A stretch of 60,956 bases of DNA from Clostridia bacterium (GCA_017936585.1 JAGBFI010000039.1:1-60956), one strand, 5' to 3'; shown: positions 1 through 60,956, counted from the stretch's first letter. Notes: generated from the letters alone by a model not told the origin. Program-made: numbers and translations.

Positions 1-3000
1 GCCTGCAAATGTATATCCTGTTCTTGCTGGTGCTGTGATTGCAGATACCACTGCACTGTCATATGTCACTGTTGCACTTGTTGATCCTGCTGTTGTTGCT
101 TTGTTTCCTTCCAATGTGATTGTGTATGTCTCTGCTGTCCAATGAGCATAGAAAGCAAGTTCTGCCATTGCTGCGATTGGGTTGCTTGCAGCATCTCCCA
201 AATCTTTTTGCCAGATTACAGTTCCGTCAACAGAAACTGCGTATCCTGTTTGAGCGACCAAAACTCCTTCTTTGATGATGTAATCCGTTCCGTTTGGAGT
301 CAAAGTCCATCCGTCAAAGATATAACCCGTACGAGTTGGAGCTGTGATTGCTGTGATTGTTGAACTGTCGTATGTCACTTGAACTGAATTCGTTGATGAA
401 ACTCCACCATTTTCATTAAGAGAAACGATATAGATTTCAGCTTCCCATTGTGCTGTGAGAGTTACATCACCATATTTTCCGTTCAATGTGATTGGAGCAC
501 TTGTTGTTGGTTTGTAAATTGTTCCGTCAACCCATGTTCCTTCTGAGTTGCTTGCCTTCCAACCATTGAAGATGTAGCCAACGCGTGTTGGAACTTCAAG
601 GCTTTCTGTGCTTTCAGTGTTGTATTCTTGAGTTGATGTTGTGCCGTTGTTGATATATGTGATTGTGTAGCCAGTTGCTGCCCAAGTTGCTTTCACAGTT
701 CCGTTTCCAGCGCCAAATGTGTATACCTTTCCGCTGATTGAACCAAAGTTTGCACCTGTTGCTCCTGCCAATGTCCAAGCTGAGAAATCATATCCCGCTC
801 TTGTGATGTTGCCAAGAGTGTATGTGCTGCCATACACGCCAGAAACTGTTGTGTTTCCTGTGTATGTTCCGTTGTTTGCATCAATTGTGAGAGTGTATGT
901 TGAACGCTTGAAATAGATTGTGAATTCAGTTGTGCCGTTTCCGTTGATGTTCAATGGACCAACAACGTTTGCTGCGTCTTCATCATATTCAAATCCTGAC
1001 TTACTGTAAGTTGCAATGTTATCAGATGAGAGTGTGAATCTTGTGTCAACTGTTGCACCGCTTTCAACCGTCTTCTTTTCAACTGTTGAGTATGAAAGTT
1101 CATTTGAAGCGTCGATATCTTGATAATAAACGTTCACGATGTAGTTCACTTTTCCTGCCGTTGCGCCGATTGAGATTGCAACGTTCTTTGCAGGAGTTGT
1201 GAATGTCCCACCGGTGAGTGTTACATCACTTGATGTGTATGTGATTGTGTTGTAGCCCACATTGAGAGCTCCAACCACTGTCACACTTTCACCGAAGTAA
1301 ACTGTGTATGCTGCAACATCCGCGCCAGAATTTGAATCTGTCAAAGTTCTGCCAGCGTTGCCTGTTGCTGTGATGTTGCCAACGCCCTTGCCCCCTGTTG
1401 TTGTGTCTGTCACAGTCACTGTGAATGACTTTCTTGTGTAAACCAAGAAGATTGCAAGTGAGCCGTCACCTTGTACAACTGTACTGTTTGAAGCAAGGTT
1501 TGTTGTGTAAGATGTTGGAGTTGTAAATCCTGAGATTGCAGTGTAATAAGCTGCGATTTCGTCTGCAGAAACTGTAAGTCCAACAGTCTTTTCAGCACCA
1601 ACAGAAGAGTTGAGTGCATAGTTTGCTGCTGTGTAGTTTGCGCCGTTCTTCACAGGAGAGAAAGTTGACTTTCCTGCGACTGCAGCTTCAAGGGTTTGAG
1701 TAAATCTGTAAACAGTGTAACCCACGCTTTCGGCTCTCCATCTAGCGTAAACCACAAGGTCTGCATCATGCTTCCAAACGATTGCTTCGCTGCCTGCAAC
1801 TGTTGCAATTGCTGTGTAGTTTTCAAACGCGTCAAAAGCGCCGTCTTTGCCAATGATATAGTCCTCACCATCTTTTGTTACAGTCCAGCCAAGGAATGTA
1901 TAGCCCGCTCTCACTGGAGTGTGAATTGTGCCAACGATTGTTGGGCTGTCAAATGTTGTTTTGACTGTTGAAGATGATGTACTGTTGTAAGTTCCACCGT
2001 TGTAGTTGAGTGTAACTGTATATTCATCCGCATTTCTTTGTGCGTAAAGATTCAAAGTTGTAGTTCTTGTCCAAGCATCAATTGTTCCAGTGTAAGTTGT
2101 TCCACCGTTTGAAGCATCTGTCCAATGAGAGAATGTGTATCCTGTCACGTCAAATCCGTCAATAGCGTCACCATTCAAGAAGGTGAAGGCTTCGTCATAG
2201 GTTGCTTGAACTTTGTGTGTGACATCTGCGCCACCGTCATTTTTGTGATAAATCACGTCAATTTTGTTCACATCCCATGCCGCAGTAAGTGTGATTTCAT
2301 ATTGTTTTGTTGAGTCGTTGTAAGTTGTGTAGCTGTTTGCATTGAATGTGTTTTTGATTTGTGTTGCTCCGTTGAACCAACCAGCAAATGTATATCCGTC
2401 ACGTGTTGGAGTTGGCAAGCCTTTCACAACTGTTGATGTTTTGTCATAAACAGCTGTTGAATAAAGAGCATCATATTTCACATAGATTGTTCCGTTTCCA
2501 GTTGCATCTGTTGCAATTCCAGTTTCGAAGTTTGGAGTTGAAGATCCTGCATCCGCATTTGGATCCAAAGTGATTTCAACCCATAATGGTTCCCAAATCG
2601 CATAGAGCGTCACGCTTCCAGAATATGCAAGGTTTTTAACGCCTGTGCCAGTTACTGTCCAGCCTGCACTTGCATTGCCTGTTGGTGTCACGTTTGTGAT
2701 CAAAGATCCAAGAGTGCTGTTTGTTGTCTCAACTTCAGAAAGGCTTGTTGACCATCCAGAGAAGGTGTAACCTGCTCTCTTCACAACAGATGTGAATGTT
2801 CCTGCTTTATCATAAGTTGCAGTCAGCACTTTGTTTCCATCAACCGTGCTGAGAGTTGTATTTGTGCCTGCTGTTGCACTTGAGATTGTTCCGCCATTTG
2901 GAGCGAGAATGATTGAATAGTTGTTTGGTTTCCACTTCGCAGAAAGAGTAACAGAGTCTGCCTCCGTCCAATTTGCGACAAGAACGCCGTTTTTGTCGAT

Positions 3001-6000
3001 GACTTGTGTGCTGCCATTATACCAACCATCAAACACATAGCCATCTCTTGTTGCAAGAGGAGCGATTGTTGTTTCGGCATCTCTGCTTGCATAAATGTTT
3101 TTGCTGTCAAATTCGATGTAAATCTTGTTGTTTGTGATGGTATTCAAAGGATAAATTGTTGGAGTTGTTGTGCCGGTTCCTTTATTTGCATCCAAAGTCA
3201 CTTCAACCTTATTTGCAGTCCAGTTTGCAATAAATTTTCTGTGACCCATGCTGTTTGCAGGAAGCACTGTCATAAGGTCACTCGCATAAAGCAATTCATA
3301 TTCATAATTAAACCAAGAATTATGAATTACGTATGAGGCTTCCTCGTTGATATATTCTCCAGCTTCCTCAGGTTTACCTGAAAATACTCCCACTTGAGTT
3401 CCATCTTCATCAAAGAAGTAAATTCCAGAGATATCCATAAAAATATCACTTTCTGGTTTTGTATATGTCACACCTTTTCTGACTGTATATGTTTTTGAAG
3501 TAAAGCCAGCTGTGTCATAGATTTCAAACAAATCAAATACATCGGTCATTCCTTGGTACCAAGAATCTGCTGTGTAAACAAGAGCTTCAGTCCAACCAGC
3601 AAATGTGTAGCCGGTCTTTCCTGTTGCTGTTGGAAGATTTTTCGCTGCAGAGCCATATGTGTAAGTTTCGTCAGCGATTGCTGTTCCGCCTTGAGTGTCA
3701 TATGTGATTGTGTAAGTTTCTGGTGTCCAAACAGCCTTCAATGTCACGGTGCCATAACTGCCTTTTGCAAGAGTTGTATAAGTTTGAGTTGAAGACCATG
3801 TTCCCACAGCGGCTGTTGCTGTTGATTGCCAGCCTGAAAGCATATATCCATTTCTTCTTACATCATTCCAGCCAAGAAGTGTTCCTTCTGATTCAACATC
3901 ATAGATTCTCACAAGATGAGCATAGGCATCTTCTTCGCCATAATTTCTTCCCGTGTATTCACCGATAGATTCATCAATTTGATATGTGATTGTGTAACCA
4001 ACCTTGTTGTAATAGATTGTTACAACGAGACTGCCATCTCCAGCCACTTTAAGGCTGTTTGACTTGTTTGTTTCAAAAGACTTATATTCTCTTCCATAAA
4101 GTTGACTTGCAGGAATAAGAGCTTTCAAATCTTCGATTTTCAAAGTTGTGTCTGTGACAGCCTTTGTACCTGTGATGGTGCTTGCATCGCTGTAAGAACT
4201 TCCATCGATATCTCCGATTTGCAAACGATATTGAAGAGTATATGCAACTTCGTGTGCTGTTGCATTTGATTTAACATAATAGATGTTTGTTGTGTTGCTG
4301 AGGACATCTCCGTCTGCTTCTGACAATCCAAAAAGAGCCGCATTCATTGTGAATGTGTATGTGATGGTGTTGTCAGTTGAGTTTACAGTCTCACCAACTT
4401 GGGTTGTTGGATTCACTGAAGTTCCAGCTGTCCACTTGCCAAGTGTGTAGCCCGCTTTTGGAGCAGCCACAACCGTCACTGAAGAGCCGTATTCAACAGA
4501 AGTTGTTCCACTTGTTGTGTAATTTATTCCATTAATTTTGATGCTGTTGATTCCTGTGCCAACTGCGTAGTTGAGTGTGTAAGAAAGTTTTGACCAGTGA
4601 GCATACAAATCGAGTGTGGATTGTGCATACTTCCAAATAACTTCACTACTATCGTTCTTTGCAAGATAAAGCACGTTTCCGTTGTTTTCATCAACAAGTT
4701 TTTCCGCAAAATTTGAAACAACTGAACCATCAGCATTAAACACTTTCACACCGGCACCTTGTTCTTTTGTGAAGAAACCTTCAAATTTGTAACCTGTTCT
4801 CCAAGCTACGTCTGTGCCAACAGCTGCAGGAGTTCCGCTGATTTGAGAAATCTTTCCAACAGTTGCATCATATGTTGCAGTGTGAGACGAAGGTCCAAAA
4901 CCATTTTCGATGACAAGAGTAATTGTGATATTTGTTGTCACTGGAGTCCATACGGCTTCCAAAGTCACATCGTCATACAATGGTCCTGCAACTGAGCCAG
5001 AACGTGGAGTTGTTTTCATCGCAAGCCAAGTTGCGTTGTTGCCGTTGTAAGAGTCAGCCACTTTCCATTGCAATGTGTAACCAGTCTTAATCACTTGAGT
5101 TGAATCGTACAGAGAAACATTGGCATCAGTGATGTCATATTTTTCCGTTCCTGTCACTCCCTCAAAGTGAGCAGTGTTGTCAATTGAGTATGTGATTGTG
5201 TATTCATGAACATTCCATTGTGCAAAGAGAGTGATTGTTGCTGATACGTCATGTACCCAAGCACCGCCAACAACCCAACCATTTGTCGTGTTTGCAACGA
5301 ACGCACCTGTTGATATTGAAATTTGAACCCCGCTTGAAGCCGCAGTAAACAAACCTTGGAAATCATAACCAAGTCTTGTGAACACTAAGCTTGCAGTTGC
5401 TGTTCCTGTCTTGCCAGCATAAATCTTGTCGCTGTCATATTCAAAATAAACTGTTGCATTTGATGCCGTTGCCCCATTTGCATCATAAAGATTGCCAATT
5501 GAAACCGCATATCTTTCAGCGGTCCACTTTGCATAGAGGTTGTGATTGCTTGCAGTTGAAACAACTGTGTCCGCAGTCACCTTTGTTGTGCAAGAAGCAT
5601 CTTTATACCATCCACCAAATGTGTAACCAACTCTTGTTGCTTCAGCTTCTGCAACTGAACCATAAGTGTTGTCATAAGTCACTGATGTTGGATTTGGAGT
5701 TGGAAGAGTGACAGAATCAGTTGTGTTTGCAACATATGTCACATTGTATGTTCCTTGTGTCCAAACAGCATACAAGGTTGTTGAAGCTTCAGCACGTGTC
5801 CATGCTTTTGAAGCATTTGTGTAGCCAGCAACGCTTGCAATGAATGCACCTTTTGAATCAATAACTTTCACTGTTCCGTTCTTGCCAGTTGCCCATCCGC
5901 CAAACACATATCCAGTCTTTGTTGGAGTTGGAACCGTTCCTGTGATTGTTGAGCTGTCATAGGTTGCAGTCACAGAAGCAGTTGTTTCTGTTGCATTGCC

Positions 6001-9000
6001 TTGATTATAGTTCAAAGTGATTGCAAACTTGTTAGCTTGCCATTTTGAAACCAAAGTTTGTCCATCAGCCGCATTCAAAGTCCAGTTTGAAACAAGCACG
6101 CCGCTTGCATTGATGACTTGAGTGCTGCCGTTATACCAGCCAAGGAATGTGTAAGCCTCAGCACTATTGTCAACATCAATTGCTGTTGCTGTTGGCTTGA
6201 TAACTGAACCGCTGCCCGCATATGGATAAGCACTTCCTGTTCTCTTTTCATATATATTCTTAGTATTATAAGTAATGTAAACTTTATTATAATCAGCGCT
6301 TGCTGTTGCTGTGCCGTAGCCAGTCAAAGACAAGTTCACTTCAACAGTGTTTGCCGTCCATTGAGCGACAAGTGTTACATCCCCATATTTGTTTTGAACA
6401 GAAGTTCCTCCAGCGTATGTTGTTGCCGCAGCCCAGTTTCCAGCATCTGCAGAAGGCTTCCACCCCATGAATGTGTAACCGGTTCTTGTGATGTTTGCAG
6501 CAACTGGAAGAGTTGTTGTGTCTGTGATGACATAGCCTGTTGTTGGAGCAAATCCAGAAACCCAGCTTCCGCTGTTTGTGTTGAATGTGATTGTGTAAGA
6601 AAGCTCCTTCCAAACCGCATAGAGGTTTGCACCAACCGTTGTGCTTGCAAGCACTGTCGAAGAAGAGACGAGGATAGAGTTATCAACAGTCTCTGTTGAC
6701 TTATAAACTTTTCCGTGTTGAACCGTTGTCCAACCAATGAAAGTATATCCATTTGCCGCAGCAACAGGAAGAGTCCCGTATACTGTGTCAAAATCGATTG
6801 ATTTTTTCAAAGATGTTGTGTATGAAACGTCTCCAATCGTCACGCTTCCAGCATCTGACCAACCTGCTTTGTCAGACCAAGTTGCGTTTGCAACCCCAGT
6901 GTCTTTGTGAGCAAAGATGTCATATTTGTTTGCGTTCCATTTTGCATAGAGCGTTTTGTTTTCAGTGTATGTCCAACTTGAAGCCGCAGATCCATTTGCC
7001 TTGATAACAAGTTGATCATAACTCACAACTTCAGTTCCATCCAAAGTCACTGTATACCAACCATCAAAAGTGTAACCTTCTCTTGTTGCAACAGGCGTTG
7101 CCGCATTTGAAAGGACATCATTTGTGTTTGTTGAATAAAGTGCCATTCCATCAAAGTAAATATACAAAGGAGTTGTTCCGCTTGTAAGTTCTCCCCCATT
7201 TACATTGAGTGTGATGGTGTAAATTTCTTTTTTCCAGTTTGCGTAGAGGTTCAAAGTTGCTGTTGAATCATCATATGTTGAAAGTGAAGAGTTCAAAACT
7301 GTTGTTGCCAAAACAAGAGTTCCACTTCCATTTTCGCCCGTTCTCCAACCAGTGAAACTATACCCTTCTCTTGTTGCAGTTGCAGCAAAAGAACCAATTG
7401 CTTTTCCGTATGTTTTTGTTTCGCTTGTTGGATTGATTGTTGGAGTTGTTGATCCTGTTGGAGTTCCAACAAGGTATTTCACAGTAACTGTTTTTGCTTG
7501 CCAAACAGCATAGAGTTTTCCTGTTTTGTTTGCATCGCTATAATCGCCAACTGTTACGTTTGTCAATTTTGTTGAAGCTGTCACATTGCTTGCTGTTGCA
7601 CTTGCGCTTGTTGCCCAGCCAAGGAAGTTGTATCCCACACGACTTGCTGTCATAAGAGTGCCATAAGCTGTGTCATAAACAACATTTTGTGTTGTGCCTG
7701 TTGTGATTGTCACACTGTCAGAGCCTGCGTTTGCGACATATGTCACCGTGATTGTGTTTGCCGTCCAGTGAGCATACAAGGTTCCATTCTTTCCAGATTC
7801 GCTGTAATTTCCGATTGTTGAACTTGTCAAAACTGTTGTTGTTGAAACTTTTGTTCCGCCACTTGCAGCTGTATACCAACCATTGAATGTGTAGCCTGTT
7901 CTTGATGCTGTTGCCAATGTCCCATAAGCCACGCCATAAGTCTTGCTTGCTGTTGTTGGAGAAACTGATGGAGTTGAAGAACCTGTGCCTGCATTTGCAT
8001 TGTATGTCACTTTGATTGTGTTTGCACCCCATTGAGCATACAAGGTTCCTGTAAGATTTGCGTGATCAATATTTCCAACTGTGTTCGCATTGAATGTTGT
8101 TGCATTTGAAACCTTTGTTCCGCCGCTTGCAGCTGTGTACCAACCGCTGAATGTATATCCAGTTTTTGTTGTTGTTGGAAGTGAAGAATAAACCGCATCA
8201 TAATTCACTTTGATTGAGTTTGCTGCGCTTCCGCCGTTTTCCTCAAAAGAAATTGTGTATGTGTTTGGTGTGAATTTTGCATAGATTGTTCCCACCATAC
8301 TTCCATCTTCAGCCCACGTTGCACCATTTGCATCGAACACTGAAGAGTTTGCAGTCAATTTTGTTGAAAATGCAGAATCTGCATACCAGCCATTGAAAGT
8401 ATATCCTGTTTTTGTGATGTCAGGCAAATCTGTTGATGTGTAAGTTGTTGCAAAAGTCTTACTCTTGTCAGCAACTGTTGTTCCGCCATTTTCTTGATAA
8501 GTCAAAGTCACGCCACTTGTTTTTGCTGTCCATGCTGAATACAAAGTCAAAGATGTTCCCGAAAGGTCACGTTGCCAAACAGGACTGCTTCCTGATGTTG
8601 TGTATCCAGAGAGATAAACATACTTTCCGCTTGTGTTGATAACAGTGTCAGTACCCCCCTTAGTCACTGTCCAACCTGCAAAGTTATAACCAAATCTTGT
8701 TGGAGTTGGGATTGTTCCTGTGATTGTTGCGCTGTCATATGTAACCTTAACTGTTGCAGAACCACTCACGTCAGCATCAGCATAATTCAAAATCACATTG
8801 TAAGTTTCAGCAGACAATACTGCGTTCATATCTACATGTCCATATATTCCTGTCAAAATTGAGCCAGCAGCGTGTGTACTGTCAACAGTCCAATTATAAT
8901 CACTGCCCATTGGTGAAGCAACCCAATGCACAAGTTGATACCCTTCTACTGATGCAGATTCTATAGTAATCTTATCTTCAATATCATATTCATAGGCGGC

Positions 9001-11913
9001 TACCTGCTTATTGTTCACCCAATAACCAAGATTGTATGTATTTACTTCCCATTGAGCGTAGAGAGTTCTTGCACCGGCATAAATCCACTTGCCATTTGCA
9101 TCTGTGTATCCAGTTGCATTTGCCACAAGCGCGCCGTCAGCGTTGATAACTTGCACGCCGCTTGTTGCAGCTGAATAGAACCCTTTGAATGTGTAACCAT
9201 GTCTTGTTGCTGTTGGAGTTGCACTCAAGCCACCATCAAATTCGACTGACACTGTCGTGTGAGAAAGTGTTGCACTGCCCACACCTGTTGTGTCATTTGG
9301 ATCAAGAGTGATTGTGTATGTGATTGGATTCCATTTTGCATAAACAGTGATTGTTTTTGCTGTGTGGTCAACCTGAGCGTTTGCACCAGGAACAACCGTT
9401 GCTGTTGAAATCAAGTTTGCTGCTGTGCATCCGCTGTCAAAATACCAACCGCCGAAATCATAACCATCACGTGTTGCAGTTGCACTCGCCGCTGTGCCAT
9501 AAGTTCCGCCATAGGTCACGCTTGCATTTGCAGGGACATCAACGCTGTCATCCCCACTTGCGTTTCCATTATATATAATAGTATAGGATTGAGCAACCCA
9601 CTTCGCATAGAAAGTAGTGCTTGTTGTAATATTTCCGGTTGTTGCAGGAGACGTTCTATTCCCCAAATCCTTTGTCAAAGTTCCCGTTGAACTTGTCCAA
9701 CCTGAAACATTGTTGTAAAGTTTTTGTGCTTGAACAATATAATCTGTTCCATTTTTTGTGAGTGTGTATCCACCAAATGTATAACCTGTGCGCACTGGAG
9801 CTGAATAGGTTGCTGTGTTTGCACCAAAAGTCAAGGTCGTTGTTGCACTGCCCGCCGTTGTCGCTCCGTTATCATCAAGTTTAACAGTATATGATTCCAC
9901 ACTCCATTGTGCATATAAAGTTCCCGCTGTTGTTGCCCAGCCGCCACTTGAGTTTGTCCAACTGCTTACGCTCTTTTGCAAAACGTTTTGGTTGCTCACA
10001 ACCAAGCTGCCGCTTGTTGCTGCTGAATACCAACCTGTGAATGTGTAACCTGTGCGTGTTGGTGCCGTATACGTTGGCATCGTTGTTGAACCATACGTCA
10101 CACTAACCGTCTGTGTAGTAGGAGTTCCGTTATTGCCGTTCAATGTAATTGAATAAGCATTTGCTGTCCAATGAGCATAGAGCGTTCCGTTTGATGTTCT
10201 GATCCATTGTTTTGAAGCGTTTGTCCAGCTGCTTACACTTGATTGCAAAGCCTTTGCGCTGCTGAGAACCATGCTGCCACCACTTGCTGCTGTGTACCAA
10301 CCTGCAAAGCTGTAGCCTGTGCGTGTTGGAGTTGTGTGTGTTGGAACTGTTGTTGTGCCATATGTCACACTGATTGTTTGTGTTGTTGGAGTTCCGTTGT
10401 TTCCATTCAATGTGATTGTATATGAATTTGCTTTCCAAACAAGATAGAGGTCAACAATTTCGCCATGTGTTGTTGAGCCATCGTTGTCGTCTGAAAGAGT
10501 TGAAACTGAAGCTTGGTCAGCATATTTCACTGTTGTTGCTGAAGATGAAAGCGCCCATCCTTTTGCTGTGTAGCCAGTTTTCGAAGATGTCCAACCAAGA
10601 GAGCTGATTGAACTCAAAGATTTTGCTGTGTTGTATGTGAAGCCTGTTTGAGTTGAAGTTGTTGTGTCAGATGAGCTTGTGTTTCTGTGGAAAGTCACAC
10701 TGTATGTGCAAGGAGTCCAAATTGCATATAGGGTTACGTCTCCTGCATACTTCCAAACTGCAACTGGTGGCGTTCCATAAATATAATCAACGTGGGTCCC
10801 ATTAGCAACATAATCTCCGTTTTCATCAATAACTTTTGAAGTTCCAGCTTGTCCTGATGCCCATCCGCCGAAGCAATAACCATTGCGTGTTGGGGCTTCA
10901 ATTTCATCAGTATATTGCAATTCATATTCAGTGCTGTCGAATATAACCGACATTAACTGACTTGATGGAGAACCATTATTTGCATCCAATGTTACCAAAT
11001 AAGAATTAGGCGTCCAAATTGCATAGATTGCTCCCGCCTTTGAGAGTGTGATTGTGTCGGAACCTACACCATTTGAAGAGTTTGACCACTTGTATGTGTA
11101 ACCAGTTCTTGCAGATCCTGAAGTCCCAAACACGTTTGTTTGATTGTCAAGAGTTGCAGACTCCCAGTTTGCAAGAGAAAGATAAACTGAAGTCTCCGCC
11201 GTCTCTGTGCCATACACATTGTCGTTGTAATACACTCTCACTGCATCTGCGGTGTTGTATCCCGTGATTGAAGTTATTGGCTTTGGCAAAACATAGGTAG
11301 GGGCCCCAGCAGTATCTTCAGCACCAAGCTCATAAGCCCATTTATCTTGGAAATCCCAAGATGAAGTAAAGTTGATAATCGCACCAGAATCATCCACGAA
11401 ATAATTTCTGTCGTTTTTTGCGACCAAGAAGCGGATATCCTTAATATACATGTTGATGAGGTCTGGTGAAACATTGGCAGAATTTGAAACTTCTGCTGCA
11501 GATGATATGAGAGAAGAAACACCAACACCATAAACGCCATCAAGCGTCAATGTTGCATTGGTTGGCATTGTGAATGTTGATTCCTGAAGGAAAATGACAT
11601 TTGTCATCGAAATCTCTTCCACCGTTGTTGGAATGTTTGTGAAAAGAGAGTTGCTGTGACTTACAATCACATTCTCCATCTCGATGACTGAGCATGAAAC
11701 ACTGCTCAAGTCAATGCTTGATGACAGCCATTCGTCTTGCACAACATAGGCATCGTTGACAACGCCAACGCTGTCAGCGCCCACTGAGACGCCTTCCTCC
11801 CCTTGTGTTGATGTTGAAGTTGGAAACTGTGGCAATGCAGCCACGCCAATTCCGAATGTTGTTGCAAGTACCCATGCAAACATCAAAAATCCGAATCCAA
11901 TTTTCTTTCTCAT
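1..11913 (-). CDS. giant secreted cell-surface protein rich in Flg_new (Listeria-Bacteroides) repeats; partial, 3' end lies beyond the window edge (>=3971 codons)
   Basis: ATG (rc) at 11913 with GAGG 5 nt upstream. Hand translation gives MRKKIGFGFLMFAWVLATTFGIGVAALPQFP..., which looks like a signal peptide. The same frame (codons aligned to position 1) reads ...VTYDSAVVSAITAPARTGYTFAG at the edge. GY(T/D/N)F.GW and LYA.W motifs recur every ~70-90 codons. The track has no minus-strand ORF in this frame between 1 and 11913, as expected for one ORF open to the window edge. Confidence 0.9.
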   Translation of the reverse strand, partial: MRKKIGFGFLMFAWVLATTFGIGVAALPQFPTSTSTQGEEGVSVGADSVGVVNDAYVVQDEWLSSSIDLSSVSCSVIEMENVIVSHSNSLFTNIPTTVEEISMTNVIFLQESTFTMPTNATLTLDGVYGVGVSSLISSAAEVSNSANVSPDLINMYIKDIRFLVAKNDRNYFVDDSGAIINFTSSWDFQDKWAYELGAEDTAGAPTYVLPKPITSITGYNTADAVRVYYNDNVYGTETAETSVYLSLANWESATLDNQTNVFGTSGSARTGYTYKWSNSSNGVGSDTITLSKAGAIYAIWTPNSYLVTLDANNGSPSSQLMSVIFDSTEYELQYTDEIEAPTRNGYCFGGWASGQAGTSKVIDENGDYVANGTHVDYIYGTPPVAVWKYAGDVTLYAIWTPCTYSVTFHRNTSSSDTTTSTQTGFTYNTAKSLSSISSLGWTSSKTGYTAKGWALSSSATTVKYADQASVSTLSDDNDGSTTHGEIVDLYLVWKANSYTITLNGNNGTPTTQTISVTYGTTTVPTHTTPTRTGYSFAGWYTAASGGSMVLSSAKALQSSVSSWTNASKQWIRTSNGTLYAHWTANAYSITLNGNNGTPTTQTVSVTYGSTTMPTYTAPTRTGYTFTGWYSAATSGSLVVSNQNVLQKSVSSWTNSSGGWATTAGTLYAQWSVESYTVKLDDNGATTAGSATTTLTFGANTATYSAPVRTGYTFGGYTLTKNGTDYIVQAQKLYNNVSGWTSSTGTLTKDLGNRTSPATTGNITTSTTFYAKWVAQSYTIIYNGNASGDDSVDVPANASVTYGGTYGTAASATATRDGYDFGGWYFDSGCTAANLISTATVVPGANAQVDHTAKTITVYAKWNPITYTITLDPNDTTGVGSATLSHTTVSVEFDGGLSATPTATRHGYTFKGFYSAATSGVQVINADGALVANATGYTDANGKWIYAGARTLYAQWEVNTYNLGYWVNNKQVAAYEYDIEDKITIESASVEGYQLVHWVASPMGSDYNWTVDSTHAAGSILTGIYGHVDMNAVLSAETYNVILNYADADVSGSATVKVTYDSATITGTIPTPTRFGYNFAGWTVTKGGTDTVINTSGKYVYLSGYTTSGSSPVWQRDLSGTSLTLYSAWTAKTSGVTLTYQENGGTTVADKSKTFATTYTSTDLPDITKTGYTFNGWYADSAFSTKLTANSSVFDANGATWAEDGSMVGTIYAKFTPNTYTISFEENGGSAANSIKVNYDAVYSSLPTTTKTGYTFSGWYTAASGGTKVSNATTFNANTVGNIDHANLTGTLYAQWGANTIKVTYNANAGTGSSTPSVSPTTASKTYGVAYGTLATASRTGYTFNGWYTAASGGTKVSTTTVLTSSTIGNYSESGKNGTLYAHWTANTITVTYVANAGSDSVTITTGTTQNVVYDTAYGTLMTASRVGYNFLGWATSASATASNVTASTKLTNVTVGDYSDANKTGKLYAVWQAKTVTVKYLVGTPTGSTTPTINPTSETKTYGKAIGSFAATATREGYSFTGWRTGENGSGTLVLATTVLNSSLSTYDDSTATLNLYANWKKEIYTITLNVNGGELTSGTTPLYIYFDGMALYSTNTNDVLSNAATPVATREGYTFDGWYTVTLDGTEVVSYDQLVIKANGSAASSWTYTENKTLYAKWNANKYDIFAHKDTGVANATWSDKAGWSDAGSVTIGDVSYTTSLKKSIDFDTVYGTLPVAAANGYTFIGWTTVQHGKVYKSTETVDNSILVSSSTVLASTTVGANLYAVWKELSYTITFNTNSGSWVSGFAPTTGYVITDTTTLPVAANITRTGYTFMGWKPSADAGNWAAATTYAGGTSVQNKYGDVTLVAQWTANTVEVNLSLTGYGTATASADYNKVYITYNTKNIYEKRTGSAYPYAGSGSVIKPTATAIDVDNSAEAYTFLGWYNGSTQVINASGVLVSNWTLNAADGQTLVSKWQANKFAITLNYNQGNATETTASVTATYDSSTITGTVPTPTKTGYVFGGWATGKNGTVKVIDSKGAFIASVAGYTNASKAWTRAEASTTLYAVWTQGTYNVTYVANTTDSVTLPTPNPTSVTYDNTYGSVAEAEATRVGYTFGGWYKDASCTTKVTADTVVSTASNHNLYAKWTAERYAVSIGNLYDANGATASNATVYFEYDSDKIYAGKTGTATASLVFTRLGYDFQGLFTAASSGVQISISTGAFVANTTNGWVVGGAWVHDVSATITLFAQWNVHEYTITYSIDNTAHFEGVTGTEKYDITDANVSLYDSTQVIKTGYTLQWKVADSYNGNNATWLAMKTTPRSGSVAGPLYDDVTLEAVWTPVTTNITITLVIENGFGPSSHTATYDATVGKISQISGTPAAVGTDVAWRTGYKFEGFFTKEQGAGVKVFNADGSVVSNFAEKLVDENNGNVLYLAKNDSSEVIWKYAQSTLDLYAHWSKLSYTLNYAVGTGINSIKINGINYTTSGTTSVEYGSSVTVVAAPKAGYTLGKWTAGTSVNPTTQVGETVNSTDNTITYTFTMNAALFGLSEADGDVLSNTTNIYYVKSNATAHEVAYTLQYRLQIGDIDGSSYSDASTITGTKAVTDTTLKIEDLKALIPASQLYGREYKSFETNKSNSLKVAGDGSLVVTIYYNKVGYTITYQIDESIGEYTGRNYGEEDAYAHLVRIYDVESEGTLLGWNDVRRNGYMLSGWQSTATAAVGTWSSTQTYTTLAKGSYGTVTLKAVWTPETYTITYDTQGGTAIADETYTYGSAAKNLPTATGKTGYTFAGWTEALVYTADSWYQGMTDVFDLFEIYDTAGFTSKTYTVRKGVTYTKPESDIFMDISGIYFFDEDGTQVGVFSGKPEEAGEYINEEASYVIHNSWFNYEYELLYASDLMTVLPANSMGHRKFIANWTANKVEVTLDANKGTGTTTPTIYPLNTITNNKIYIEFDSKNIYASRDAETTIAPLATRDGYVFDGWYNGSTQVIDKNGVLVANWTEADSVTLSAKWKPNNYSIILAPNGGTISSATAGTNTTLSTVDGNKVLTATYDKAGTFTSVVKRAGYTFSGWSTSLSEVETTNSTLGSLITNVTPTGNASAGWTVTGTGVKNLAYSGSVTLYAIWEPLWVEITLDPNADAGSSTPNFETGIATDATGNGTIYVKYDALYSTAVYDKTSTVVKGLPTPTRDGYTFAGWFNGATQIKNTFNANSYTTYNDSTKQYEITLTAAWDVNKIDVIYHKNDGGADVTHKVQATYDEAFTFLNGDAIDGFDVTGYTFSHWTDASNGGTTYTGTIDAWTRTTTLNLYAQRNADEYTVTLNYNGGTYNSTSSSTVKTTFDSPTIVGTIHTPVRAGYTFLGWTVTKDGEDYIIGKDGAFDAFENYTAIATVAGSEAIVWKHDADLVVYARWRAESVGYTVYRFTQTLEAAVAGKSTFSPVKNGANYTAANYALNSSVGAEKTVGLTVSADEIAAYYTAISGFTTPTSYTTNLASNSTVVQGDGSLAIFLVYTRKSFTVTVTDTTTGGKGVGNITATGNAGRTLTDSNSGADVAAYTVYFGESVTVVGALNVGYNTITYTSSDVTLTGGTFTTPAKNVAISIGATAGKVNYIVNVYYQDIDASNELSYSTVEKKTVESGATVDTRFTLSSDNIATYSKSGFEYDEDAANVVGPLNINGNGTTEFTIYFKRSTYTLTIDANNGTYTGNTTVSGVYGSTYTLGNITRAGYDFSAWTLAGATGANFGSISGKVYTFGAGNGTVKATWAATGYTITYINNGTTSTQEYNTESTESLEVPTRVGYIFNGWKASNSEGTWVDGTIYKPTTSAPITLNGKYGDVTLTAQWEAEIYIVSLNENGGVSSTNSVQVTYDSSTITAITAPTRTGYIFDGWTLTPNGTDYIIKEGVLVAQTGYAVSVDGTVIWQKDLGDAASNPIAAMAELAFYAHWTAETYTITLEGNKATTAGSTSATVTYDSAVVSAITAPARTGYTFAG
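9783..10440 (-). repeat. three consecutive ~265-nt (88-89 codon) repeat modules inside the giant gene
   Basis: The anchor word cctgtgcg recurs at about 9785, 10049 and 10316 (periods 264 and 267 nt). Adjacent ~125-nt blocks align at roughly 75 percent identity by eye. Confidence 0.6.
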
Positions 11914-11983
11914 AAAAACCTCATCTTTAATTTTTCTGAACTGCCAACCTGTGACAGACCACAGAATTTTATCGTTCGCATAT

Positions 11984-12012
11984 ATTTTAATATATTAGGC
12001 AAAAAATGTCAA
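11984..12012 (-). promoter_or_regulatory. sigma-70-type promoter of the giant gene
   Basis: rc reads TTGACA, 17 nt, TAAAAT, about 70 nt upstream of the ATG. Confidence 0.55.
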
Positions 12013-12351
12013 TTTAATTCTTCAAAATAATCACATTTTTTTTAAATCTCAAAATCGCTAAATGTGCGTATTTTAGGGACAAAAAATTGATTGCAAAATC
12101 AACAAAAAACCACCCCGAAACGGGCGTTTTTTCGCCGTCTCAAAATCTCAAAAAAATGAAAAATTTTGAGCTATTTTTTCAAAAAAATGCGTTTTTTTTC
12201 GAATTTTTTGCAAATTTTAAGCAATTTTTTTGAGATTTTTATTTTTTCGAAATTTTCAAAACAGGGACTTTGAAGCAAGATTTCACCCTCAAAACATGCC
12301 TGCACAAGAACATAAATTTTGCCATAGAATGATTGTGGAGGCACCCCGCAA

Positions 12352-13143
12352 ATGACATCCAACGAAATATTTTTCATAATTTTATCATTCACACTACCAT
12401 TTTTGATGACAGTTTTGGGCTCAACCCTCATATTTTTCTTCAACAAACAGTCAAAAGCAGTCAATTCCATCACAATTGGTCTGGCTTCAGGCATAATGTT
12501 GTCTGCTTCAATATGGTCCCTGCTCGTTCCATCACTTGAAGACGCAAAATCGCTGTGGGGCGATTTAGCCTTTATTCCCGCCGTGATTGGTTTGGCAATT
12601 GGTTGCGTCTTTATGATTGCTTTGGATGTAATTTCGGCTTATTTTTTGAAAAAATCAAGAGAAAATACGCAAAATAACGCAATTTTTTCCTCTAAAAGCG
12701 CTTTTAAGCTCTTCACCGCCATAACAATCCACAACATCCCGGAAGGACTTTCTGTGGGCTTTGCAGTGGGCACAGCGGTTGCAATTGCTTCTCCAATCTT
12801 CACACCTTTCATGTTTGCACTTGGAATTGCACTGCAAAACTTCCCAGAAGGACTTGCAACAGTTCTTCCAATGTACAATTCCCTGGGTAAAAAGAAAAAA
12901 TCATTCTTCCTGAGCTGCCTCAGCGGCATTGTGGAGCCAATTTTTGCCATCGCAGGCTTCTTTTTAGCATCAAATGTCACATTTTTACTGCCTTGGCTGC
13001 TGTCATTCTCCGCTGGAACAATGATTTACGTCATAATTCAAGAACTTTTGCCCGAAATAAAGTCAGAAAACAACTCCCTTTGTGGAGTGATTTCCTTTGT
13101 GATTGGCTTTATTCTGATGATGCTGCTGGATGTTTGCATCTAA
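12352..13143 (+). CDS. zupT: ZIP-family zinc/divalent metal transporter
   Basis: 263 aa, polytopic membrane protein with the HNIPEGLSVG ZIP signature. GGAGG lies 10 nt upstream of the ATG. Confidence 0.85.
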   Translation: MTSNEIFFIILSFTLPFLMTVLGSTLIFFFNKQSKAVNSITIGLASGIMLSASIWSLLVPSLEDAKSLWGDLAFIPAVIGLAIGCVFMIALDVISAYFLKKSRENTQNNAIFSSKSAFKLFTAITIHNIPEGLSVGFAVGTAVAIASPIFTPFMFALGIALQNFPEGLATVLPMYNSLGKKKKSFFLSCLSGIVEPIFAIAGFFLASNVTFLLPWLLSFSAGTMIYVIIQELLPEIKSENNSLCGVISFVIGFILMMLLDVCI

Positions 13144-13418
13144 AAACATCCAAATGCAATACACGACCCTCATTTTACTCAATTTATAGACTATTTTTTT
13201 GAAACGATTTTCTTTTCGTTATTTAAACGCGGAAAAATTTGCCAAAAGAAAAAATTATTACACTGAAAAATCGCAAAAAATTTCATCTAGAACGACGCAA
13301 ACACAGCTTCAAAACAACAAAAAAAAAGAAGCAAAACTGCCTCTTTTTTTATTTTTTATGATTTTTACTGAATTTTTTGATAATTTTAACCAATTTTTCA
13401 GCATTTTTTCAAAACAGG

Positions 13419-13865
13419 TCATGCTTTGCCAGTTGAACCAAAACCGCCCGCTCCGCGTGCAGAATCTTCAAGTTGGCAAACCTCTTCAAAAACTCCCGCA
13501 TAATATGGCGTAAACACAACTTGAGCCACCCTGTCACCATTTTGCACTGTTCTTACCTCTTCCGAATGGTTGTGGAGTGCCACCATAACCTCTCCGCGAT
13601 AATCCGCATCAATCACTCCGACCTTATTCGCTGGCGCCAAGCCCTGTTTGCAGCTCAAACCACTTCTTGCGTACAACAAACACGCCACACCCGCTGGAAA
13701 CTCGAATGAAAGCCCTGTTGGGATGAATTTCGTCTCATATGGCTTGATCACAACACTTTCTTCCAAACAAGCATAAACGTCCGCTCCTGCGGCAAATTCG
13801 CTGCCATATGTAGGGATTTTTGCATCATTTTTCAGTTTTTTCACTTTGATTTGCAATTTTTCCAT
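13419..13865 (-). CDS. dut: dUTP diphosphatase
   Basis: dUTPase motifs AAGADVYA, RSGL, GVIDADYRGE and GGFGSTG. Start moved from the track's GTG (13931) to the internal ATG (MEKLQIKV), which has an AGAGGA RBS. Confidence 0.9.
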   Translation of the reverse strand: MEKLQIKVKKLKNDAKIPTYGSEFAAGADVYACLEESVVIKPYETKFIPTGLSFEFPAGVACLLYARSGLSCKQGLAPANKVGVIDADYRGEVMVALHNHSEEVRTVQNGDRVAQVVFTPYYAGVFEEVCQLEDSARGAGGFGSTGKA

Positions 13866-13902
13866 ATTTTTTCCTCTATTTTTAGTGAATTTTTGATAAT
13901 TT

Positions 13903-14415
13903 TTAAATATTTTCTTCCAAAAGCACAACACCGCCGTTTATAAGCGATTTTTGCACATCAATCACACGTTGATTTGCAGAGCCCTTCCATTTGAGAAGTG
14001 GATTTGCCAGCTCCTCTTGAAACTGCCCGTCCACAAGCACATCAACATATTTCAACGTCTCTTTCGCCTTTTCTGATACAACCAAATCCCTGTCAAACAG
14101 AAATCCAGACCAAACCCAGACGTTTTTTTCTGGATACTTCTCCTTCAAAGCCTTCGCAAGGCGCCCTGTTCCTTCAACATTAAGCGGATGCATAGGCTCC
14201 CCGCCCAAAATCGACAACCCAGCAATATGTTCTGGCGTACAAAGTTCCAAGACACGAGCAATTGTCTCGTCTGTGAACTCTTTTCCGCCGTTGAAATCGT
14301 GGGTTTCTGGATTAAAACAGTTCTTACAATTAAAGCAGCAGCCCTGCATAAATATGGAAACCCTCACTCCGGGGCCATTTACTATGTCCATTTTTCGAAT
14401 TTTGTTGTATCTCAT
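13903..14415 (-). CDS. nrdG: anaerobic ribonucleoside-triphosphate reductase activating protein (radical SAM)
   Basis: 170 aa with the Cys cluster GCCFNCKNCFN and N-terminal DIVNGPGVRVSIF. Lies directly downstream of nrdD. Confidence 0.9.
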   Translation of the reverse strand: MRYNKIRKMDIVNGPGVRVSIFMQGCCFNCKNCFNPETHDFNGGKEFTDETIARVLELCTPEHIAGLSILGGEPMHPLNVEGTGRLAKALKEKYPEKNVWVWSGFLFDRDLVVSEKAKETLKYVDVLVDGQFQEELANPLLKWKGSANQRVIDVQKSLINGGVVLLEENI

Positions 14416-14416
14416 C

Positions 14417-16576
14417 CTATTCCTCAGAATCTTTGTTGTCTAAGTGTATCACGCGTTCCTTGATTTCTTGCGTTCTGCCTTTATTCCAGAAGTTTGTGCC
14501 GATATATCCGCATGTTCTTCTTGCAACATTCAGCTTGTCATGGTCGCGATTGCCGCAATTTGGGCAATACCACTCAAGATTTTCGTCAATCAAAATCTCT
14601 CCGGTATATCCACACGCCTGACAGAAGTCGCTTTTTGTGTTAATTTCCGCGTACATAATATTGTCATAAAGGAATTTGATAACCTCAATGACCGCATCCA
14701 AATTGTTTGTCAAATTTGCAGCTTCAATATATGAAATTGCACCGCCAGGACTCAATCTCTGGAATTCACTTTCAAGTTTGAGTTTGCTGAACGCATCAAT
14801 TTCCTCAAAGACTGGCACGTGATATGAATTTGTGATATAATTTCTGTCTGTCACACCTTCAACTGTTCCAAAACGCTTCTTCAGGCACTTTGCAAACTTA
14901 TAAGTCGTCGATTCAATTGGTGTTCCATAAACGCTGTAGTCAATCTTTTCCGCTTCTTTCCATTCTTTACACTTGTCGTTGAGCTTTTGCATAACTTCCA
15001 AAGCGAACTTTTTGCCAACGCCATTGTCTGTGTGGCTGTGTTCTGTCATGAATTTCACGCATTCGTAAAGCCCTGCATACCCCAAAGAAATGGTTGAATA
15101 GCCGTCATGCAGCAAATCATGAATACTCTCGCCTTTCTTAAGTCTTGCAAGCGCACCGTGTTGCCACAAAATCGGAGCAACATCAGATGTCACCTTACTG
15201 AGACGCTTATGTCTGATTTGAAGGGCTCTGTGACAAAGTTCCAAACGCTCTTCAAGAATGTTCCAAAATGCATCCATATCTTTGTCAGCAGAAAGTGCAA
15301 CGTCCACCAAGTTAATTGTAACAACTCCTTGGTTGAATCTGCCGTAATATTTTGGCTTGCCATTTTTGTCTACATATGGGGTCAGGAATGATCTGCATCC
15401 CATGCAAGGATAGCATTGTCCGTCACCATTTTTGTCAATTTTATATTGTTTCATCATTTTTTCAGAGATGTAGTCAGGAACCATTCTTTTAGCGCTGCAT
15501 TCAGCAGCAAGTTTTGTCAAATAGAAATATTTGCTGTCCTCGTGAATATTGTCTTCTTCCAAAACATACAACAGTTTTGGGAACGCAGGCGTGATGTAAA
15601 CGCCTTTTTCATTCTTCATTCCTTGAATTCTTTGTCTCAGAACTTCCTCAATCACCATTGCAAGTTCATCTTTATATTCGTCAGTTTCGCCCAAATACAT
15701 ACACACACTCAAGAATGGTGCTTGCCCATTTGTTGTTGTCATGGAATTGATTTGATATTGGAATGTTTGAACGCCATCCGTGATTTCTTTTTGCAAATCC
15801 TCTTTGGCAAATCTTTCGCATTGTTCATCCGTGAGCCCACGTTCTTGATATTTCTTGAGATAACGTTTATAGCTCTCTCTCACAAATGGTGCAACGTGTG
15901 TCAAAGTGATTGTGGCCCCGCCATATTGGCTGGATGAAACCGCTGTGATAAGCTGGGTTGCAATCGTCATCGCCGTCAAAAATCTGTGTGGTTTTTCAAT
16001 CATGACATTGTTGATGTTTGTTCCGTTTTGAAGCATATCTTCCAAATTGATAAGATCACAGTTGTGCAAAGCATTTTGCGCAAAATAGTCCGCATCGTGG
16101 AAATGAATCACCCCTTCGTCATGGGCTTTCACAATGTCTTCCGGAAGCAAAAATCTTCTTGTAATATCCGTGCTTGTGATGCCAGCAATGTAGTCTCTTT
16201 GAGTTGTCACAACTCTTGCGTTTTTGTTGGAATTTTCAGTGTTCCAATATTCGCTCTCGCCGTCAATCAATTCTTTGATGGCAAGGTCGGTTGAATTTGC
16301 CTTTCTCACAAGCTCTCTTGTGTATCTGTAAACTATGTATTTTTTTGCTAAGTCATAATGGCCGAAAGACATCAGTTTTTGTTCAATTATGTCTTGAATA
16401 TCCTCAACAAGCAATCTTTTTTTACCAAGCTTCTCAATATAAGCCAGAATTTCTCTGATTTGTTCTCTGGTTGCTTGGTCTTTTTCTTCAACCTCTTTGT
16501 TTGCCTTTTCAATCGCAACCCTGATTTTACTTGGATCGAAATCCACAATACTGCCATTTCTTTTGATTACCTGCAT
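14417..16576 (-). CDS. nrdD: anaerobic (class III) ribonucleoside-triphosphate reductase
   Basis: ATP-cone N-terminus MQVIKRNGSIVDFDPSKI, C-terminal Zn ribbon CQACG...CPNCG, and glycyl-radical motif RRTCGYIG. Start set at the ATG preceded by GGAGGTG (the track ORF extends to 16672). Confidence 0.92.
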   Translation of the reverse strand: MQVIKRNGSIVDFDPSKIRVAIEKANKEVEEKDQATREQIREILAYIEKLGKKRLLVEDIQDIIEQKLMSFGHYDLAKKYIVYRYTRELVRKANSTDLAIKELIDGESEYWNTENSNKNARVVTTQRDYIAGITSTDITRRFLLPEDIVKAHDEGVIHFHDADYFAQNALHNCDLINLEDMLQNGTNINNVMIEKPHRFLTAMTIATQLITAVSSSQYGGATITLTHVAPFVRESYKRYLKKYQERGLTDEQCERFAKEDLQKEITDGVQTFQYQINSMTTTNGQAPFLSVCMYLGETDEYKDELAMVIEEVLRQRIQGMKNEKGVYITPAFPKLLYVLEEDNIHEDSKYFYLTKLAAECSAKRMVPDYISEKMMKQYKIDKNGDGQCYPCMGCRSFLTPYVDKNGKPKYYGRFNQGVVTINLVDVALSADKDMDAFWNILEERLELCHRALQIRHKRLSKVTSDVAPILWQHGALARLKKGESIHDLLHDGYSTISLGYAGLYECVKFMTEHSHTDNGVGKKFALEVMQKLNDKCKEWKEAEKIDYSVYGTPIESTTYKFAKCLKKRFGTVEGVTDRNYITNSYHVPVFEEIDAFSKLKLESEFQRLSPGGAISYIEAANLTNNLDAVIEVIKFLYDNIMYAEINTKSDFCQACGYTGEILIDENLEWYCPNCGNRDHDKLNVARRTCGYIGTNFWNKGRTQEIKERVIHLDNKDSEE

Positions 16577-16638
16577 TTCAAACACCTCCATCCATTTTGC
16601 CAAAAATCGAGTCCTTGGCAAGCAAGTTTTCAAAATTG

Positions 16639-16691
16639 ATTTTACAATATATATTGTGGTTTTGTCAACCAAAAATCACTAGATATAGTAT
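16639..16691 (-). promoter_or_regulatory. nrdD promoter overlapped by a tandem pair of NrdR boxes
   Basis: rc reads TTGACA (16663-16668), 18 nt, TAAAAT (16639-16644). The palindrome-like box ACAATATATATTGT (16644-16657) sits in the spacer. A second box, CACTAGATATAGT (16677-16689), sits just upstream of the -35. Box centres are ~33 bp apart. Confidence 0.65.
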
Positions 16692-16888
16692 TTTTTAATA
16701 TTTTTTACTTTTGGCGAAATTTATAAAATTTTTCAAAATCATTGCCCCTTTCAATCCCCCTAAAGTCATGCCGGCTTGTTATAAAACAATAACAAAAAGC
16801 AAAGAATTGGTTTGTGAAAAATCTATTCGCAAAAGTCAAAAAGAGGTAATTCCCCTTTCTTTTGATCAAAAAAACACATCTTCCAAAA

Positions 16889-16904
16889 CCACAATATATA
16901 GTGG
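16889..16904. promoter_or_regulatory. isolated third NrdR-box-like palindrome
   Basis: CCACAATATATAGTGG, ~310 bp upstream of the nrdD ATG, next to an AT-rich hairpin (aaaagattt-catcgcg-aaatctttt). Confidence 0.4.
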
Positions 16905-17077
16905 CGATCAAAAAAAAGATTTCATCGCGAAATCTTTTCTTTTTTGTAGGTTTTGTTTCTATCCCAACAACCTTCAGCAATTCTCTTTGTTGTAATTTTT
17001 CTTATTATACTTTCTTTTATATGAGGGTTTTTCTATATGCAGTTCTTATAAACTTTTCTCTTAGTTTTTAGCTGATA

Positions 17078-17548
17078 CTAGATCTCTTGTAAATTCGTTA
17101 AATCTGCGATAATTTTCTCTTTATCCTCTACAATCGAAGATAATAGTCTTTTGAGAGACTCATTCTCAACACTTAAAATCGCATTCTCAAAGTCTTGAAG
17201 AGCCCCCTTCTCCATCTTCACAGATTCCTGCAAAAGTTTTTCTCGGTCAGTCTGTTTAATCAGGCTGCTTGAATCCCAATTTCTGCCGCTGACAGTCATA
17301 AAATTTGGGTCTCCACTAAACGCCACAGCAATATTTCCAAGGGCATTCAGCACTTCTCCATCATTCTCCGCAAGCTTTCCAAAATAGTCCGACAAGACAA
17401 CATCGTTTGGCCCCCACATCCAGGATTGATACATATATGTCAAATGCCCAGTCAGAACCCCACATTGCGAAAACAACAAGTTTTTCAGAATGTTGGCGGT
17501 ATTTTGCGAAGAAGCAATGTCTGTCACAATTGGATACCTTTCGCTCAT
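17078..17548 (-). CDS. ferritin-fold protein resembling Mn-catalase/CotJC, with substituted metal-ligand positions
   Basis: 156 aa. The helix-1-like motif LLFSQCGVLTGHLTYMYQS matches the pattern LL..Q.GG..GEL.A..Y..Q. A second helix (AENDGEVLNAL) sits where E-E-x-x-H is expected. GGAGG RBS. The ATGA start/stop overlap couples it to the upstream gene. Confidence 0.4.
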   Translation of the reverse strand: MSERYPIVTDIASSQNTANILKNLLFSQCGVLTGHLTYMYQSWMWGPNDVVLSDYFGKLAENDGEVLNALGNIAVAFSGDPNFMTVSGRNWDSSSLIKQTDREKLLQESVKMEKGALQDFENAILSVENESLKRLLSSIVEDKEKIIADLTNLQEI

Positions 17549-18192
17549 TGAACGCCTCCTTCCATACAGTCCTGCCTCATATCCTGAAGTTGCGATTGTT
17601 GCCCTTGAAGGGTCAGAATAATAATGATAATTTGCACATTAAAGCTTTCCGTTGTTCTGACAAGACGACGTAAATCAAACAAAATCCCGCGCAAATAGTT
17701 GATTGTTATCACCACGCCGCGGCAAAAACCTCTGACTTGAGGCTTTCTCAGATTCTGCCTTGGCGGGCGATTTCTCCCAGACAGAGATTGATAAATCCTC
17801 AGCATTGCAAAACTTACAACCGAAAGTTCTTCCCGCATTTCTTGAAATTGTGGACTGAAAGTTGTGCCAAAGTCCTCCAAATCCTCATACAACAAATTCA
17901 AAACATCAAGTCGGCTTACAATCTCGTCAGCAAGCTCTGCCGGCGATTGGTTTTGTTGAATGACACTTTCAGCACGCTCTTCTCGCCTCCCGTCCAATTC
18001 CTCTTTTTCACACTTTACTTCAAGAAAATCCTCATCCCCCTGTCTGAAAATCATGCGCCCGCTCCGTGTTTTAAGCAAAACATCATCGGGCAACTCTTCC
18101 CCCAACTTATAAAAAAACTTTTGTGCAAACACACGCGGCGAAAACTTATAATCATCCCCCGCAACATATTTAATTCTTCCTTTTTTCTCCAT
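17545..18192 (-). CDS. hypothetical protein, possible CotJB-like segment
   Basis: 215 aa with an AAGGAGAAAAC RBS. REELSVVSFAMLRIYQSL weakly resembles the CotJB core. Translationally coupled to the downstream ferritin-fold gene. The antisense track ORF 17737..18312 looks spurious. Confidence 0.35.
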   Translation of the reverse strand: MEKKGRIKYVAGDDYKFSPRVFAQKFFYKLGEELPDDVLLKTRSGRMIFRQGDEDFLEVKCEKEELDGRREERAESVIQQNQSPAELADEIVSRLDVLNLLYEDLEDFGTTFSPQFQEMREELSVVSFAMLRIYQSLSGRNRPPRQNLRKPQVRGFCRGVVITINYLRGILFDLRRLVRTTESFNVQIIIIILTLQGQQSQLQDMRQDCMEGGVQ

Positions 18193-18322
18193 GTTTTCTC
18201 CTTAAATTTCAAGTTGATGTTCCTTAATATCTATGTGAGAGTCGCACTTTTTGCAACAATGTTTTGCGACTGTCACACATTTTTCACCCTTTCTCATATA
18301 AAACAATGTTAAAGGAGAAATT

Positions 18323-19348
18323 ATGGCAAACGAAATCTTTTATATTGGTGCGAATGACGAACACGGAGTCAATCCTCCAACGCCTGGCAAACGCACTCCG
18401 GTTATTCCCGGTCTGAACAGACAAATTTATGAAAACGAATTTAACTATGCTGCAAAAAACTTTTTTATTGAAGCTTGTTTCCGCAACGGATTTTCGGTTT
18501 ATGATGTGAAGCCAGAACGCTACGATGTGTCCATCAGCGAACGCGTTCGTAGAATAAACAGACAAAATCTCACGCTGCTTGTGACTTTTGCATACAACGC
18601 CTATTTGGAAGAGTTTAACAGTGCCTCAGGCGTGGAAGTTTTCTATTCAACCCTCAATCTTCAAGCTGCACAAAGCCGTAGATTGGCAGAAAACATATAT
18701 CAACAACTCATTCAAGGAACCCCTCAGGTCGGGCGTGGAGTGAAACCTCTGGACGTGGGAGTTCTGTCAAATGTAAATTGCCCCTCTGCCCTTATTGAGG
18801 CAGGTTTCATGACCAATTTGGCAGAAGCACGACTGATGATAAATCCACTCTTTCAAACGGAGGTTGGCGAGGAAAGTTGTCACGGCGTATGCGACTTTTT
18901 GGGCGTGCAATACATCCCTCGTGACAATCTCGCAAACTATTCTCTCTTGCGACTGGGTTCGGACAACAATTTTGTTTTTCTGCTGCAAACAATTCTCAAT
19001 CGAAGCGGAGCAAACTTAATCGTGGATGGCAACTTTGGCAGCAGAACACAGGCAGCCGTTCGAACTTTCCAGCAAAACAACGGACTTTCCGCAGACGGAA
19101 TTGTTGGAAACAACACTTGGAAAACACTTCTCACTTTGCCACCATACCCAACACTGAGACAGGGAAATTCTGGCGCGTATGTCAAACTCATGCAGCAACT
19201 GCTTGAAAGCAACCTCATCCCTGTTGGCTCAATTGACGGCATTTTCGGGACTCAGACTGCAAACGCAGTTCGAGTGTTCCAACAAAACAACAACCTCACA
19301 GTGGATGGAATTGTTGGAAACAACACTTGGACAGCACTCACAACATAA
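18323..19348 (+). CDS. N-acetylmuramoyl-L-alanine amidase (amidase_3-like) with two PG_binding_1 repeats
   Basis: The N-terminal half carries NCPSALIEAGFMTN-type amidase_3 motifs. The C-terminus has two repeats: DGNFGSRTQAAVRTFQQNNGLSADGIVGNNTW and DGIFGTQTANAVRVFQQNNNLTVDGIVGNNTW. Confidence 0.8.
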   Translation: MANEIFYIGANDEHGVNPPTPGKRTPVIPGLNRQIYENEFNYAAKNFFIEACFRNGFSVYDVKPERYDVSISERVRRINRQNLTLLVTFAYNAYLEEFNSASGVEVFYSTLNLQAAQSRRLAENIYQQLIQGTPQVGRGVKPLDVGVLSNVNCPSALIEAGFMTNLAEARLMINPLFQTEVGEESCHGVCDFLGVQYIPRDNLANYSLLRLGSDNNFVFLLQTILNRSGANLIVDGNFGSRTQAAVRTFQQNNGLSADGIVGNNTWKTLLTLPPYPTLRQGNSGAYVKLMQQLLESNLIPVGSIDGIFGTQTANAVRVFQQNNNLTVDGIVGNNTWTALTT

Positions 19349-19386
19349 AACAAAAAAAACAGAGACAAATCTCTGTTTTTTCATGC

Positions 19387-20022
19387 TTACTCTTTGGTTT
19401 TTGTTTCTTTGTTTTGTTTTTTCAAAATTTTATCCAACTCTTCCAACTGAGTTCCTATAACTCTCTGCCAAACACCGTCAATCTCAGAATATTGCTTATA
19501 AGCAGGTTTGACTTTAATCACTTCAGCCAGATGTCTCACGATTGAAATATATTCATCATAATTTTCATCAATCACCTCACATGCGGGAGCCATCCACTTG
19601 TAAGCAGGCTCACGGGTTTCATAATAATCGCTGATTTGTTTACATAAAATAACCGCACCCCCAATCCCCAACAATTCAAATTTATTTGCTTTTTTACTAA
19701 GCGGCTCCTCCGTGATTTTAACATGCAGCAAAAGGTGTTCGAGGAGATTGCAATAAACCAACCTATCTGCTTTTTGGTATTTAAAAGGATTCATTTTAGC
19801 ATAATCCGGATTTCCCAGCATAATCGCTTTGTCTTCGTCCACATGATGACAAAATAGTCCTTCTGCGGTTCTTGAAATATTGTCGCCCTTTCTCGTGCAG
19901 CCTTTGTCAGCAAAGTAATCACATTTTGCCTTCCCATATTTACTTTTCAAAAATCCAACCAACTGCGCATAGGTCATTTGTGATTCTTCATAAAATTCTT
20001 TTTTATCCATTTCTCCATCCAA
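19387..20022 (-). CDS. hypothetical protein with HNH-like motif
   Basis: 211 aa. FCHHVDED ... LGN ... CNLLEHLLLH resembles an HNH/beta-beta-alpha-Me core. Start is uncertain (TTG 20022 or ATG 20010). A TTGTCA, 17 nt, TATAAT promoter lies upstream. Confidence 0.4.
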   Translation of the reverse strand: MDGEMDKKEFYEESQMTYAQLVGFLKSKYGKAKCDYFADKGCTRKGDNISRTAEGLFCHHVDEDKAIMLGNPDYAKMNPFKYQKADRLVYCNLLEHLLLHVKITEEPLSKKANKFELLGIGGAVILCKQISDYYETREPAYKWMAPACEVIDENYDEYISIVRHLAEVIKVKPAYKQYSEIDGVWQRVIGTQLEELDKILKKQNKETKTKE

Positions 20023-20144
20023 AAAAATCCATTTTGCATTTTTTCATCAATTTTTATTTAAAACTGAAAATCTCTTCAGTCTAAATACACATTGAATTTC
20101 TTTTTTTATTATACACCAAAATTTTTGCCTTGACAAGCCTAATC

Positions 20145-20175
20145 AAAAAAAAACGAAGCCCTAGTTTAGGGTTTC
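20145..20175 (-). terminator. rho-independent terminator after the GNAT pseudogene
   Basis: rc reads AAACCCTA-aac-TAGGGCTT followed by a T-run. Confidence 0.6.
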
Positions 20176-20184
20176 ACTTTTTCT

Positions 20185-20753
20185 TTATTTTTGTTCTTTC
20201 CATTCATCCCTAAGCAATCCATATTGGACAACATCGTAGAATCGATTATTTTTTTCTGCGCGCTTGTCTCAAGCCCCCTTCTTGAATAAAACCCAATCTT
20301 TTAGCAAGTTTTTGACTTAGCTCATTTTTTCCAAACCAAAACAGATATTCGATGAAACTCGGTATTTTGAAAAATAAAATCAACAACAGTTTTTGCCGCC
20401 TCTGTCGCAATTCCCCTCTTGTGATATTTCGCATTCAAAAGTCAAGCCAATTCTCAAAACTTATGAACAGGGTGTTTGTGGCTCACAGAAACAAAGCCCT
20501 CGGCCTTGCAATTCTCTTTCAACTCAACCGCCCAAAAATCTTAAGGCAAAATTTCGAGCTCATAAGACTTCACAGTGTCTTCCAAAGCAGCTTTATATTC
20601 CTCCATAGTTTTACGCTCAGACATGAGATATGTATACAAATTTGGATCATCCCTATACTCCACAAAATCGTCAAAAGCTGTCATTTTGAATTGACTTAAC
20701 AGCAATCGTTCTGTCTCAATTTTTTCAACTTTCAACATCTTTAAGCACCACAT
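20185..20753 (-). pseudogene. decayed RimJ/RimL-type GNAT N-acetyltransferase
   Basis: Hand translation gives MLKVEKIETERLLL...ELEILP*DFWAVELKENCKAEGFVSVSHKHPVHKF*ELA*LLNAKYHKRGIATEAAKTVVDFIFQNTEFHRISVLVWKK, a frameshift, NELSQKLAKRLGFIQEGGLRQARRKK, a frameshift, NNRFYDVVQYGLLRDEWKEQK*. That is one TAA, two TGA and two frameshifts located in A-runs. Confidence 0.85.
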
Positions 20754-21993
20754 TTTCCTTTTTAGAAGTTTTAAAATATTTTATTTCATAAATGAGCAAA
20801 AGCATAAACACCCCACCGCACCCAATAATGGTCAATACGACAAAAATTTTAAACACCAGTATACTTTGCGCAAGAGAAATAAGAAGCAAAACTGCAAAAC
20901 AAATGGCTCTTGATGCGTTAGCCAAAATTTCAATCATTGAATGGTGCTCCGCAATTTGATCATAAAGCCCCTCTTCTTTCAAAATTCCATTTCGATGAGC
21001 ATCAAACAATACTTTATAAATAACGCAAGTGACCGCAATAGCACCATTCAAAATCACAACCGTGGTTGGCGAAATGTTAACAACAAACACAATCACAGCA
21101 GCCAACGGAAATACAGCCCCCACGATAAAAAGCCAAGTTCTTTTTCCGCTTTTTGTAAAACGCTTGATAAGATAAATCACAATTATTGCCACAACTGAAA
21201 AGACACTTGTAATAGTTCCAAGGCTTAAATTTGACCCAAATTGTAGCATAATACATGCGTTAATCACGGTTGTCGTAAGAATTGAAACACCATATATTGC
21301 GCTGATTATGTACATATATCCGATTTTTTTTCGAACTTCCTTTCTTTCCTTAAGAATATTAAAATATTTTTTGAGATTAAATTCGCTCCCCTCTGGTCGC
21401 TGCGCCTTAATCCAAATCGAAATAATCAGCTGAGCAACACAAATCCCAAACACTGCAATTGCTGTGACAGAAAAACCCGTAGAATCAATTAATGCTCCAA
21501 GCGCAACCGGGCAAACCACCTCAACAAGTTTTGCAAGCATGTAAATGTAAGACGAATAATTACTTGATGTCTTTCTGCTCACCATTTCCTGTCTAAGTAC
21601 GTTATAACTTGAAAAATAAAGAGCTTCAGATAAACCATTGAGCGCACCTGCCAAAATCAGCAGCTCGGCAAGTTGTTTTCCAAAAAATATGAAAAAAATC
21701 ACCAAAACAGTTTTCAAAACTAAACTTATACGATAAACAACAACTCTGTTTGTTTTGTCAACAATCTTGCTGAAAGGTATGTATAGCAACGCCACAAATA
21801 AATAAAGAAAAATGTTATAGACCGCAACATTGAATAGATAGTCATACGTATTTCCATTGAAACTATAAATATGAGCGACTAAAAAAGTTGTCACAAACAA
21901 ATTTACAATCTGAGCCAATGTATGACTTGTCAAAAGACATCTTTGAGCCCTTTTATCAACTTCCGTGTGATTGATATCATAATTATAAGCCAT
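20725..21993 (-). CDS. MFS-type transporter
   Basis: 422 aa with about 12 hydrophobic segments in a 6+6 layout and a basic central loop. Confidence 0.7.
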   Translation of the reverse strand: MAYNYDINHTEVDKRAQRCLLTSHTLAQIVNLFVTTFLVAHIYSFNGNTYDYLFNVAVYNIFLYLFVALLYIPFSKIVDKTNRVVVYRISLVLKTVLVIFFIFFGKQLAELLILAGALNGLSEALYFSSYNVLRQEMVSRKTSSNYSSYIYMLAKLVEVVCPVALGALIDSTGFSVTAIAVFGICVAQLIISIWIKAQRPEGSEFNLKKYFNILKERKEVRKKIGYMYIISAIYGVSILTTTVINACIMLQFGSNLSLGTITSVFSVVAIIVIYLIKRFTKSGKRTWLFIVGAVFPLAAVIVFVVNISPTTVVILNGAIAVTCVIYKVLFDAHRNGILKEEGLYDQIAEHHSMIEILANASRAICFAVLLLISLAQSILVFKIFVVLTIIGCGGVFMLLLIYEIKYFKTSKKENVVLKDVES

Positions 21994-22142
21994 GAAATTT
22001 CTCCATTCTCAAAATATTTTCAAAGTTATTATACATCTTTTAATCTATTTTTCATAACATTTCTTCTACTCAACTCACAAAACTTATTTTTTAGCTTAAA
22101 ATCACTCTCAAAAAGTTTTTTTAATAAAAAAAGAATAAAAAT

Positions 22143-22337
22143 CTATTCTTTTTCATCAATTTTTATAAATTCTTTTCGTTTCAACGCCTCAATAATAAGG
22201 TCAAAAATAAATCTGCTCACATACATAGATTCAACCGGGGCGTCTTCCTCATCATAACCATCCGTCACCCAGACTTCTGCCCCAATGTCAAGAATAAATC
22301 TTTTGTTTTTAACCTCAATCGAAATTTGGTCAACCAA
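22143..22337 (-). CDS. small acidic hypothetical protein
   Basis: 64-aa ORF with a TTG start, followed by an AT-rich hairpin terminator. No recognisable motif. Confidence 0.3.
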   Translation of the reverse strand: MVDQISIEVKNKRFILDIGAEVWVTDGYDEEDAPVESMYVSRFIFDLIIEALKRKEFIKIDEKE

Positions 22338-22532
22338 ATTCTCATTTTTCTCTGATTATGTATAAAACATTTCCCAATCTCTAACCAAAAACATAATTTT
22401 CACTTTTTTTCCTTAACAAACCAGACAATTTATACTTAACGTCCGCATTTTAACCTTATTTAAGACTTTTCTCCATCAGAGCCAAAAAGTCAAATAAAAA
22501 AACACAAAATCAAAAAACTTGACTTGCGTTTT

Positions 22533-22623
22533 TGGCGGAGAGTGAGAGATTCGAACTCTCGCGGCCTGTTACAACCCTACTCCCTTAGCAGGGGAGCCTC
22601 TTCGACCTCTTGAGTAACTCTCC
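22533..22623 (-). tRNA. tRNA-Ser (anticodon GCU), CCA encoded
   Basis: rc reads GGAGAGT-TA-CTCAAGAGGTCGAAGAG-G-CTCCC-CTGCTAA-GGGAG-long variable arm-GAGAG-TTCGAAT-CTCTC-ACTCTCC-GCCA. The 7-bp acceptor stem, 5-bp anticodon stem and T-arm all pair. Confidence 0.9.
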
Positions 22624-22653
22624 AAAAACAAGGCATATTTTCCTCGTGCTTAA

Positions 22654-22683
22654 ATATTAGCACATTTCGAATTGCCTTGTCAA
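22654..22683 (-). promoter_or_regulatory. promoter of tRNA-Ser
   Basis: rc reads TTGACA, 18 nt, TAATAT, about 25 nt upstream of the mature 5' end. Confidence 0.55.
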
Positions 22684-22768
22684 CATTTTATTTACATTTA
22701 ATTTAAAATATATTCACATTTAAATAAATCGCTTTGCATATGATTATTTTGTTATCTTTATATAACTA

Positions 22769-23311
22769 TTAAAATTGTTCTGTAAACACTTGAAAATAAG
22801 CTTTTGGATGAGCACATACAGGACACATTTCAGGAGCAAAGTCCCCAACGTGAATATGGCCACAGTTGCGACAAATCCACATTTTCTTTTCAGATTTTTT
22901 GAACACCTTGCCTTCTGAAATAAGCTTTGAAAGTTCGACGTATCTTTCTTCATGTCTCTTTTCAATTGCTGCAACCCCATCAAACTTTGCTGCAATTTCA
23001 TCAAATCCTTCTGCTCTTGCTTCGTCAGCCATTCTCTTATACATTTCTGTCCATTCACCTCTTTCTCCAGCAGCTGCATCAATCAAGTTTTCCGCAGTTG
23101 AAGGCACTGAGCCACCATGCAAATATTTAAACCAGAGTTTAGCATGTTCTTTTTCATTATCCGCAGTTTCTGTAAACACTGCTGCAATTTGCTCATATCC
23201 ATCTTTCTTTGCTTTTGAAGCATAATACGTGTATTTATTTCTGGCTTGGCTTTCTCCAGCAAACGCTTCCATAAGATTTTGTTCTGTTTTTGTTCCTTTC
23301 AATTCTTTCAT
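22769..23311 (-). CDS. rbr: rubrerythrin
   Basis: A diiron four-helix domain (FAGESQARNKY, EKEHAKLW) plus a C-terminal rubredoxin-like CRNCG...CPVC. Start taken at MKELKG, which has a GGAGGAAATT RBS. Confidence 0.9.
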   Translation of the reverse strand: MKELKGTKTEQNLMEAFAGESQARNKYTYYASKAKKDGYEQIAAVFTETADNEKEHAKLWFKYLHGGSVPSTAENLIDAAAGERGEWTEMYKRMADEARAEGFDEIAAKFDGVAAIEKRHEERYVELSKLISEGKVFKKSEKKMWICRNCGHIHVGDFAPEMCPVCAHPKAYFQVFTEQF

Positions 23312-23562
23312 AATTTCCTCCATGAATATCTACATTCCAGAAAAGTAAAGAGCCTCTCTTTAATCTTCCTTATATATTATACAAATTCTATCAATGCCAT
23401 GTCAACAATTTTTTAAACCTCAAAATATGAATTTTTGCATTGTATTTTGACACATAAAACCTATAGCGCATGACATAAACGACCATATTTTAATAAATTT
23501 AGAGTTTTACTAAGATGAAAATACGTACAAAAAATTTTTCTTCCTTTCACATTTTTTTAAAA

Positions 23563-23578
23563 TGTTTCACGTGAAACA
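23563..23578. other. parS centromere-like site 1
   Basis: TGTTTCACGTGAAACA is a perfect 16-bp palindrome matching the parS consensus TGTTNCACGTGAAACA. Confidence 0.85.
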
Positions 23579-23608
23579 ATTTGAGGTATGGAAATAAAGA
23601 AATAAAAA

Positions 23609-23624
23609 TGTTTCACGTGAAACA
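23609..23624. other. parS centromere-like site 2
   Basis: An identical TGTTTCACGTGAAACA lies 46 bp from site 1 and about 30 bp downstream of the parB stop. Confidence 0.85.
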
Positions 23625-23652
23625 TTTTTATCAATTCAACTTATAGTAATTG

Positions 23653-24591
23653 TTATTTTCCTGTTCTTTTATTGTAATTTTGCAAATCCTGTAATGTCAT
23701 CTCTTTCTTGTTTAAAAGTTCCAACAATTCCGAAATTCTGTCCAAATCATCTCTTGAATAGTAGTCAATATAGATGCGCCCTTTACTATCATTACCAATA
23801 GCAGACACTTTTGTCGCAAAAGTTTTCTGCATTTGATTGATAAGTTCTTTCAATTCCAGAGATTGTTCTTCCTTGACAACAACCTTTTTTGTTGGATTTG
23901 TGTAATTCTTTACGACTTTTTCAAGCTCTCTAACACTCAAATTCTTGGAAACAGCTACTTGCGCCAGTCTGATTTGTTCTTTTTGATCCTCAATTACAAC
24001 CAAACATCTCGCATGACCTGAAGAAAGTTTACCTTTTTCAACCAAATCAACAACATCTGGATACAAACTGAGCAATCTGAGTGTGTTTGCAACATTTGAA
24101 CGACTTTTACCAATTCTTTCAGAAACAACTTCTTGAGTCAACCCATATTCATCCATGAGTTGTTTAATCGCTCTGGCAGCTTCAATTGGGTTCAAATCTT
24201 CTCTTTGCAAGTTTTCAATGATACTAATTTCTTTAATTTGCTTTTCTGTATAGTTTTTAATTACAGCTGGCACGGTCTTCAACCCACAAAGGTTTGCAGC
24301 CCTCCATCTTCTTTCGCCAGCAATAATCAAATACTCACCATTTGGTTGTTGATTCAACACGATTGGTTGCACAATGCCGTGAACCTTAATTGAAGAAGCC
24401 AAATCATTCAGAGCATCCTCATCAAAATTTTTTCTTGGCTGATTTGGATTTGGCTTTATTTTTGTTATTTCAATCTCCAAAACGCCGTTTGAAGTTTTCT
24501 TTTCCGATGTTATGTTTTTATAACTATCATCCTCTTCATACAACCCAAAAAGAGCATTTAACCCTCTTCCAAGACCTTTGTTATTACTCAT
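23653..24591 (-). CDS. parB: chromosome partitioning protein ParB/Spo0J
   Basis: 312 aa with the ParB box IIAGERRWRAA, an HTH region, and parA immediately upstream. Confidence 0.92.
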   Translation of the reverse strand: MSNNKGLGRGLNALFGLYEEDDSYKNITSEKKTSNGVLEIEITKIKPNPNQPRKNFDEDALNDLASSIKVHGIVQPIVLNQQPNGEYLIIAGERRWRAANLCGLKTVPAVIKNYTEKQIKEISIIENLQREDLNPIEAARAIKQLMDEYGLTQEVVSERIGKSRSNVANTLRLLSLYPDVVDLVEKGKLSSGHARCLVVIEDQKEQIRLAQVAVSKNLSVRELEKVVKNYTNPTKKVVVKEEQSLELKELINQMQKTFATKVSAIGNDSKGRIYIDYYSRDDLDRISELLELLNKKEMTLQDLQNYNKRTGK

Positions 24592-24660
24592 ATTTTCCTC
24601 CTATCAGCCTTTTCAGGCTTCATTAACTTTTTATAAAAATTTTGACTTAACAGCAGAATT

Positions 24661-25491
24661 TTACTCCTCGTCTTCCTTTGCCCCTTTAAACTTTATCTTT
24701 TTCAGCTTTGAAATTTTCTTAAAAGGAGTTCCATTTCGTTTCATGATTTCTTCCGCCAAACTCAAATAAGCTTCCGCCCCCTTCGAGTTTGCATCATACA
24801 AAGCAACTGGCAATCCATGACTTGGGGCTTCTGCAAGCCTCACATTGCGTGGAATTGTTGTCAAATACACTTTTTTGTTGAAAAACTTGATGATTTCGTT
24901 GCTTACCTGATTTGTCAAATTATACCTCTTGTCTTTCATCGTCATAACAACACCTTCGATGTCAAGACCTGGATTGAGGTGATATTTGATAAGTCTGATG
25001 GTGTTCATAAGCTGTGTGAGCCCTTCAAGAGCGAAAAATTCACACTGAATTGGCACAATTATACTGTCTGACGCCGTCAAAGCATTGACTGTAACCAAGC
25101 CAAGGGATGGAGGGCAGTCAATTAGTATGAAATCATAACTGTCTTTAATCTCATCTAAAATTCTCTTGATGACTTTTTCGCGTTGTGGAATTTGTATAAG
25201 CTCAACTTCCGCGCCTGCAAGATCAACAGTTGATGGAATTATAAACAAATTATCGATAATTGTAGGTTGAATGACCTCGTCATACGCACTTTCTCCACCA
25301 ATAAGGTCATAAATAGTTTTCAACTCCTTTGTTTTGTTGATTCCAACAGCACTTGTGGCGTTTCCTTGAGGGTCAACATCCAAAATAAGAACCTTTTTAT
25401 CCATAAGAGCCATGTATGTTGCAACATTAATGCAGGTTGTTGTCTTTCCAACCCCACCTTTTTGATTTGCAAAAGCGATAATTTTTCCCAT
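24661..25491 (-). CDS. parA: chromosome partitioning ATPase ParA/Soj
   Basis: Deviant Walker A in MGKIIAFANQKGGVGKTTT. Start moved to this ATG (the track ORF extends to 25554). Carries a lysine-rich C-terminal tail. Confidence 0.92.
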   Translation of the reverse strand: MGKIIAFANQKGGVGKTTTCINVATYMALMDKKVLILDVDPQGNATSAVGINKTKELKTIYDLIGGESAYDEVIQPTIIDNLFIIPSTVDLAGAEVELIQIPQREKVIKRILDEIKDSYDFILIDCPPSLGLVTVNALTASDSIIVPIQCEFFALEGLTQLMNTIRLIKYHLNPGLDIEGVVMTMKDKRYNLTNQVSNEIIKFFNKKVYLTTIPRNVRLAEAPSHGLPVALYDANSKGAEAYLSLAEEIMKRNGTPFKKISKLKKIKFKGAKEDEE

Positions 25492-25667
25492 AATAATTTT
25501 CCTTTCTATAGAATTATACAATAAACCGGCTAAAAAATAAAGAAAAATAAGCATTTTTTTAAAATTTCACTTATTTTTCTTGCAAATTTTATTTTTTGTT
25601 AAAATATTTTGAATAATTTAAGTTATTGAAACTTTTAATTACTTTAAATTTAAAATTTCTAAACAAA

Positions 25668-26366
25668 TTATTTAATTGGATTAAGTTTTGGCTTGTTTTG
25701 TCCTCTTGGATATTTTGGAGGTGTGTTTTTAATTTTTTCAATCACAACCACGTTTCTTTCCAAATTTCCCTCCTGAATTTGGTAGTTTTTGACAGTTTTT
25801 ATTCTTCCACCTAAAACATCAATGGCTTTTCTTGCATTTTCAATCTCTTCCTCCACTTTGGAAGATTTATATATGACAGCACAACCCCCAACCTTCACAA
25901 AAGGAAGCAGATATTCCACCAATGTGTCGAGCGACGCAACAGCTCTCGCAACAGCGACATCAAAACTTTCTCTGTTTTTTGCAGCAAACTCTTCAGCTCT
26001 GCCATGAACAGCTTCACAACTTTGAAGATTGAGCAGTTTTATTGTTTCATTCAGAAAATTGACTCGCTTGTTTAAACTGTCCAGCATGCAAACTTGCAAA
26101 TCTTCTCTCATTATTTTGAGTGGAATTGCTGGAAATCCTGCCCCACTGCCAACATCAATCAATCTCGCCCCGCTTGGAATATACTCCATCGGCAGAACGC
26201 TGTCCAAAAAATGTTTCACACCAACTTCATTTTCTTCAGTGATTGCCGTCAAGTTTAAGTGTTTGTTTGTCTCAACAAGGGTGTGAAAATAAGAATCAAA
26301 CATTTTTTGTTGACTTTCACTCAATTTAATTCCATATTTTTGAAACACTTCAACTAAACTTTTCAT
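25668..26366 (-). CDS. rsmG: 16S rRNA (guanine527-N7)-methyltransferase
   Basis: 232 aa with the SAM motif DVGSGAGFPAIPLKI. Overlaps the mnmG stop by 17 nt. Confidence 0.9.
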   Translation of the reverse strand: MKSLVEVFQKYGIKLSESQQKMFDSYFHTLVETNKHLNLTAITEENEVGVKHFLDSVLPMEYIPSGARLIDVGSGAGFPAIPLKIMREDLQVCMLDSLNKRVNFLNETIKLLNLQSCEAVHGRAEEFAAKNRESFDVAVARAVASLDTLVEYLLPFVKVGGCAVIYKSSKVEEEIENARKAIDVLGGRIKTVKNYQIQEGNLERNVVVIEKIKNTPPKYPRGQNKPKLNPIK

Positions 26367-28227
26367 TTTTTCCTTTTTTCACCAAAATTGAAAGCACAGA
26401 AACGTCCGCAGGAGATACTCCAGAAATTCTTGACGCTTGTCCCAAATTTAAAGGTTTGATTTGAGCAAGTTTCTCTTTTGCTTCTTCGCGAAGGCCTTGT
26501 GCTGACGAATAATCAAAATTCTCAGGAATTGCAACACTTTCATTCGCTAGCATTTTGTCAATATCCTCTTGCTGTTGTTTTAGATACCCCTCATATTTAA
26601 TTTTAATGTTTACAATTTCAAGAAGTTGTTTATCAAAACCAGCAAACAGATTATAAGCATTTTCAATTTTGAAAATGTCAATGTTCGTTCTTTTCATCAA
26701 ATCGTAAAATCTTTGATTTTCTTTTGGGATAGGCTCTCCATTTTCGCCAAAAAATTTTTTCAATTTTTCATCAACAACAACTTTTTGCATTAATATTTTT
26801 TCAATTTCAGCCATTTTCTCTTTTTTACTAAGGAACTTTTGCCATCTCAAATCATCCACAAGACCAACCTTGCGACCAATTTCAGTCAGACGCATATCCG
26901 CATTATCTTGTCTAAGAAGCAGCCTGTATTCCGCGCGGCTTGTCATCATTCTGTATGGTTCGTTTGTTCCTTTTGTGACGATGTCGTCAATCAAAACTCC
27001 AATGTATCCGTCATTACGTTTCAACACCATTTGTGGTTGTCCTTTGATGTAAAGGCTTGCATTTATTCCTGCAACAATTCCTTGTGCCGCAGCCTCCTCA
27101 TAGCCACTTGTTCCATTGATTTGCCCCGCAAAAAACAACCCGTCAATGGTTTTCAATTCCAAAGTTGGCTTAAGTTGTGTCGGCTCAATACAGTCGTACT
27201 CAATCGCATACGCATCCCTCATGATTTCTGCATTTTCAAGTCCAATCACAGAGTGAACCATCTCTTTCTGTAATTCAGCAGGCATTGATGTTGAAAAACC
27301 TTGCAGGTATAATTCCTGCGTATCAATTGCCTCCGGCTCCAGAAAAAGTTGATGCCTTTCTTTGTCCGCAAATCTGACTACTTTCGTTTCAATCGAAGGG
27401 CAATATCGTGGACCAATTCCTTTTATCTCTCCGGAAATCGCTGGGGCTTTATCTAAATTTTTTCTTATAATTTCGTGAGTCTTTGGCGTTGTGTAGGTCA
27501 AATAGCAAACTGCCTTGTTCTCAACTTTTTCTTCTGTCATTGTTGAGAAAGGCATGATATCTTCGTCCCCAAGTTGGACTTCCATTTGTCTATAATCCAC
27601 ACTGCGTGCGTGAAGCCTAACAGGAGTTCCTGTTTTGAATCGCAAAAGTTTAATTCCCAATTTTTCCAAACTTTCTGAAAGGTGGGAGCTGTTTTTAAAC
27701 CCGTTTGGCCCGTTGTATTCTCTGTTTTGACCAATGATAATTTCACTTTTGAGATAAACACCTGTGGCAAAAATCACCGCGTTGGCGCGATATTGAAGCC
27801 CAAGTTGTGTGGTCACAATTTTGTCTGTGCCTTCAACCTCAACTGAAACAACCTCACCCTGTCGAACAAACAAATTTTTCTCGCTCTCCAACACCTTTTT
27901 CATCTGAGAATGATATTGGTTTTTGTCAGCTTGCACACGCAAACTTTGCACCGCTGGTCCCTTCCCACGATTAAGCATTCTGATTTGCAGAGCTGTTTTG
28001 TCCGCAACCCTTCCCATTTCACCACCTAAAGCATCAACCTCGGCAACAAGTTGCCCTTTTGCCGTTCCTCCGATTGACGGATTGCACGCCAAAAACGCAA
28101 TCGCATCCAAACTGATTGTCAAAAGAAGAGTTTTGTTTCCAGTGCGTGACAAAGCAAGGGCTGCCTCACAACCCGCATGTCCTGCACCGATAACAATTGC
28201 GTCAAATTGTTCGTAATTTCTTTCCAT
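26350..28227 (-). CDS. mnmG: tRNA uridine 5-carboxymethylaminomethyl modification enzyme MnmG (GidA)
   Basis: 625 aa with the FAD motif VIGAGHAGCEAA, at the canonical position between mnmE and rsmG. Confidence 0.95.
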   Translation of the reverse strand: MERNYEQFDAIVIGAGHAGCEAALALSRTGNKTLLLTISLDAIAFLACNPSIGGTAKGQLVAEVDALGGEMGRVADKTALQIRMLNRGKGPAVQSLRVQADKNQYHSQMKKVLESEKNLFVRQGEVVSVEVEGTDKIVTTQLGLQYRANAVIFATGVYLKSEIIIGQNREYNGPNGFKNSSHLSESLEKLGIKLLRFKTGTPVRLHARSVDYRQMEVQLGDEDIMPFSTMTEEKVENKAVCYLTYTTPKTHEIIRKNLDKAPAISGEIKGIGPRYCPSIETKVVRFADKERHQLFLEPEAIDTQELYLQGFSTSMPAELQKEMVHSVIGLENAEIMRDAYAIEYDCIEPTQLKPTLELKTIDGLFFAGQINGTSGYEEAAAQGIVAGINASLYIKGQPQMVLKRNDGYIGVLIDDIVTKGTNEPYRMMTSRAEYRLLLRQDNADMRLTEIGRKVGLVDDLRWQKFLSKKEKMAEIEKILMQKVVVDEKLKKFFGENGEPIPKENQRFYDLMKRTNIDIFKIENAYNLFAGFDKQLLEIVNIKIKYEGYLKQQQEDIDKMLANESVAIPENFDYSSAQGLREEAKEKLAQIKPLNLGQASRISGVSPADVSVLSILVKKGKNEKFS

Positions 28228-28240
28228 AACTCTTCCTATC

Positions 28241-29575
28241 TTATTTTCCTAAGCAAAATTTTGAGAAAATCAAGTTGATAATATCTTCATTTTCTGTGTT
28301 CCCAGTGATTTTCCCAAGTGTAAGCCAAAGTTTTTTGATTTGCATTGACATCACATCAAGTGTGTTTGCACTTTGCAGAATTTGTTCAAGAAGCAAGTTC
28401 GCCTCTTCCAAAATCTGGCTTTGTCTTTCATTTGTAAGAACAAGCGAGTTGAATTCAATTTCTTTTTCCAAAACAGTGTCAACAATTTTTTGTTTCAATT
28501 TATCAATGTTCTTGTTTTGAAGCGCGGAAATTTCAATCTCATTCAAACTCTTTTTCAACACTCTTTTTTTGTCTGCCTTGTTCACAACTGTTATGTAATT
28601 CTTCCCTTCAATCAATTTCTCAATCTGTTTATCCTCTTCCGTCTTCTCTTCACTTCCGTCCAACACAAACAAAACAAGGTCAGAATTTTTCAAGCTATTT
28701 TTACTTTTTTCAATTCCCAAACTTTCAACAACATCCTCTGTTTCACGAATCCCTGCGGTGTCAATAAGGTTGATTTTGATTCCCTTAAATTCAAAACTTT
28801 CCGTGATGCTATCACGTGTTGTCCCCTTGATGTCGGTGACAATGGCACGATCCTGCCCAAGAAGAGCATTCATCACGCTGCTTTTTCCAACATTTGTCTT
28901 TCCAACAAGTGCAACATTGATTCCGCTTTTCAAAAACTTGGCACTTTTCGCGTCATCCAAAATGCGGCAAACTTCCTCTTTAATTTCTGAAAGTTTTGCA
29001 GCAACATCCGTCTTCAAAGCAGCCTCTTCGGTCTCGTCAGGATAGTCCATTCCAACTTCAATCTCCGCCAAAAGAAGTTTCAGTTCCTCTTGCGCGTCCA
29101 AGATTTTCTGCGACAGTCTGCCATTGGTGATTTGTAAACTGCTTTTAAGTTCTCCCTCCGCTTCCGCATTGATTTCACCAATAATTGCTTCAGCTTTATC
29201 AAGTGTGATTTTTCCATTCAAAAATGCGCGCTTTGAAAATTCGCCAGCTTCCGCCAAACGGGCCCCTGTTTTTAAACAAAGATCAACAACTTTTTGAGCT
29301 AAAAGCACGCCGCCGTGCACCTGAAACTCCACAATGTCTTCACCTGTGTAAGAAAATGGCGCTTTGAAATACACCATCAAGCATTCCTCAAACACGCCAT
29401 CTTCAATTTCAAGCCTTCCAAAATACATATATCGAGGCTTGATTTCACTTTCTCTCACATTTTGCGCATGAAAAACTTTGAGTGCAAGAGACAAACATCC
29501 TTGACCACTCAAACGCACAACTGCGATGGCTCCTTTCCCAAGAGGAGTTGAAATTGAAACGATTACATCTTTCAT
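28241..29575 (-). CDS. mnmE: tRNA modification GTPase MnmE (TrmE)
   Basis: G domain GKTNVGKSS...DTAG and C-terminal FCLGK. Start at MKDVIVSISTP (the track ORF extends to 29611). Confidence 0.93.
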   Translation of the reverse strand: MKDVIVSISTPLGKGAIAVVRLSGQGCLSLALKVFHAQNVRESEIKPRYMYFGRLEIEDGVFEECLMVYFKAPFSYTGEDIVEFQVHGGVLLAQKVVDLCLKTGARLAEAGEFSKRAFLNGKITLDKAEAIIGEINAEAEGELKSSLQITNGRLSQKILDAQEELKLLLAEIEVGMDYPDETEEAALKTDVAAKLSEIKEEVCRILDDAKSAKFLKSGINVALVGKTNVGKSSVMNALLGQDRAIVTDIKGTTRDSITESFEFKGIKINLIDTAGIRETEDVVESLGIEKSKNSLKNSDLVLFVLDGSEEKTEEDKQIEKLIEGKNYITVVNKADKKRVLKKSLNEIEISALQNKNIDKLKQKIVDTVLEKEIEFNSLVLTNERQSQILEEANLLLEQILQSANTLDVMSMQIKKLWLTLGKITGNTENEDIINLIFSKFCLGK

Positions 29576-29621
29576 GTTGATTATTATATCATTCAATATC
29601 AAAAAAATCAAGAATTTAATA

Positions 29622-29650
29622 TTGACAACTGATTTTGGCTGAATTATAAT
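29622..29650 (+). promoter_or_regulatory. consensus promoter, probably producing a leaderless mRNA
   Basis: TTGACA, 17 nt, TATAAT. Only 6 nt (ttagac) separate the -10 from the ATG at 29657, and there is no Shine-Dalgarno sequence. Confidence 0.6.
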
Positions 29651-29656
29651 TTAGAC

Positions 29657-30214
29657 ATGAAGAAATCGGAAAAGGCTTTACTTAAAAATATAAATGAAAT
29701 TTACAAAAAAGGCTACATCCCCGCGCGCGGAAATCAGACATATAAATATGTTGCAAAGAGCGCAAATTCGGAAGTCAGCGAACTTGTAAACTGCTTTGCC
29801 CACGCTTGCTTCAATTTGACAAATCAGCAATTGACCGATTGTCAAATCACAAGCGAATCCAGCAGGATTTTTTGGAAGTTTCCAATAGACGGATTTCGCA
29901 GTCACGACATCCTTCGCATGAAGAAAATTCTCGCGCAAACCGGACTGGAAGTCAAAAGATGTAAAGCTGACCAACGTCCCGAAAACAACCAGTGGAAAGT
30001 TGCATTTTATTGTGACGGAGCTTGGGGAGATATCCACTTTATGTTGCAAGAGCGAAACGGAACCTGGTCAAGCAAACTGGGCGCGCAAAGAAAGATTGAA
30101 AAGTTTGGAACAACCTATCCTCCAAAAAAATACGACACTTACAAGTTGCACAGCTTTTACATGATAACAAATCCATACATCACGCCAACACCTTCTGGTG
30201 AATTCTGTCGCTAA
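29657..30214 (+). CDS. orphan hypothetical protein, possible Cys/His (papain-like) hydrolase
   Basis: 185 aa, inserted on the opposite strand between mnmE and jag. Candidate nucleophile in NCFAHACFN and candidate His in GDIHFMLQERNGTWSSKLG. Confidence 0.3.
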   Translation: MKKSEKALLKNINEIYKKGYIPARGNQTYKYVAKSANSEVSELVNCFAHACFNLTNQQLTDCQITSESSRIFWKFPIDGFRSHDILRMKKILAQTGLEVKRCKADQRPENNQWKVAFYCDGAWGDIHFMLQERNGTWSSKLGAQRKIEKFGTTYPPKKYDTYKLHSFYMITNPYITPTPSGEFCR

Positions 30215-30277
30215 CAAAAAAAATATATAAACGAAACATAAAAAGCATGTAAAACTAACATGCTTTTTATGTTTTAA

Positions 30278-31126
30278 CTAATCTCTGTCTCTGTATTCTT
30301 TTGGAAAAACAATCAAATATCTTCTTGGTTCTTCTCCCTTACTTAGTGTTGTCACTCTGTCATCTTCCTGCAATGCAGTGTGAATGATTTTTCTTTCACT
30401 TGCGTCCATAGGCTCAAACTTATAAAATCTTCTTGTTTTTGCAACCTTGTCAGCAATTCTCTTTGCAAGTGCTGTCAAACTTTCTTGTCTCTTTTCACGA
30501 TAATCCCCAATGTTGAGAACAACCTTTTTGCGATCTTCAGTTTTGCAAACAAGGCCCATGATGTGTGAAAGAGCAAGCATGCATTCTCCATGGTGTCCAA
30601 TCAAATCGTTTGCAGCTTCGCCATTCAAGCTATATTTCACAAAACGCTCTTCTTCAACCTTCTCGATTTCGCCATCCATTTCCATTGCCTTCAAAACTCC
30701 TTGCAAAAATTCTTCGCCGGTCATTTTCTTTTCAACAAACTTCTTTTCTGTTTTTTCTGGAGCAGATTCTGTCGCGCTTATTTCATCGTCAGCAATAACT
30801 TTCACTTCTTTTTTTTCAACCTTTTCCTCTTTCTTTGGAGCAACTTCAGCAACTTTTTCGTCTTTCGTCGTTTCGACTTTGTTTTTCAAAAAGTTTTCTG
30901 CAAAATCTTCGTCACTGCTTTCAACAAGTTGTTTTTTGAGAGCATCCTTCTTCTCATATTTTTCAAGAGCATCCTCTGAAATTGAAACCAAAACCTTGGC
31001 CTTTTTCAAAAATCCACCTTCACTCAAAATTTTGATGTCCACATCCTCTCTTGACGCTCTAAGTTCAAACAATGCATTTTCAATCGCTTGTTCAATGTTT
31101 TTTCCAGTTCCTTCACATGTACGCAT
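30278..31126 (-). CDS. jag: RNA-binding protein Jag (Jag_N + KH + R3H) with expanded K/E-rich linker
   Basis: N-terminus GTGKNIEQAIENAL. The C-terminal R3H-like segment is ERKIIHTALQEDDRVTTLSKGEEPRRYLIV. Sits at the canonical position next to yidC and mnmE. Confidence 0.85.
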   Translation of the reverse strand: MRTCEGTGKNIEQAIENALFELRASREDVDIKILSEGGFLKKAKVLVSISEDALEKYEKKDALKKQLVESSDEDFAENFLKNKVETTKDEKVAEVAPKKEEKVEKKEVKVIADDEISATESAPEKTEKKFVEKKMTGEEFLQGVLKAMEMDGEIEKVEEERFVKYSLNGEAANDLIGHHGECMLALSHIMGLVCKTEDRKKVVLNIGDYREKRQESLTALAKRIADKVAKTRRFYKFEPMDASERKIIHTALQEDDRVTTLSKGEEPRRYLIVFPKEYRDRD

Positions 31127-31257
31127 TTTTCCTTTCTCCTTTTTTCCTTATAATCCACTTTATCACATTTACAAAAAAACATCAATCTTTTTTTGATAAT
31201 TTGTTTTGAAACATCCCAATTTTGTGCTATCATGAACAAAAATAAAGGGAGTTTGCC

Positions 31258-31812
31258 ATGATTATAACCATCACCGGAAAGCCATGCAGTGGAAAATCAT
31301 CAATAGTCAAGATTCTTGTTGAAAAACATGGATTTCAAAAATTCAGCGTGGGAGACATGTTCAAAGCGGAAGCAAAAAAACGCGGAATGAACGCTGAGGA
31401 ATTCAACGCTTATTGCTTGACTGACCCATCATATGATTTTTTTATAGACAACGAAACAGCTCGACTTGGGAAAGAACTTGAGGGACAAAAAATCATTTTT
31501 GACAGCAGACTTGCTTGGCATTTCGTTCCAAAATCTTTCAAAGTTTTCACCGAACTAAATGAAGACGAAATGGCTCACCGTCTTGCAAATTCGGATAGAG
31601 TTGGCAAGGAAAAAATCACTGACGTGAACGAGGCCAGGCGTTCTCTCATCAACCGCTTCAACCTCGAAAACGAACGCTATCAACAAATCTATGGCGTGAA
31701 CAATCTTGACATGTCAAATTATGACCTTGTTCTTGACACTTCAAACAAAACACCAGAGGAATTGGCAGACATCTTGTTTTCTGCATACACAGATTTTTGC
31801 AAAAAAAAATAA
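31258..31812 (+). CDS. cytidylate-kinase-like P-loop NMP kinase family protein
   Basis: 184 aa with the P-loop ITGKPCSGKSS and an AGGGAG RBS. Confidence 0.6.
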   Translation: MIITITGKPCSGKSSIVKILVEKHGFQKFSVGDMFKAEAKKRGMNAEEFNAYCLTDPSYDFFIDNETARLGKELEGQKIIFDSRLAWHFVPKSFKVFTELNEDEMAHRLANSDRVGKEKITDVNEARRSLINRFNLENERYQQIYGVNNLDMSNYDLVLDTSNKTPEELADILFSAYTDFCKKK

Positions 31813-31920
31813 TATCTTCAGCAAAAAATTCTTCTCTTTACAGAATTTTTTCAGTTTGTTTCCCAAAACGTTTATTTTCAAATTTTGATTTTCTCAACAT
31901 TTTTTCAATTTAATCAAACA

Positions 31921-31960
31921 AAAAAAACAGCCTCAAAAAACCGGCTGCTTTTTATTTTTA
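31921..31960. terminator. bidirectional terminator between the kinase-like gene and glyQS
   Basis: A-run, CAGCC, loop, GGCTG, T-run. Confidence 0.55.
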
Positions 31961-31990
31961 TAAATTTGACTTTCTCAAGGTTTCAACAAA

Positions 31991-33370
31991 TTAAAATCTG
32001 ATTTTCTTTGCGATGTAATCTGAAAGGTTTGAAATTGGAAGTCTGATTTGTTCCATTGTGTCGCGGTCACGAATTGTCACTGTGTCGTTTTCAAGAGTGT
32101 CGAAGTCAATTGTCACGCAGAATGGAGTCCCAATTTCGTCTTCACGGCGATAGCGCTTTCCAATTGAGCCAGCTTCGTCATAGTCACACATGAAATCTTT
32201 TGAAAGAAATGCAAAAACTTCTTTCGCTTTTTCAGACAAATTCTTTTGCAAAGGAAGAACAGCCACTTTATATGGTGCGATTGCTGGATGGAAATGCATA
32301 ACAACTCTTGTTTCACCGTTTTCCAATTGTTCTTCATCATAAGCTTCGCAGAGAAGTGCCAAAGTCAAACGGTCGGCACCAATTGAATATTCAATGATTG
32401 TTGGAAGGAATTTTTCATTTGTCACAGGGTCAAGATAGAGCATGTTTTTTCCGCTGTATTCTTGATGGCGAGACAAATCCCAAGTGCTTCTGTGGTGGAT
32501 TCCGTTCAATTCTTGCCAGCCGATTGGGAAAAGATATTGAATGTCGCACGCTGCCTTTGCATAGTGAGCAAGCTTGTCATGGTCGTGGAAACGAAGTTTC
32601 TCTTCTCTCAATCCCAAATCTTTGACAAACTCAAGGGCTTTTGCCTTGAATTTTTCATAAGTCTCCATACTATTTTCATCTTTGCAGAAATTTTGTAGTT
32701 CCATTTGTTCAAACTCAATTGTTCTGAAAAGAAAGTTTCCAGGAGTGATTTCATTTCTGAAAGATTTTCCAATTTGTGCGATTGCAAAAGGAACTTTCGC
32801 TCTTGCCGTTCTTTGAACATTGAGGAAGTTCACATATTCCCCCTGTGCTGTTTCTGGACGCAAATAAACAACGTCAGTATCCCCTTCAACAACACCCCTG
32901 TGTGTTTCAAACATCAATTTGAATTGTTTGATTTCTGTAAAATTTGAGTTTCCGCACTTTGGACATTTGATGTTATGCTCAGAGATATATTTTTCCATTT
33001 CTTCGTTTGTCATTGCATCAACTGCCATTGAAATTCCATGCTTTACGTTGTAATCTTCAATCAAATTGTCAGCACGATGTCTTGTTTTACAAGATTTGCA
33101 ATCCATTTTTGGGTCAGAAAAACTTGCAGTGTGACCACTTGCATCCCAAACGCGTGGATTCATCAAAATTGCAGCATCAACTCCATAAGTGTTTGGATCT
33201 TCTTGCACAAATCTTTTCCACCAAGTGCGTTTCACATTGTTTTTGAGTTCAACTCCCACTGGGCCAAAGTCCCGAGTGTTTGCAAAACCTCCATAAATTT
33301 CGCTTCCAGGAAAAACAAATCCTCTTGCTTTGCAAAGCGAAACAATTTTATCCATGTTTTCAAGTTTCAT
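31991..33370 (-). CDS. glyQS: glycine--tRNA ligase (alpha2 type)
   Basis: 459-aa class II aaRS. The N-terminus IVSLCKARGFVFPGSEIYGG is typical of GlyQS. A GGC-specifier T-box lies upstream. Confidence 0.93.
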   Translation of the reverse strand: MKLENMDKIVSLCKARGFVFPGSEIYGGFANTRDFGPVGVELKNNVKRTWWKRFVQEDPNTYGVDAAILMNPRVWDASGHTASFSDPKMDCKSCKTRHRADNLIEDYNVKHGISMAVDAMTNEEMEKYISEHNIKCPKCGNSNFTEIKQFKLMFETHRGVVEGDTDVVYLRPETAQGEYVNFLNVQRTARAKVPFAIAQIGKSFRNEITPGNFLFRTIEFEQMELQNFCKDENSMETYEKFKAKALEFVKDLGLREEKLRFHDHDKLAHYAKAACDIQYLFPIGWQELNGIHHRSTWDLSRHQEYSGKNMLYLDPVTNEKFLPTIIEYSIGADRLTLALLCEAYDEEQLENGETRVVMHFHPAIAPYKVAVLPLQKNLSEKAKEVFAFLSKDFMCDYDEAGSIGKRYRREDEIGTPFCVTIDFDTLENDTVTIRDRDTMEQIRLPISNLSDYIAKKIRF

Positions 33371-33411
33371 ATTTTTTTCTCCTTTTATTCTCTCGCAAGG
33401 CTTTTTCTAAA

Positions 33412-33593
33412 AATAAAAAAGCCCTATGCATCAATTTGCACAGGGGCGATTTAAAATTCAAAACCGCTGTTCCACCCTATTTCGCGGACAAGCCACCTCA
33501 TTTATGTTCTTTACGCCGAACACGCGTTTGCTCCGGAGTTGCCAATTCCATCGTCGCTACGTATAGTTTATGACATTTCAAGATTTTTGTCAA
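33412..33593 (-). promoter_or_regulatory. promoter plus Gly-specific T-box leader with terminator
   Basis: rc reads TTGACA, 17 nt, TAAACT. The specifier region is GGAATTGGCAAC (GGC followed by A). The T-box sequence is AAATAGGGTGGAACAGCGG. The terminator is GCCCCTGTGCA-aattga-TGCATAGGGC-TTTTTT. Confidence 0.85.
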
Positions 33594-33701
33594 CCTTTTT
33601 GAAGATTCTTCTCGCCAAAAAAGTTAAAAAAAATTCAAAAACCCTCTTGATTTCTTTCGCGAGGAACTGTATAATATAGAGGTATTAAATTTGGAGGTTA
33701 T

Positions 33702-34172
33702 ATGAACACAACAGAATTGTCACAAGAATGGAGAACCACAATAAATTCTTTCATCAGATCAAGAGAACCAAAACTTCAAAATCTTGCTGTTTTAATTGAA
33801 AATTTTTGCTCAGTAAGAAAACACAAAATGGGCTGTAACACCGTTTTTGTTGGAGAACAAGAAAAAAGAATTGGAAGTCGTGGTGAAATCATTGAATTCA
33901 AAAGGAACATGAAATTTTATGAAAAAGACTCAGATAAGAAATTTTTTCTGTTTCTTGTTGATCCAAAAGGCGAAAAGGAAACCACAGTTCCTTTCAGTTT
34001 GACCCTCAGCAAATTCCAAAGTGGAAACGAACAAGGAATTTACATTGAAAACATTGATGGCGTGAAAACTGCATATCAATTCACAATCAGAAAAAACAAG
34101 ATTCTTCAATTCAAGCCAATCACATTGGATAACACACTCAGATTTGCTTATGGAAACCGAGATAAACAATAA
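33702..34172 (+). CDS. hypothetical protein
   Basis: 156 aa with a GGAGG RBS and a TTGATT, 17 nt, TATAAT promoter. No recognisable motif. Confidence 0.5.
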   Translation: MNTTELSQEWRTTINSFIRSREPKLQNLAVLIENFCSVRKHKMGCNTVFVGEQEKRIGSRGEIIEFKRNMKFYEKDSDKKFFLFLVDPKGEKETTVPFSLTLSKFQSGNEQGIYIENIDGVKTAYQFTIRKNKILQFKPITLDNTLRFAYGNRDKQ

Positions 34173-34231
34173 AAAAAATCACTCGTCTGAGTGATTTTTT
34201 TTATTCTAGATTCATTGAAATCAAAATTATT

Positions 34232-36283
34232 TTATAACTTTTCAGCCACATCCCAAGCACGCCAAACAACTGTTCTTAAGCTGCCAACAGAAAGGGCGTC
34301 TCCAACAATATGAATGTTCTTTGATTCTTTACAAAGTGGAGCTGGGTTATATCCCACAGCCACAATCACATTGTCACACTTAATTCTCTTTGTTGTTCCA
34401 TCCTTAAGTTCCACTATTACAGTTTTGTTTGTGATTTCCTTGCACTTGCTTTCAAGATAAACAGGAACCTTGTTTGTTTTAAAGAAATCACGGAGATATG
34501 AAGTGTTCATAAGTGGAAGCTTTGGAGAAGCCATAATGTCATTCATACTTTCAATGATGATTGGATTTTTTCCTTTAAGGAAAAGGTCATATGCAATTTC
34601 ACAACCACTTTGTCCGCCACCAATCACAACAACATTTTCCCCAACCTCTTTGCCGTTCAAATAGTCCACTGCTTCTATTGATTTCTCAAAGCCCTTGATT
34701 GGAAGTTTCTTTGCAACTGCCCCTGTTGCAATGACAATTTCGTCAGCATCCAAACTCTTCACATCTGTGATTTCTGTGTTAAACTTAACTTCAATTCCAA
34801 GGTTTTTGATTTGTCTGCGATACCATTCAATAAGTTTCTTGTCCGCATCCTTAAAATCTGGCGCAGCCGCTGCAATAAAGACCCCGCCAAGTTTGTCTGC
34901 CTTCTCATAAATTGTGACTTTGTGACCACGAAGAGTTGCAACGCGAGCAACTTCCATTCCTCCAACGCCGCCGCCAACAACAGCTATTTTCTTTTGTTTC
35001 TTGGCAGGTTTGAGGTCGTGTTTTCCGCCATCCATTGTCATTGGGTTAAGTGCACAGCGAGACATATGTATTGAATCCGCCATCGCACAAGCATTTGCAA
35101 CACCTTTATAGTGTGACATGCAAAGGCACGCGTTGTGACAGTGAATGCAAGGTTGAATATCCTCACATCTGCCCTCCATCAGTTTTGTCACCCATTGATT
35201 GTCAACCAAGAACTGTCTTGCCACACCCATTCCGTCAATTTTTCCTGCTTTGATTGCTTTTGCAGCAGTTGCAGGATCCATTTTTCCAGCACACACAACA
35301 GGAATATCAACAAATTTTCTGATGTGAGAAACATCTTCCAAATTGCAGTTGTTTGGCATATATTGCGGTGGATGAGCCCAATACCAAGCGTCATATGTTC
35401 CATTGTCCGCGTTGAGCATGTCATAGCCAGCCTCTTGGAGATATTTTGCCGCTTTTTCACTTTCTTTCATGTCGCGGCCAACCTCAACAAATTTTTCTCC
35501 AGGCATTGCTCCTTCACAGAAGCCTTTTGTCTTGCTGACAACTGAATATCTCACAGAAACTGGATAATCCTCGCCGCACGCAGCTTTGATTGCTTTGACA
35601 ATATCAACAGCAAAGCGATAACGGTTTTCAAAACTTCCGCCATATTCATCCGTACGCTTGTTTGTGTATCCTGTTGTAAACTGGTCAATCAAATAACCTT
35701 CGTGAACGGCGTGAATTTCAACACCATCAACGCCAGCTTCTTTGCATTTTAATGCAGTTTTTGCATATGCTTCAACAATTTTGTTGATTTGTTTCTTTGT
35801 GATTTCTGGGCACATAACCCCTTCCGCCCAACGAGAAGGAAGTTTGCTTGGAGAAGCACAAAGATATTGAACATCAAAAATTGGCTTCACAATTTTTCCA
35901 AGAAATTTGTTTTTAAGCATTGGAACCAGCGCATTTGGAATTGAGAAACTTCTTCCAAACCCCGCTGTAAGCTGCACAAAAAGTTTTGCCCCAGTTTTGT
36001 GGAATTCTTCCATATATGGTTTCAATTTTTTGAAGGCCCCGTCTGCCTTGTAAAGCCATTGTCCACCCATCATGTTTTTCAGTGGAGCAATTCCAGTAAT
36101 CAAAAGGCCAGTGTTGTTTTTTGCAATTTGCATGAAAAAGTCTGCTGCATCTTCGTCAAAGTGATGCTTTTCCATCCATCCAAACAAAGATGTTCCACCC
36201 ATTGGACACAAAACAATTCTGTTTTTGATTTCCAATTTTCCGATTTTCCAAGGTGTGAAAAGCGGTTCAAATTTCTTATCCAT
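34232..36283 (-). CDS. OYE-type FMN oxidoreductase fused to an FAD/NAD(P)-binding domain (2,4-dienoyl-CoA / enoate reductase-like)
   Basis: The N-terminus KIGKLEIKNRIVLCPMGG is typical of Oxidored_FMN. A Cys cluster CIHCHNACLC...C sits in the middle, with the dinucleotide fold VVGGGVGGME. Start at MDKKFEP. Confidence 0.8.
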   Translation of the reverse strand: MDKKFEPLFTPWKIGKLEIKNRIVLCPMGGTSLFGWMEKHHFDEDAADFFMQIAKNNTGLLITGIAPLKNMMGGQWLYKADGAFKKLKPYMEEFHKTGAKLFVQLTAGFGRSFSIPNALVPMLKNKFLGKIVKPIFDVQYLCASPSKLPSRWAEGVMCPEITKKQINKIVEAYAKTALKCKEAGVDGVEIHAVHEGYLIDQFTTGYTNKRTDEYGGSFENRYRFAVDIVKAIKAACGEDYPVSVRYSVVSKTKGFCEGAMPGEKFVEVGRDMKESEKAAKYLQEAGYDMLNADNGTYDAWYWAHPPQYMPNNCNLEDVSHIRKFVDIPVVCAGKMDPATAAKAIKAGKIDGMGVARQFLVDNQWVTKLMEGRCEDIQPCIHCHNACLCMSHYKGVANACAMADSIHMSRCALNPMTMDGGKHDLKPAKKQKKIAVVGGGVGGMEVARVATLRGHKVTIYEKADKLGGVFIAAAAPDFKDADKKLIEWYRRQIKNLGIEVKFNTEITDVKSLDADEIVIATGAVAKKLPIKGFEKSIEAVDYLNGKEVGENVVVIGGGQSGCEIAYDLFLKGKNPIIIESMNDIMASPKLPLMNTSYLRDFFKTNKVPVYLESKCKEITNKTVIVELKDGTTKRIKCDNVIVAVGYNPAPLCKESKNIHIVGDALSVGSLRTVVWRAWDVAEKL

Positions 36284-36454
36284 ATTTCCTCCTAAGCACA
36301 TAATAAATTTTTATATAAATATTTTAAGTTTTCCACAAAAGAAATGTCAAGTAAGTTTCGACATTTGTTCTGAATTTTTGAGATATTTTTCTTTCAGTTT
36401 TCATCTATTGAAAAATTCTTTGAAACTTTAATATACTTTGTTTAATGTTTTATT

Positions 36455-36481
36455 TCAAAAAAAGAGAAAATCAGTTTTCTC
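36455..36481 (-). terminator. terminator of the HAD gene
   Basis: rc reads GAGAAAA-ctga-TTTTCTC followed by a T-run. It overlaps the stop codon. Confidence 0.6.
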
Positions 36482-37157
36482 AAAAGATTTCCTCTTTCAA
36501 ATCAAACAAATTGTCAGTGAAGACAACTTTGTTCCAAATTTTTGCATTGTCCACTTTTGTTTCGTCCGGATTGACGCAAAATGTCCTTGCACCAGATTGA
36601 TAAACCCATTCGTCATTCATGCTGTTTCCAACAAACAGCACTTCCTCAGGTTGAAAACCTTTTTTCTGACATAGCTCTTTGATGTAAATCGCTTTTCCAA
36701 TGTGGTCATATTCTGTTCCAACAATCTCAGAAAGGAGGTCGTCATTTTCGTCAAAAACAAACTCATTTGCTCTGATTTCGCAAAGATACTTTTTATTTTC
36801 GCCAAGCACTTTTTCAATAACAGAAACAATATTTCCGCTGACAATATGCATTTCAATTCCTTGAGAGTGAATGTATTTAATCAACTCTTCTGCCCCATTA
36901 ATCAACGTCATATTGTCAGTGATTTTATCCAAAATTTTCTTGTTGAAATTCTTTTCTTGAAAAGCCTCACAAGTGAGTTCGCACCACTGTCTGTGAGATA
37001 TCTGCCCATCAATAAACTTTTTATAAAGCGACACATAATATGAACCTTCTCCAATGTCATGTCCCAAAAATTTCCAAATTTTCTTCCACAAATTTCCATT
37101 CTTTTCAGTCAAAGTTCCGTCAAAATCAAAAATCACGGCTTTTGTTTTTCTTCTCAT
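36480..37157 (-). CDS. HAD-superfamily hydrolase (subfamily IB-like)
   Basis: 225 aa with motif I VIFDFDGTLT and a late GNSMNDE motif. Confidence 0.75.
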   Translation of the reverse strand: MRRKTKAVIFDFDGTLTEKNGNLWKKIWKFLGHDIGEGSYYVSLYKKFIDGQISHRQWCELTCEAFQEKNFNKKILDKITDNMTLINGAEELIKYIHSQGIEMHIVSGNIVSVIEKVLGENKKYLCEIRANEFVFDENDDLLSEIVGTEYDHIGKAIYIKELCQKKGFQPEEVLFVGNSMNDEWVYQSGARTFCVNPDETKVDNAKIWNKVVFTDNLFDLKEEIF

Positions 37158-37268
37158 CTTTTTTATTCCTTTATTTTCAGATTATATCACAACAAAAAAT
37201 TTTCTCAAAGAAATAACAAAAATCAAAAAAAAAAGAAAGATTTTATTTCCTTCCTTTTTTTCAAAATT

Positions 37269-38585
37269 TTAATTATCTTTTCTTCTGTAATCAACTTCAA
37301 TTACATTTTTGTCTTTTTGTTTTTTCGCGTCAGCTGCAAGCCATTTCTTTACAACCCATGTTGTGAGTGGTGTCACAAGCAACATAATAAGTTGTCCGAC
37401 AATCAAATAAACCGCAAACAAACTTGTGTACATAAATGTAAAAATTCCGATGATAAGTGGCATGACAATGTACATTGCCCAAGATTTCTTTTGAGGGTTT
37501 GTGCCTTGTTTCATAAGTTTGTTTGAAAGCCATGTTGACAAAAATGAAGTCAAAACAGCAATGATTGTGAGAATGTAATATCCGTTCACGCCAAGGGAAT
37601 CTGTGTCAATTCCGGCAACAACGTTATCAAAAATCTTTCCTTCATAGTCATTTTCTGTTTCTTCAGTTTTTTCTTCTTCAGTGTAGAAATTTCCAAGATA
37701 GCCTTTGATTTCATCTTTTGTGAAAAGTGGACTTGTTGGAGATTCTGCCTTATAAACATTTTTTATCCACAAGAAACCTTCTTGAGTGTCTGTGTAATAA
37801 TCTTTCGCTGTCCTTTCTGCGAATGCTTTGAAAACATCATTGAGTCCCGTGTCAGTCACAGCCAAACTTTGAATTTCTCCGCCCTCTTCGCCTTCTTCAG
37901 CAGCCTGCTCAACGAAGGTTGAAATTATGTTGTAAATTTCCTCATTTGAAAGCTCATCTTCGTATGCAACTGAATAGTCTTTTGTCTCTCCGCCTTCTTC
38001 TGAAACATAAATTGTCATGTTTTTATTTTCGAAGTCAATTTCTGCTTCAAGTGAATATGTTTTTCCAGACATCTCTGTTTTCAAATAGTTTTGCAATGCT
38101 GTTTTTCCTGTGTCTGTTGAATCAACCTCATTCAAATTGATAATGTTCACATACACTTCTTTCATGTTTTGATATTGTGAAGCAATATTGAAGTTTGACA
38201 CAGCTTGAAGGGAATTCCACAATGTCAAGAAGACTGTAAATTGCAATACCATCATAATCAACATTGGAAAACAACTTCCCATCACGTTGAATTGATATTT
38301 TTTGTACACTTCATTCACTTTTTGTTGATAAAGTGCTTGGTCATGACCATATTTTGCTTTGATTGCATCAAGTTCCGGCTGCATTTTTGCGGTGACTTGC
38401 CCACTTTTCATTGTCACTTTCTTGTTTACGATGTCAACAAGCGAAAACAAAACTCTGACTATAAGTGAAATCAAAATCACAGCAACAATGTAAGTTCCTG
38501 TTGCTCCCTTGAAAGCATTTAAGATGGATTCCCAAAAGCCGGTGGGTTGAGACAAACTGACAAGCGCAGTGCTTATAAAATCCAT
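37269..38585 (-). CDS. yidC: membrane protein insertase YidC with a ~190-aa acidic insertion
   Basis: TM1, then the coiled C1 loop (KMQPELDAIKAKYG...EVYKKY), then TM2 (CFPMLIMMVLQFTVF), then a long acidic segment, then the C-terminal TM bundle. Sits at the canonical yidD-rnpA-rpmH position. Confidence 0.85.
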   Translation of the reverse strand: MDFISTALVSLSQPTGFWESILNAFKGATGTYIVAVILISLIVRVLFSLVDIVNKKVTMKSGQVTAKMQPELDAIKAKYGHDQALYQQKVNEVYKKYQFNVMGSCFPMLIMMVLQFTVFLTLWNSLQAVSNFNIASQYQNMKEVYVNIINLNEVDSTDTGKTALQNYLKTEMSGKTYSLEAEIDFENKNMTIYVSEEGGETKDYSVAYEDELSNEEIYNIISTFVEQAAEEGEEGGEIQSLAVTDTGLNDVFKAFAERTAKDYYTDTQEGFLWIKNVYKAESPTSPLFTKDEIKGYLGNFYTEEEKTEETENDYEGKIFDNVVAGIDTDSLGVNGYYILTIIAVLTSFLSTWLSNKLMKQGTNPQKKSWAMYIVMPLIIGIFTFMYTSLFAVYLIVGQLIMLLVTPLTTWVVKKWLAADAKKQKDKNVIEVDYRRKDN

Positions 38586-38845
38586 AGATTATCTCCTTTA
38601 ATGTTTATTGGAACAGGGTCATACCCTCTTTTCTTCTGCCATGGAACACACCTGAACAATCTTTTTGTTCCTATCCAAAAACCTTTGAAAACACCAAATT
38701 CTTCAACAGCTTTAATCATATAATTCGAACACGATGGTTCAAAAATGCAACTGTGAGGAAGAAACGGTGAAATGCAATATTTGTAGACATAAACTGGAAA
38801 CAAAAAAATTTTCTTAATTATTTTTCTTTTTTTCATATTTTTCAA
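38573..38845 (-). CDS. yidD: membrane protein insertion efficiency factor YidD
   Basis: YKYCISPFLPHSCIFEPSCSNYMIKAVEEFG signature. Confidence 0.85.
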   Translation of the reverse strand: MKNMKKRKIIKKIFLFPVYVYKYCISPFLPHSCIFEPSCSNYMIKAVEEFGVFKGFWIGTKRLFRCVPWQKKRGYDPVPINIKGDNLWIL

Positions 38846-39143
38846 AAATTCTTTTAAGTTCGTTTTTCAGTTGTTGAAATTCCAAATTGACAGAATTTTC
38901 TTTTGCAAGCAAAACATAATTACAAAAAGAAGGAATGTTCAGATTTTTGACAATTTCACGCATCCTTCTTTTCAATTTGTTTCTTTTGTTTGCCTTTCCA
39001 AGTTTTTTGCTTATCGAAAAACCAATCTTATAACTTTGATATTTGCTCTTCACAACAAAAAGAGTGAAGTTTTCGGTGTGAACCCTTTCACCCTTCTTGT
39101 AGATATAGTTAAATTGATTGTTTTTTCTGAGTCTGTGGTCCAT
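38814..39143 (-). CDS. rnpA: ribonuclease P protein component
   Basis: 109 aa, basic, with LRKNNQFNYIYKKG near the N-terminus. Lies 8 nt downstream of rpmH. Confidence 0.88.
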   Translation of the reverse strand: MDHRLRKNNQFNYIYKKGERVHTENFTLFVVKSKYQSYKIGFSISKKLGKANKRNKLKRRMREIVKNLNIPSFCNYVLLAKENSVNLEFQQLKNELKRIFEKYEKKKNN

Positions 39144-39150
39144 AGGTCAC

Positions 39151-39285
39151 TCACGCAGCAATATTTTTTCTGCCTCTGTTTCTACGTCTTTTCAAAACGT
39201 TTCTTCCACCCTTAGTGCTCATTCTTTCACGGAAGCCATGAACCTTTTGTCTTTTTCTTTTCTTAGGTTGGTATGTTCTTTTCAT
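39151..39285 (-). CDS. rpmH: 50S ribosomal protein L34
   Basis: Not in the track because it is under 60 aa. Hand translation: [44 protein letters not shown]. Confidence 0.93.
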
Positions 39286-39395
39286 TTTTTTCTCCTTGCT
39301 TTGTTTTTATTTTTAAACTGTTTTCTCAAGTTGTTTTTTCTGGTAAATCTTTTGCATCCATAACTTCCAGCAAAACATAAGAAAGTTTACGCTTT

Positions 39396-39424
39396 ATTAT
39401 AATTTATAAAAAAACTTTTGTCAA
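39396..39424 (-). promoter_or_regulatory. rpmH operon promoter
   Basis: rc reads TTGACA, 17 nt, TATAAT (perfect consensus). Confidence 0.7.
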
Positions 39425-39747
39425 CCACTAGGGCTTGCATTTTTTCAAAAATAATACAACTTTATGTCAAAAAATTTCTTTCATTCAACCTTTCAAAAAA
39501 AATATCCTCAAAAATTTAACTTTTCTCTTTTGAAAAGGAAGAAAAAATTGCTTAAAAAAACACCAACTTTTCATTGATGTTTTTCTGATTTCATAGGTTT
39601 TGTTTTCTTTTCACCATATTTTGATGTCAGTTCTAAAATTTATTCAAAACTCTTAACTATTTCACTCTGTGTTTTCTTTTAATTCTCATCAGAAGTCAAT
39701 TCGAAGAGATTTTAAAATAAAACAGCACACAGTTCCCACAAGGAACC

Positions 39748-40848
39748 TTAGCCAATCATGCGAACTGGCAAAATCAAATAGAGGAATTCATCTCCTTCTA
39801 CAGGAACAATCACACATGGGTTTGCTGGAGCGTTGAAGCAAATTTTGACAAATTCTTCACTGTTTGCTTTAAGGTCTTCAATGAAATATCTTGCATTGAA
39901 AGCAATCAAAAGTTCTTTTCCTGTCATGTTGACTGGAACGTTTTCTTTGACATTTCCGAGTTCTGAATTTGATGTGATGCAAAGATTTTTCTCTTTAACT
40001 TCAAACTTCACACAATTTCCTTGCCCAACTTTTGAAAGAAGAGAAGCTCTTTCAAGTGCATCGTCAAACTGTTCTTTGTTAATCACACAAACTGTTTCGT
40101 AGTTTGCTGCAATGATTTGTTTATAATTCACAAAATCACCTTCAAGAAGGCTTGTTGTGAGTTTTGTGTCTCCAAAATCAACCATCAGCATTGATTTGTC
40201 AACATAAACATTGATAACTTCATCACTGTCATCAAGAAGTCTTGAAATTTCATTCAAACTTCTGGCTGGAATGACAATATTTGTTTGAAGATTTGATGAA
40301 ATGTTTTTCTTCACTTTTGCAAGACGATATCCATCAAGCGCGATGGCATTGATTTCGTTTCTGTCAATGTCGAAAAGCACACCTTTGAGAATTGGTCTGC
40401 TGTCATCAACTGCAACAGAGAAAATTGTTTTTGCAATGAGAGTTTTGAGATCTTTCTTTGAAATTCCAAAATATTCCATACTTTCAAGTTTTTTGAAACT
40501 TGGATATTCCAAAACATTGTAGCATTGAATCACTGTTTGGCTGTCGTCATATTTGATGCTCATTTGATTTTTTTCGTTGAGTTCAAGTTCAACCATTTCG
40601 TTTGTGAGTTTTTTGATGAATTCTGTGATGAATTTCCCAGGAACAACAGCTTCGCCTTCAACTTTGATGTTTGCTTTGATTTTTTTCTCGATTGAAAGTT
40701 CTGTGTCTGTGGCACTCAAGGTGAGTGTGTCATCTTCAGCGACAATTTTGATTCCTTCCAAAATTGGGTTTGTGATTTTGTTTGATATTGCTTTGCTTAC
40801 ACTGAGGAAAGCTTCGGAAAGTTCAATTCCATGACATGATACGATCAT
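39748..40848 (-). CDS. dnaN: DNA polymerase III beta sliding clamp
   Basis: 366 aa from MIVSCHGIELSEAFLSVSKAISNK, with an AAAGGAGAAAC RBS. It has its own TTGGCT, 18 nt, TGtTATAAT promoter. The track ORF extends to 40893. Confidence 0.92.
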   Translation of the reverse strand: MIVSCHGIELSEAFLSVSKAISNKITNPILEGIKIVAEDDTLTLSATDTELSIEKKIKANIKVEGEAVVPGKFITEFIKKLTNEMVELELNEKNQMSIKYDDSQTVIQCYNVLEYPSFKKLESMEYFGISKKDLKTLIAKTIFSVAVDDSRPILKGVLFDIDRNEINAIALDGYRLAKVKKNISSNLQTNIVIPARSLNEISRLLDDSDEVINVYVDKSMLMVDFGDTKLTTSLLEGDFVNYKQIIAANYETVCVINKEQFDDALERASLLSKVGQGNCVKFEVKEKNLCITSNSELGNVKENVPVNMTGKELLIAFNARYFIEDLKANSEEFVKICFNAPANPCVIVPVEGDEFLYLILPVRMIG

Positions 40849-40954
40849 TTTTGCGTTTCTCCTTTTTACGTTTTTATTATAACACATCTGCATTTAATAA
40901 GCCAACAAAAATGACAAAAATTTTTATTATCTTTTTCGCGGCGCCACTCACTTT

Positions 40955-41165
40955 AGGTTATTTATTTTATAAATTTATTTGAGTAATAATTGTAATAATA
41001 AGGGGTTGTGGAAATGTGTATAACTTTTTCGAAAATCTCAAAAACCGCAATAAGTTGTAAGAAGAAAGAGATGAAAAACACCACATATAGTGTTTTTAAA
41101 ATGTGGATAAGTGCGTGGATAAAAGAGACAAATTTATCCACACAAGTGATTTTTGTTGTGGATAA
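40955..41165. other. candidate oriC core: AT-rich tract, TAA-trio run, GC cluster and DnaA-box cluster
   Basis: DnaA boxes are TGTGGATAA (41102-41110), cGTGGATAA (41114-41122), TTATCCACA (41134-41142) and TGTGGATAA (41157-41165). There is also TAATAATTGTAATAATAA-GGGG-t-TGTGGAAAT at 40984-41015, preceded by an AT-rich tract at 40955-40983. Confidence 0.7.
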
Positions 41166-41191
41166 GTTTGTTGAAAAATGAAAAAAAGGTC

Positions 41192-41220
41192 TTGAAAAAT
41201 GGAATATTGTGTGATATAAT
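41192..41220 (+). promoter_or_regulatory. promoter of the origin-embedded orphan gene
   Basis: TTGAAA, 17 nt, TATAAT (with an upstream TGtGa), 27 nt downstream of the last DnaA box. Confidence 0.6.
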
Positions 41221-41244
41221 CATCTTACTTTAAGGAGAGAAAAA

Positions 41245-41904
41245 ATGATAAATCAAAATTTTTTGTTTAGAGTTGAAGAAATTTTAAAAAGAAGCAAAAA
41301 TATCAAAAAAGATGAGGAATCAATTGTGAAATATTTGAAAGAAACAGGAGACTCTTCTTTGTTTTTGATTGAAAATGAAGTTGAAGAAAGTGAAAAGCTT
41401 TCATTGTTTAAAATTGCACTCAAATATGATTTAGAGGAAGTTCTTTGTGAAGCAGTGGACGTTTGTCCAAAATTGTTTATGAATTCAGAGAAAATGAGTA
41501 TTGTTTTGAAAAAGCCATATTTCAAACTTTTCAAAAAATTTTCTGAAAGACCAGAATATTTGGAGGTTGAAAGCGAAATTTTGGGTTGGAACTATCTTTT
41601 TTATCTTGCAGAAGGAATTACTCCAGAAAATGAAAATGAAGTGAAATATATCATCAAAAAAGTTTTTGAAAAACATCCAGAACAAAAAAATAAAAAAGAC
41701 AAAAGTGGAGACACAATTTTTGACGTTATGGAATATGCAGGAATTTCTGGAAATTTGGAAGGTTCGATAAAAACAAAAACAGAAATGGAAAAAATTCTTC
41801 AAAGAAGAAAAGCCATTATCAGATTGAAGAAATTGTCAGACAAAAGAAAAAAAGAACAACTTAAAAGAAAATATGTTGAAGGAAGCAAAAAAACAAGAAT
41901 TTAA
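41245..41904 (+). CDS. orphan K/E-rich protein encoded between dnaA and the DnaA-box cluster
   Basis: 219 aa with an AAGGAGAG RBS. Has possible ankyrin-like segments (KDKSGDTIFDVMEYAG) and a strongly basic C-terminal tail (RRKAIIRLKKLSDKRKKEQLKRKY). Confidence 0.55.
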   Translation: MINQNFLFRVEEILKRSKNIKKDEESIVKYLKETGDSSLFLIENEVEESEKLSLFKIALKYDLEEVLCEAVDVCPKLFMNSEKMSIVLKKPYFKLFKKFSERPEYLEVESEILGWNYLFYLAEGITPENENEVKYIIKKVFEKHPEQKNKKDKSGDTIFDVMEYAGISGNLEGSIKTKTEMEKILQRRKAIIRLKKLSDKRKKEQLKRKYVEGSKKTRI

Positions 41905-41923
41905 TAAAAATTAAGAAAAATTA

Positions 41924-41955
41924 TAAAAAAATAGGAAAAAAATCCTATTTTTTTG
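41924..41955. terminator. bidirectional terminator between the orphan gene and dnaA
   Basis: A-run, ATAGGA, aaaaaa, TCCTAT, T-run. Confidence 0.55.
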
Positions 41956-41971
41956 TTAATTTTTTTCAATT

Positions 41972-43321
41972 TTATTGTTTTGTCAGCATGTTTCTGATTT
42001 CATTCACAAGGGTTTGAGTTTTCTTGTTGTGTTTCAAATCCTCTGTGATTTTGTCTCTTGAATGCATGATTGTTGTGTGGTCACGGCCACCAAAAAGTTT
42101 TCCAATGTTGACAAGTGGAAGATTTAAAATTTCACTTATAAGATATATTGCAATCATTCTTGGTTCAACAATTTCTTTGTTTTTCTTTTTGCCTGTGATG
42201 TCTTGATAGGAAATGTTGAAATAATCGCATACAACAGAAATAACTTTGTCAGGTGTGAGGTCGTTTTTGATTTCTTCCATATGGTTTGAGAAAATGTCTG
42301 TTACTTCTTCCATTGTGGCAACTTTTTTGCCTGAAAGTGTTGCAAGGAAATAAACCTCACTGAGTTTTCCTTCTAATTCTCTGATGTTTGTGTCAATGTG
42401 TTCGGCGATATAGTTTATTACTTCATCTTCTGCATAATATTTTTCCAACTGGCTTTTTTTGTGCAAAATTGCGATTCTTGTTTCAATGTCAGGTTGTTGA
42501 ATGTCATGAATAAGCCCGCTTGCAAAACGAGAGCGAAGTCTGTCTTCCAAAGTTGGAATGTCTTTTGGTGGACGGTCGGAGCAGATTATGACTTGCTTAT
42601 TTGCCAAAATAAGTTCGTTGAATGTGTGGAAAAATTCTTCTTGAGTTTCTTTTTTGTTTGAAATAAATTGAATGTCATCAACCATCAAAACATCGAGGTT
42701 GCGATATTTCCCGCGAAATTCCATGATTGACTTGTTTTTTGTTGGGGAATAAAGAGAAGCAATATAGTCATTTGTGAATTTGTCACAAGGAACATATTGA
42801 ATTTTAAGTTCTGGCGAAAATTCTCTGATGTAATTTCCGATTGAGTGCAAAAGGTGAGTTTTTCCAAGTCCAACGCCACCATATATAAAGAGAGGATTAT
42901 ATCTTTTTCCAGGGTGTTCGGCAACAGTGCGAGCTGCGGCATAAACAAATTGATTGCTTTTTCCCACAACAAAGTTGTCAAAAGTGAATTTTTCAACAAA
43001 AGGATTTTTTTCGTCCTTTGCCGAAACGTTTTTCTCTTCAACGCGATTGTTTTTGAGATATTCAATCTCTTCATTCTGGTCAAGAACAACAATTTTGAGT
43101 GGTTTTCCAACAATTTCAAAACAACATTCACTGATTTTGTCAATAAAGTTTCTCAAAATTTGATTTTTTGCAGAAACCGAAGGGGTTGCAATGACAAGAT
43201 TGTCTTTGTCGTCAATCTCAATTGGTTTGATTGGTTTAATCCAAAGCAGAAAAGAAACTGATGACACTCTAAGTTCCAATTTTTCCAAAACTTGTTGCCA
43301 TATAACCATAATATCTTTCAT
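41972..43321 (-). CDS. dnaA: chromosomal replication initiator DnaA
   Basis: 449 aa with Walker A GGVGLGKTHL, a sensor region, and the C-terminal box-binding helix GGRDHTTIMHSRDKI. Confidence 0.95.
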   Translation of the reverse strand: MKDIMVIWQQVLEKLELRVSSVSFLLWIKPIKPIEIDDKDNLVIATPSVSAKNQILRNFIDKISECCFEIVGKPLKIVVLDQNEEIEYLKNNRVEEKNVSAKDEKNPFVEKFTFDNFVVGKSNQFVYAAARTVAEHPGKRYNPLFIYGGVGLGKTHLLHSIGNYIREFSPELKIQYVPCDKFTNDYIASLYSPTKNKSIMEFRGKYRNLDVLMVDDIQFISNKKETQEEFFHTFNELILANKQVIICSDRPPKDIPTLEDRLRSRFASGLIHDIQQPDIETRIAILHKKSQLEKYYAEDEVINYIAEHIDTNIRELEGKLSEVYFLATLSGKKVATMEEVTDIFSNHMEEIKNDLTPDKVISVVCDYFNISYQDITGKKKNKEIVEPRMIAIYLISEILNLPLVNIGKLFGGRDHTTIMHSRDKITEDLKHNKKTQTLVNEIRNMLTKQ

Positions 43322-43366
43322 TTTTATCTCCTGTTTAGTCCTTAAAACTGTATATTTATCTAAAAA

Positions 43367-43429
43367 ATTTTAAACTATAAAAAATAAATTGTCAAGGAAT
43401 TTTGAAATAATTAAACTTTGTGGTAAACT
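43367..43429. promoter_or_regulatory. back-to-back dnaA and recF promoters
   Basis: For dnaA the rc reads TTGACA (43390-43395), 17 nt, TAAAAT (43367-43372). For recF: TTGAAA (43402-43407), 16 nt, TGgTAAACT (to 43429), only 7 nt before the ATG. No DnaA box with fewer than 2 mismatches in this 115-bp region. Confidence 0.5.
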
Positions 43430-43436
43430 AAAGGAT

Positions 43437-44576
43437 ATGAAAGTACAGTCTTTACAAATCAACAATTTCAGAAATTATAAAAATCTTTCATTGACCTTTG
43501 ACGACAAGGTGAATGTTTTTATTGGTAAGAACGCTCAGGGAAAGACAAATCTTCTTGAAAGCATCTTTTATTGTTGCCTTGGAAAGAGTTTCAAAACAAC
43601 AAAAGACAAAGATTTGATTCTCTGGGGAGAAGAAAAGTCAAAAATTCTTTTGACGGTGAATAAGAAATACAGAGACGTTAAAGTTGAAATCAACTTGAGC
43701 ACTCTCAGAAAAAAAAGTATCTCGCTTGACGATTTTCCAATCAAACGCATTGCAGAACTTATTGGTGAAGTGAATGTGGTGTTTTTCTCTCCGCAGGAAC
43801 TTAAACTTGTCAAAGAAAGTCCAGAAGAGAGAAGAAAGTTTATGGATATTGACTTGTGTCAAAACAACAAGAGATATTTCTATCAGCTTTCTCGCTATGA
43901 AAAAATTTTGGCAAATCGAAACAAACTTCTCAAATTCAGCAAAACCATTGAGTCTGTCAAAGAAACCATAGAAATCTGGGACAGGGCTCTTGTGGCAGCA
44001 GCAAAATTTCTTGCAACTGAAAGAGCCAAGTTTGTTGAGCAAATTGCTCCCTATTCTCAAAAGGCACACCATTTCATCAGCGGCGGAAAGGAAAATTTGA
44101 GGTTGAAATATAAATGTGGCTGCGGAGTTTCTTTGGATGAAAAGTTTGAAGAAAACATGGACAAACTTTTGAAGAAAAATCTTGAAAAGGACTATAAACT
44201 TGGTCACACAACCATAGGAGTTCACAGGGACGACATTGACATTTTTTTAAATGATGTTGAGGTGAAAAACTTTGGCTCTCAGGGACAACAAAGAACGGTC
44301 GCTCTCTCTTTGAAATTGGCCGAACTTGAAAACATGTTCAACTTGAATGGAGAATATCCAATTTTGCTTCTTGACGACGTGTTTTCTGAACTTGATGTTG
44401 AAAGACAAAGCAGACTTTTGAAATTTGTAGGTCGCACGCAGACATTCATCACTTGCACGGACGAGAAGAAAATTGATGGAACCCTTTTCAGCATTGTTGA
44501 TGGAACGGTCGTAAAAAAAGAAGAGAAAAAGATAAAAAATAATTCTTGCAAAGTAAGAAAAAATAGATTACAATAA
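43437..44576 (+). CDS. recF: DNA replication and repair protein RecF
   Basis: MKVQSLQINNFRNY N-terminus, Walker A GKNAQGKTNLLE, signature GSQGQQRT, and Walker B LLLDDV. The track ORF starts at TTG 43389. Confidence 0.9.
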   Translation: MKVQSLQINNFRNYKNLSLTFDDKVNVFIGKNAQGKTNLLESIFYCCLGKSFKTTKDKDLILWGEEKSKILLTVNKKYRDVKVEINLSTLRKKSISLDDFPIKRIAELIGEVNVVFFSPQELKLVKESPEERRKFMDIDLCQNNKRYFYQLSRYEKILANRNKLLKFSKTIESVKETIEIWDRALVAAAKFLATERAKFVEQIAPYSQKAHHFISGGKENLRLKYKCGCGVSLDEKFEENMDKLLKKNLEKDYKLGHTTIGVHRDDIDIFLNDVEVKNFGSQGQQRTVALSLKLAELENMFNLNGEYPILLLDDVFSELDVERQSRLLKFVGRTQTFITCTDEKKIDGTLFSIVDGTVVKKEEKKIKNNSCKVRKNRLQ

Positions 44577-44594
44577 AAGAAAAAGGAGAAAACA

Positions 44595-47150
44595 ATGGAA
44601 GTTTATTTTCTTTGGGGAAGCATTGCTCTTTTGGTGATTGCTTTGGGTCTTGGCTTTCTTGGCGGATTCGTCAAGGGATTGAAACGCTCAAGCCTTCACT
44701 TTTTGTTTGTGATTGCAAGTTTTGTTGTGGCGTTTTTTATAACAAAACCAATCTCTCAGGCGGTTTTGGGGTCAACAATCACGGCGGATGGAGTTGACTA
44801 CACAATCAGCGAATATATCGTGCATATGATTGGTGAAAGTTTTGATTTGTCAAACTATGCAACGGCTGAAAACTTTTTGGAGCAGTTGCCAAATGCGATT
44901 GTTTCACCAATTTTGTTTATTTTGCTGGCAATTGCAGTTTATGTTGTTTTTGAAATGATTTATCTGATTGTTTCAAGAATTTCTTTTGGCAAGAAAAAGG
45001 CAGATTTTGCAAAATCAAAGCCTCACAGAGTTTATGGTGGGCTTATTGGTCTTGTTGAAGGGTTTTTGTTCTTGTTTGTATTGTTTGCACCACTCACAGC
45101 TTTGACAAAAACATATCAAGAAATCTCAGCTCTTCCACCTGCAGAAACACAAGCATTGGCGGAAGATGATGGAAGATTAAAGACAGTTCCAGAGCTTTTA
45201 AATGAAATGATGCCGGCAGAGGTCAACGAAGCAATTACGGCTTACAACAACAGTTTGATTGGCAAGGTTTGCGGAGTTGGGGGACTTGACAAAGCACTTT
45301 TTGACGGACTTTCAAATTTTGAATTTGAAGGTGAGAACATCAATTTACGTGAAGAACTTGTTACCTTGACAACAACTTATGACAGTTTTGTGGAAGTTTA
45401 TAACAATGTAAACGAAAAAAATTATTTGGCGATTGATTTCACAGATCTTAAAGCAAACATTGAAAAATTCTTGAACAACGGAATTTTCAAAAAAGTTGTC
45501 AGCGAAACTGTGAAAGATTTTGTGACAAAGATTGATGTTGAAACAGAGGAACTTCCTCAGATTGTTGAAGACTTGGTTGTAGAAATTAAAGCAAAATTCT
45601 TGGATGAAAGTTTTGATGTTTATGAATATCTCAAAGCAGACATCCTTGCACTTGTGGATGCGGCGAGCGTGATTATTGACAGCGAAGTTTTGCAAGCCTA
45701 TGATGCACTTGAGGACAAGTCGTTTGTGGGAATTTTGGAACTTGTTGACGATCAAAGCGAAAAGGTTGAAAGTGCACTTACAAAGATTTTTGACATGAAC
45801 CTTGTGACAGACGGCTTCAAATCAATCACAACATTCCTTTCAGATTTTGTTGAAAAAGAATTTGAAAATGAGAAAGGTTTGGAAGTTGGATTGAATACAA
45901 ACATCACCGACAAAGACAAAATGGTTGATGATGTGTTGGCGGCACTTAGTTCATTTGTTTCACTCAATGACAAACTTGACATTTCAACTCTTATGGATGG
46001 TGGAGATGTGTTGGCGGTGATTTCAGAGGTTGAAGACCTTGGAGCCACACTTGACGAAGCTGGAGTAACCTTTGACAAACTTAACAATTTGGAACTTCTG
46101 ATTTTGACAAAAGAAGACCAAAGCAAAGTTTGTGTGTTTGAAAACATTTTGAAACTGTTTAATTTGGACATTTTGAAGGATGTGGATTCTTCGGGCAAGC
46201 AACGTTTTGCAAACTATATAGAGTTCTTCTCACACATCAAAACGCCAATTGTAAACGCAGACAAGATTGGACTTTTGGATTTCAACAAACCAGACTTCAA
46301 TTTTGACAACGTGCTTGACAGTCTTTTGGAAGAACTTAAAACTGACAAAACATTCCTCACAAACACAATTCTGCCATTCAAAGACATCACAGCTCTTGAT
46401 TTGAACAAACTTGTTTTTGACAAAGTTGTTGACGAAATTGAAAAAGAAGTTTCAATTGTCGATTTCAAAAATGTGACAACCGATTGGGAGACACAACTCA
46501 ACTTCTTGGGTGAAACACTCAACGCATTGAATGCTGGAAATGTTGAAGAAAAGACTTACATCAAATTTATGATTGGCGGCGGAGACATGGAAGTATTGCT
46601 TGACGCAATTGTGGCAGATGACAATTTGAAGAGCGTTTTGAATCCAGTGTTCAGCGCAAATATTTTTGACAATTTGATTTCACAAATTTTTGACAGCATT
46701 GACACAGAAATTGGTGACAATACGGGAGCAAAACCAAAAACAGACACAACCAATTTGAAAGTAACAAAAGATGTTGTGATTGCTGATATGGAAAAGATTT
46801 TGAAGATTGCAAACGAATCTGAAGAATTATCCTTCACACAAATTGGAAAGATTTTGGATGTTTTGAAAGCAAGCGCATATAACGACACAACAGACGATGA
46901 CGTAAATAATGGAACAAAAGACGGAGTGTTCAACAACATTTTTGCAAATCTGATTTGGTATTTGACAGGAGATGTCATCAACGATGCAACATACACAACA
47001 GCCCCTTGTGCATTTGCTGAAACAATCAAAGCAAAACTCGACCTTACGGGAGATGAATATTATTTCTATGCAAGCTATGAAACAGCCCTTGCTGAAGTGG
47101 ATGCAGAGATTGAAAAAATCAAACAAAACACACAAGTTGAAGCTAAATAA
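44595..47150 (+). CDS. CvpA-like membrane domain fused to a long acidic, helix-rich domain
   Basis: 851 aa. The first ~180 aa have four TM segments resembling the CvpA family. The remaining ~670 aa are D/E/L/F/N-rich with no motif I recognise. Confidence 0.5.
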   Translation: MEVYFLWGSIALLVIALGLGFLGGFVKGLKRSSLHFLFVIASFVVAFFITKPISQAVLGSTITADGVDYTISEYIVHMIGESFDLSNYATAENFLEQLPNAIVSPILFILLAIAVYVVFEMIYLIVSRISFGKKKADFAKSKPHRVYGGLIGLVEGFLFLFVLFAPLTALTKTYQEISALPPAETQALAEDDGRLKTVPELLNEMMPAEVNEAITAYNNSLIGKVCGVGGLDKALFDGLSNFEFEGENINLREELVTLTTTYDSFVEVYNNVNEKNYLAIDFTDLKANIEKFLNNGIFKKVVSETVKDFVTKIDVETEELPQIVEDLVVEIKAKFLDESFDVYEYLKADILALVDAASVIIDSEVLQAYDALEDKSFVGILELVDDQSEKVESALTKIFDMNLVTDGFKSITTFLSDFVEKEFENEKGLEVGLNTNITDKDKMVDDVLAALSSFVSLNDKLDISTLMDGGDVLAVISEVEDLGATLDEAGVTFDKLNNLELLILTKEDQSKVCVFENILKLFNLDILKDVDSSGKQRFANYIEFFSHIKTPIVNADKIGLLDFNKPDFNFDNVLDSLLEELKTDKTFLTNTILPFKDITALDLNKLVFDKVVDEIEKEVSIVDFKNVTTDWETQLNFLGETLNALNAGNVEEKTYIKFMIGGGDMEVLLDAIVADDNLKSVLNPVFSANIFDNLISQIFDSIDTEIGDNTGAKPKTDTTNLKVTKDVVIADMEKILKIANESEELSFTQIGKILDVLKASAYNDTTDDDVNNGTKDGVFNNIFANLIWYLTGDVINDATYTTAPCAFAETIKAKLDLTGDEYYFYASYETALAEVDAEIEKIKQNTQVEAK

Positions 47151-47162
47151 TTAAAAAAAAAG

Positions 47163-47197
47163 AAAAACTGTAGTGAAAAAATCTACAGTTTTTTTAT
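47163..47197. terminator. bidirectional terminator
   Basis: AAAAACTGTAG-tgaaaaaat-CTACAGTTTTTTT. Confidence 0.7.
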
Positions 47198-47292
47198 AGT
47201 CTTTTTTGAGTGATTGAATAAGTCGTTTAAGAGTGACTTTCAGAGATTGAAATATAAATCAAAAATATATTCTTTCTTAACAATCTTAAAAT

Positions 47293-48426
47293 CTATTGCC
47301 ATTTGGAGGGAACAACACGAGTTTCTCTCAGCCAAGTTGTGTCTTTGAGTGATGTGTTGTTGTTTGAGCATGTGACTTTATATTCTCCCTGTTTCACAAG
47401 GAATGCGATGTTTCCGTTGAAAGACGTGAATTTGTCGTTTGCATAGTCAACGCACATGGTGGTGATGTAAACATTGTTGGTGTAGTTCGCCACTCTGTCA
47501 ATGAAGGCTTGAGTTGGAAATTGATTTTCTGTTGCATCCGTGTATTCCGAACTCCCAGCACAGCAACAAACGCAAATCACATCTGGGTCAATCGCATCAA
47601 GCAGAGTGGTGGTTGTGGAGGTTGAAGAACCGTGATGTCCAGCCTTAAACATTGTCACTTTTGGGAGATTGTTGAGTTTCACAAGTTCCTTTTCACCTTC
47701 GCCTTCCAAATCTCCAGTGAAAAGAAAATTGTGGGTGCAATATGTGAGAAGGGTGCAAACGGAATAGTTGTTTTCACTTGAAGCGGTGTTGCGATAGAAG
47801 TGACTGTCCAAAATTTGCAGAGACATGTCTGTTCCAATGCTGTAAGATTTTTTTGCCCCATTTTTCTCCTCAACGCACTCGAGAGCGGTGTAGTGTTTCG
47901 ATCCGTTTTTTACCTCATCAGCAAGTTCGCGTTGATAGTTTGAATATTGTGTTGCATCGTCTTCTTGATTTGTCAAGGCAAAATCGATGATTGTTTCGCA
48001 TTCATACAAATCAAAAATGCTGTCAGTGTTTTTGCCTGTGGCAAAGCCGGCATAGTGGTCACGGTGCGCGTGCGTGACGATGACAAATTCCAAAGTGCCA
48101 TCGGTGACATATTTGTTGAGATATTCAGTGACAACAGGGATGCTACTTGCTCTTGAACCGCAGTCAATCAAAATGTCTGCTTCCGGAGTTTTGATGTAGG
48201 TGCAGTCGCCAGTGTATTTGTTTCCAAGTTCCAGAAAATGGATGGCAAGGTTGGCTCCAAATGTTTGAATGTCAGCTTCATAATCTTCATTCTTTTCGTC
48301 CACAACAACATCGTCTGTTGGTGGAAGCATACAGAAATTCATCCCAACAAATCCGCCTGCAAGTCCAACAAGAAGAAACAAGATTGAAATTATGACAATT
48401 TTTGCTTTTGATGTTTGTTTGCTCAT
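47293..48426 (-). CDS. membrane-anchored MBL-fold hydrolase (ComEC C-terminal-domain-like)
   Basis: 377 aa with an N-terminal TM, THAHRDHYAGF metal motif, and a late GHHGS motif. Confidence 0.7.
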   Translation of the reverse strand: MSKQTSKAKIVIISILFLLVGLAGGFVGMNFCMLPPTDDVVVDEKNEDYEADIQTFGANLAIHFLELGNKYTGDCTYIKTPEADILIDCGSRASSIPVVTEYLNKYVTDGTLEFVIVTHAHRDHYAGFATGKNTDSIFDLYECETIIDFALTNQEDDATQYSNYQRELADEVKNGSKHYTALECVEEKNGAKKSYSIGTDMSLQILDSHFYRNTASSENNYSVCTLLTYCTHNFLFTGDLEGEGEKELVKLNNLPKVTMFKAGHHGSSTSTTTTLLDAIDPDVICVCCCAGSSEYTDATENQFPTQAFIDRVANYTNNVYITTMCVDYANDKFTSFNGNIAFLVKQGEYKVTCSNNNTSLKDTTWLRETRVVPSKWQ

Positions 48427-48899
48427 GAGGCACCTCCTTCAGGGAGAGTGAAAGTGACAAGTCTCACTTTTTGAATCTTGAAAACGGTGCCATATTTGAA
48501 ACAAGTGGACTGATATTTGATGTAATACGTCCCTTCTTCATCAGCATAAAAATCACCATCTTTGTTTTGTTTAAGGTTGCTTTCAATCACAACGCTTGAC
48601 CCCTCATCTTTTCCAAAAGCAACAACCTTCACACCCTCGTCTTCATAGGTTTCAGAAAGATCCAGAGTGATTTCTTCTTGACCAAGAATCGAAAAACAAT
48701 CGTCTCGGCAGACCAGCCACCAAGTTCCGGCACCAAGTGTCACGCCAAAAATCAAAAACACCAGTGCAAACATAAGAGTTTTTGTTCCAGTTTTCTTGAT
48801 GGCTCTTTTTGCAGTGGATTTGGTTTTTGAGTCAATTTCGATGTCGTCCAAGTCGATGGTCAGCTTGCGGGAAGTTTTCTTTGCAGTTCGTTTTGCCAT
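48423..48899 (-). CDS. membrane-anchored hypothetical protein (possible Ig-like ectodomain)
   Basis: 158 aa: basic N-terminus, one TM, then a beta-rich segment. The ATGA overlap couples it to the downstream MBL gene. Confidence 0.45.
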   Translation of the reverse strand: MAKRTAKKTSRKLTIDLDDIEIDSKTKSTAKRAIKKTGTKTLMFALVFLIFGVTLGAGTWWLVCRDDCFSILGQEEITLDLSETYEDEGVKVVAFGKDEGSSVVIESNLKQNKDGDFYADEEGTYYIKYQSTCFKYGTVFKIQKVRLVTFTLPEGGAS

Positions 48900-48959
48900 A
48901 AATCCTCCTTTTGTGTTACGACAAATTATAGCATATTTTTGTTTTTATTTAAATTTAAT

Positions 48960-48987
48960 TTGACAAAGATTTTTTTTATGATAAAAT
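48960..48987 (+). promoter_or_regulatory. rsmH promoter flanked by a 9-bp inverted repeat
   Basis: TTGACA, 16 nt, TAAAAT. TTTGACAAA (48959-48967) and TTTGTCAAA (48988-48996) are perfect inverted repeats. Confidence 0.5.
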
Positions 48988-49005
48988 TTTGTCAAAGGAA
49001 GGCGT

Positions 49006-49941
49006 ATGGAATTTAAACATATCCCTGTCATGCTCAACGAAGTTATTGACGGACTGAACATAAAAAAAGATGGAATATATGTCGACTGCACGGTTGGAGG
49101 CGGTGGACATTCTTTTGAGATTGCCAAAAAGTTGAAGGACGGACACCTCTATGCTTTCGATCGCGACATCGAGGCAATTGAAAAAAGTTCAAAGACACTT
49201 GAAAAGTTCAAAGACAGGGTGACACTGATCAAATCGAACTACAAAGAAGCTCCGGCAAAACTGAAGGAATTGGGAGTCAACAAAATTGACGGCTTTTTGA
49301 TTGACCTTGGCGTGAGTTCTCATCAAATTGACGAGGGTGAAAGAGGTTTTTCATTTGTCAATGATGGGATTTTGGATATGCGCATGGATCAACAGGAAGA
49401 AGTTTTGACTGCAAAGGAGATTGTCAACACATTTTCGGCAGAAGAACTTGCCAGAATTTTCAGAGACTATGGTGAGGAAGAGTTTGCAAGAAACATCGCA
49501 AAAAACATTGTGTCGGCAAGAGAACAAAAGAAGATTGAAACAACATTTCAACTTCGCGAAATCATTGAAAGCAGCATGCCAAAAAAGATTGTTTTCTCTC
49601 GCGGCGGAGCTTCGAAAAAAGTTTTCCAAGCGCTGAGAATTTTCATCAATGGTGAACTTGAAGGATTGGATGTTCTTTTGGAGGAAATTCTTGACATGCT
49701 TGCGCCAGAAGGCAGAGGATGTGTGTTGACATTCCACAGTCTTGAAGACAGAATCGTCAAAAATATTTTTAAACTTGCAAGTACAGATTGTGTTTGCCCG
49801 CCAAAAACTCCAATTTGCATTTGCGGACACAGGGCAACAGTGAAACTTGTCAATCGCAAGCCAATCATTGCAAGTGAAGAGGAACAAAAGGAGAACAGTC
49901 GCAGCACATGCGCGAAGCTGAGGGTTGCCGAAAAACTTTAA
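49006..49941 (+). CDS. rsmH: 16S rRNA (cytosine1402-N4)-methyltransferase
   Basis: HIPVMLNEVIDGL and DCTVGGGGHS motifs. It heads a division-cluster-like gene order. Confidence 0.92.
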   Translation: MEFKHIPVMLNEVIDGLNIKKDGIYVDCTVGGGGHSFEIAKKLKDGHLYAFDRDIEAIEKSSKTLEKFKDRVTLIKSNYKEAPAKLKELGVNKIDGFLIDLGVSSHQIDEGERGFSFVNDGILDMRMDQQEEVLTAKEIVNTFSAEELARIFRDYGEEEFARNIAKNIVSAREQKKIETTFQLREIIESSMPKKIVFSRGGASKKVFQALRIFINGELEGLDVLLEEILDMLAPEGRGCVLTFHSLEDRIVKNIFKLASTDCVCPPKTPICICGHRATVKLVNRKPIIASEEEQKENSRSTCAKLRVAEKL

Positions 49942-49980
49942 GAAGAAAAACATACAAACAAAAGGAGAAAAATATAATAT

Positions 49981-50724
49981 ATGGACAGACTTGTTGCAGA
50001 AAAAGAAACTCTCACAAAAGAAGCCCAACCTGCTTCAGAAGAAGTGAAAGTTCAAAGTCAGCCGGCTCCCGCCGAACAAAAACAGCCAGAGACGGACAAA
50101 CTGAAAGAACTTCCAAAGCAAGAAGTTCCAATCAATATGCAATATTTAAACTCCTTTAAAAACATGACAGTGGCGGACATCAAGCGCGAAGAAGAGCAGA
50201 AAAAGCAAGAAGATTTCAAGGAAGAAAAGAAAGTTCTTCTTGAGAAACAGTTTGAAAAGGTTGAACAGAAAAACGAGTTTCAAATTGAAGAAAACACCAA
50301 TATTCAAGCGGAAGAGGAAACAAAAAAGCAGTCTGTCAACATCATCGAAAAACCCAACTATGATTTGCTGGAAGAAAACAAAAAAATTGTCAAACTGAAA
50401 AAAGCTTCTCCACAAAAAAAAGTGAGAAAGAAAAAGTTTGCGGGCATCATGCTTGCTTGCGCACTTGCTGCAAGTGCAATCATCTGCGTCACCAACTGTG
50501 TTTTGATTGACAACTTAAATTCAAACTATCTGCAAATTGAGGATACTTATAAACTGAATTTGAGGAAATATCTTCAAGACATCACAAAGCTTGACACAAC
50601 AAAAAAGAGCATGGAGATGATCGAAACATATCCAGAAGAGCTTTTGGATGCAGGCGAATTGGGACAAAAAACAAACTGGTTTGACAGACTTTGCAATTTC
50701 TTGGGAGGGTTGTTTGGAGGTTAA
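49981..50724 (+). CDS. FtsL-position membrane protein with long K/E/Q-rich N-terminal region
   Basis: 247 aa with a single TM (FAGIMLACALAASAIICVTNCVLI), located between rsmH and the PBP gene. Confidence 0.45.
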   Translation: MDRLVAEKETLTKEAQPASEEVKVQSQPAPAEQKQPETDKLKELPKQEVPINMQYLNSFKNMTVADIKREEEQKKQEDFKEEKKVLLEKQFEKVEQKNEFQIEENTNIQAEEETKKQSVNIIEKPNYDLLEENKKIVKLKKASPQKKVRKKKFAGIMLACALAASAIICVTNCVLIDNLNSNYLQIEDTYKLNLRKYLQDITKLDTTKKSMEMIETYPEELLDAGELGQKTNWFDRLCNFLGGLFGG

Positions 50725-50726
50725 GT

Positions 50727-52622
50727 TTGCAAATCTCATACACTCTTCATTCCCTGCAAAAAAGAATTAAAGCCGTTTTTCTGGTTTTGATTTTTCTTGT
50801 TTGCAGCCTTGGCATAAGACTTTTTGTCGTTCAAATCATAAACGGCCCAGAACTTCAACGGAAGGCAACTGACCAGTGGACAAGAGATTTGTCGCTGACC
50901 GCTCCAAGAGGTTCTTTTTTTGATTCCACAGGTGACAGTTTGGCGGTGTCGTACACAACTTACAATGTCTATGCCCGTGGACGTGAAGTGACGGACACAG
51001 AGAAGGTTGCAACAACACTTTCGCAGCTTTTGGATTTGAACTATGAAAAAACGTTGGAGAAGGTTTCAAAGAAAAATGTCAGTGAAGTTCTTTTGAAAAT
51101 GCAGATTGAGGGTGACCTTGCTGAGAAAATTTATGAAGTCAAGTTGGATGGGATATATTTGGCGGAAAATGTGGGGAGATATTATGTCTATGGCAATCTG
51201 CTGACGCAGCTCTTGGGCTTTTCTTCAATTGACAACAAGGGACAAGCGGGACTGGAGGCATATTTGAACGAATATCTTGTTGGCGAGGATGGATATTCCT
51301 ATGTCCAAAGCGACCTTCAAGGAAAGGAAATTGGCGGAAGCATCAGATATTATCTCAGCGGTATTGCGGGCGATAATGTCACACTTACAGCAAACAGCAA
51401 AGTTCAAATTCTTCTTGAGAAGGTGTTGGAAGAGGCTTATGCAGAGCAGAAAGCAAAGAGCGTGACGGGGATTGTTATGGATGCAAAAACCAGCGAGATT
51501 TTGGCGATTTCCTCAAAGCCAAGTTTTGATTTAAACGACCCTCCGCGTGACAATCTGACCGAACTTTTTGAGCAGTCAAAAATGAAGGCTGTCACAGACA
51601 CTTATGAACCAGGGTCAACCTTCAAAATCCTCACCATTGCTGCGGCTTTGGAAGAAGGTGTGACAAATCTGGAAGACAGGTTCTATTGCCCGGGCTATCG
51701 CGTTGTGGACGGACAGAGAATCAAGTGTTGGAAGACAATCGGGCACGGCAGTCAAAATTTGGTTGAGGCGTTTGCAAATTCTTGCAACTGCTGTTTCATG
51801 GATTTGGCGCTCAGGCTTGGGGTTGACAAATTTTATGAATATATGGAGTGTTTTGGGCTTGGACAAAAAACCGGCATCACAATCAAGGGTGAAAGCAGCG
51901 GCATTTTGATGAAGAAAGAAAATGTCAAAACGGTCGACCTTGCCCGCATGGGTTTTGGGCATGCAATTGCTGTCACACCAATTCAACTTTTGTCCATTGT
52001 TGCGGGGTTGACAAATGGCGGCGTTTGGAGGACTCCAACCGTGATTGACAAAATTGTCAATGTTGCTGGTGATGTGACATACACACCAGATGTGGAGGAG
52101 CGCAGAATTTTGTCTGCCTCCACAAGCGAGATTGTCAATTTCCTTTTGCAAAAGGCGGAAAACAAGGAAGCAGATTACTCCTTTGTTGAGGGGTACAACG
52201 TGGGAGGAAAAACAGGCACGGCGCAGAAATACAACGAAAATGGACAGATTGCCACAGGGAAATATATCTCAAGCTTCATTGGAACTTATCCAGCAGACGA
52301 GCCGGAATATCTGTTTATGATTATGGTGGATGAGCCAAGCGCGGGGGCTTATTATGGAGCTCTCGTGGCGGCACCATATGGGAAAAGTTTTTTCAGTCAG
52401 TTGTTTGAATTTTATGACTTGCCAAAAGATGATTCAAGCGTTGTTGTGCAAGAGGTCATCATGCCTGAAGTGACAGGATACAGTTTGACGAACGCCATTT
52501 TGGAACTCAAAAAGGTGGGACTTAATTTTGAAATTGACGGAAGCGGCGGAATTGTTATTGACCAGTTACCGCCGGCGGGAACAAAGCTCAAAAAAGGCGA
52601 AACGGTGCTTTTTAAAACGTGA
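50727..52622 (+). CDS. class B penicillin-binding protein (transpeptidase) with C-terminal PASTA domain
   Basis: STFK, SCN and KTGTA motifs, plus a PASTA-like C-terminus. Start is uncertain: TTG 50727 lies 6 nt after GGAGG, while the track ORF starts at TTG 50691. Confidence 0.85.
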   Translation: MQISYTLHSLQKRIKAVFLVLIFLVCSLGIRLFVVQIINGPELQRKATDQWTRDLSLTAPRGSFFDSTGDSLAVSYTTYNVYARGREVTDTEKVATTLSQLLDLNYEKTLEKVSKKNVSEVLLKMQIEGDLAEKIYEVKLDGIYLAENVGRYYVYGNLLTQLLGFSSIDNKGQAGLEAYLNEYLVGEDGYSYVQSDLQGKEIGGSIRYYLSGIAGDNVTLTANSKVQILLEKVLEEAYAEQKAKSVTGIVMDAKTSEILAISSKPSFDLNDPPRDNLTELFEQSKMKAVTDTYEPGSTFKILTIAAALEEGVTNLEDRFYCPGYRVVDGQRIKCWKTIGHGSQNLVEAFANSCNCCFMDLALRLGVDKFYEYMECFGLGQKTGITIKGESSGILMKKENVKTVDLARMGFGHAIAVTPIQLLSIVAGLTNGGVWRTPTVIDKIVNVAGDVTYTPDVEERRILSASTSEIVNFLLQKAENKEADYSFVEGYNVGGKTGTAQKYNENGQIATGKYISSFIGTYPADEPEYLFMIMVDEPSAGAYYGALVAAPYGKSFFSQLFEFYDLPKDDSSVVVQEVIMPEVTGYSLTNAILELKKVGLNFEIDGSGGIVIDQLPPAGTKLKKGETVLFKT

Positions 52623-52667
52623 CGAATTATTTTTTGCACTCTGCGCACAATAAAGAAGGAGGTTATT

Positions 52668-52835
52668 ATGGACGAAAAAACAAACTGCGGAGTGCGTTGC
52701 AATGTCACAAAATGTGTTTACAACGAAAAGGGATGCAATTGCAACAAGGAAGTGATTGATGTTTCTCAAGGTGACGGCGAAATGATGTCAAACGGTGTTC
52801 AAAAGCATTTCTGCAAAAGCTTCACCGAGAAATAA
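52668..52835 (+). CDS. DUF1540-like Cys-rich small protein
   Basis: Not in the track because it is 55 aa. AAGGAGG RBS. Hand translation: MDEKTNCGVRCNVTKCVYNEKGCNCNKEVIDVSQGDGEMMSNGVQKHFCKSFTEK*. A hairpin with a T-run follows. Confidence 0.7.
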   Translation: MDEKTNCGVRCNVTKCVYNEKGCNCNKEVIDVSQGDGEMMSNGVQKHFCKSFTEK

Positions 52836-53000
52836 GCAGCTTAAAAAGAAAAACACAATAATCAAAAAAAAGACCGCATCCAAAATGATGAGGTCTTTTT
52901 CTTGTAAATCCACAAAATTTTTCGGCGAAACTGATTTTCTTTCAAAACACATTTGATGTTGTCTGTTCAACGAGCAACACCAACAATCAAAGGAGAGAAA

Positions 53001-53729
53001 TTATCTGAACATGACATCTTTTTTTGTCAGCATTGTCCATGACAACATTGTACGAAGCAAGCTTGCCCAATAAGTCAAGCGTGCGCTGTTCAAAAATTCT
53101 CTGCAAGATTTGAGCTCCTTTTCATTCAAAATTTGTTTCAAAAATTCCTCTGCAAAAACGGAAGCTTCTTTTTCAATTTTGATTTCGTTCGATTTCAAAA
53201 CAAGGGCAAAAACAAAAATCAACAAACTGAGTCCAACAAACGAAAGCCCAAGGATGAGATACAGCATTTCTGGCAGAACCGAAAACACCCACAAAAGCGA
53301 AAGCACGGCTCCCGCAAGCAGAAGAGGCATAAAAAGCATTCCAAGGAATCTTCCAATTCTTCGATTTCTCCAATGTTTTTTCAACTTGTTTCCAGAGCAG
53401 TCTTGGCGTGCATGTCCAAGTTCGTGTGAGACAATCGCAAGTGAAGCAAGGCTGTTTGAATACATGGTTTTCGCGCTCAATGCAACAACATTGGTGGAAT
53501 AATGATCTTCAAATTCCGTACATTGCACAATCTCAAGTCCGTTTCCAAAACAAAGTTCGTTGATTTTTTCAACATATTTGAGGGTTGACACACCAAATTC
53601 GTTGTCGCACTCATCAAGTTGTCGCAGTTTTTCGTTGTAGTTTTCAAAGGCAAAGCTTGCCACTGCCAAAGCAAGGCAGAGCAAAATCCCAATCACAACA
53701 ACAATTCCAATGATGATATATGTCCACAT
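53001..53729 (-). CDS. membrane zinc metallopeptidase (YugP-like)
   Basis: 242 aa with an N-terminal TM, an HELGHA zinc motif, and C-terminal TM segments. Confidence 0.7.
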   Translation of the reverse strand: MWTYIIIGIVVVIGILLCLALAVASFAFENYNEKLRQLDECDNEFGVSTLKYVEKINELCFGNGLEIVQCTEFEDHYSTNVVALSAKTMYSNSLASLAIVSHELGHARQDCSGNKLKKHWRNRRIGRFLGMLFMPLLLAGAVLSLLWVFSVLPEMLYLILGLSFVGLSLLIFVFALVLKSNEIKIEKEASVFAEEFLKQILNEKELKSCREFLNSARLTYWASLLRTMLSWTMLTKKDVMFR

Positions 53730-53921
53730 GTCTATATTTTAAATGAATTGCAAGAAGAAATGCAAACTTATTGACACTGTTTTGCAAGAAAATTTGTTAA
53801 AAACAAAATTTTGCATATAAAAATTTTGTAAAACATATATATAAATTGTTGAAATTGTTGACATTTTTGTTGATTATGTTTAAAATGAAAATGTAACAAA
53901 TTTATTAAAAGGAGTATCGTG

Positions 53922-54155
53922 ATGAAAGGAATTATTAAAGGTTTCGACAATTTGCCACTTATCGTTAAGATCATCTTTGCATTGCCTGGTTTGGATATCC
54001 TTTGGGCTATCTATCGTCTTTGCAGATCTCTTGACAAAGGAAATGCAGTTGGCATCATCCTTGCAGTTGTGATGTTGATCGTTTGCCCAGCAATTTTCTG
54101 GCTTATTGACATCATTACACTTTTGTTCTCAGGAAAAGTTCTTTGGATTGACTAA
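53922..54155 (+). CDS. small two-TM membrane protein
   Basis: 77 aa with an AAAGGAG RBS and a TTGACA, 17 nt, TAAAAT promoter. Confidence 0.55.
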   Translation: MKGIIKGFDNLPLIVKIIFALPGLDILWAIYRLCRSLDKGNAVGIILAVVMLIVCPAIFWLIDIITLLFSGKVLWID

Positions 54156-54165
54156 GAATCAAGAG

Positions 54166-54199
54166 AAAAAAAAGACATCCGATTTTGGGTGTCTTTTTT
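54166..54199 (+). terminator. rho-independent terminator
   Basis: AAGACATCC-gatttt-GGGTGTCTT followed by a T-run. Confidence 0.65.
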
Positions 54200-54469
54200 A
54201 TTCATAAAATCCTTTTTTTTGTGGAGTGTGCTGCACACAAAAACAGCCGAAATCCACATTAAAACTTTCAATATGGCGGAAGATGTTTGGAAAGGGAGTT
54301 TTTCTATTGCAGAAAACACTGTTGTGTGATATAATTTTTTAAAATAAATCTAATTTTATATTTTTGAGGTTTATAAATTAATATAAAATCATATAGAAAA
54401 AGAAGGTTGAACATGGCTGGGTAAAATCATGAAAACTTAAAACAAAATGAAAAAACAAGATATATTGGC

Positions 54470-55501
54470 TTGGATATTTTGAAAATCATTTCAATGATTT
54501 TGATTGTCATCCATCACATTTCAAAACACGGAGGATTCTTTGAAAACTCAACAGGTTTCACACGTGTTGTTTTGGAGATTTCCAACGCTTTGTTTTTGCC
54601 AAGTGTGAATGTTTTTGTCTATGTTTCAACGTATCTTATTGTCAAAAAAGGAAAGGTTGGGTTTAGAGGTTATTTCAGAATTTATTTTCAAGTGCTGTTT
54701 TACAGTTTGTTGACTTTTTTGCTTACATGGCTTTTGACCAAAAATCCAATATCTTTCTCCACTGTTATCAAAAATTTTTTTCCAATCATCTTTCCTGTGT
54801 TTTGGTTTGCAGGGGCATATCTTTTGATGTATATCCTTTCTCCGATTTTGCTTAAAATCATAAACTTATTGAAACAAAAACAATATGCCATAGTTGTGTT
54901 GGTGACAATTTCTCTTGTTATGATTTTGTCAGCTTTTCCTCAAGCACAAGCAGTGTTGTTTGGAAATGGATTTAATACTTTTTGGTTTTGTGTTTTGTTT
55001 TTGATTTCAGGCTATCAAGCAAAGTTTGGAATCAATCTCAAAAAATGGCAGTTTGTTTTGATTTATGTGGCAAGCAGTTGTTTGGCATATTTGCTCATCC
55101 TAAAAAATCAAATGAATGTCAATTATTCACATATTATTGTTCTCATTCAAGCAGTTTCTCTTTTCAGTCTTCTGTATGACATCAATTGCAAAAACAAGGT
55201 TGTTGTTTGGATGATAAAACATCTTTCACTTTGCACATTTGGAATATATTTGTTGCATGATGGGGTCTATATGCAACAAGTTCTCTATGACAGAGTTCTT
55301 CAAACTCAAAACTATTATGGCGCTGCTGCACTGGGCTACTTTATATTGTTTTTGCTTTTGATTGCTGTGTCTGGAGTGGTGGTTGATTTTATGCGAAGAG
55401 TTTTGTTTAAGATGGTTTTGTGGATTATTGCAACATTTAAGAGAAGAAGGTCTTCCGGGAATGGAGAGCCTTCAGTGGGGGGTAAGCAGATTAATTCGTG
55501 A
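54470..55501 (+). CDS. acyltransferase family 3 membrane protein
   Basis: 343 aa, about 10 TM segments, with an LDILKIISMILIVIHH-type N-terminus. Start is uncertain (TTG, no SD); see findings. Confidence 0.7.
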   Translation: MDILKIISMILIVIHHISKHGGFFENSTGFTRVVLEISNALFLPSVNVFVYVSTYLIVKKGKVGFRGYFRIYFQVLFYSLLTFLLTWLLTKNPISFSTVIKNFFPIIFPVFWFAGAYLLMYILSPILLKIINLLKQKQYAIVVLVTISLVMILSAFPQAQAVLFGNGFNTFWFCVLFLISGYQAKFGINLKKWQFVLIYVASSCLAYLLILKNQMNVNYSHIIVLIQAVSLFSLLYDINCKNKVVVWMIKHLSLCTFGIYLLHDGVYMQQVLYDRVLQTQNYYGAAALGYFILFLLLIAVSGVVVDFMRRVLFKMVLWIIATFKRRRSSGNGEPSVGGKQINS

Positions 55502-55576
55502 ACAAAAAGCTTTGTTTCTGATTGGGGAGGCTAAGAATCAAGAGCTCAAAAATGTGGGAATTCAAACCGATGAAAA

Positions 55577-55606
55577 GAAAAAACACCGATGAGTTGGTGT
55601 TTTTTA
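55577..55606. terminator. bidirectional terminator
   Basis: AAAAAACACC-gatgagtt-GGTGTTTTTT. Confidence 0.65.
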
Positions 55607-55867
55607 GTTTTTGGTTAAGCCATTCATTTTGTCAAGGGCTTTTTGAACGCGGTCGATGCCTTGTTTCGCGTCCATCATGCAACCAGTGTCGTTGTATGAT
55701 TCGCTGAGCTCGTAGCAATCTTTATATCTGCCCAGAGACAATTCGTAGTTTGATTTTGCGGCAGTGAATTGGTGCACTCTCTCTGCTTCTCGTCCAGATA
55801 TGAACAGTTGTTGAGCTTTCGCCATGTTTTTTTCAACCAAACTTCTTACATAGTAGTCAGTAATCAT
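55604..55867 (-). CDS. small hypothetical protein
   Basis: 87 aa with a GGAGGA RBS and a terminator immediately downstream. Confidence 0.5.
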   Translation of the reverse strand: MITDYYVRSLVEKNMAKAQQLFISGREAERVHQFTAAKSNYELSLGRYKDCYELSESYNDTGCMMDAKQGIDRVQKALDKMNGLTKN

Positions 55868-56101
55868 TTTATCCTCCTAATTTTATTGTACAACAGTTTG
55901 AAAGATTTTTCAAAATTAAATCGACATATTTTCAGAAAAGGTGAAATTCGTGTCAAAAATGAGGGGAGACAGTCCCAAAGATGCAGCAGGAAAAGCTGTG
56001 AGAAATGCAGAGGAAAAGCCTTTTCGCGAAGAGTTGAGAAAAACATTTGTCTGATTTTGTGAAGAGGTGATATAATCAAACAGAAAAAAGGAAGAGGAAA
56101 G

Positions 56102-56881
56102 ATGTTTGGAGCAATTATCGGAGATTTTGCGGGGTCGATTTATGAGTTTGACCAAATCAAAAATTTCAAGCCTGTGAAGGTGAATGAGATTATTGAGGAA
56201 AATGCTTTTTTCAGTGACGACACAATTTTGACTGTTGCGATTGCAGACGCAGCAATGAACGACGGAGACTATTGTGAAAAGCTGAGAAATTATGGGAAAA
56301 AATACAAAAACATGCTGCCGGAAGTTAAGCCGTATTTTCAAACAATGTTCTCGCCTGAGTTCTGCAAGTGGGCGGAGGGCGATTATGTTGGCACTCGCTG
56401 TGGAAATGGTGCCATGATGAGAATATCTCCCGTTGCTTGGTTGTTTGACGCCGAAGCAGAAGTGATCGAAAATGCTCGACTTGCCACAATCCCATCTCAC
56501 AACACACAAGAGGCAATTGAGTGCGCAAGGCTTGTTGCATTGACAATCTTCCACGGCAGAAAAGGGATGAAAAAGGAGGATGTTTTCAAAAAACTTGGCG
56601 TTAAAATCACAAAGCCAAACATCACAAAATTCAACTTCACTTGTGCCGACACGATTGATTTGTGCTTTTTTGCATTGGCAAATGCGGACAATTTTGAGGA
56701 CTGCATAAAGCTTGCCATTTCATTTGGTGGAGACACCGATACAAATGCGTGCATAGTTGGAAGCATGGCGGAAGCGTTCTATGAAATTGACGAGGAACTG
56801 AAACTTAAAGCGAAATCAAAACTTCCAAACGAATTTTTGCCGATTTTTGAAGAGTTTGAAAACAGACGAAACAAAGCTTAA
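56102..56881 (+). CDS. ADP-ribosylglycohydrolase family protein
   Basis: N-terminus GAIIGDFAGSIYEF, central GNGAMMRISPVAW, and C-terminal GGDTDTNACIVGSMAEA. Confidence 0.85.
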   Translation: MFGAIIGDFAGSIYEFDQIKNFKPVKVNEIIEENAFFSDDTILTVAIADAAMNDGDYCEKLRNYGKKYKNMLPEVKPYFQTMFSPEFCKWAEGDYVGTRCGNGAMMRISPVAWLFDAEAEVIENARLATIPSHNTQEAIECARLVALTIFHGRKGMKKEDVFKKLGVKITKPNITKFNFTCADTIDLCFFALANADNFEDCIKLAISFGGDTDTNACIVGSMAEAFYEIDEELKLKAKSKLPNEFLPIFEEFENRRNKA

Positions 56882-56905
56882 AAAAGCAAGAAGGACTTGC
56901 TTTTT

Positions 56906-57151
56906 TTATTCCAATTCCAGATTTTCAGCTGAAAAAGCCTTGTCATTAATAAATTCGCTTGGTGTTATGCCAAGTCCGTTTGAGAGAAGAATGATTGTTT
57001 TTAAAGTTATTCCTTTTGTGCGACGTTGCATAATACTCTTTAAAGTCGGAAAAGGAAGCCCACTTAACTGAGCAAGTTTATATTGGGTCAAGTCTTTCTC
57101 ACCCATAAATTTACATAATCTTTCCACAACAACATCATTTAAATTTTTCAT
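56906..57151 (-). CDS. XRE-family HTH transcriptional regulator
   Basis: 81 aa with the HTH segment LTQYKLAQLSGLPFPTLKSIMQ. Confidence 0.8.
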   Translation of the reverse strand: MKNLNDVVVERLCKFMGEKDLTQYKLAQLSGLPFPTLKSIMQRRTKGITLKTIILLSNGLGITPSEFINDKAFSAENLELE

Positions 57152-57205
57152 TTCTCACCCTTTATTTTGTTTATATTGCTAGTTTACGTTATAAGAAATA
57201 AAAAT

Positions 57206-57268
57206 ATAGGATGATACATCATTCTTTTGGTTGACAAAACATCCTATTTATGTATATAATAGGATGAT
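57206..57268. promoter_or_regulatory. divergent promoter region with repeated operator-like half-sites
   Basis: ATAGGATGAT occurs at 57206-57215 and 57259-57268, with the inverted ATCCTAT at 57241-57247. These bracket TTGACA (57231-57236) and the TATATAAT -10. Confidence 0.55.
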
Positions 57269-57295
57269 GAATAATCTTATATTAAAGGAGAAGTT

Positions 57296-57664
57296 ATGGA
57301 AGAAATAGAGATTTCAGAGGAGTCTGAGGTTGAAGAAAAGAAAAAACTACCTTGGTTTGCCATTTGTGTTGGGGTGGTTCTTTTTGGTCTGGTGATTGCT
57401 CTCATCGTTCTACTTAGTGGTGGTAAAGGACTGTCATCAAGTTATTTAAATTATGATAATTACTTGGAAATAAAAACGGGAATGTCTTACAGTCAAGTCG
57501 TAAATGTTCTTGAAGGACATGAAGGGGAGTTGGATACATATTCAAGTTATGAAGGGTATACCCTTGCTTATTACACATGGACAAATGGTTCGTCAACAAA
57601 GTGCATTGTTGTTGGTTTTGAGAATGGCAAAGTCATAACAAAAACCCAGTATGGGTTAAATTAG
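57296..57664 (+). CDS. membrane-anchored DUF3862-like protein
   Basis: 122 aa: acidic N-terminus, one TM, then YLEIKTGMSYSQVVNVLEG...YYTW...VGFENGKVITKTQYGL. Confidence 0.6.
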   Translation: MEEIEISEESEVEEKKKLPWFAICVGVVLFGLVIALIVLLSGGKGLSSSYLNYDNYLEIKTGMSYSQVVNVLEGHEGELDTYSSYEGYTLAYYTWTNGSSTKCIVVGFENGKVITKTQYGLN

Positions 57665-57673
57665 GAGGTTCGC

Positions 57674-58291
57674 GTGGAATATTATTTGATTTTTATTGTG
57701 ACCTTTGCAGTTTTTTTTATTGTAGCGTTTTTGATATTTTGTTGGTCTTATTTTTCAAGGCAAAGTGAAAACAGAGAGAAACAAGAAAACACAAATCGTC
57801 ATGTTAGAGATTTTCTTAGAAAAAATGCTTTGAATGTGACAAAAATTTTTTATTTGACAGACAACTTCACATATAATCAAACGCATGAATGTAAAAAACA
57901 ATTACTTGTTGATTCCGGCTCAAAAAAGATTATCCTTGTGGATTATGACAGTGGGAAGTTTTTAATAATAGATTTTAATGAGATCGTAAACTATGAAATT
58001 TATGAGAATGGTGGGAATGTCACAACTGGCGCTGCTGCAGGTGGTTGGTTCGTAGGATTCTTCGGAGCTGAAACGACAGGGAAATGCAATGAGCTCAGAT
58101 TGATTATCAGATTGAAGAAATATGATAGGCCTCAGGTTAGTTACAAACTTGTTTCTGACACAATCTTTAACTCTGGAATTGCTAAAAATTCAGCGCAATA
58201 TAAACAGGTCGTTTCAGACTTACAGGATGTTGTTTCATTTCTTGAGGTTGTTAAAGAGGAAAATATGAAAAACAAAAATGACCAAGCTTAG
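57674..58291 (+). CDS. membrane-anchored hypothetical protein with glycine-rich loop
   Basis: 205 aa with a GTG start 5 nt after AGGAGG, an N-terminal TM, and the segment GGNVTTGAAAGGWFVGFFGAETTG. Confidence 0.5.
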   Translation: MEYYLIFIVTFAVFFIVAFLIFCWSYFSRQSENREKQENTNRHVRDFLRKNALNVTKIFYLTDNFTYNQTHECKKQLLVDSGSKKIILVDYDSGKFLIIDFNEIVNYEIYENGGNVTTGAAAGGWFVGFFGAETTGKCNELRLIIRLKKYDRPQVSYKLVSDTIFNSGIAKNSAQYKQVVSDLQDVVSFLEVVKEENMKNKNDQA

Positions 58292-58304
58292 GCTTGGTTT
58301 TTTA
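58282..58304 (+). terminator. rho-independent terminator
   Basis: CCAAGC-ttag-GCTTGG-TTTTTT. Confidence 0.7.
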
Positions 58305-58367
58305 TCTTGCGAAAAGTATTTTTTGAAAAACATTTAACTTTTGTGAAAAGTGTGCTACAATGAAAAT

Positions 58368-60374
58368 ATGAAAATATTATCTCCAGCAGGAAATTTTGAG
58401 AGTTTGAAAATGGCGGTCTTCAATGGCGCGGATGAGGTTTATCTTGGAATAAACGATTTTAACGCACGCAACAACATTGACGGCTTTTGTTTGAACAACT
58501 TAAAGGATGCGGTTGATTTTGCGCATGTGTTTGATGTCAAAGTTTTGCTGGCAATAAACATCCTCTTTTCGGACGAAGACTTGCAGGCCGCGCTCGACAC
58601 GGTTGTGGAAGCATACAACATGGGCGTGGACGCTTTTATCATTCAAGACATTGGACTAGCGAGGTTGGTCTTTGAAAACTATCCTGAAATTGAAATTCAT
58701 GCAAGTACGCAGATGGGGTTGCACAATTTGGAGGGTGTGCAAGCGGTGCAAAAGTTTGGATTCAAGAGAATTGTTCTTGCAAGAGAAACCCCACTTGAAG
58801 AAATAAAGAGAATAAAAGAAAACTGCAATGTTGAAATTGAATATTTTGCACAAGGAGCTTTGTGTGTTTCCTTTTCGGGAAATTGTTATTTGAGTTCATA
58901 TCTCTGTGGTGCCAGCGGCAATCGGGGGCGGTGTAAGCAGCTTTGCCGTCTGCCATACACGTTTGAAAAGGATGGACAACCAATCAAGAACGGTTTTTTG
59001 CTGAGTGCAAAAGATTTCAATATGAGTGGAAATTTGAAAGAACTGGAAGCGGCAGGAGTGGACGTTCTGAAAATTGAGGGGCGTGCAAGACGACCTTTTT
59101 ATGTCGCGGTGGCGACTCGAGAATATTTCAACGATCTGCATGGCAGCGGAGCAAATCAAGAAAAACTTAAACTGGCATTCAACAGGGGTTACACTGCGGG
59201 CTATTTTGACGGGAACGGAAAAATTATTTCTGAAATTCAAAACCATATTGGTTTGGAAGTGGGCAAGGTTGAGCGTGTGAATTATGGCAAAAAGTTTAAC
59301 GAGGTTTTCATTTCATCACGCAGAAAACTTTCTCCAAAATCAACCTTCAAAATTTTTGATGGAGAAAAAGAAAAGACTGTTTTGACTGCCTATGATTTGG
59401 TGGAAATTGCAAGTGGAAAATATAAACTGACCACAACACAAAAAGTTGATGCTGGAGATAGAGTAAATTTGATTGTTGATGCCAAGCTTGAAAATGAAGT
59501 TTTGTCACAAAACCAGAGAAGAAAAGTGAAGGTGAAACTCTTTGCAAGAGAGGGGCAAAAAATCAGAGCAAAGGTTGTTTTGAATGGCGGTGAAATTGAA
59601 GTTGAAGGCGAGGTTTGCGAGACTGCAAACAAACAACCTATCAAGGAAAAGGATTTGAAAGATAACTTCAACAAAAGTGAATTGTTTGAAGCGAAGGTTG
59701 AGGTCGAGACGCTTGGAAATGTGTTTATGCCAAAGCAAAAGCTCAACGAGTTTAGGCGAAGAGTTTTTTATGAGATTTTTTCTCAACTCACTGAAAAACA
59801 TCGTCATAATTTGAAAAAGATAAAAATTGTAAACATTTTTCAAGTTTGCAAATTCGATGATTTTCAAATTGTTGAAAGACAGGAGGAATCCTTTGAGAAT
59901 GAAAATATCATTTATTCTCCAAGCGTTTATGAACCCGATGACATTGTTGCTTTTCAAATCAAATGCAAAGACCAGGGGAAACGGGCTTATCTTGACACTC
60001 CAAATTTTGCCTTGAAGGCGGATATAGAAATGCTTGAAGACATCATTTCAAAAACAAAAATTAGCATCGTTGCAAACAACTATTATGCACTTGCTTTTGA
60101 CACGCAAACAGTGATTGGTGCAGGATTAAATGTTTACAACAAAACGGCAGCACAAACTTTTGACAGACCAATCATAACGGCAGAGAGTGAACTTTCAAAC
60201 AGAGTCGATTTTCCTTACATGACGCTCAGACATTGCCCAATGAAATCGCATCTTGGGGCAAACTGTGAAAATTGTCCTTATTGTGACAGTTTCATCTATC
60301 GCATGGACAACGGAAGGAGATTGAGGCTGAAACGTAAAAAACTGTCCACTTGCACTTTCTATCTCACTGATTGA
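58368..60374 (+). CDS. peptidase U32 family protein
   Basis: MKILSPAGNFESLKMAVFNGADEVYLG and the U32 signature EYFAQGALCVSFSGNCYLSS. An extended -10 (TGcTACAAT) ends 6 nt before the ATG. The track ORF starts at GTG 58350. Confidence 0.85.
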   Translation: MKILSPAGNFESLKMAVFNGADEVYLGINDFNARNNIDGFCLNNLKDAVDFAHVFDVKVLLAINILFSDEDLQAALDTVVEAYNMGVDAFIIQDIGLARLVFENYPEIEIHASTQMGLHNLEGVQAVQKFGFKRIVLARETPLEEIKRIKENCNVEIEYFAQGALCVSFSGNCYLSSYLCGASGNRGRCKQLCRLPYTFEKDGQPIKNGFLLSAKDFNMSGNLKELEAAGVDVLKIEGRARRPFYVAVATREYFNDLHGSGANQEKLKLAFNRGYTAGYFDGNGKIISEIQNHIGLEVGKVERVNYGKKFNEVFISSRRKLSPKSTFKIFDGEKEKTVLTAYDLVEIASGKYKLTTTQKVDAGDRVNLIVDAKLENEVLSQNQRRKVKVKLFAREGQKIRAKVVLNGGEIEVEGEVCETANKQPIKEKDLKDNFNKSELFEAKVEVETLGNVFMPKQKLNEFRRRVFYEIFSQLTEKHRHNLKKIKIVNIFQVCKFDDFQIVERQEESFENENIIYSPSVYEPDDIVAFQIKCKDQGKRAYLDTPNFALKADIEMLEDIISKTKISIVANNYYALAFDTQTVIGAGLNVYNKTAAQTFDRPIITAESELSNRVDFPYMTLRHCPMKSHLGANCENCPYCDSFIYRMDNGRRLRLKRKKLSTCTFYLTD

Positions 60375-60662
60375 AACGTGGAGGCTGTTCAAATTTAGCA
60401 GAAAACTCTCAATTTTTGCAAATGTATCAAATTTAATTTTTACATAGAAAGTAAATTTAGAATCTTGTAGTGGCTAATAAAAAACAACCCGAACATAAGT
60501 GTTCAGATTGTTATCACTTGGCGGGAAGTCAGTAAATGCGTTTAAACTCTTTTAGCTGAAGATAGAGAATCTTTTATATCCTCAACTTCAACTAATTCAA
60601 GTTCTTAATTGGTTTTATAGAAATTTTGGAAGCCATATTAAATTGAAAGATATAAAAAGGTA

Positions 60663-60854
60663 TTGGACAAATGTGATAAAGTATGTTGTTTTTATGCTAC
60701 ATATCAAGATAAATGTATTTTAGAAGGCAACGAATATATGCTTAATAATTCTTCTCTTATAATTGCACTATACAATGGCAAAGGCGGTGAAACTGGTTAT
60801 ATAGCAAGAAACGCACAAAAGAAAGGATTAAGAACTATAATAATTGAACTATAA
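60663..60854 (+). pseudogene. possible C-terminal remnant of a SLOG/DUF1273-like gene
   Basis: NEYMLNNSSLIIALYNGKGGETGYIARNAQKKGLRTIIIE resembles a DUF1273 C-terminus. The upstream in-frame sequence reads FWKPY*IERYKKV, with a stop codon. Confidence 0.35.
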
Positions 60855-60956
60855 ATATAATAAAAATGAAAAAATTTTGAAAATTTGATAAAAATTTAAA
60901 ACAAGTATGCTATAATAAAAAAGGAGAAATTGAAAAAAAAGGAGAAAAAGAGTTGA

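Follow-up and report, generated by a model that had tools for sequence, protein, structure and literature searches.

The interval between rpmH and recF (positions 39286–43436) very probably holds a chromosomal origin of the basal unwinding system (BUS) type, lying within a dnaA–oriC–dnaN cassette that is flipped relative to its flanks and fixed clade-wide. The window, that is, the whole stretch of 60,956 nucleotides that was analysed (GCA_017936585.1 JAGBFI010000039.1:1-60956), comes from an uncultured gut Clostridium near Candidatus Caccovivens (GTDB family UBA1242, order Christensenellales).

The order at the locus is rpmH(−), a 462-bp spacer, dnaN(−), a DnaA-box cluster, orf219(+), dnaA(−) and recF(+). 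The conserved flanks of the inverted cassette are yidC–yidD–rnpA–rpmH on the left and recF on the right. The rpmH gene (39151–39285, minus strand) encodes ribosomal protein L34 (PF00468, E 3e-21), and the identities of L34 and RnpA were also confirmed with Pfam and NCBIfam. The sliding clamp gene dnaN (39748–40848, minus strand, 366 aa) matches TIGR00663 of NCBIfam (277.5 bits, cut-off 137.65) and three Pfam beta-clamp domains; a longer start is possible, out to 40893, and we favour the ATG at 40848 by its RBS, the relatives and the TIGR00663 alignment. The dnaA gene (41972–43321, minus strand, 449 aa), which reads towards the proposed origin, is supported by Pfam and by TIGR00362 of NCBIfam (494.8 bits, cut-off 343.9), with domains I, III and IV present, and recF (43437–44576, plus strand) by TIGR00611 of NCBIfam (364.3 bits, cut-off 172). 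Further out, the left arm carries mnmG and mnmE on the minus strand, and the right arm rsmH and a PBP gene on the plus strand. These identities and coordinates confirm the view of the initial annotation that the dnaA–dnaN block is inverted relative to rpmH and recF. The rnpA–rpmH–dnaA–dnaN–recF order is a common Firmicute landmark for origin finders and annotators. Here, as in about 70 relatives, that cluster is not formed: dnaN abuts rpmH with its 3′ end, and dnaA and recF are divergently transcribed.

No non-coding element of the locus is better conserved than a tandem pair of DnaA boxes (41007–41023, minus strand), composed of TTATACACA upstream, with one mismatch, and ATTTCCACA, with two, and pointing at an array of DnaA-trios. 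A G+C-rich spacer of 5 nt, ACCCC (41002–41006, minus strand), separates the pair from the array, which reads TTA TTA TTA CAA TTA TTA CTC on the minus strand (40981–41001) and has a central T in six of its seven triplets, giving 3′-NAN-5′ on the complementary strand. Next comes an AT-rich stretch (40951–40980), a candidate DNA-unwinding element (DUE) by base composition and by comparison with relatives: 40951–40981 contains 4 G/C in 31 bases, and the intergenic minimum of 25-bp G+C content, 4%, starts at 40958. The stretch is bounded by a G+C-rich clamp, TGAGTGGCGCCGCGAAA on the minus strand (40934–40950). Across 66 distinct loci, T recurs at every third position of the array (0.76, 0.83, 0.55, 0.55, 0.70 and 0.83) and A/T exceeds 90% at the aligned offsets of the AT-rich stretch, while a GCGCG-type block is kept at the clamp position in most relatives. 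The 17-mer TTATnCACATTTCCACA lies 68–330 bp upstream of dnaN in 68 of the 77 loci; after it come a G+C spacer, 6–7 triplets in which T recurs every third position, an AT-rich run and, last, a GC clamp. The module stays upstream of dnaN even in loci in which dnaA is 3.6 kb away.

Further from dnaN, an upstream cluster (41102–41177) comprises three perfect boxes, TTATCCACA, at 41102(−), 41134(+) and 41157(−), a one-mismatch box, TTATCCACG, at 41114(−), and a two-mismatch box at 41169(−). Our box scan thus recovered the three perfect boxes and the single-mismatch box reported earlier at 41102–41165 and, extended to the spacers, agreed that all strong boxes lie on the dnaN-proximal side. Together with a further one-mismatch box at 41015(−), five boxes with at most one mismatch fall within 151 bp, where the window-wide density predicts 0.057 (Poisson P about 5e-9); the window as a whole shows no excess of such boxes (23 observed vs 17 expected). 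In the relatives, each dnaA–dnaN intergenic region of 200–800 bp holds 2–8 boxes with at most one mismatch, compared with 0.3–0.6 per kb elsewhere.

A BUS-type oriC is recognised by at least three DnaA-trios (3′-NAN-5′) within 16 bp of a box, and by tandem boxes of which the upstream one is nearer to the consensus and which are oriented towards the trios (Pelliciari et al. 2021, PMC8287927). At this locus the trios lie 5 nt from the box pair, the one-mismatch box is upstream of the two-mismatch box (41023–41007), the AT-rich stretch adjoins the trios, and the whole sits at the GC-skew switch beside dnaA and dnaN; the box cluster, trios and putative DUE downstream of dnaA also have the make-up of an oriC2. 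The predicted origin proper is canonical: box pair, DnaA-trios and AT-rich stretch form one unit immediately upstream of dnaN.

On these features, DnaA-dependent unwinding would take place at this site. DnaA-ATP would bind the cluster at 41102–41177 and the tandem boxes at 41007–41023, and then oligomerise over the G+C spacer onto the trios; the AT-rich stretch, at about 40951–40980, would open, with the GC clamp as its boundary. The predicted dnaN promoter (TTGGCT-18-TATAAT with a TG extension, 40876–40905, minus strand) lies just downstream of the stretch, and its −10 element is conserved among the aligned relatives. The whole dnaA–oriC–dnaN cassette is inverted relative to its flanks; on this reading dnaN, rpmH and recF remain co-directional with the forks, and dnaA, as in canonical origins, still points at the unwinding site. 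Expression of dnaA would depend on a compact, box-free promoter placed back-to-back with that of recF, with no oriC1.

The cumulative GC skew of the window traces a V whose minimum, at 40262, falls inside dnaN, about 750 bp to the left of the box pair; between 39750 and 41000 the curve is flat. Coding-strand bias, as noted earlier, and GC skew both flip in the rpmH–recF interval, and dnaN, transcribed away from the proposed origin, runs with the leftward fork. In every Firmicute whose DNA unwinds between dnaA and dnaN, transcription of dnaA heads for the unwinding site. The head-on orientation of dnaA noted earlier is no consequence of the inversion, since an inversion that spans the origin keeps the orientation of every gene relative to the forks; because no gene's fork orientation changed, the inversion was presumably close to neutral. 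The coding-strand GC3 skew is −0.40 to −0.44 for dnaN, a lagging-strand-like value, and about −0.4 for dnaA as well. It is negative too in relatives with classical flanks (mean −0.20 for dnaN and −0.30 for dnaA), and its use for placing the origin to the left or to the right of dnaN was therefore dropped. The negative dnaN value appears to reflect gene-specific codon usage.

The inverted order, recF(−) dnaA(+) dnaN(+) rpmH(+) rnpA yidD yidC in locus orientation, is found in about 70 of 80 related species-level genomes; its carriers are Candidatus Caccovivens and relatives, species-level MAGs with DnaA identities of 58–90%. Because about 70 related genomes share it, the layout is lineage-typical, an outcome named beforehand as telling against the label of an atypical origin architecture. 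As to the polarity of the rearrangement, a neighbour-joining tree of DnaA, midpoint-rooted and with no outgroup, nests the seven loci with classical flanks among the inverted ones, and a second search for DnaA homologues returned close relatives only, at 81% identity or more. What is new relative to these relatives is orf219, seen in this organism only, while the absence of oriC1 is clade-wide.

The ORFan orf219 (41245–41904, plus strand, co-directional with the rightward fork) is missing from all 80 related loci and is a later, species-specific insertion between the dnaA terminator and the box cluster. The separation of dnaA and dnaN, which the initial annotation had treated as a split architecture, comes down to this single insertion, the two genes being 200–800 bp apart in the relatives. 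The predicted orf219 promoter (TTGAAA-17-TATAAT with a TG extension, 41192–41220, plus strand) is directed away from the putative unwinding site, with 27 bp between it and the last perfect box. An AT-rich hairpin, ATAGGA-A7-TCCTAT with A and T runs on either side (41928–41952), is likely to be a bidirectional terminator for the convergent orf219 and dnaA. The orf219 product had no Pfam match at E <0.001 and no NCBIfam match, and a word-indexed search of 5.8e9 proteins returned orf219 itself as the sole match. Exhaustive phmmer against 1.8e9 representatives gave weak matches to repeat proteins, one of them an ankyrin protein (E 1.2e-6, covering just a 35-residue stretch of its 2017 aa). The AF2 model has a pLDDT of 66, and its best Foldseek matches in the PDB are ankyrin-like with E ≥0.23; the predicted protein is helical throughout, with a C-terminal helix rich in Lys/Arg and a weak likeness to ankyrin repeats. 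Other genes occupy the slot between dnaA and the boxes in some relatives, namely one for a 79-aa membrane protein (loci L031 and L033) and pth with a SurA-like gene (L074–L079).

The 115-bp dnaA–recF region carries two predicted promoters. That of dnaA (TTGACA-17-TAAAAT, 43367–43395, minus strand) contains no DnaA box and is strongly conserved among relatives, and that of recF (TTGAAA-16-TAAACT with a TG extension, 43402–43429, plus strand) stands back-to-back with it; the recF −10 element ends 7 nt ahead of the ATG, a position which suggests that the recF mRNA is leaderless. As the initial annotation had judged by eye, neither this region nor the rpmH–dnaN spacer contains a DnaA box with fewer than two mismatches, and the two-mismatch sites of both are at background density (4.15 per kb). 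The oriC1 half of a bipartite origin is thus lacking at the dnaA–recF region, and no oriC1-type box cluster was found upstream of dnaA anywhere in the clade. From this distribution of boxes, we infer that box-mediated autoregulation of dnaA has been lost.

It is unlikely that the origin is still functionally bipartite, with low-affinity or non-consensus DnaA sites by the dnaA promoter or in the rpmH–dnaN spacer cooperating with the box cluster and autoregulating dnaA in the manner of oriC1 in B. subtilis and C. difficile. Such an arrangement could be argued from the failure of C. difficile oriC2 alone to unwind in vitro (PMC7561715), from two two-mismatch sites in the dnaA–recF region, and from a few relatives (L031, L033) with two perfect boxes, including the double-box 17-mer, in the dnaN–rpmH spacer. 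However, the two-mismatch sites do not rise above background, no box with at most one mismatch occurs in any relative's short (<500 bp) recF–dnaA intergenic region, where the back-to-back promoters account for all conserved sequence, and even the classical-flank relatives have just 0–2 boxes between rpmH and dnaA. Very improbable is a start of replication within the rpmH–dnaN spacer itself (39.3–39.7 kb), as an ancestral rpmH-side remnant, with the boxes at 41.1 kb serving only to regulate dnaN or orf219; dnaN and dnaA would then both be head-on. The spacer (39286–39747) is AT-rich, at 26% G+C, and contains no ORF; no known RNA was found in it, as an Rfam search of the whole window gave no match at gathering thresholds. 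A start there would fit the flat cumulative skew across dnaN and the resemblance of dnaN and dnaA in GC3 skew to left-arm lagging-strand genes, but the dnaN skew is also negative in classical-flank loci, where dnaN is certainly co-directional, and in only 3 of 38 relatives does the skew minimum fall right of where dnaN starts. Besides lacking boxes, the spacer ranges from 104 to 3072 bp among relatives and is conserved only at the predicted rpmH promoter (TTGACA-17-TATAAT, 12/12, 39396–39424, minus strand), with blastn matches confined to spacer positions 92–143; the conserved module of box pair, trios and AT-rich stretch sits upstream of dnaN instead.

Since the window is a metagenome assembly, we also considered that the inverted order might have arisen in assembly or through a site-specific inversion that can switch back, a notion for which no support was found and which we regard as exceedingly improbable given the same order in about 70 independent MAGs. 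An identical locus is present on contigs from four samples; one 6720-nt Logan contig covers 38980–44600 with 1 mismatch, and in a second run three overlapping Logan contigs span both junctions. With independent contigs from four samples in agreement, the inverted order is not a misassembly. An inverted-repeat search at the breakpoints returned only AT-rich low-complexity matches flanking the block, no alternative junction had more than 20–28 nt of support in Logan contigs, and the contigs of the runs that hold the locus show one orientation only, which argues against an invertible switch.

The preferred reading, a BUS-type origin within an inverted cassette, has practical consequences for uncultured gut Clostridia that form a large and common group, with the landmark order rearranged and the putative unwinding module still attached to dnaN: in this clade, the tandem box/trio module upstream of dnaN is a better guide to the origin than the rpmH–dnaA junction. 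Tentatively, and with some doubt, the UBA1242 (Caccovivens-like) clade may have dispensed with oriC1 and with box-mediated dnaA autoregulation, running on oriC2 only with a box-free dnaA promoter back-to-back with a probably leaderless recF promoter. If so, oriC1–oriC2 looping and classical autoregulation would be non-essential in a natural Firmicute lineage. The clade offers a natural setting in which to ask whether Firmicutes can do without oriC1 and box-mediated dnaA autoregulation. Less likely, the slot between dnaA and the boxes takes up lineage-specific genes, orf219 among them, and brings their promoters under the control of DnaA. Otherwise the finding, a presumably neutral origin-symmetric micro-inversion plus one ORFan insertion, is of value for annotation and involves no new mechanism.

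The basal unwinding system was described in B. subtilis, and one has been inferred for C. difficile oriC2 (PMC8287927, PMC7561715). In the incC region of B. subtilis oriC, DnaA boxes 6/7, DnaA-trios and an AT-rich DUE lie between dnaA and dnaN (PMC6669920, PMC8287927). Both loci run from dnaA through boxes, tandem pair, G+C spacer, trios (of the 3′-[A/G]AT-5′ type) and AT-rich stretch to dnaN, the upstream box of the pair is nearer to the consensus in each, and dnaA reads towards the unwinding site. Unlike in B. subtilis, no incA/incB (oriC1) cluster lies upstream of dnaA here, rpmH and recF flank a flipped cassette, dnaA and the boxes have an ORFan between them, and the trios are mostly AAT rather than GAT. 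With C. difficile oriC2 the locus shares location, composition and internal order (dnaA, boxes, trios, DUE, dnaN), with 5–9 boxes and a trio array that a DUE, here a candidate one, directly follows (PMC7561715). While that study found 9–19 boxes in oriC1 of every clostridium it covered, and C. difficile needed both halves in vitro (PMC7561715), the present clade is without oriC1, and its rnpA–rpmH–dnaA linkage is broken. Other single-cluster origins likewise have one box cluster and an unwinding site between dnaA and dnaN, but they keep the rpmH–dnaA–dnaN–recF orientation and differ in box consensus and number. Symmetric inversions that span the origin are the class favoured in prokaryotes (PMC5850607). 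The present one resembles them in having one breakpoint per replichore and in preserving fork orientation (PMC5850607; bioRxiv 10.1101/2022.02.15.480581), and differs in being extremely small, at about 3.6 kb with two genes and oriC, and in being fixed across a family-level clade, with no repeats visible at its breakpoints.

The locus is a clade-wide, origin-symmetric micro-inversion of the canonical dnaA–oriC–dnaN cassette, without oriC1 throughout the clade and with one ORFan unique to this organism. The ORF map and family searches agree with the order read in the initial annotation: rpmH(-), dnaN(-), DnaA boxes, an orphan gene(+), dnaA(-) and recF(+). On the minus strand, yidC (37269–38585), yidD, rnpA (38814–39143) and rpmH (39151–39285) are followed by an AT-rich spacer of 462 bp and dnaN (39748–40848). 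A 396-bp intergenic region leads to the orphan gene orf219 (41245–41904, plus strand), then come dnaA (41972–43321, minus strand), a 115-bp region and recF (43437–44576, plus strand); dnaN, dnaA and recF score above their NCBIfam equivalog cut-offs. The location of mnmG and mnmE on the minus strand of the left arm, and of rsmH and PBP on the plus strand of the right arm, matches the expectation for an origin region. Downstream of recF lies, not gyrB as in the classical cluster, but a gene (44595–47150, plus strand) whose 851-aa product has a CvpA (Colicin V production) membrane domain at its N terminus; this gene is kept there in many relatives (31–44% identity) and is called as two genes in another assembly of the same organism (L081). 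At the left end, one stop-free minus-strand frame of at least 3998 aa (1–11994) runs off the window; it contains 15 Listeria-Bacteroides (Flg_new, PF09479) repeats, and its product is presumably a giant surface protein.

A DnaA protein scan with one genome per GTDB species yielded 448 relatives; the best 80 were used for the comparisons. These 80 are all MAGs of uncultured gut Clostridia, several named Candidatus Caccovivens, as are the sources of DnaA homologues with 81% and 89% identity; Caccovivens corresponds to GTDB genus UBA11517, in the family UBA1242 of the order Christensenellales (PMC8035907). In tblastn searches with the window proteins, the inverted order was found in about 70 of the best 80, their DnaA being 58–90% identical. 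They share a recF divergent from dnaA, with dnaA, dnaN, rpmH, rnpA, yidD and yidC in the same direction; among the best 80, rpmH is divergent from dnaA only in the loci L073–L079 (DnaA identity 58–59%). The inverted dnaA–dnaN layout is thus lineage-typical; the initial annotation had called it unusual and had itself named a clade-wide order as what would contradict this.

The DnaA boxes of the window comprise three perfect TTATCCACA sites at 41102(-), 41134(+) and 41157(-) and two sites with one mismatch at 41114(-) and 41015(-), and include the dnaN-side cluster described in the initial annotation. Five sites in 151 bp represent a strong excess over the window-wide density (P about 5e-9); over the whole window there is no box excess (23 found, 17 expected). 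Every relative has 2–8 boxes with at most one mismatch in its dnaA–dnaN intergenic region (200–800 bp), a density of roughly 10 per kb versus 0.3–0.6 per kb elsewhere. The cumulative GC skew reaches its minimum at 40262 and is flat over 39750–41000; its sign change coincides with the flip in coding-strand bias, which is confirmed, and in 15 relatives the minimum falls within the dnaA–dnaN intergenic region. Two further one-mismatch boxes (36276–36337) surround the 5' end of an OYE-like/Pyr_redox gene (34232–36301), one just within the coding start and the other in the upstream region, and a perfect box lies within yidC (37763). This mild local enrichment could reflect a DnaA-regulated promoter or chance.

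An origin in the AT-rich rpmH–dnaN spacer would fit the lagging-like GC3 skew of dnaN, but classical-flank relatives, in which rpmH is divergent from and next to dnaA, show this signal too. Moreover, the spacer is unconserved except for the rpmH promoter, ranges from 104 to 3072 bp among relatives, and, like the dnaA–recF region, has no box with fewer than two mismatches, as had been noted by eye, its two-mismatch matches being at background density; in most relatives the dnaN–rpmH region has no box with at most one mismatch. We consider such an origin very improbable. Both dnaA and dnaN have strongly C-biased third codon positions, with a GC3 skew of about -0.4 in the window and clade means of -0.20 and -0.17, while adjoining genes are near 0; this bias is independent of the arrangement, inverted or classical.

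That the inverted order is a misassembly or a reversible switch deserves almost no credence. Four samples from two assembly collections have contigs with the identical locus, orf219 included, one 6720-nt Logan contig spans 38980–44600 with a single mismatch, and the rpmH–dnaN, dnaN–orf219–dnaA and dnaA–recF junctions are each covered in a second run by a set of three contigs that overlap, ruling out the assembly error that the initial annotation had wished to see checked. Searches revealed no inverted repeats flanking the block and no alternative junctions with meaningful support in the contigs. A cryptic bipartite origin, with weak DnaA sites near the dnaA promoter or in the rpmH–dnaN spacer, is unlikely; the short recF–dnaA regions have no box with at most one mismatch in any relative.

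Alignment of the sequences upstream of dnaN across relatives revealed a strongly conserved module consisting of AAGTTATnCACATTTCCACA, 3–5 G+C-rich bases, TTA TTA nTA nTA nTA TTA, a run of >90% A/T and a GCGCG-type block. Over 66 distinct loci, T recurs beyond the boxes with a period of three, at frequencies of 0.76, 0.83, 0.55, 0.55, 0.70 and 0.83, against 0.11–0.56, mostly <0.4, at the positions in between; the complementary strand of this array reads 3'-NAT-5', the DnaA-trio signature. In the window, the box pair (41007–41023), G+C spacer (41002–41006), trios (40981–41001), AT-rich stretch (about 40951–40980) and GC clamp (40934–40950) are followed by the predicted dnaN promoter (40905–40876, minus strand). 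The module has both features used in searches for basal unwinding systems, namely three or more trios no farther than 16 bp from a box, and a tandem box pair whose upstream member is nearer to the consensus (PMC8287927). Judged by these sequence features, the origin itself is canonical, with unwinding predicted at the module. The conserved GCGCG-type block, on the dnaN side of the AT-rich stretch here and at the aligned site in most relatives, could restrict how far unwinding extends, or could bind a protein. In 68 of 77 loci, among them L074–L077, where dnaA is 3.6 kb away, the distance from the module to the dnaN start downstream is 68–330 bp, indicating that the module travels with dnaN.

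In the canonical Firmicute layout, with unwinding between dnaA and dnaN, dnaA reads toward the site, head-on to one fork, and dnaN reads away from it. Because the flipped segment contains the origin, the flip would preserve all gene–fork relations by geometry, rpmH (leftward) and recF (rightward) staying co-directional. The window dnaA does read toward the unwinding site, as the initial annotation stated, but its head-on orientation is not a new conflict, since the canonical layout already has it and the flip preserves it. What the inversion changes is the dnaA promoter neighbourhood. The architecture is atypical relative to model Firmicutes, but not within the clade, which shares the order and a canonical cassette. 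On a circular chromosome, an inversion of the 3.6-kb cassette amounts to one of the whole remainder, and thus constitutes an origin-symmetric inversion, the class favoured in genome comparisons (PMC5850607; bioRxiv 10.1101/2022.02.15.480581).

The orf219 gene has a strong predicted promoter (41192–41220, plus strand) with a TG-extended -10, a Shine–Dalgarno sequence, a 219-codon ORF within 27% G+C DNA and a predicted hairpin terminator in common with the convergent dnaA. It matches no Pfam or NCBIfam family and only itself among 5.8e9 proteins. In an exhaustive phmmer search the only matches were two giant proteins, one of them an ankyrin-repeat protein, both hit weakly and repeat by repeat; the AF2 model (pLDDT 66) consists of helices only, and the top Foldseek matches to it resemble ankyrin without being significant. 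We read orf219 as a real, species-specific gene, probably for a small helical-repeat protein; the gene would have entered the stretch that separates the dnaA terminator from the box cluster. The reported 1.1-kb dnaA–dnaN split is present and is explained by this insertion, which is missing from all 80 kept related loci (best 80 of 448).

Other genes occupy this slot in relatives. The loci L031 and L033 have a 78–79-aa predicted membrane-protein ORF (L031, 10084–10323) in the same orientation as orf219; they alone also have a second TTATCCACATTTCCACA double box (L031, 13438) and further perfect boxes in the dnaN–rpmH spacer, which may be an oriC1 remnant or a new acquisition. In L074–L079, rpmH stays beside dnaA, and dnaA and dnaN are about 3.6 kb apart (e.g. 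L075, 11477–14997), with pth and a SurA_N-like gene of 731 aa between them on the opposite strand. Since the box pair and trios remain 160–180 bp upstream of dnaN, these genomes have an origin uncoupled from dnaA. All of these slot genes, including orf219, point away from the unwinding site.

The recF–dnaA region is a compact back-to-back pair of predicted promoters, P_dnaA (43395–43367, minus strand; TTGACA-17-TAAAAT) and P_recF (43402–43429, plus strand; TTGAAA-16-TAAACT), with only 6 bp between their -35 hexamers. Only 7 nt separate the TG-extended -10 of recF (TAAACT, 43424–43429) from the ATG at 43437, a geometry kept in most relatives (aligned recF–dnaA regions, L001–L070), and no properly spaced Shine–Dalgarno sequence was found in 43402–43439; the recF mRNA looks leaderless. 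Conservation in the relatives' recF–dnaA region is fully explained by these two promoters, leaving no room for DnaA boxes, and hence the clade has no oriC1-type cluster. Classical-flank relatives have only 0–2 boxes between rpmH and dnaA, and the oriC1 reduction may therefore be older than the inversion. In this respect the UBA1242 clade differs from all the clostridia of one earlier analysis, which have 9–19 oriC1 boxes, both origin halves being needed in vitro in C. difficile (PMC7561715). On the dnaN side, the window module has the layout described in that analysis for oriC2 of C. difficile and further clostridia, in which the strands open immediately downstream of the trios (PMC7561715).
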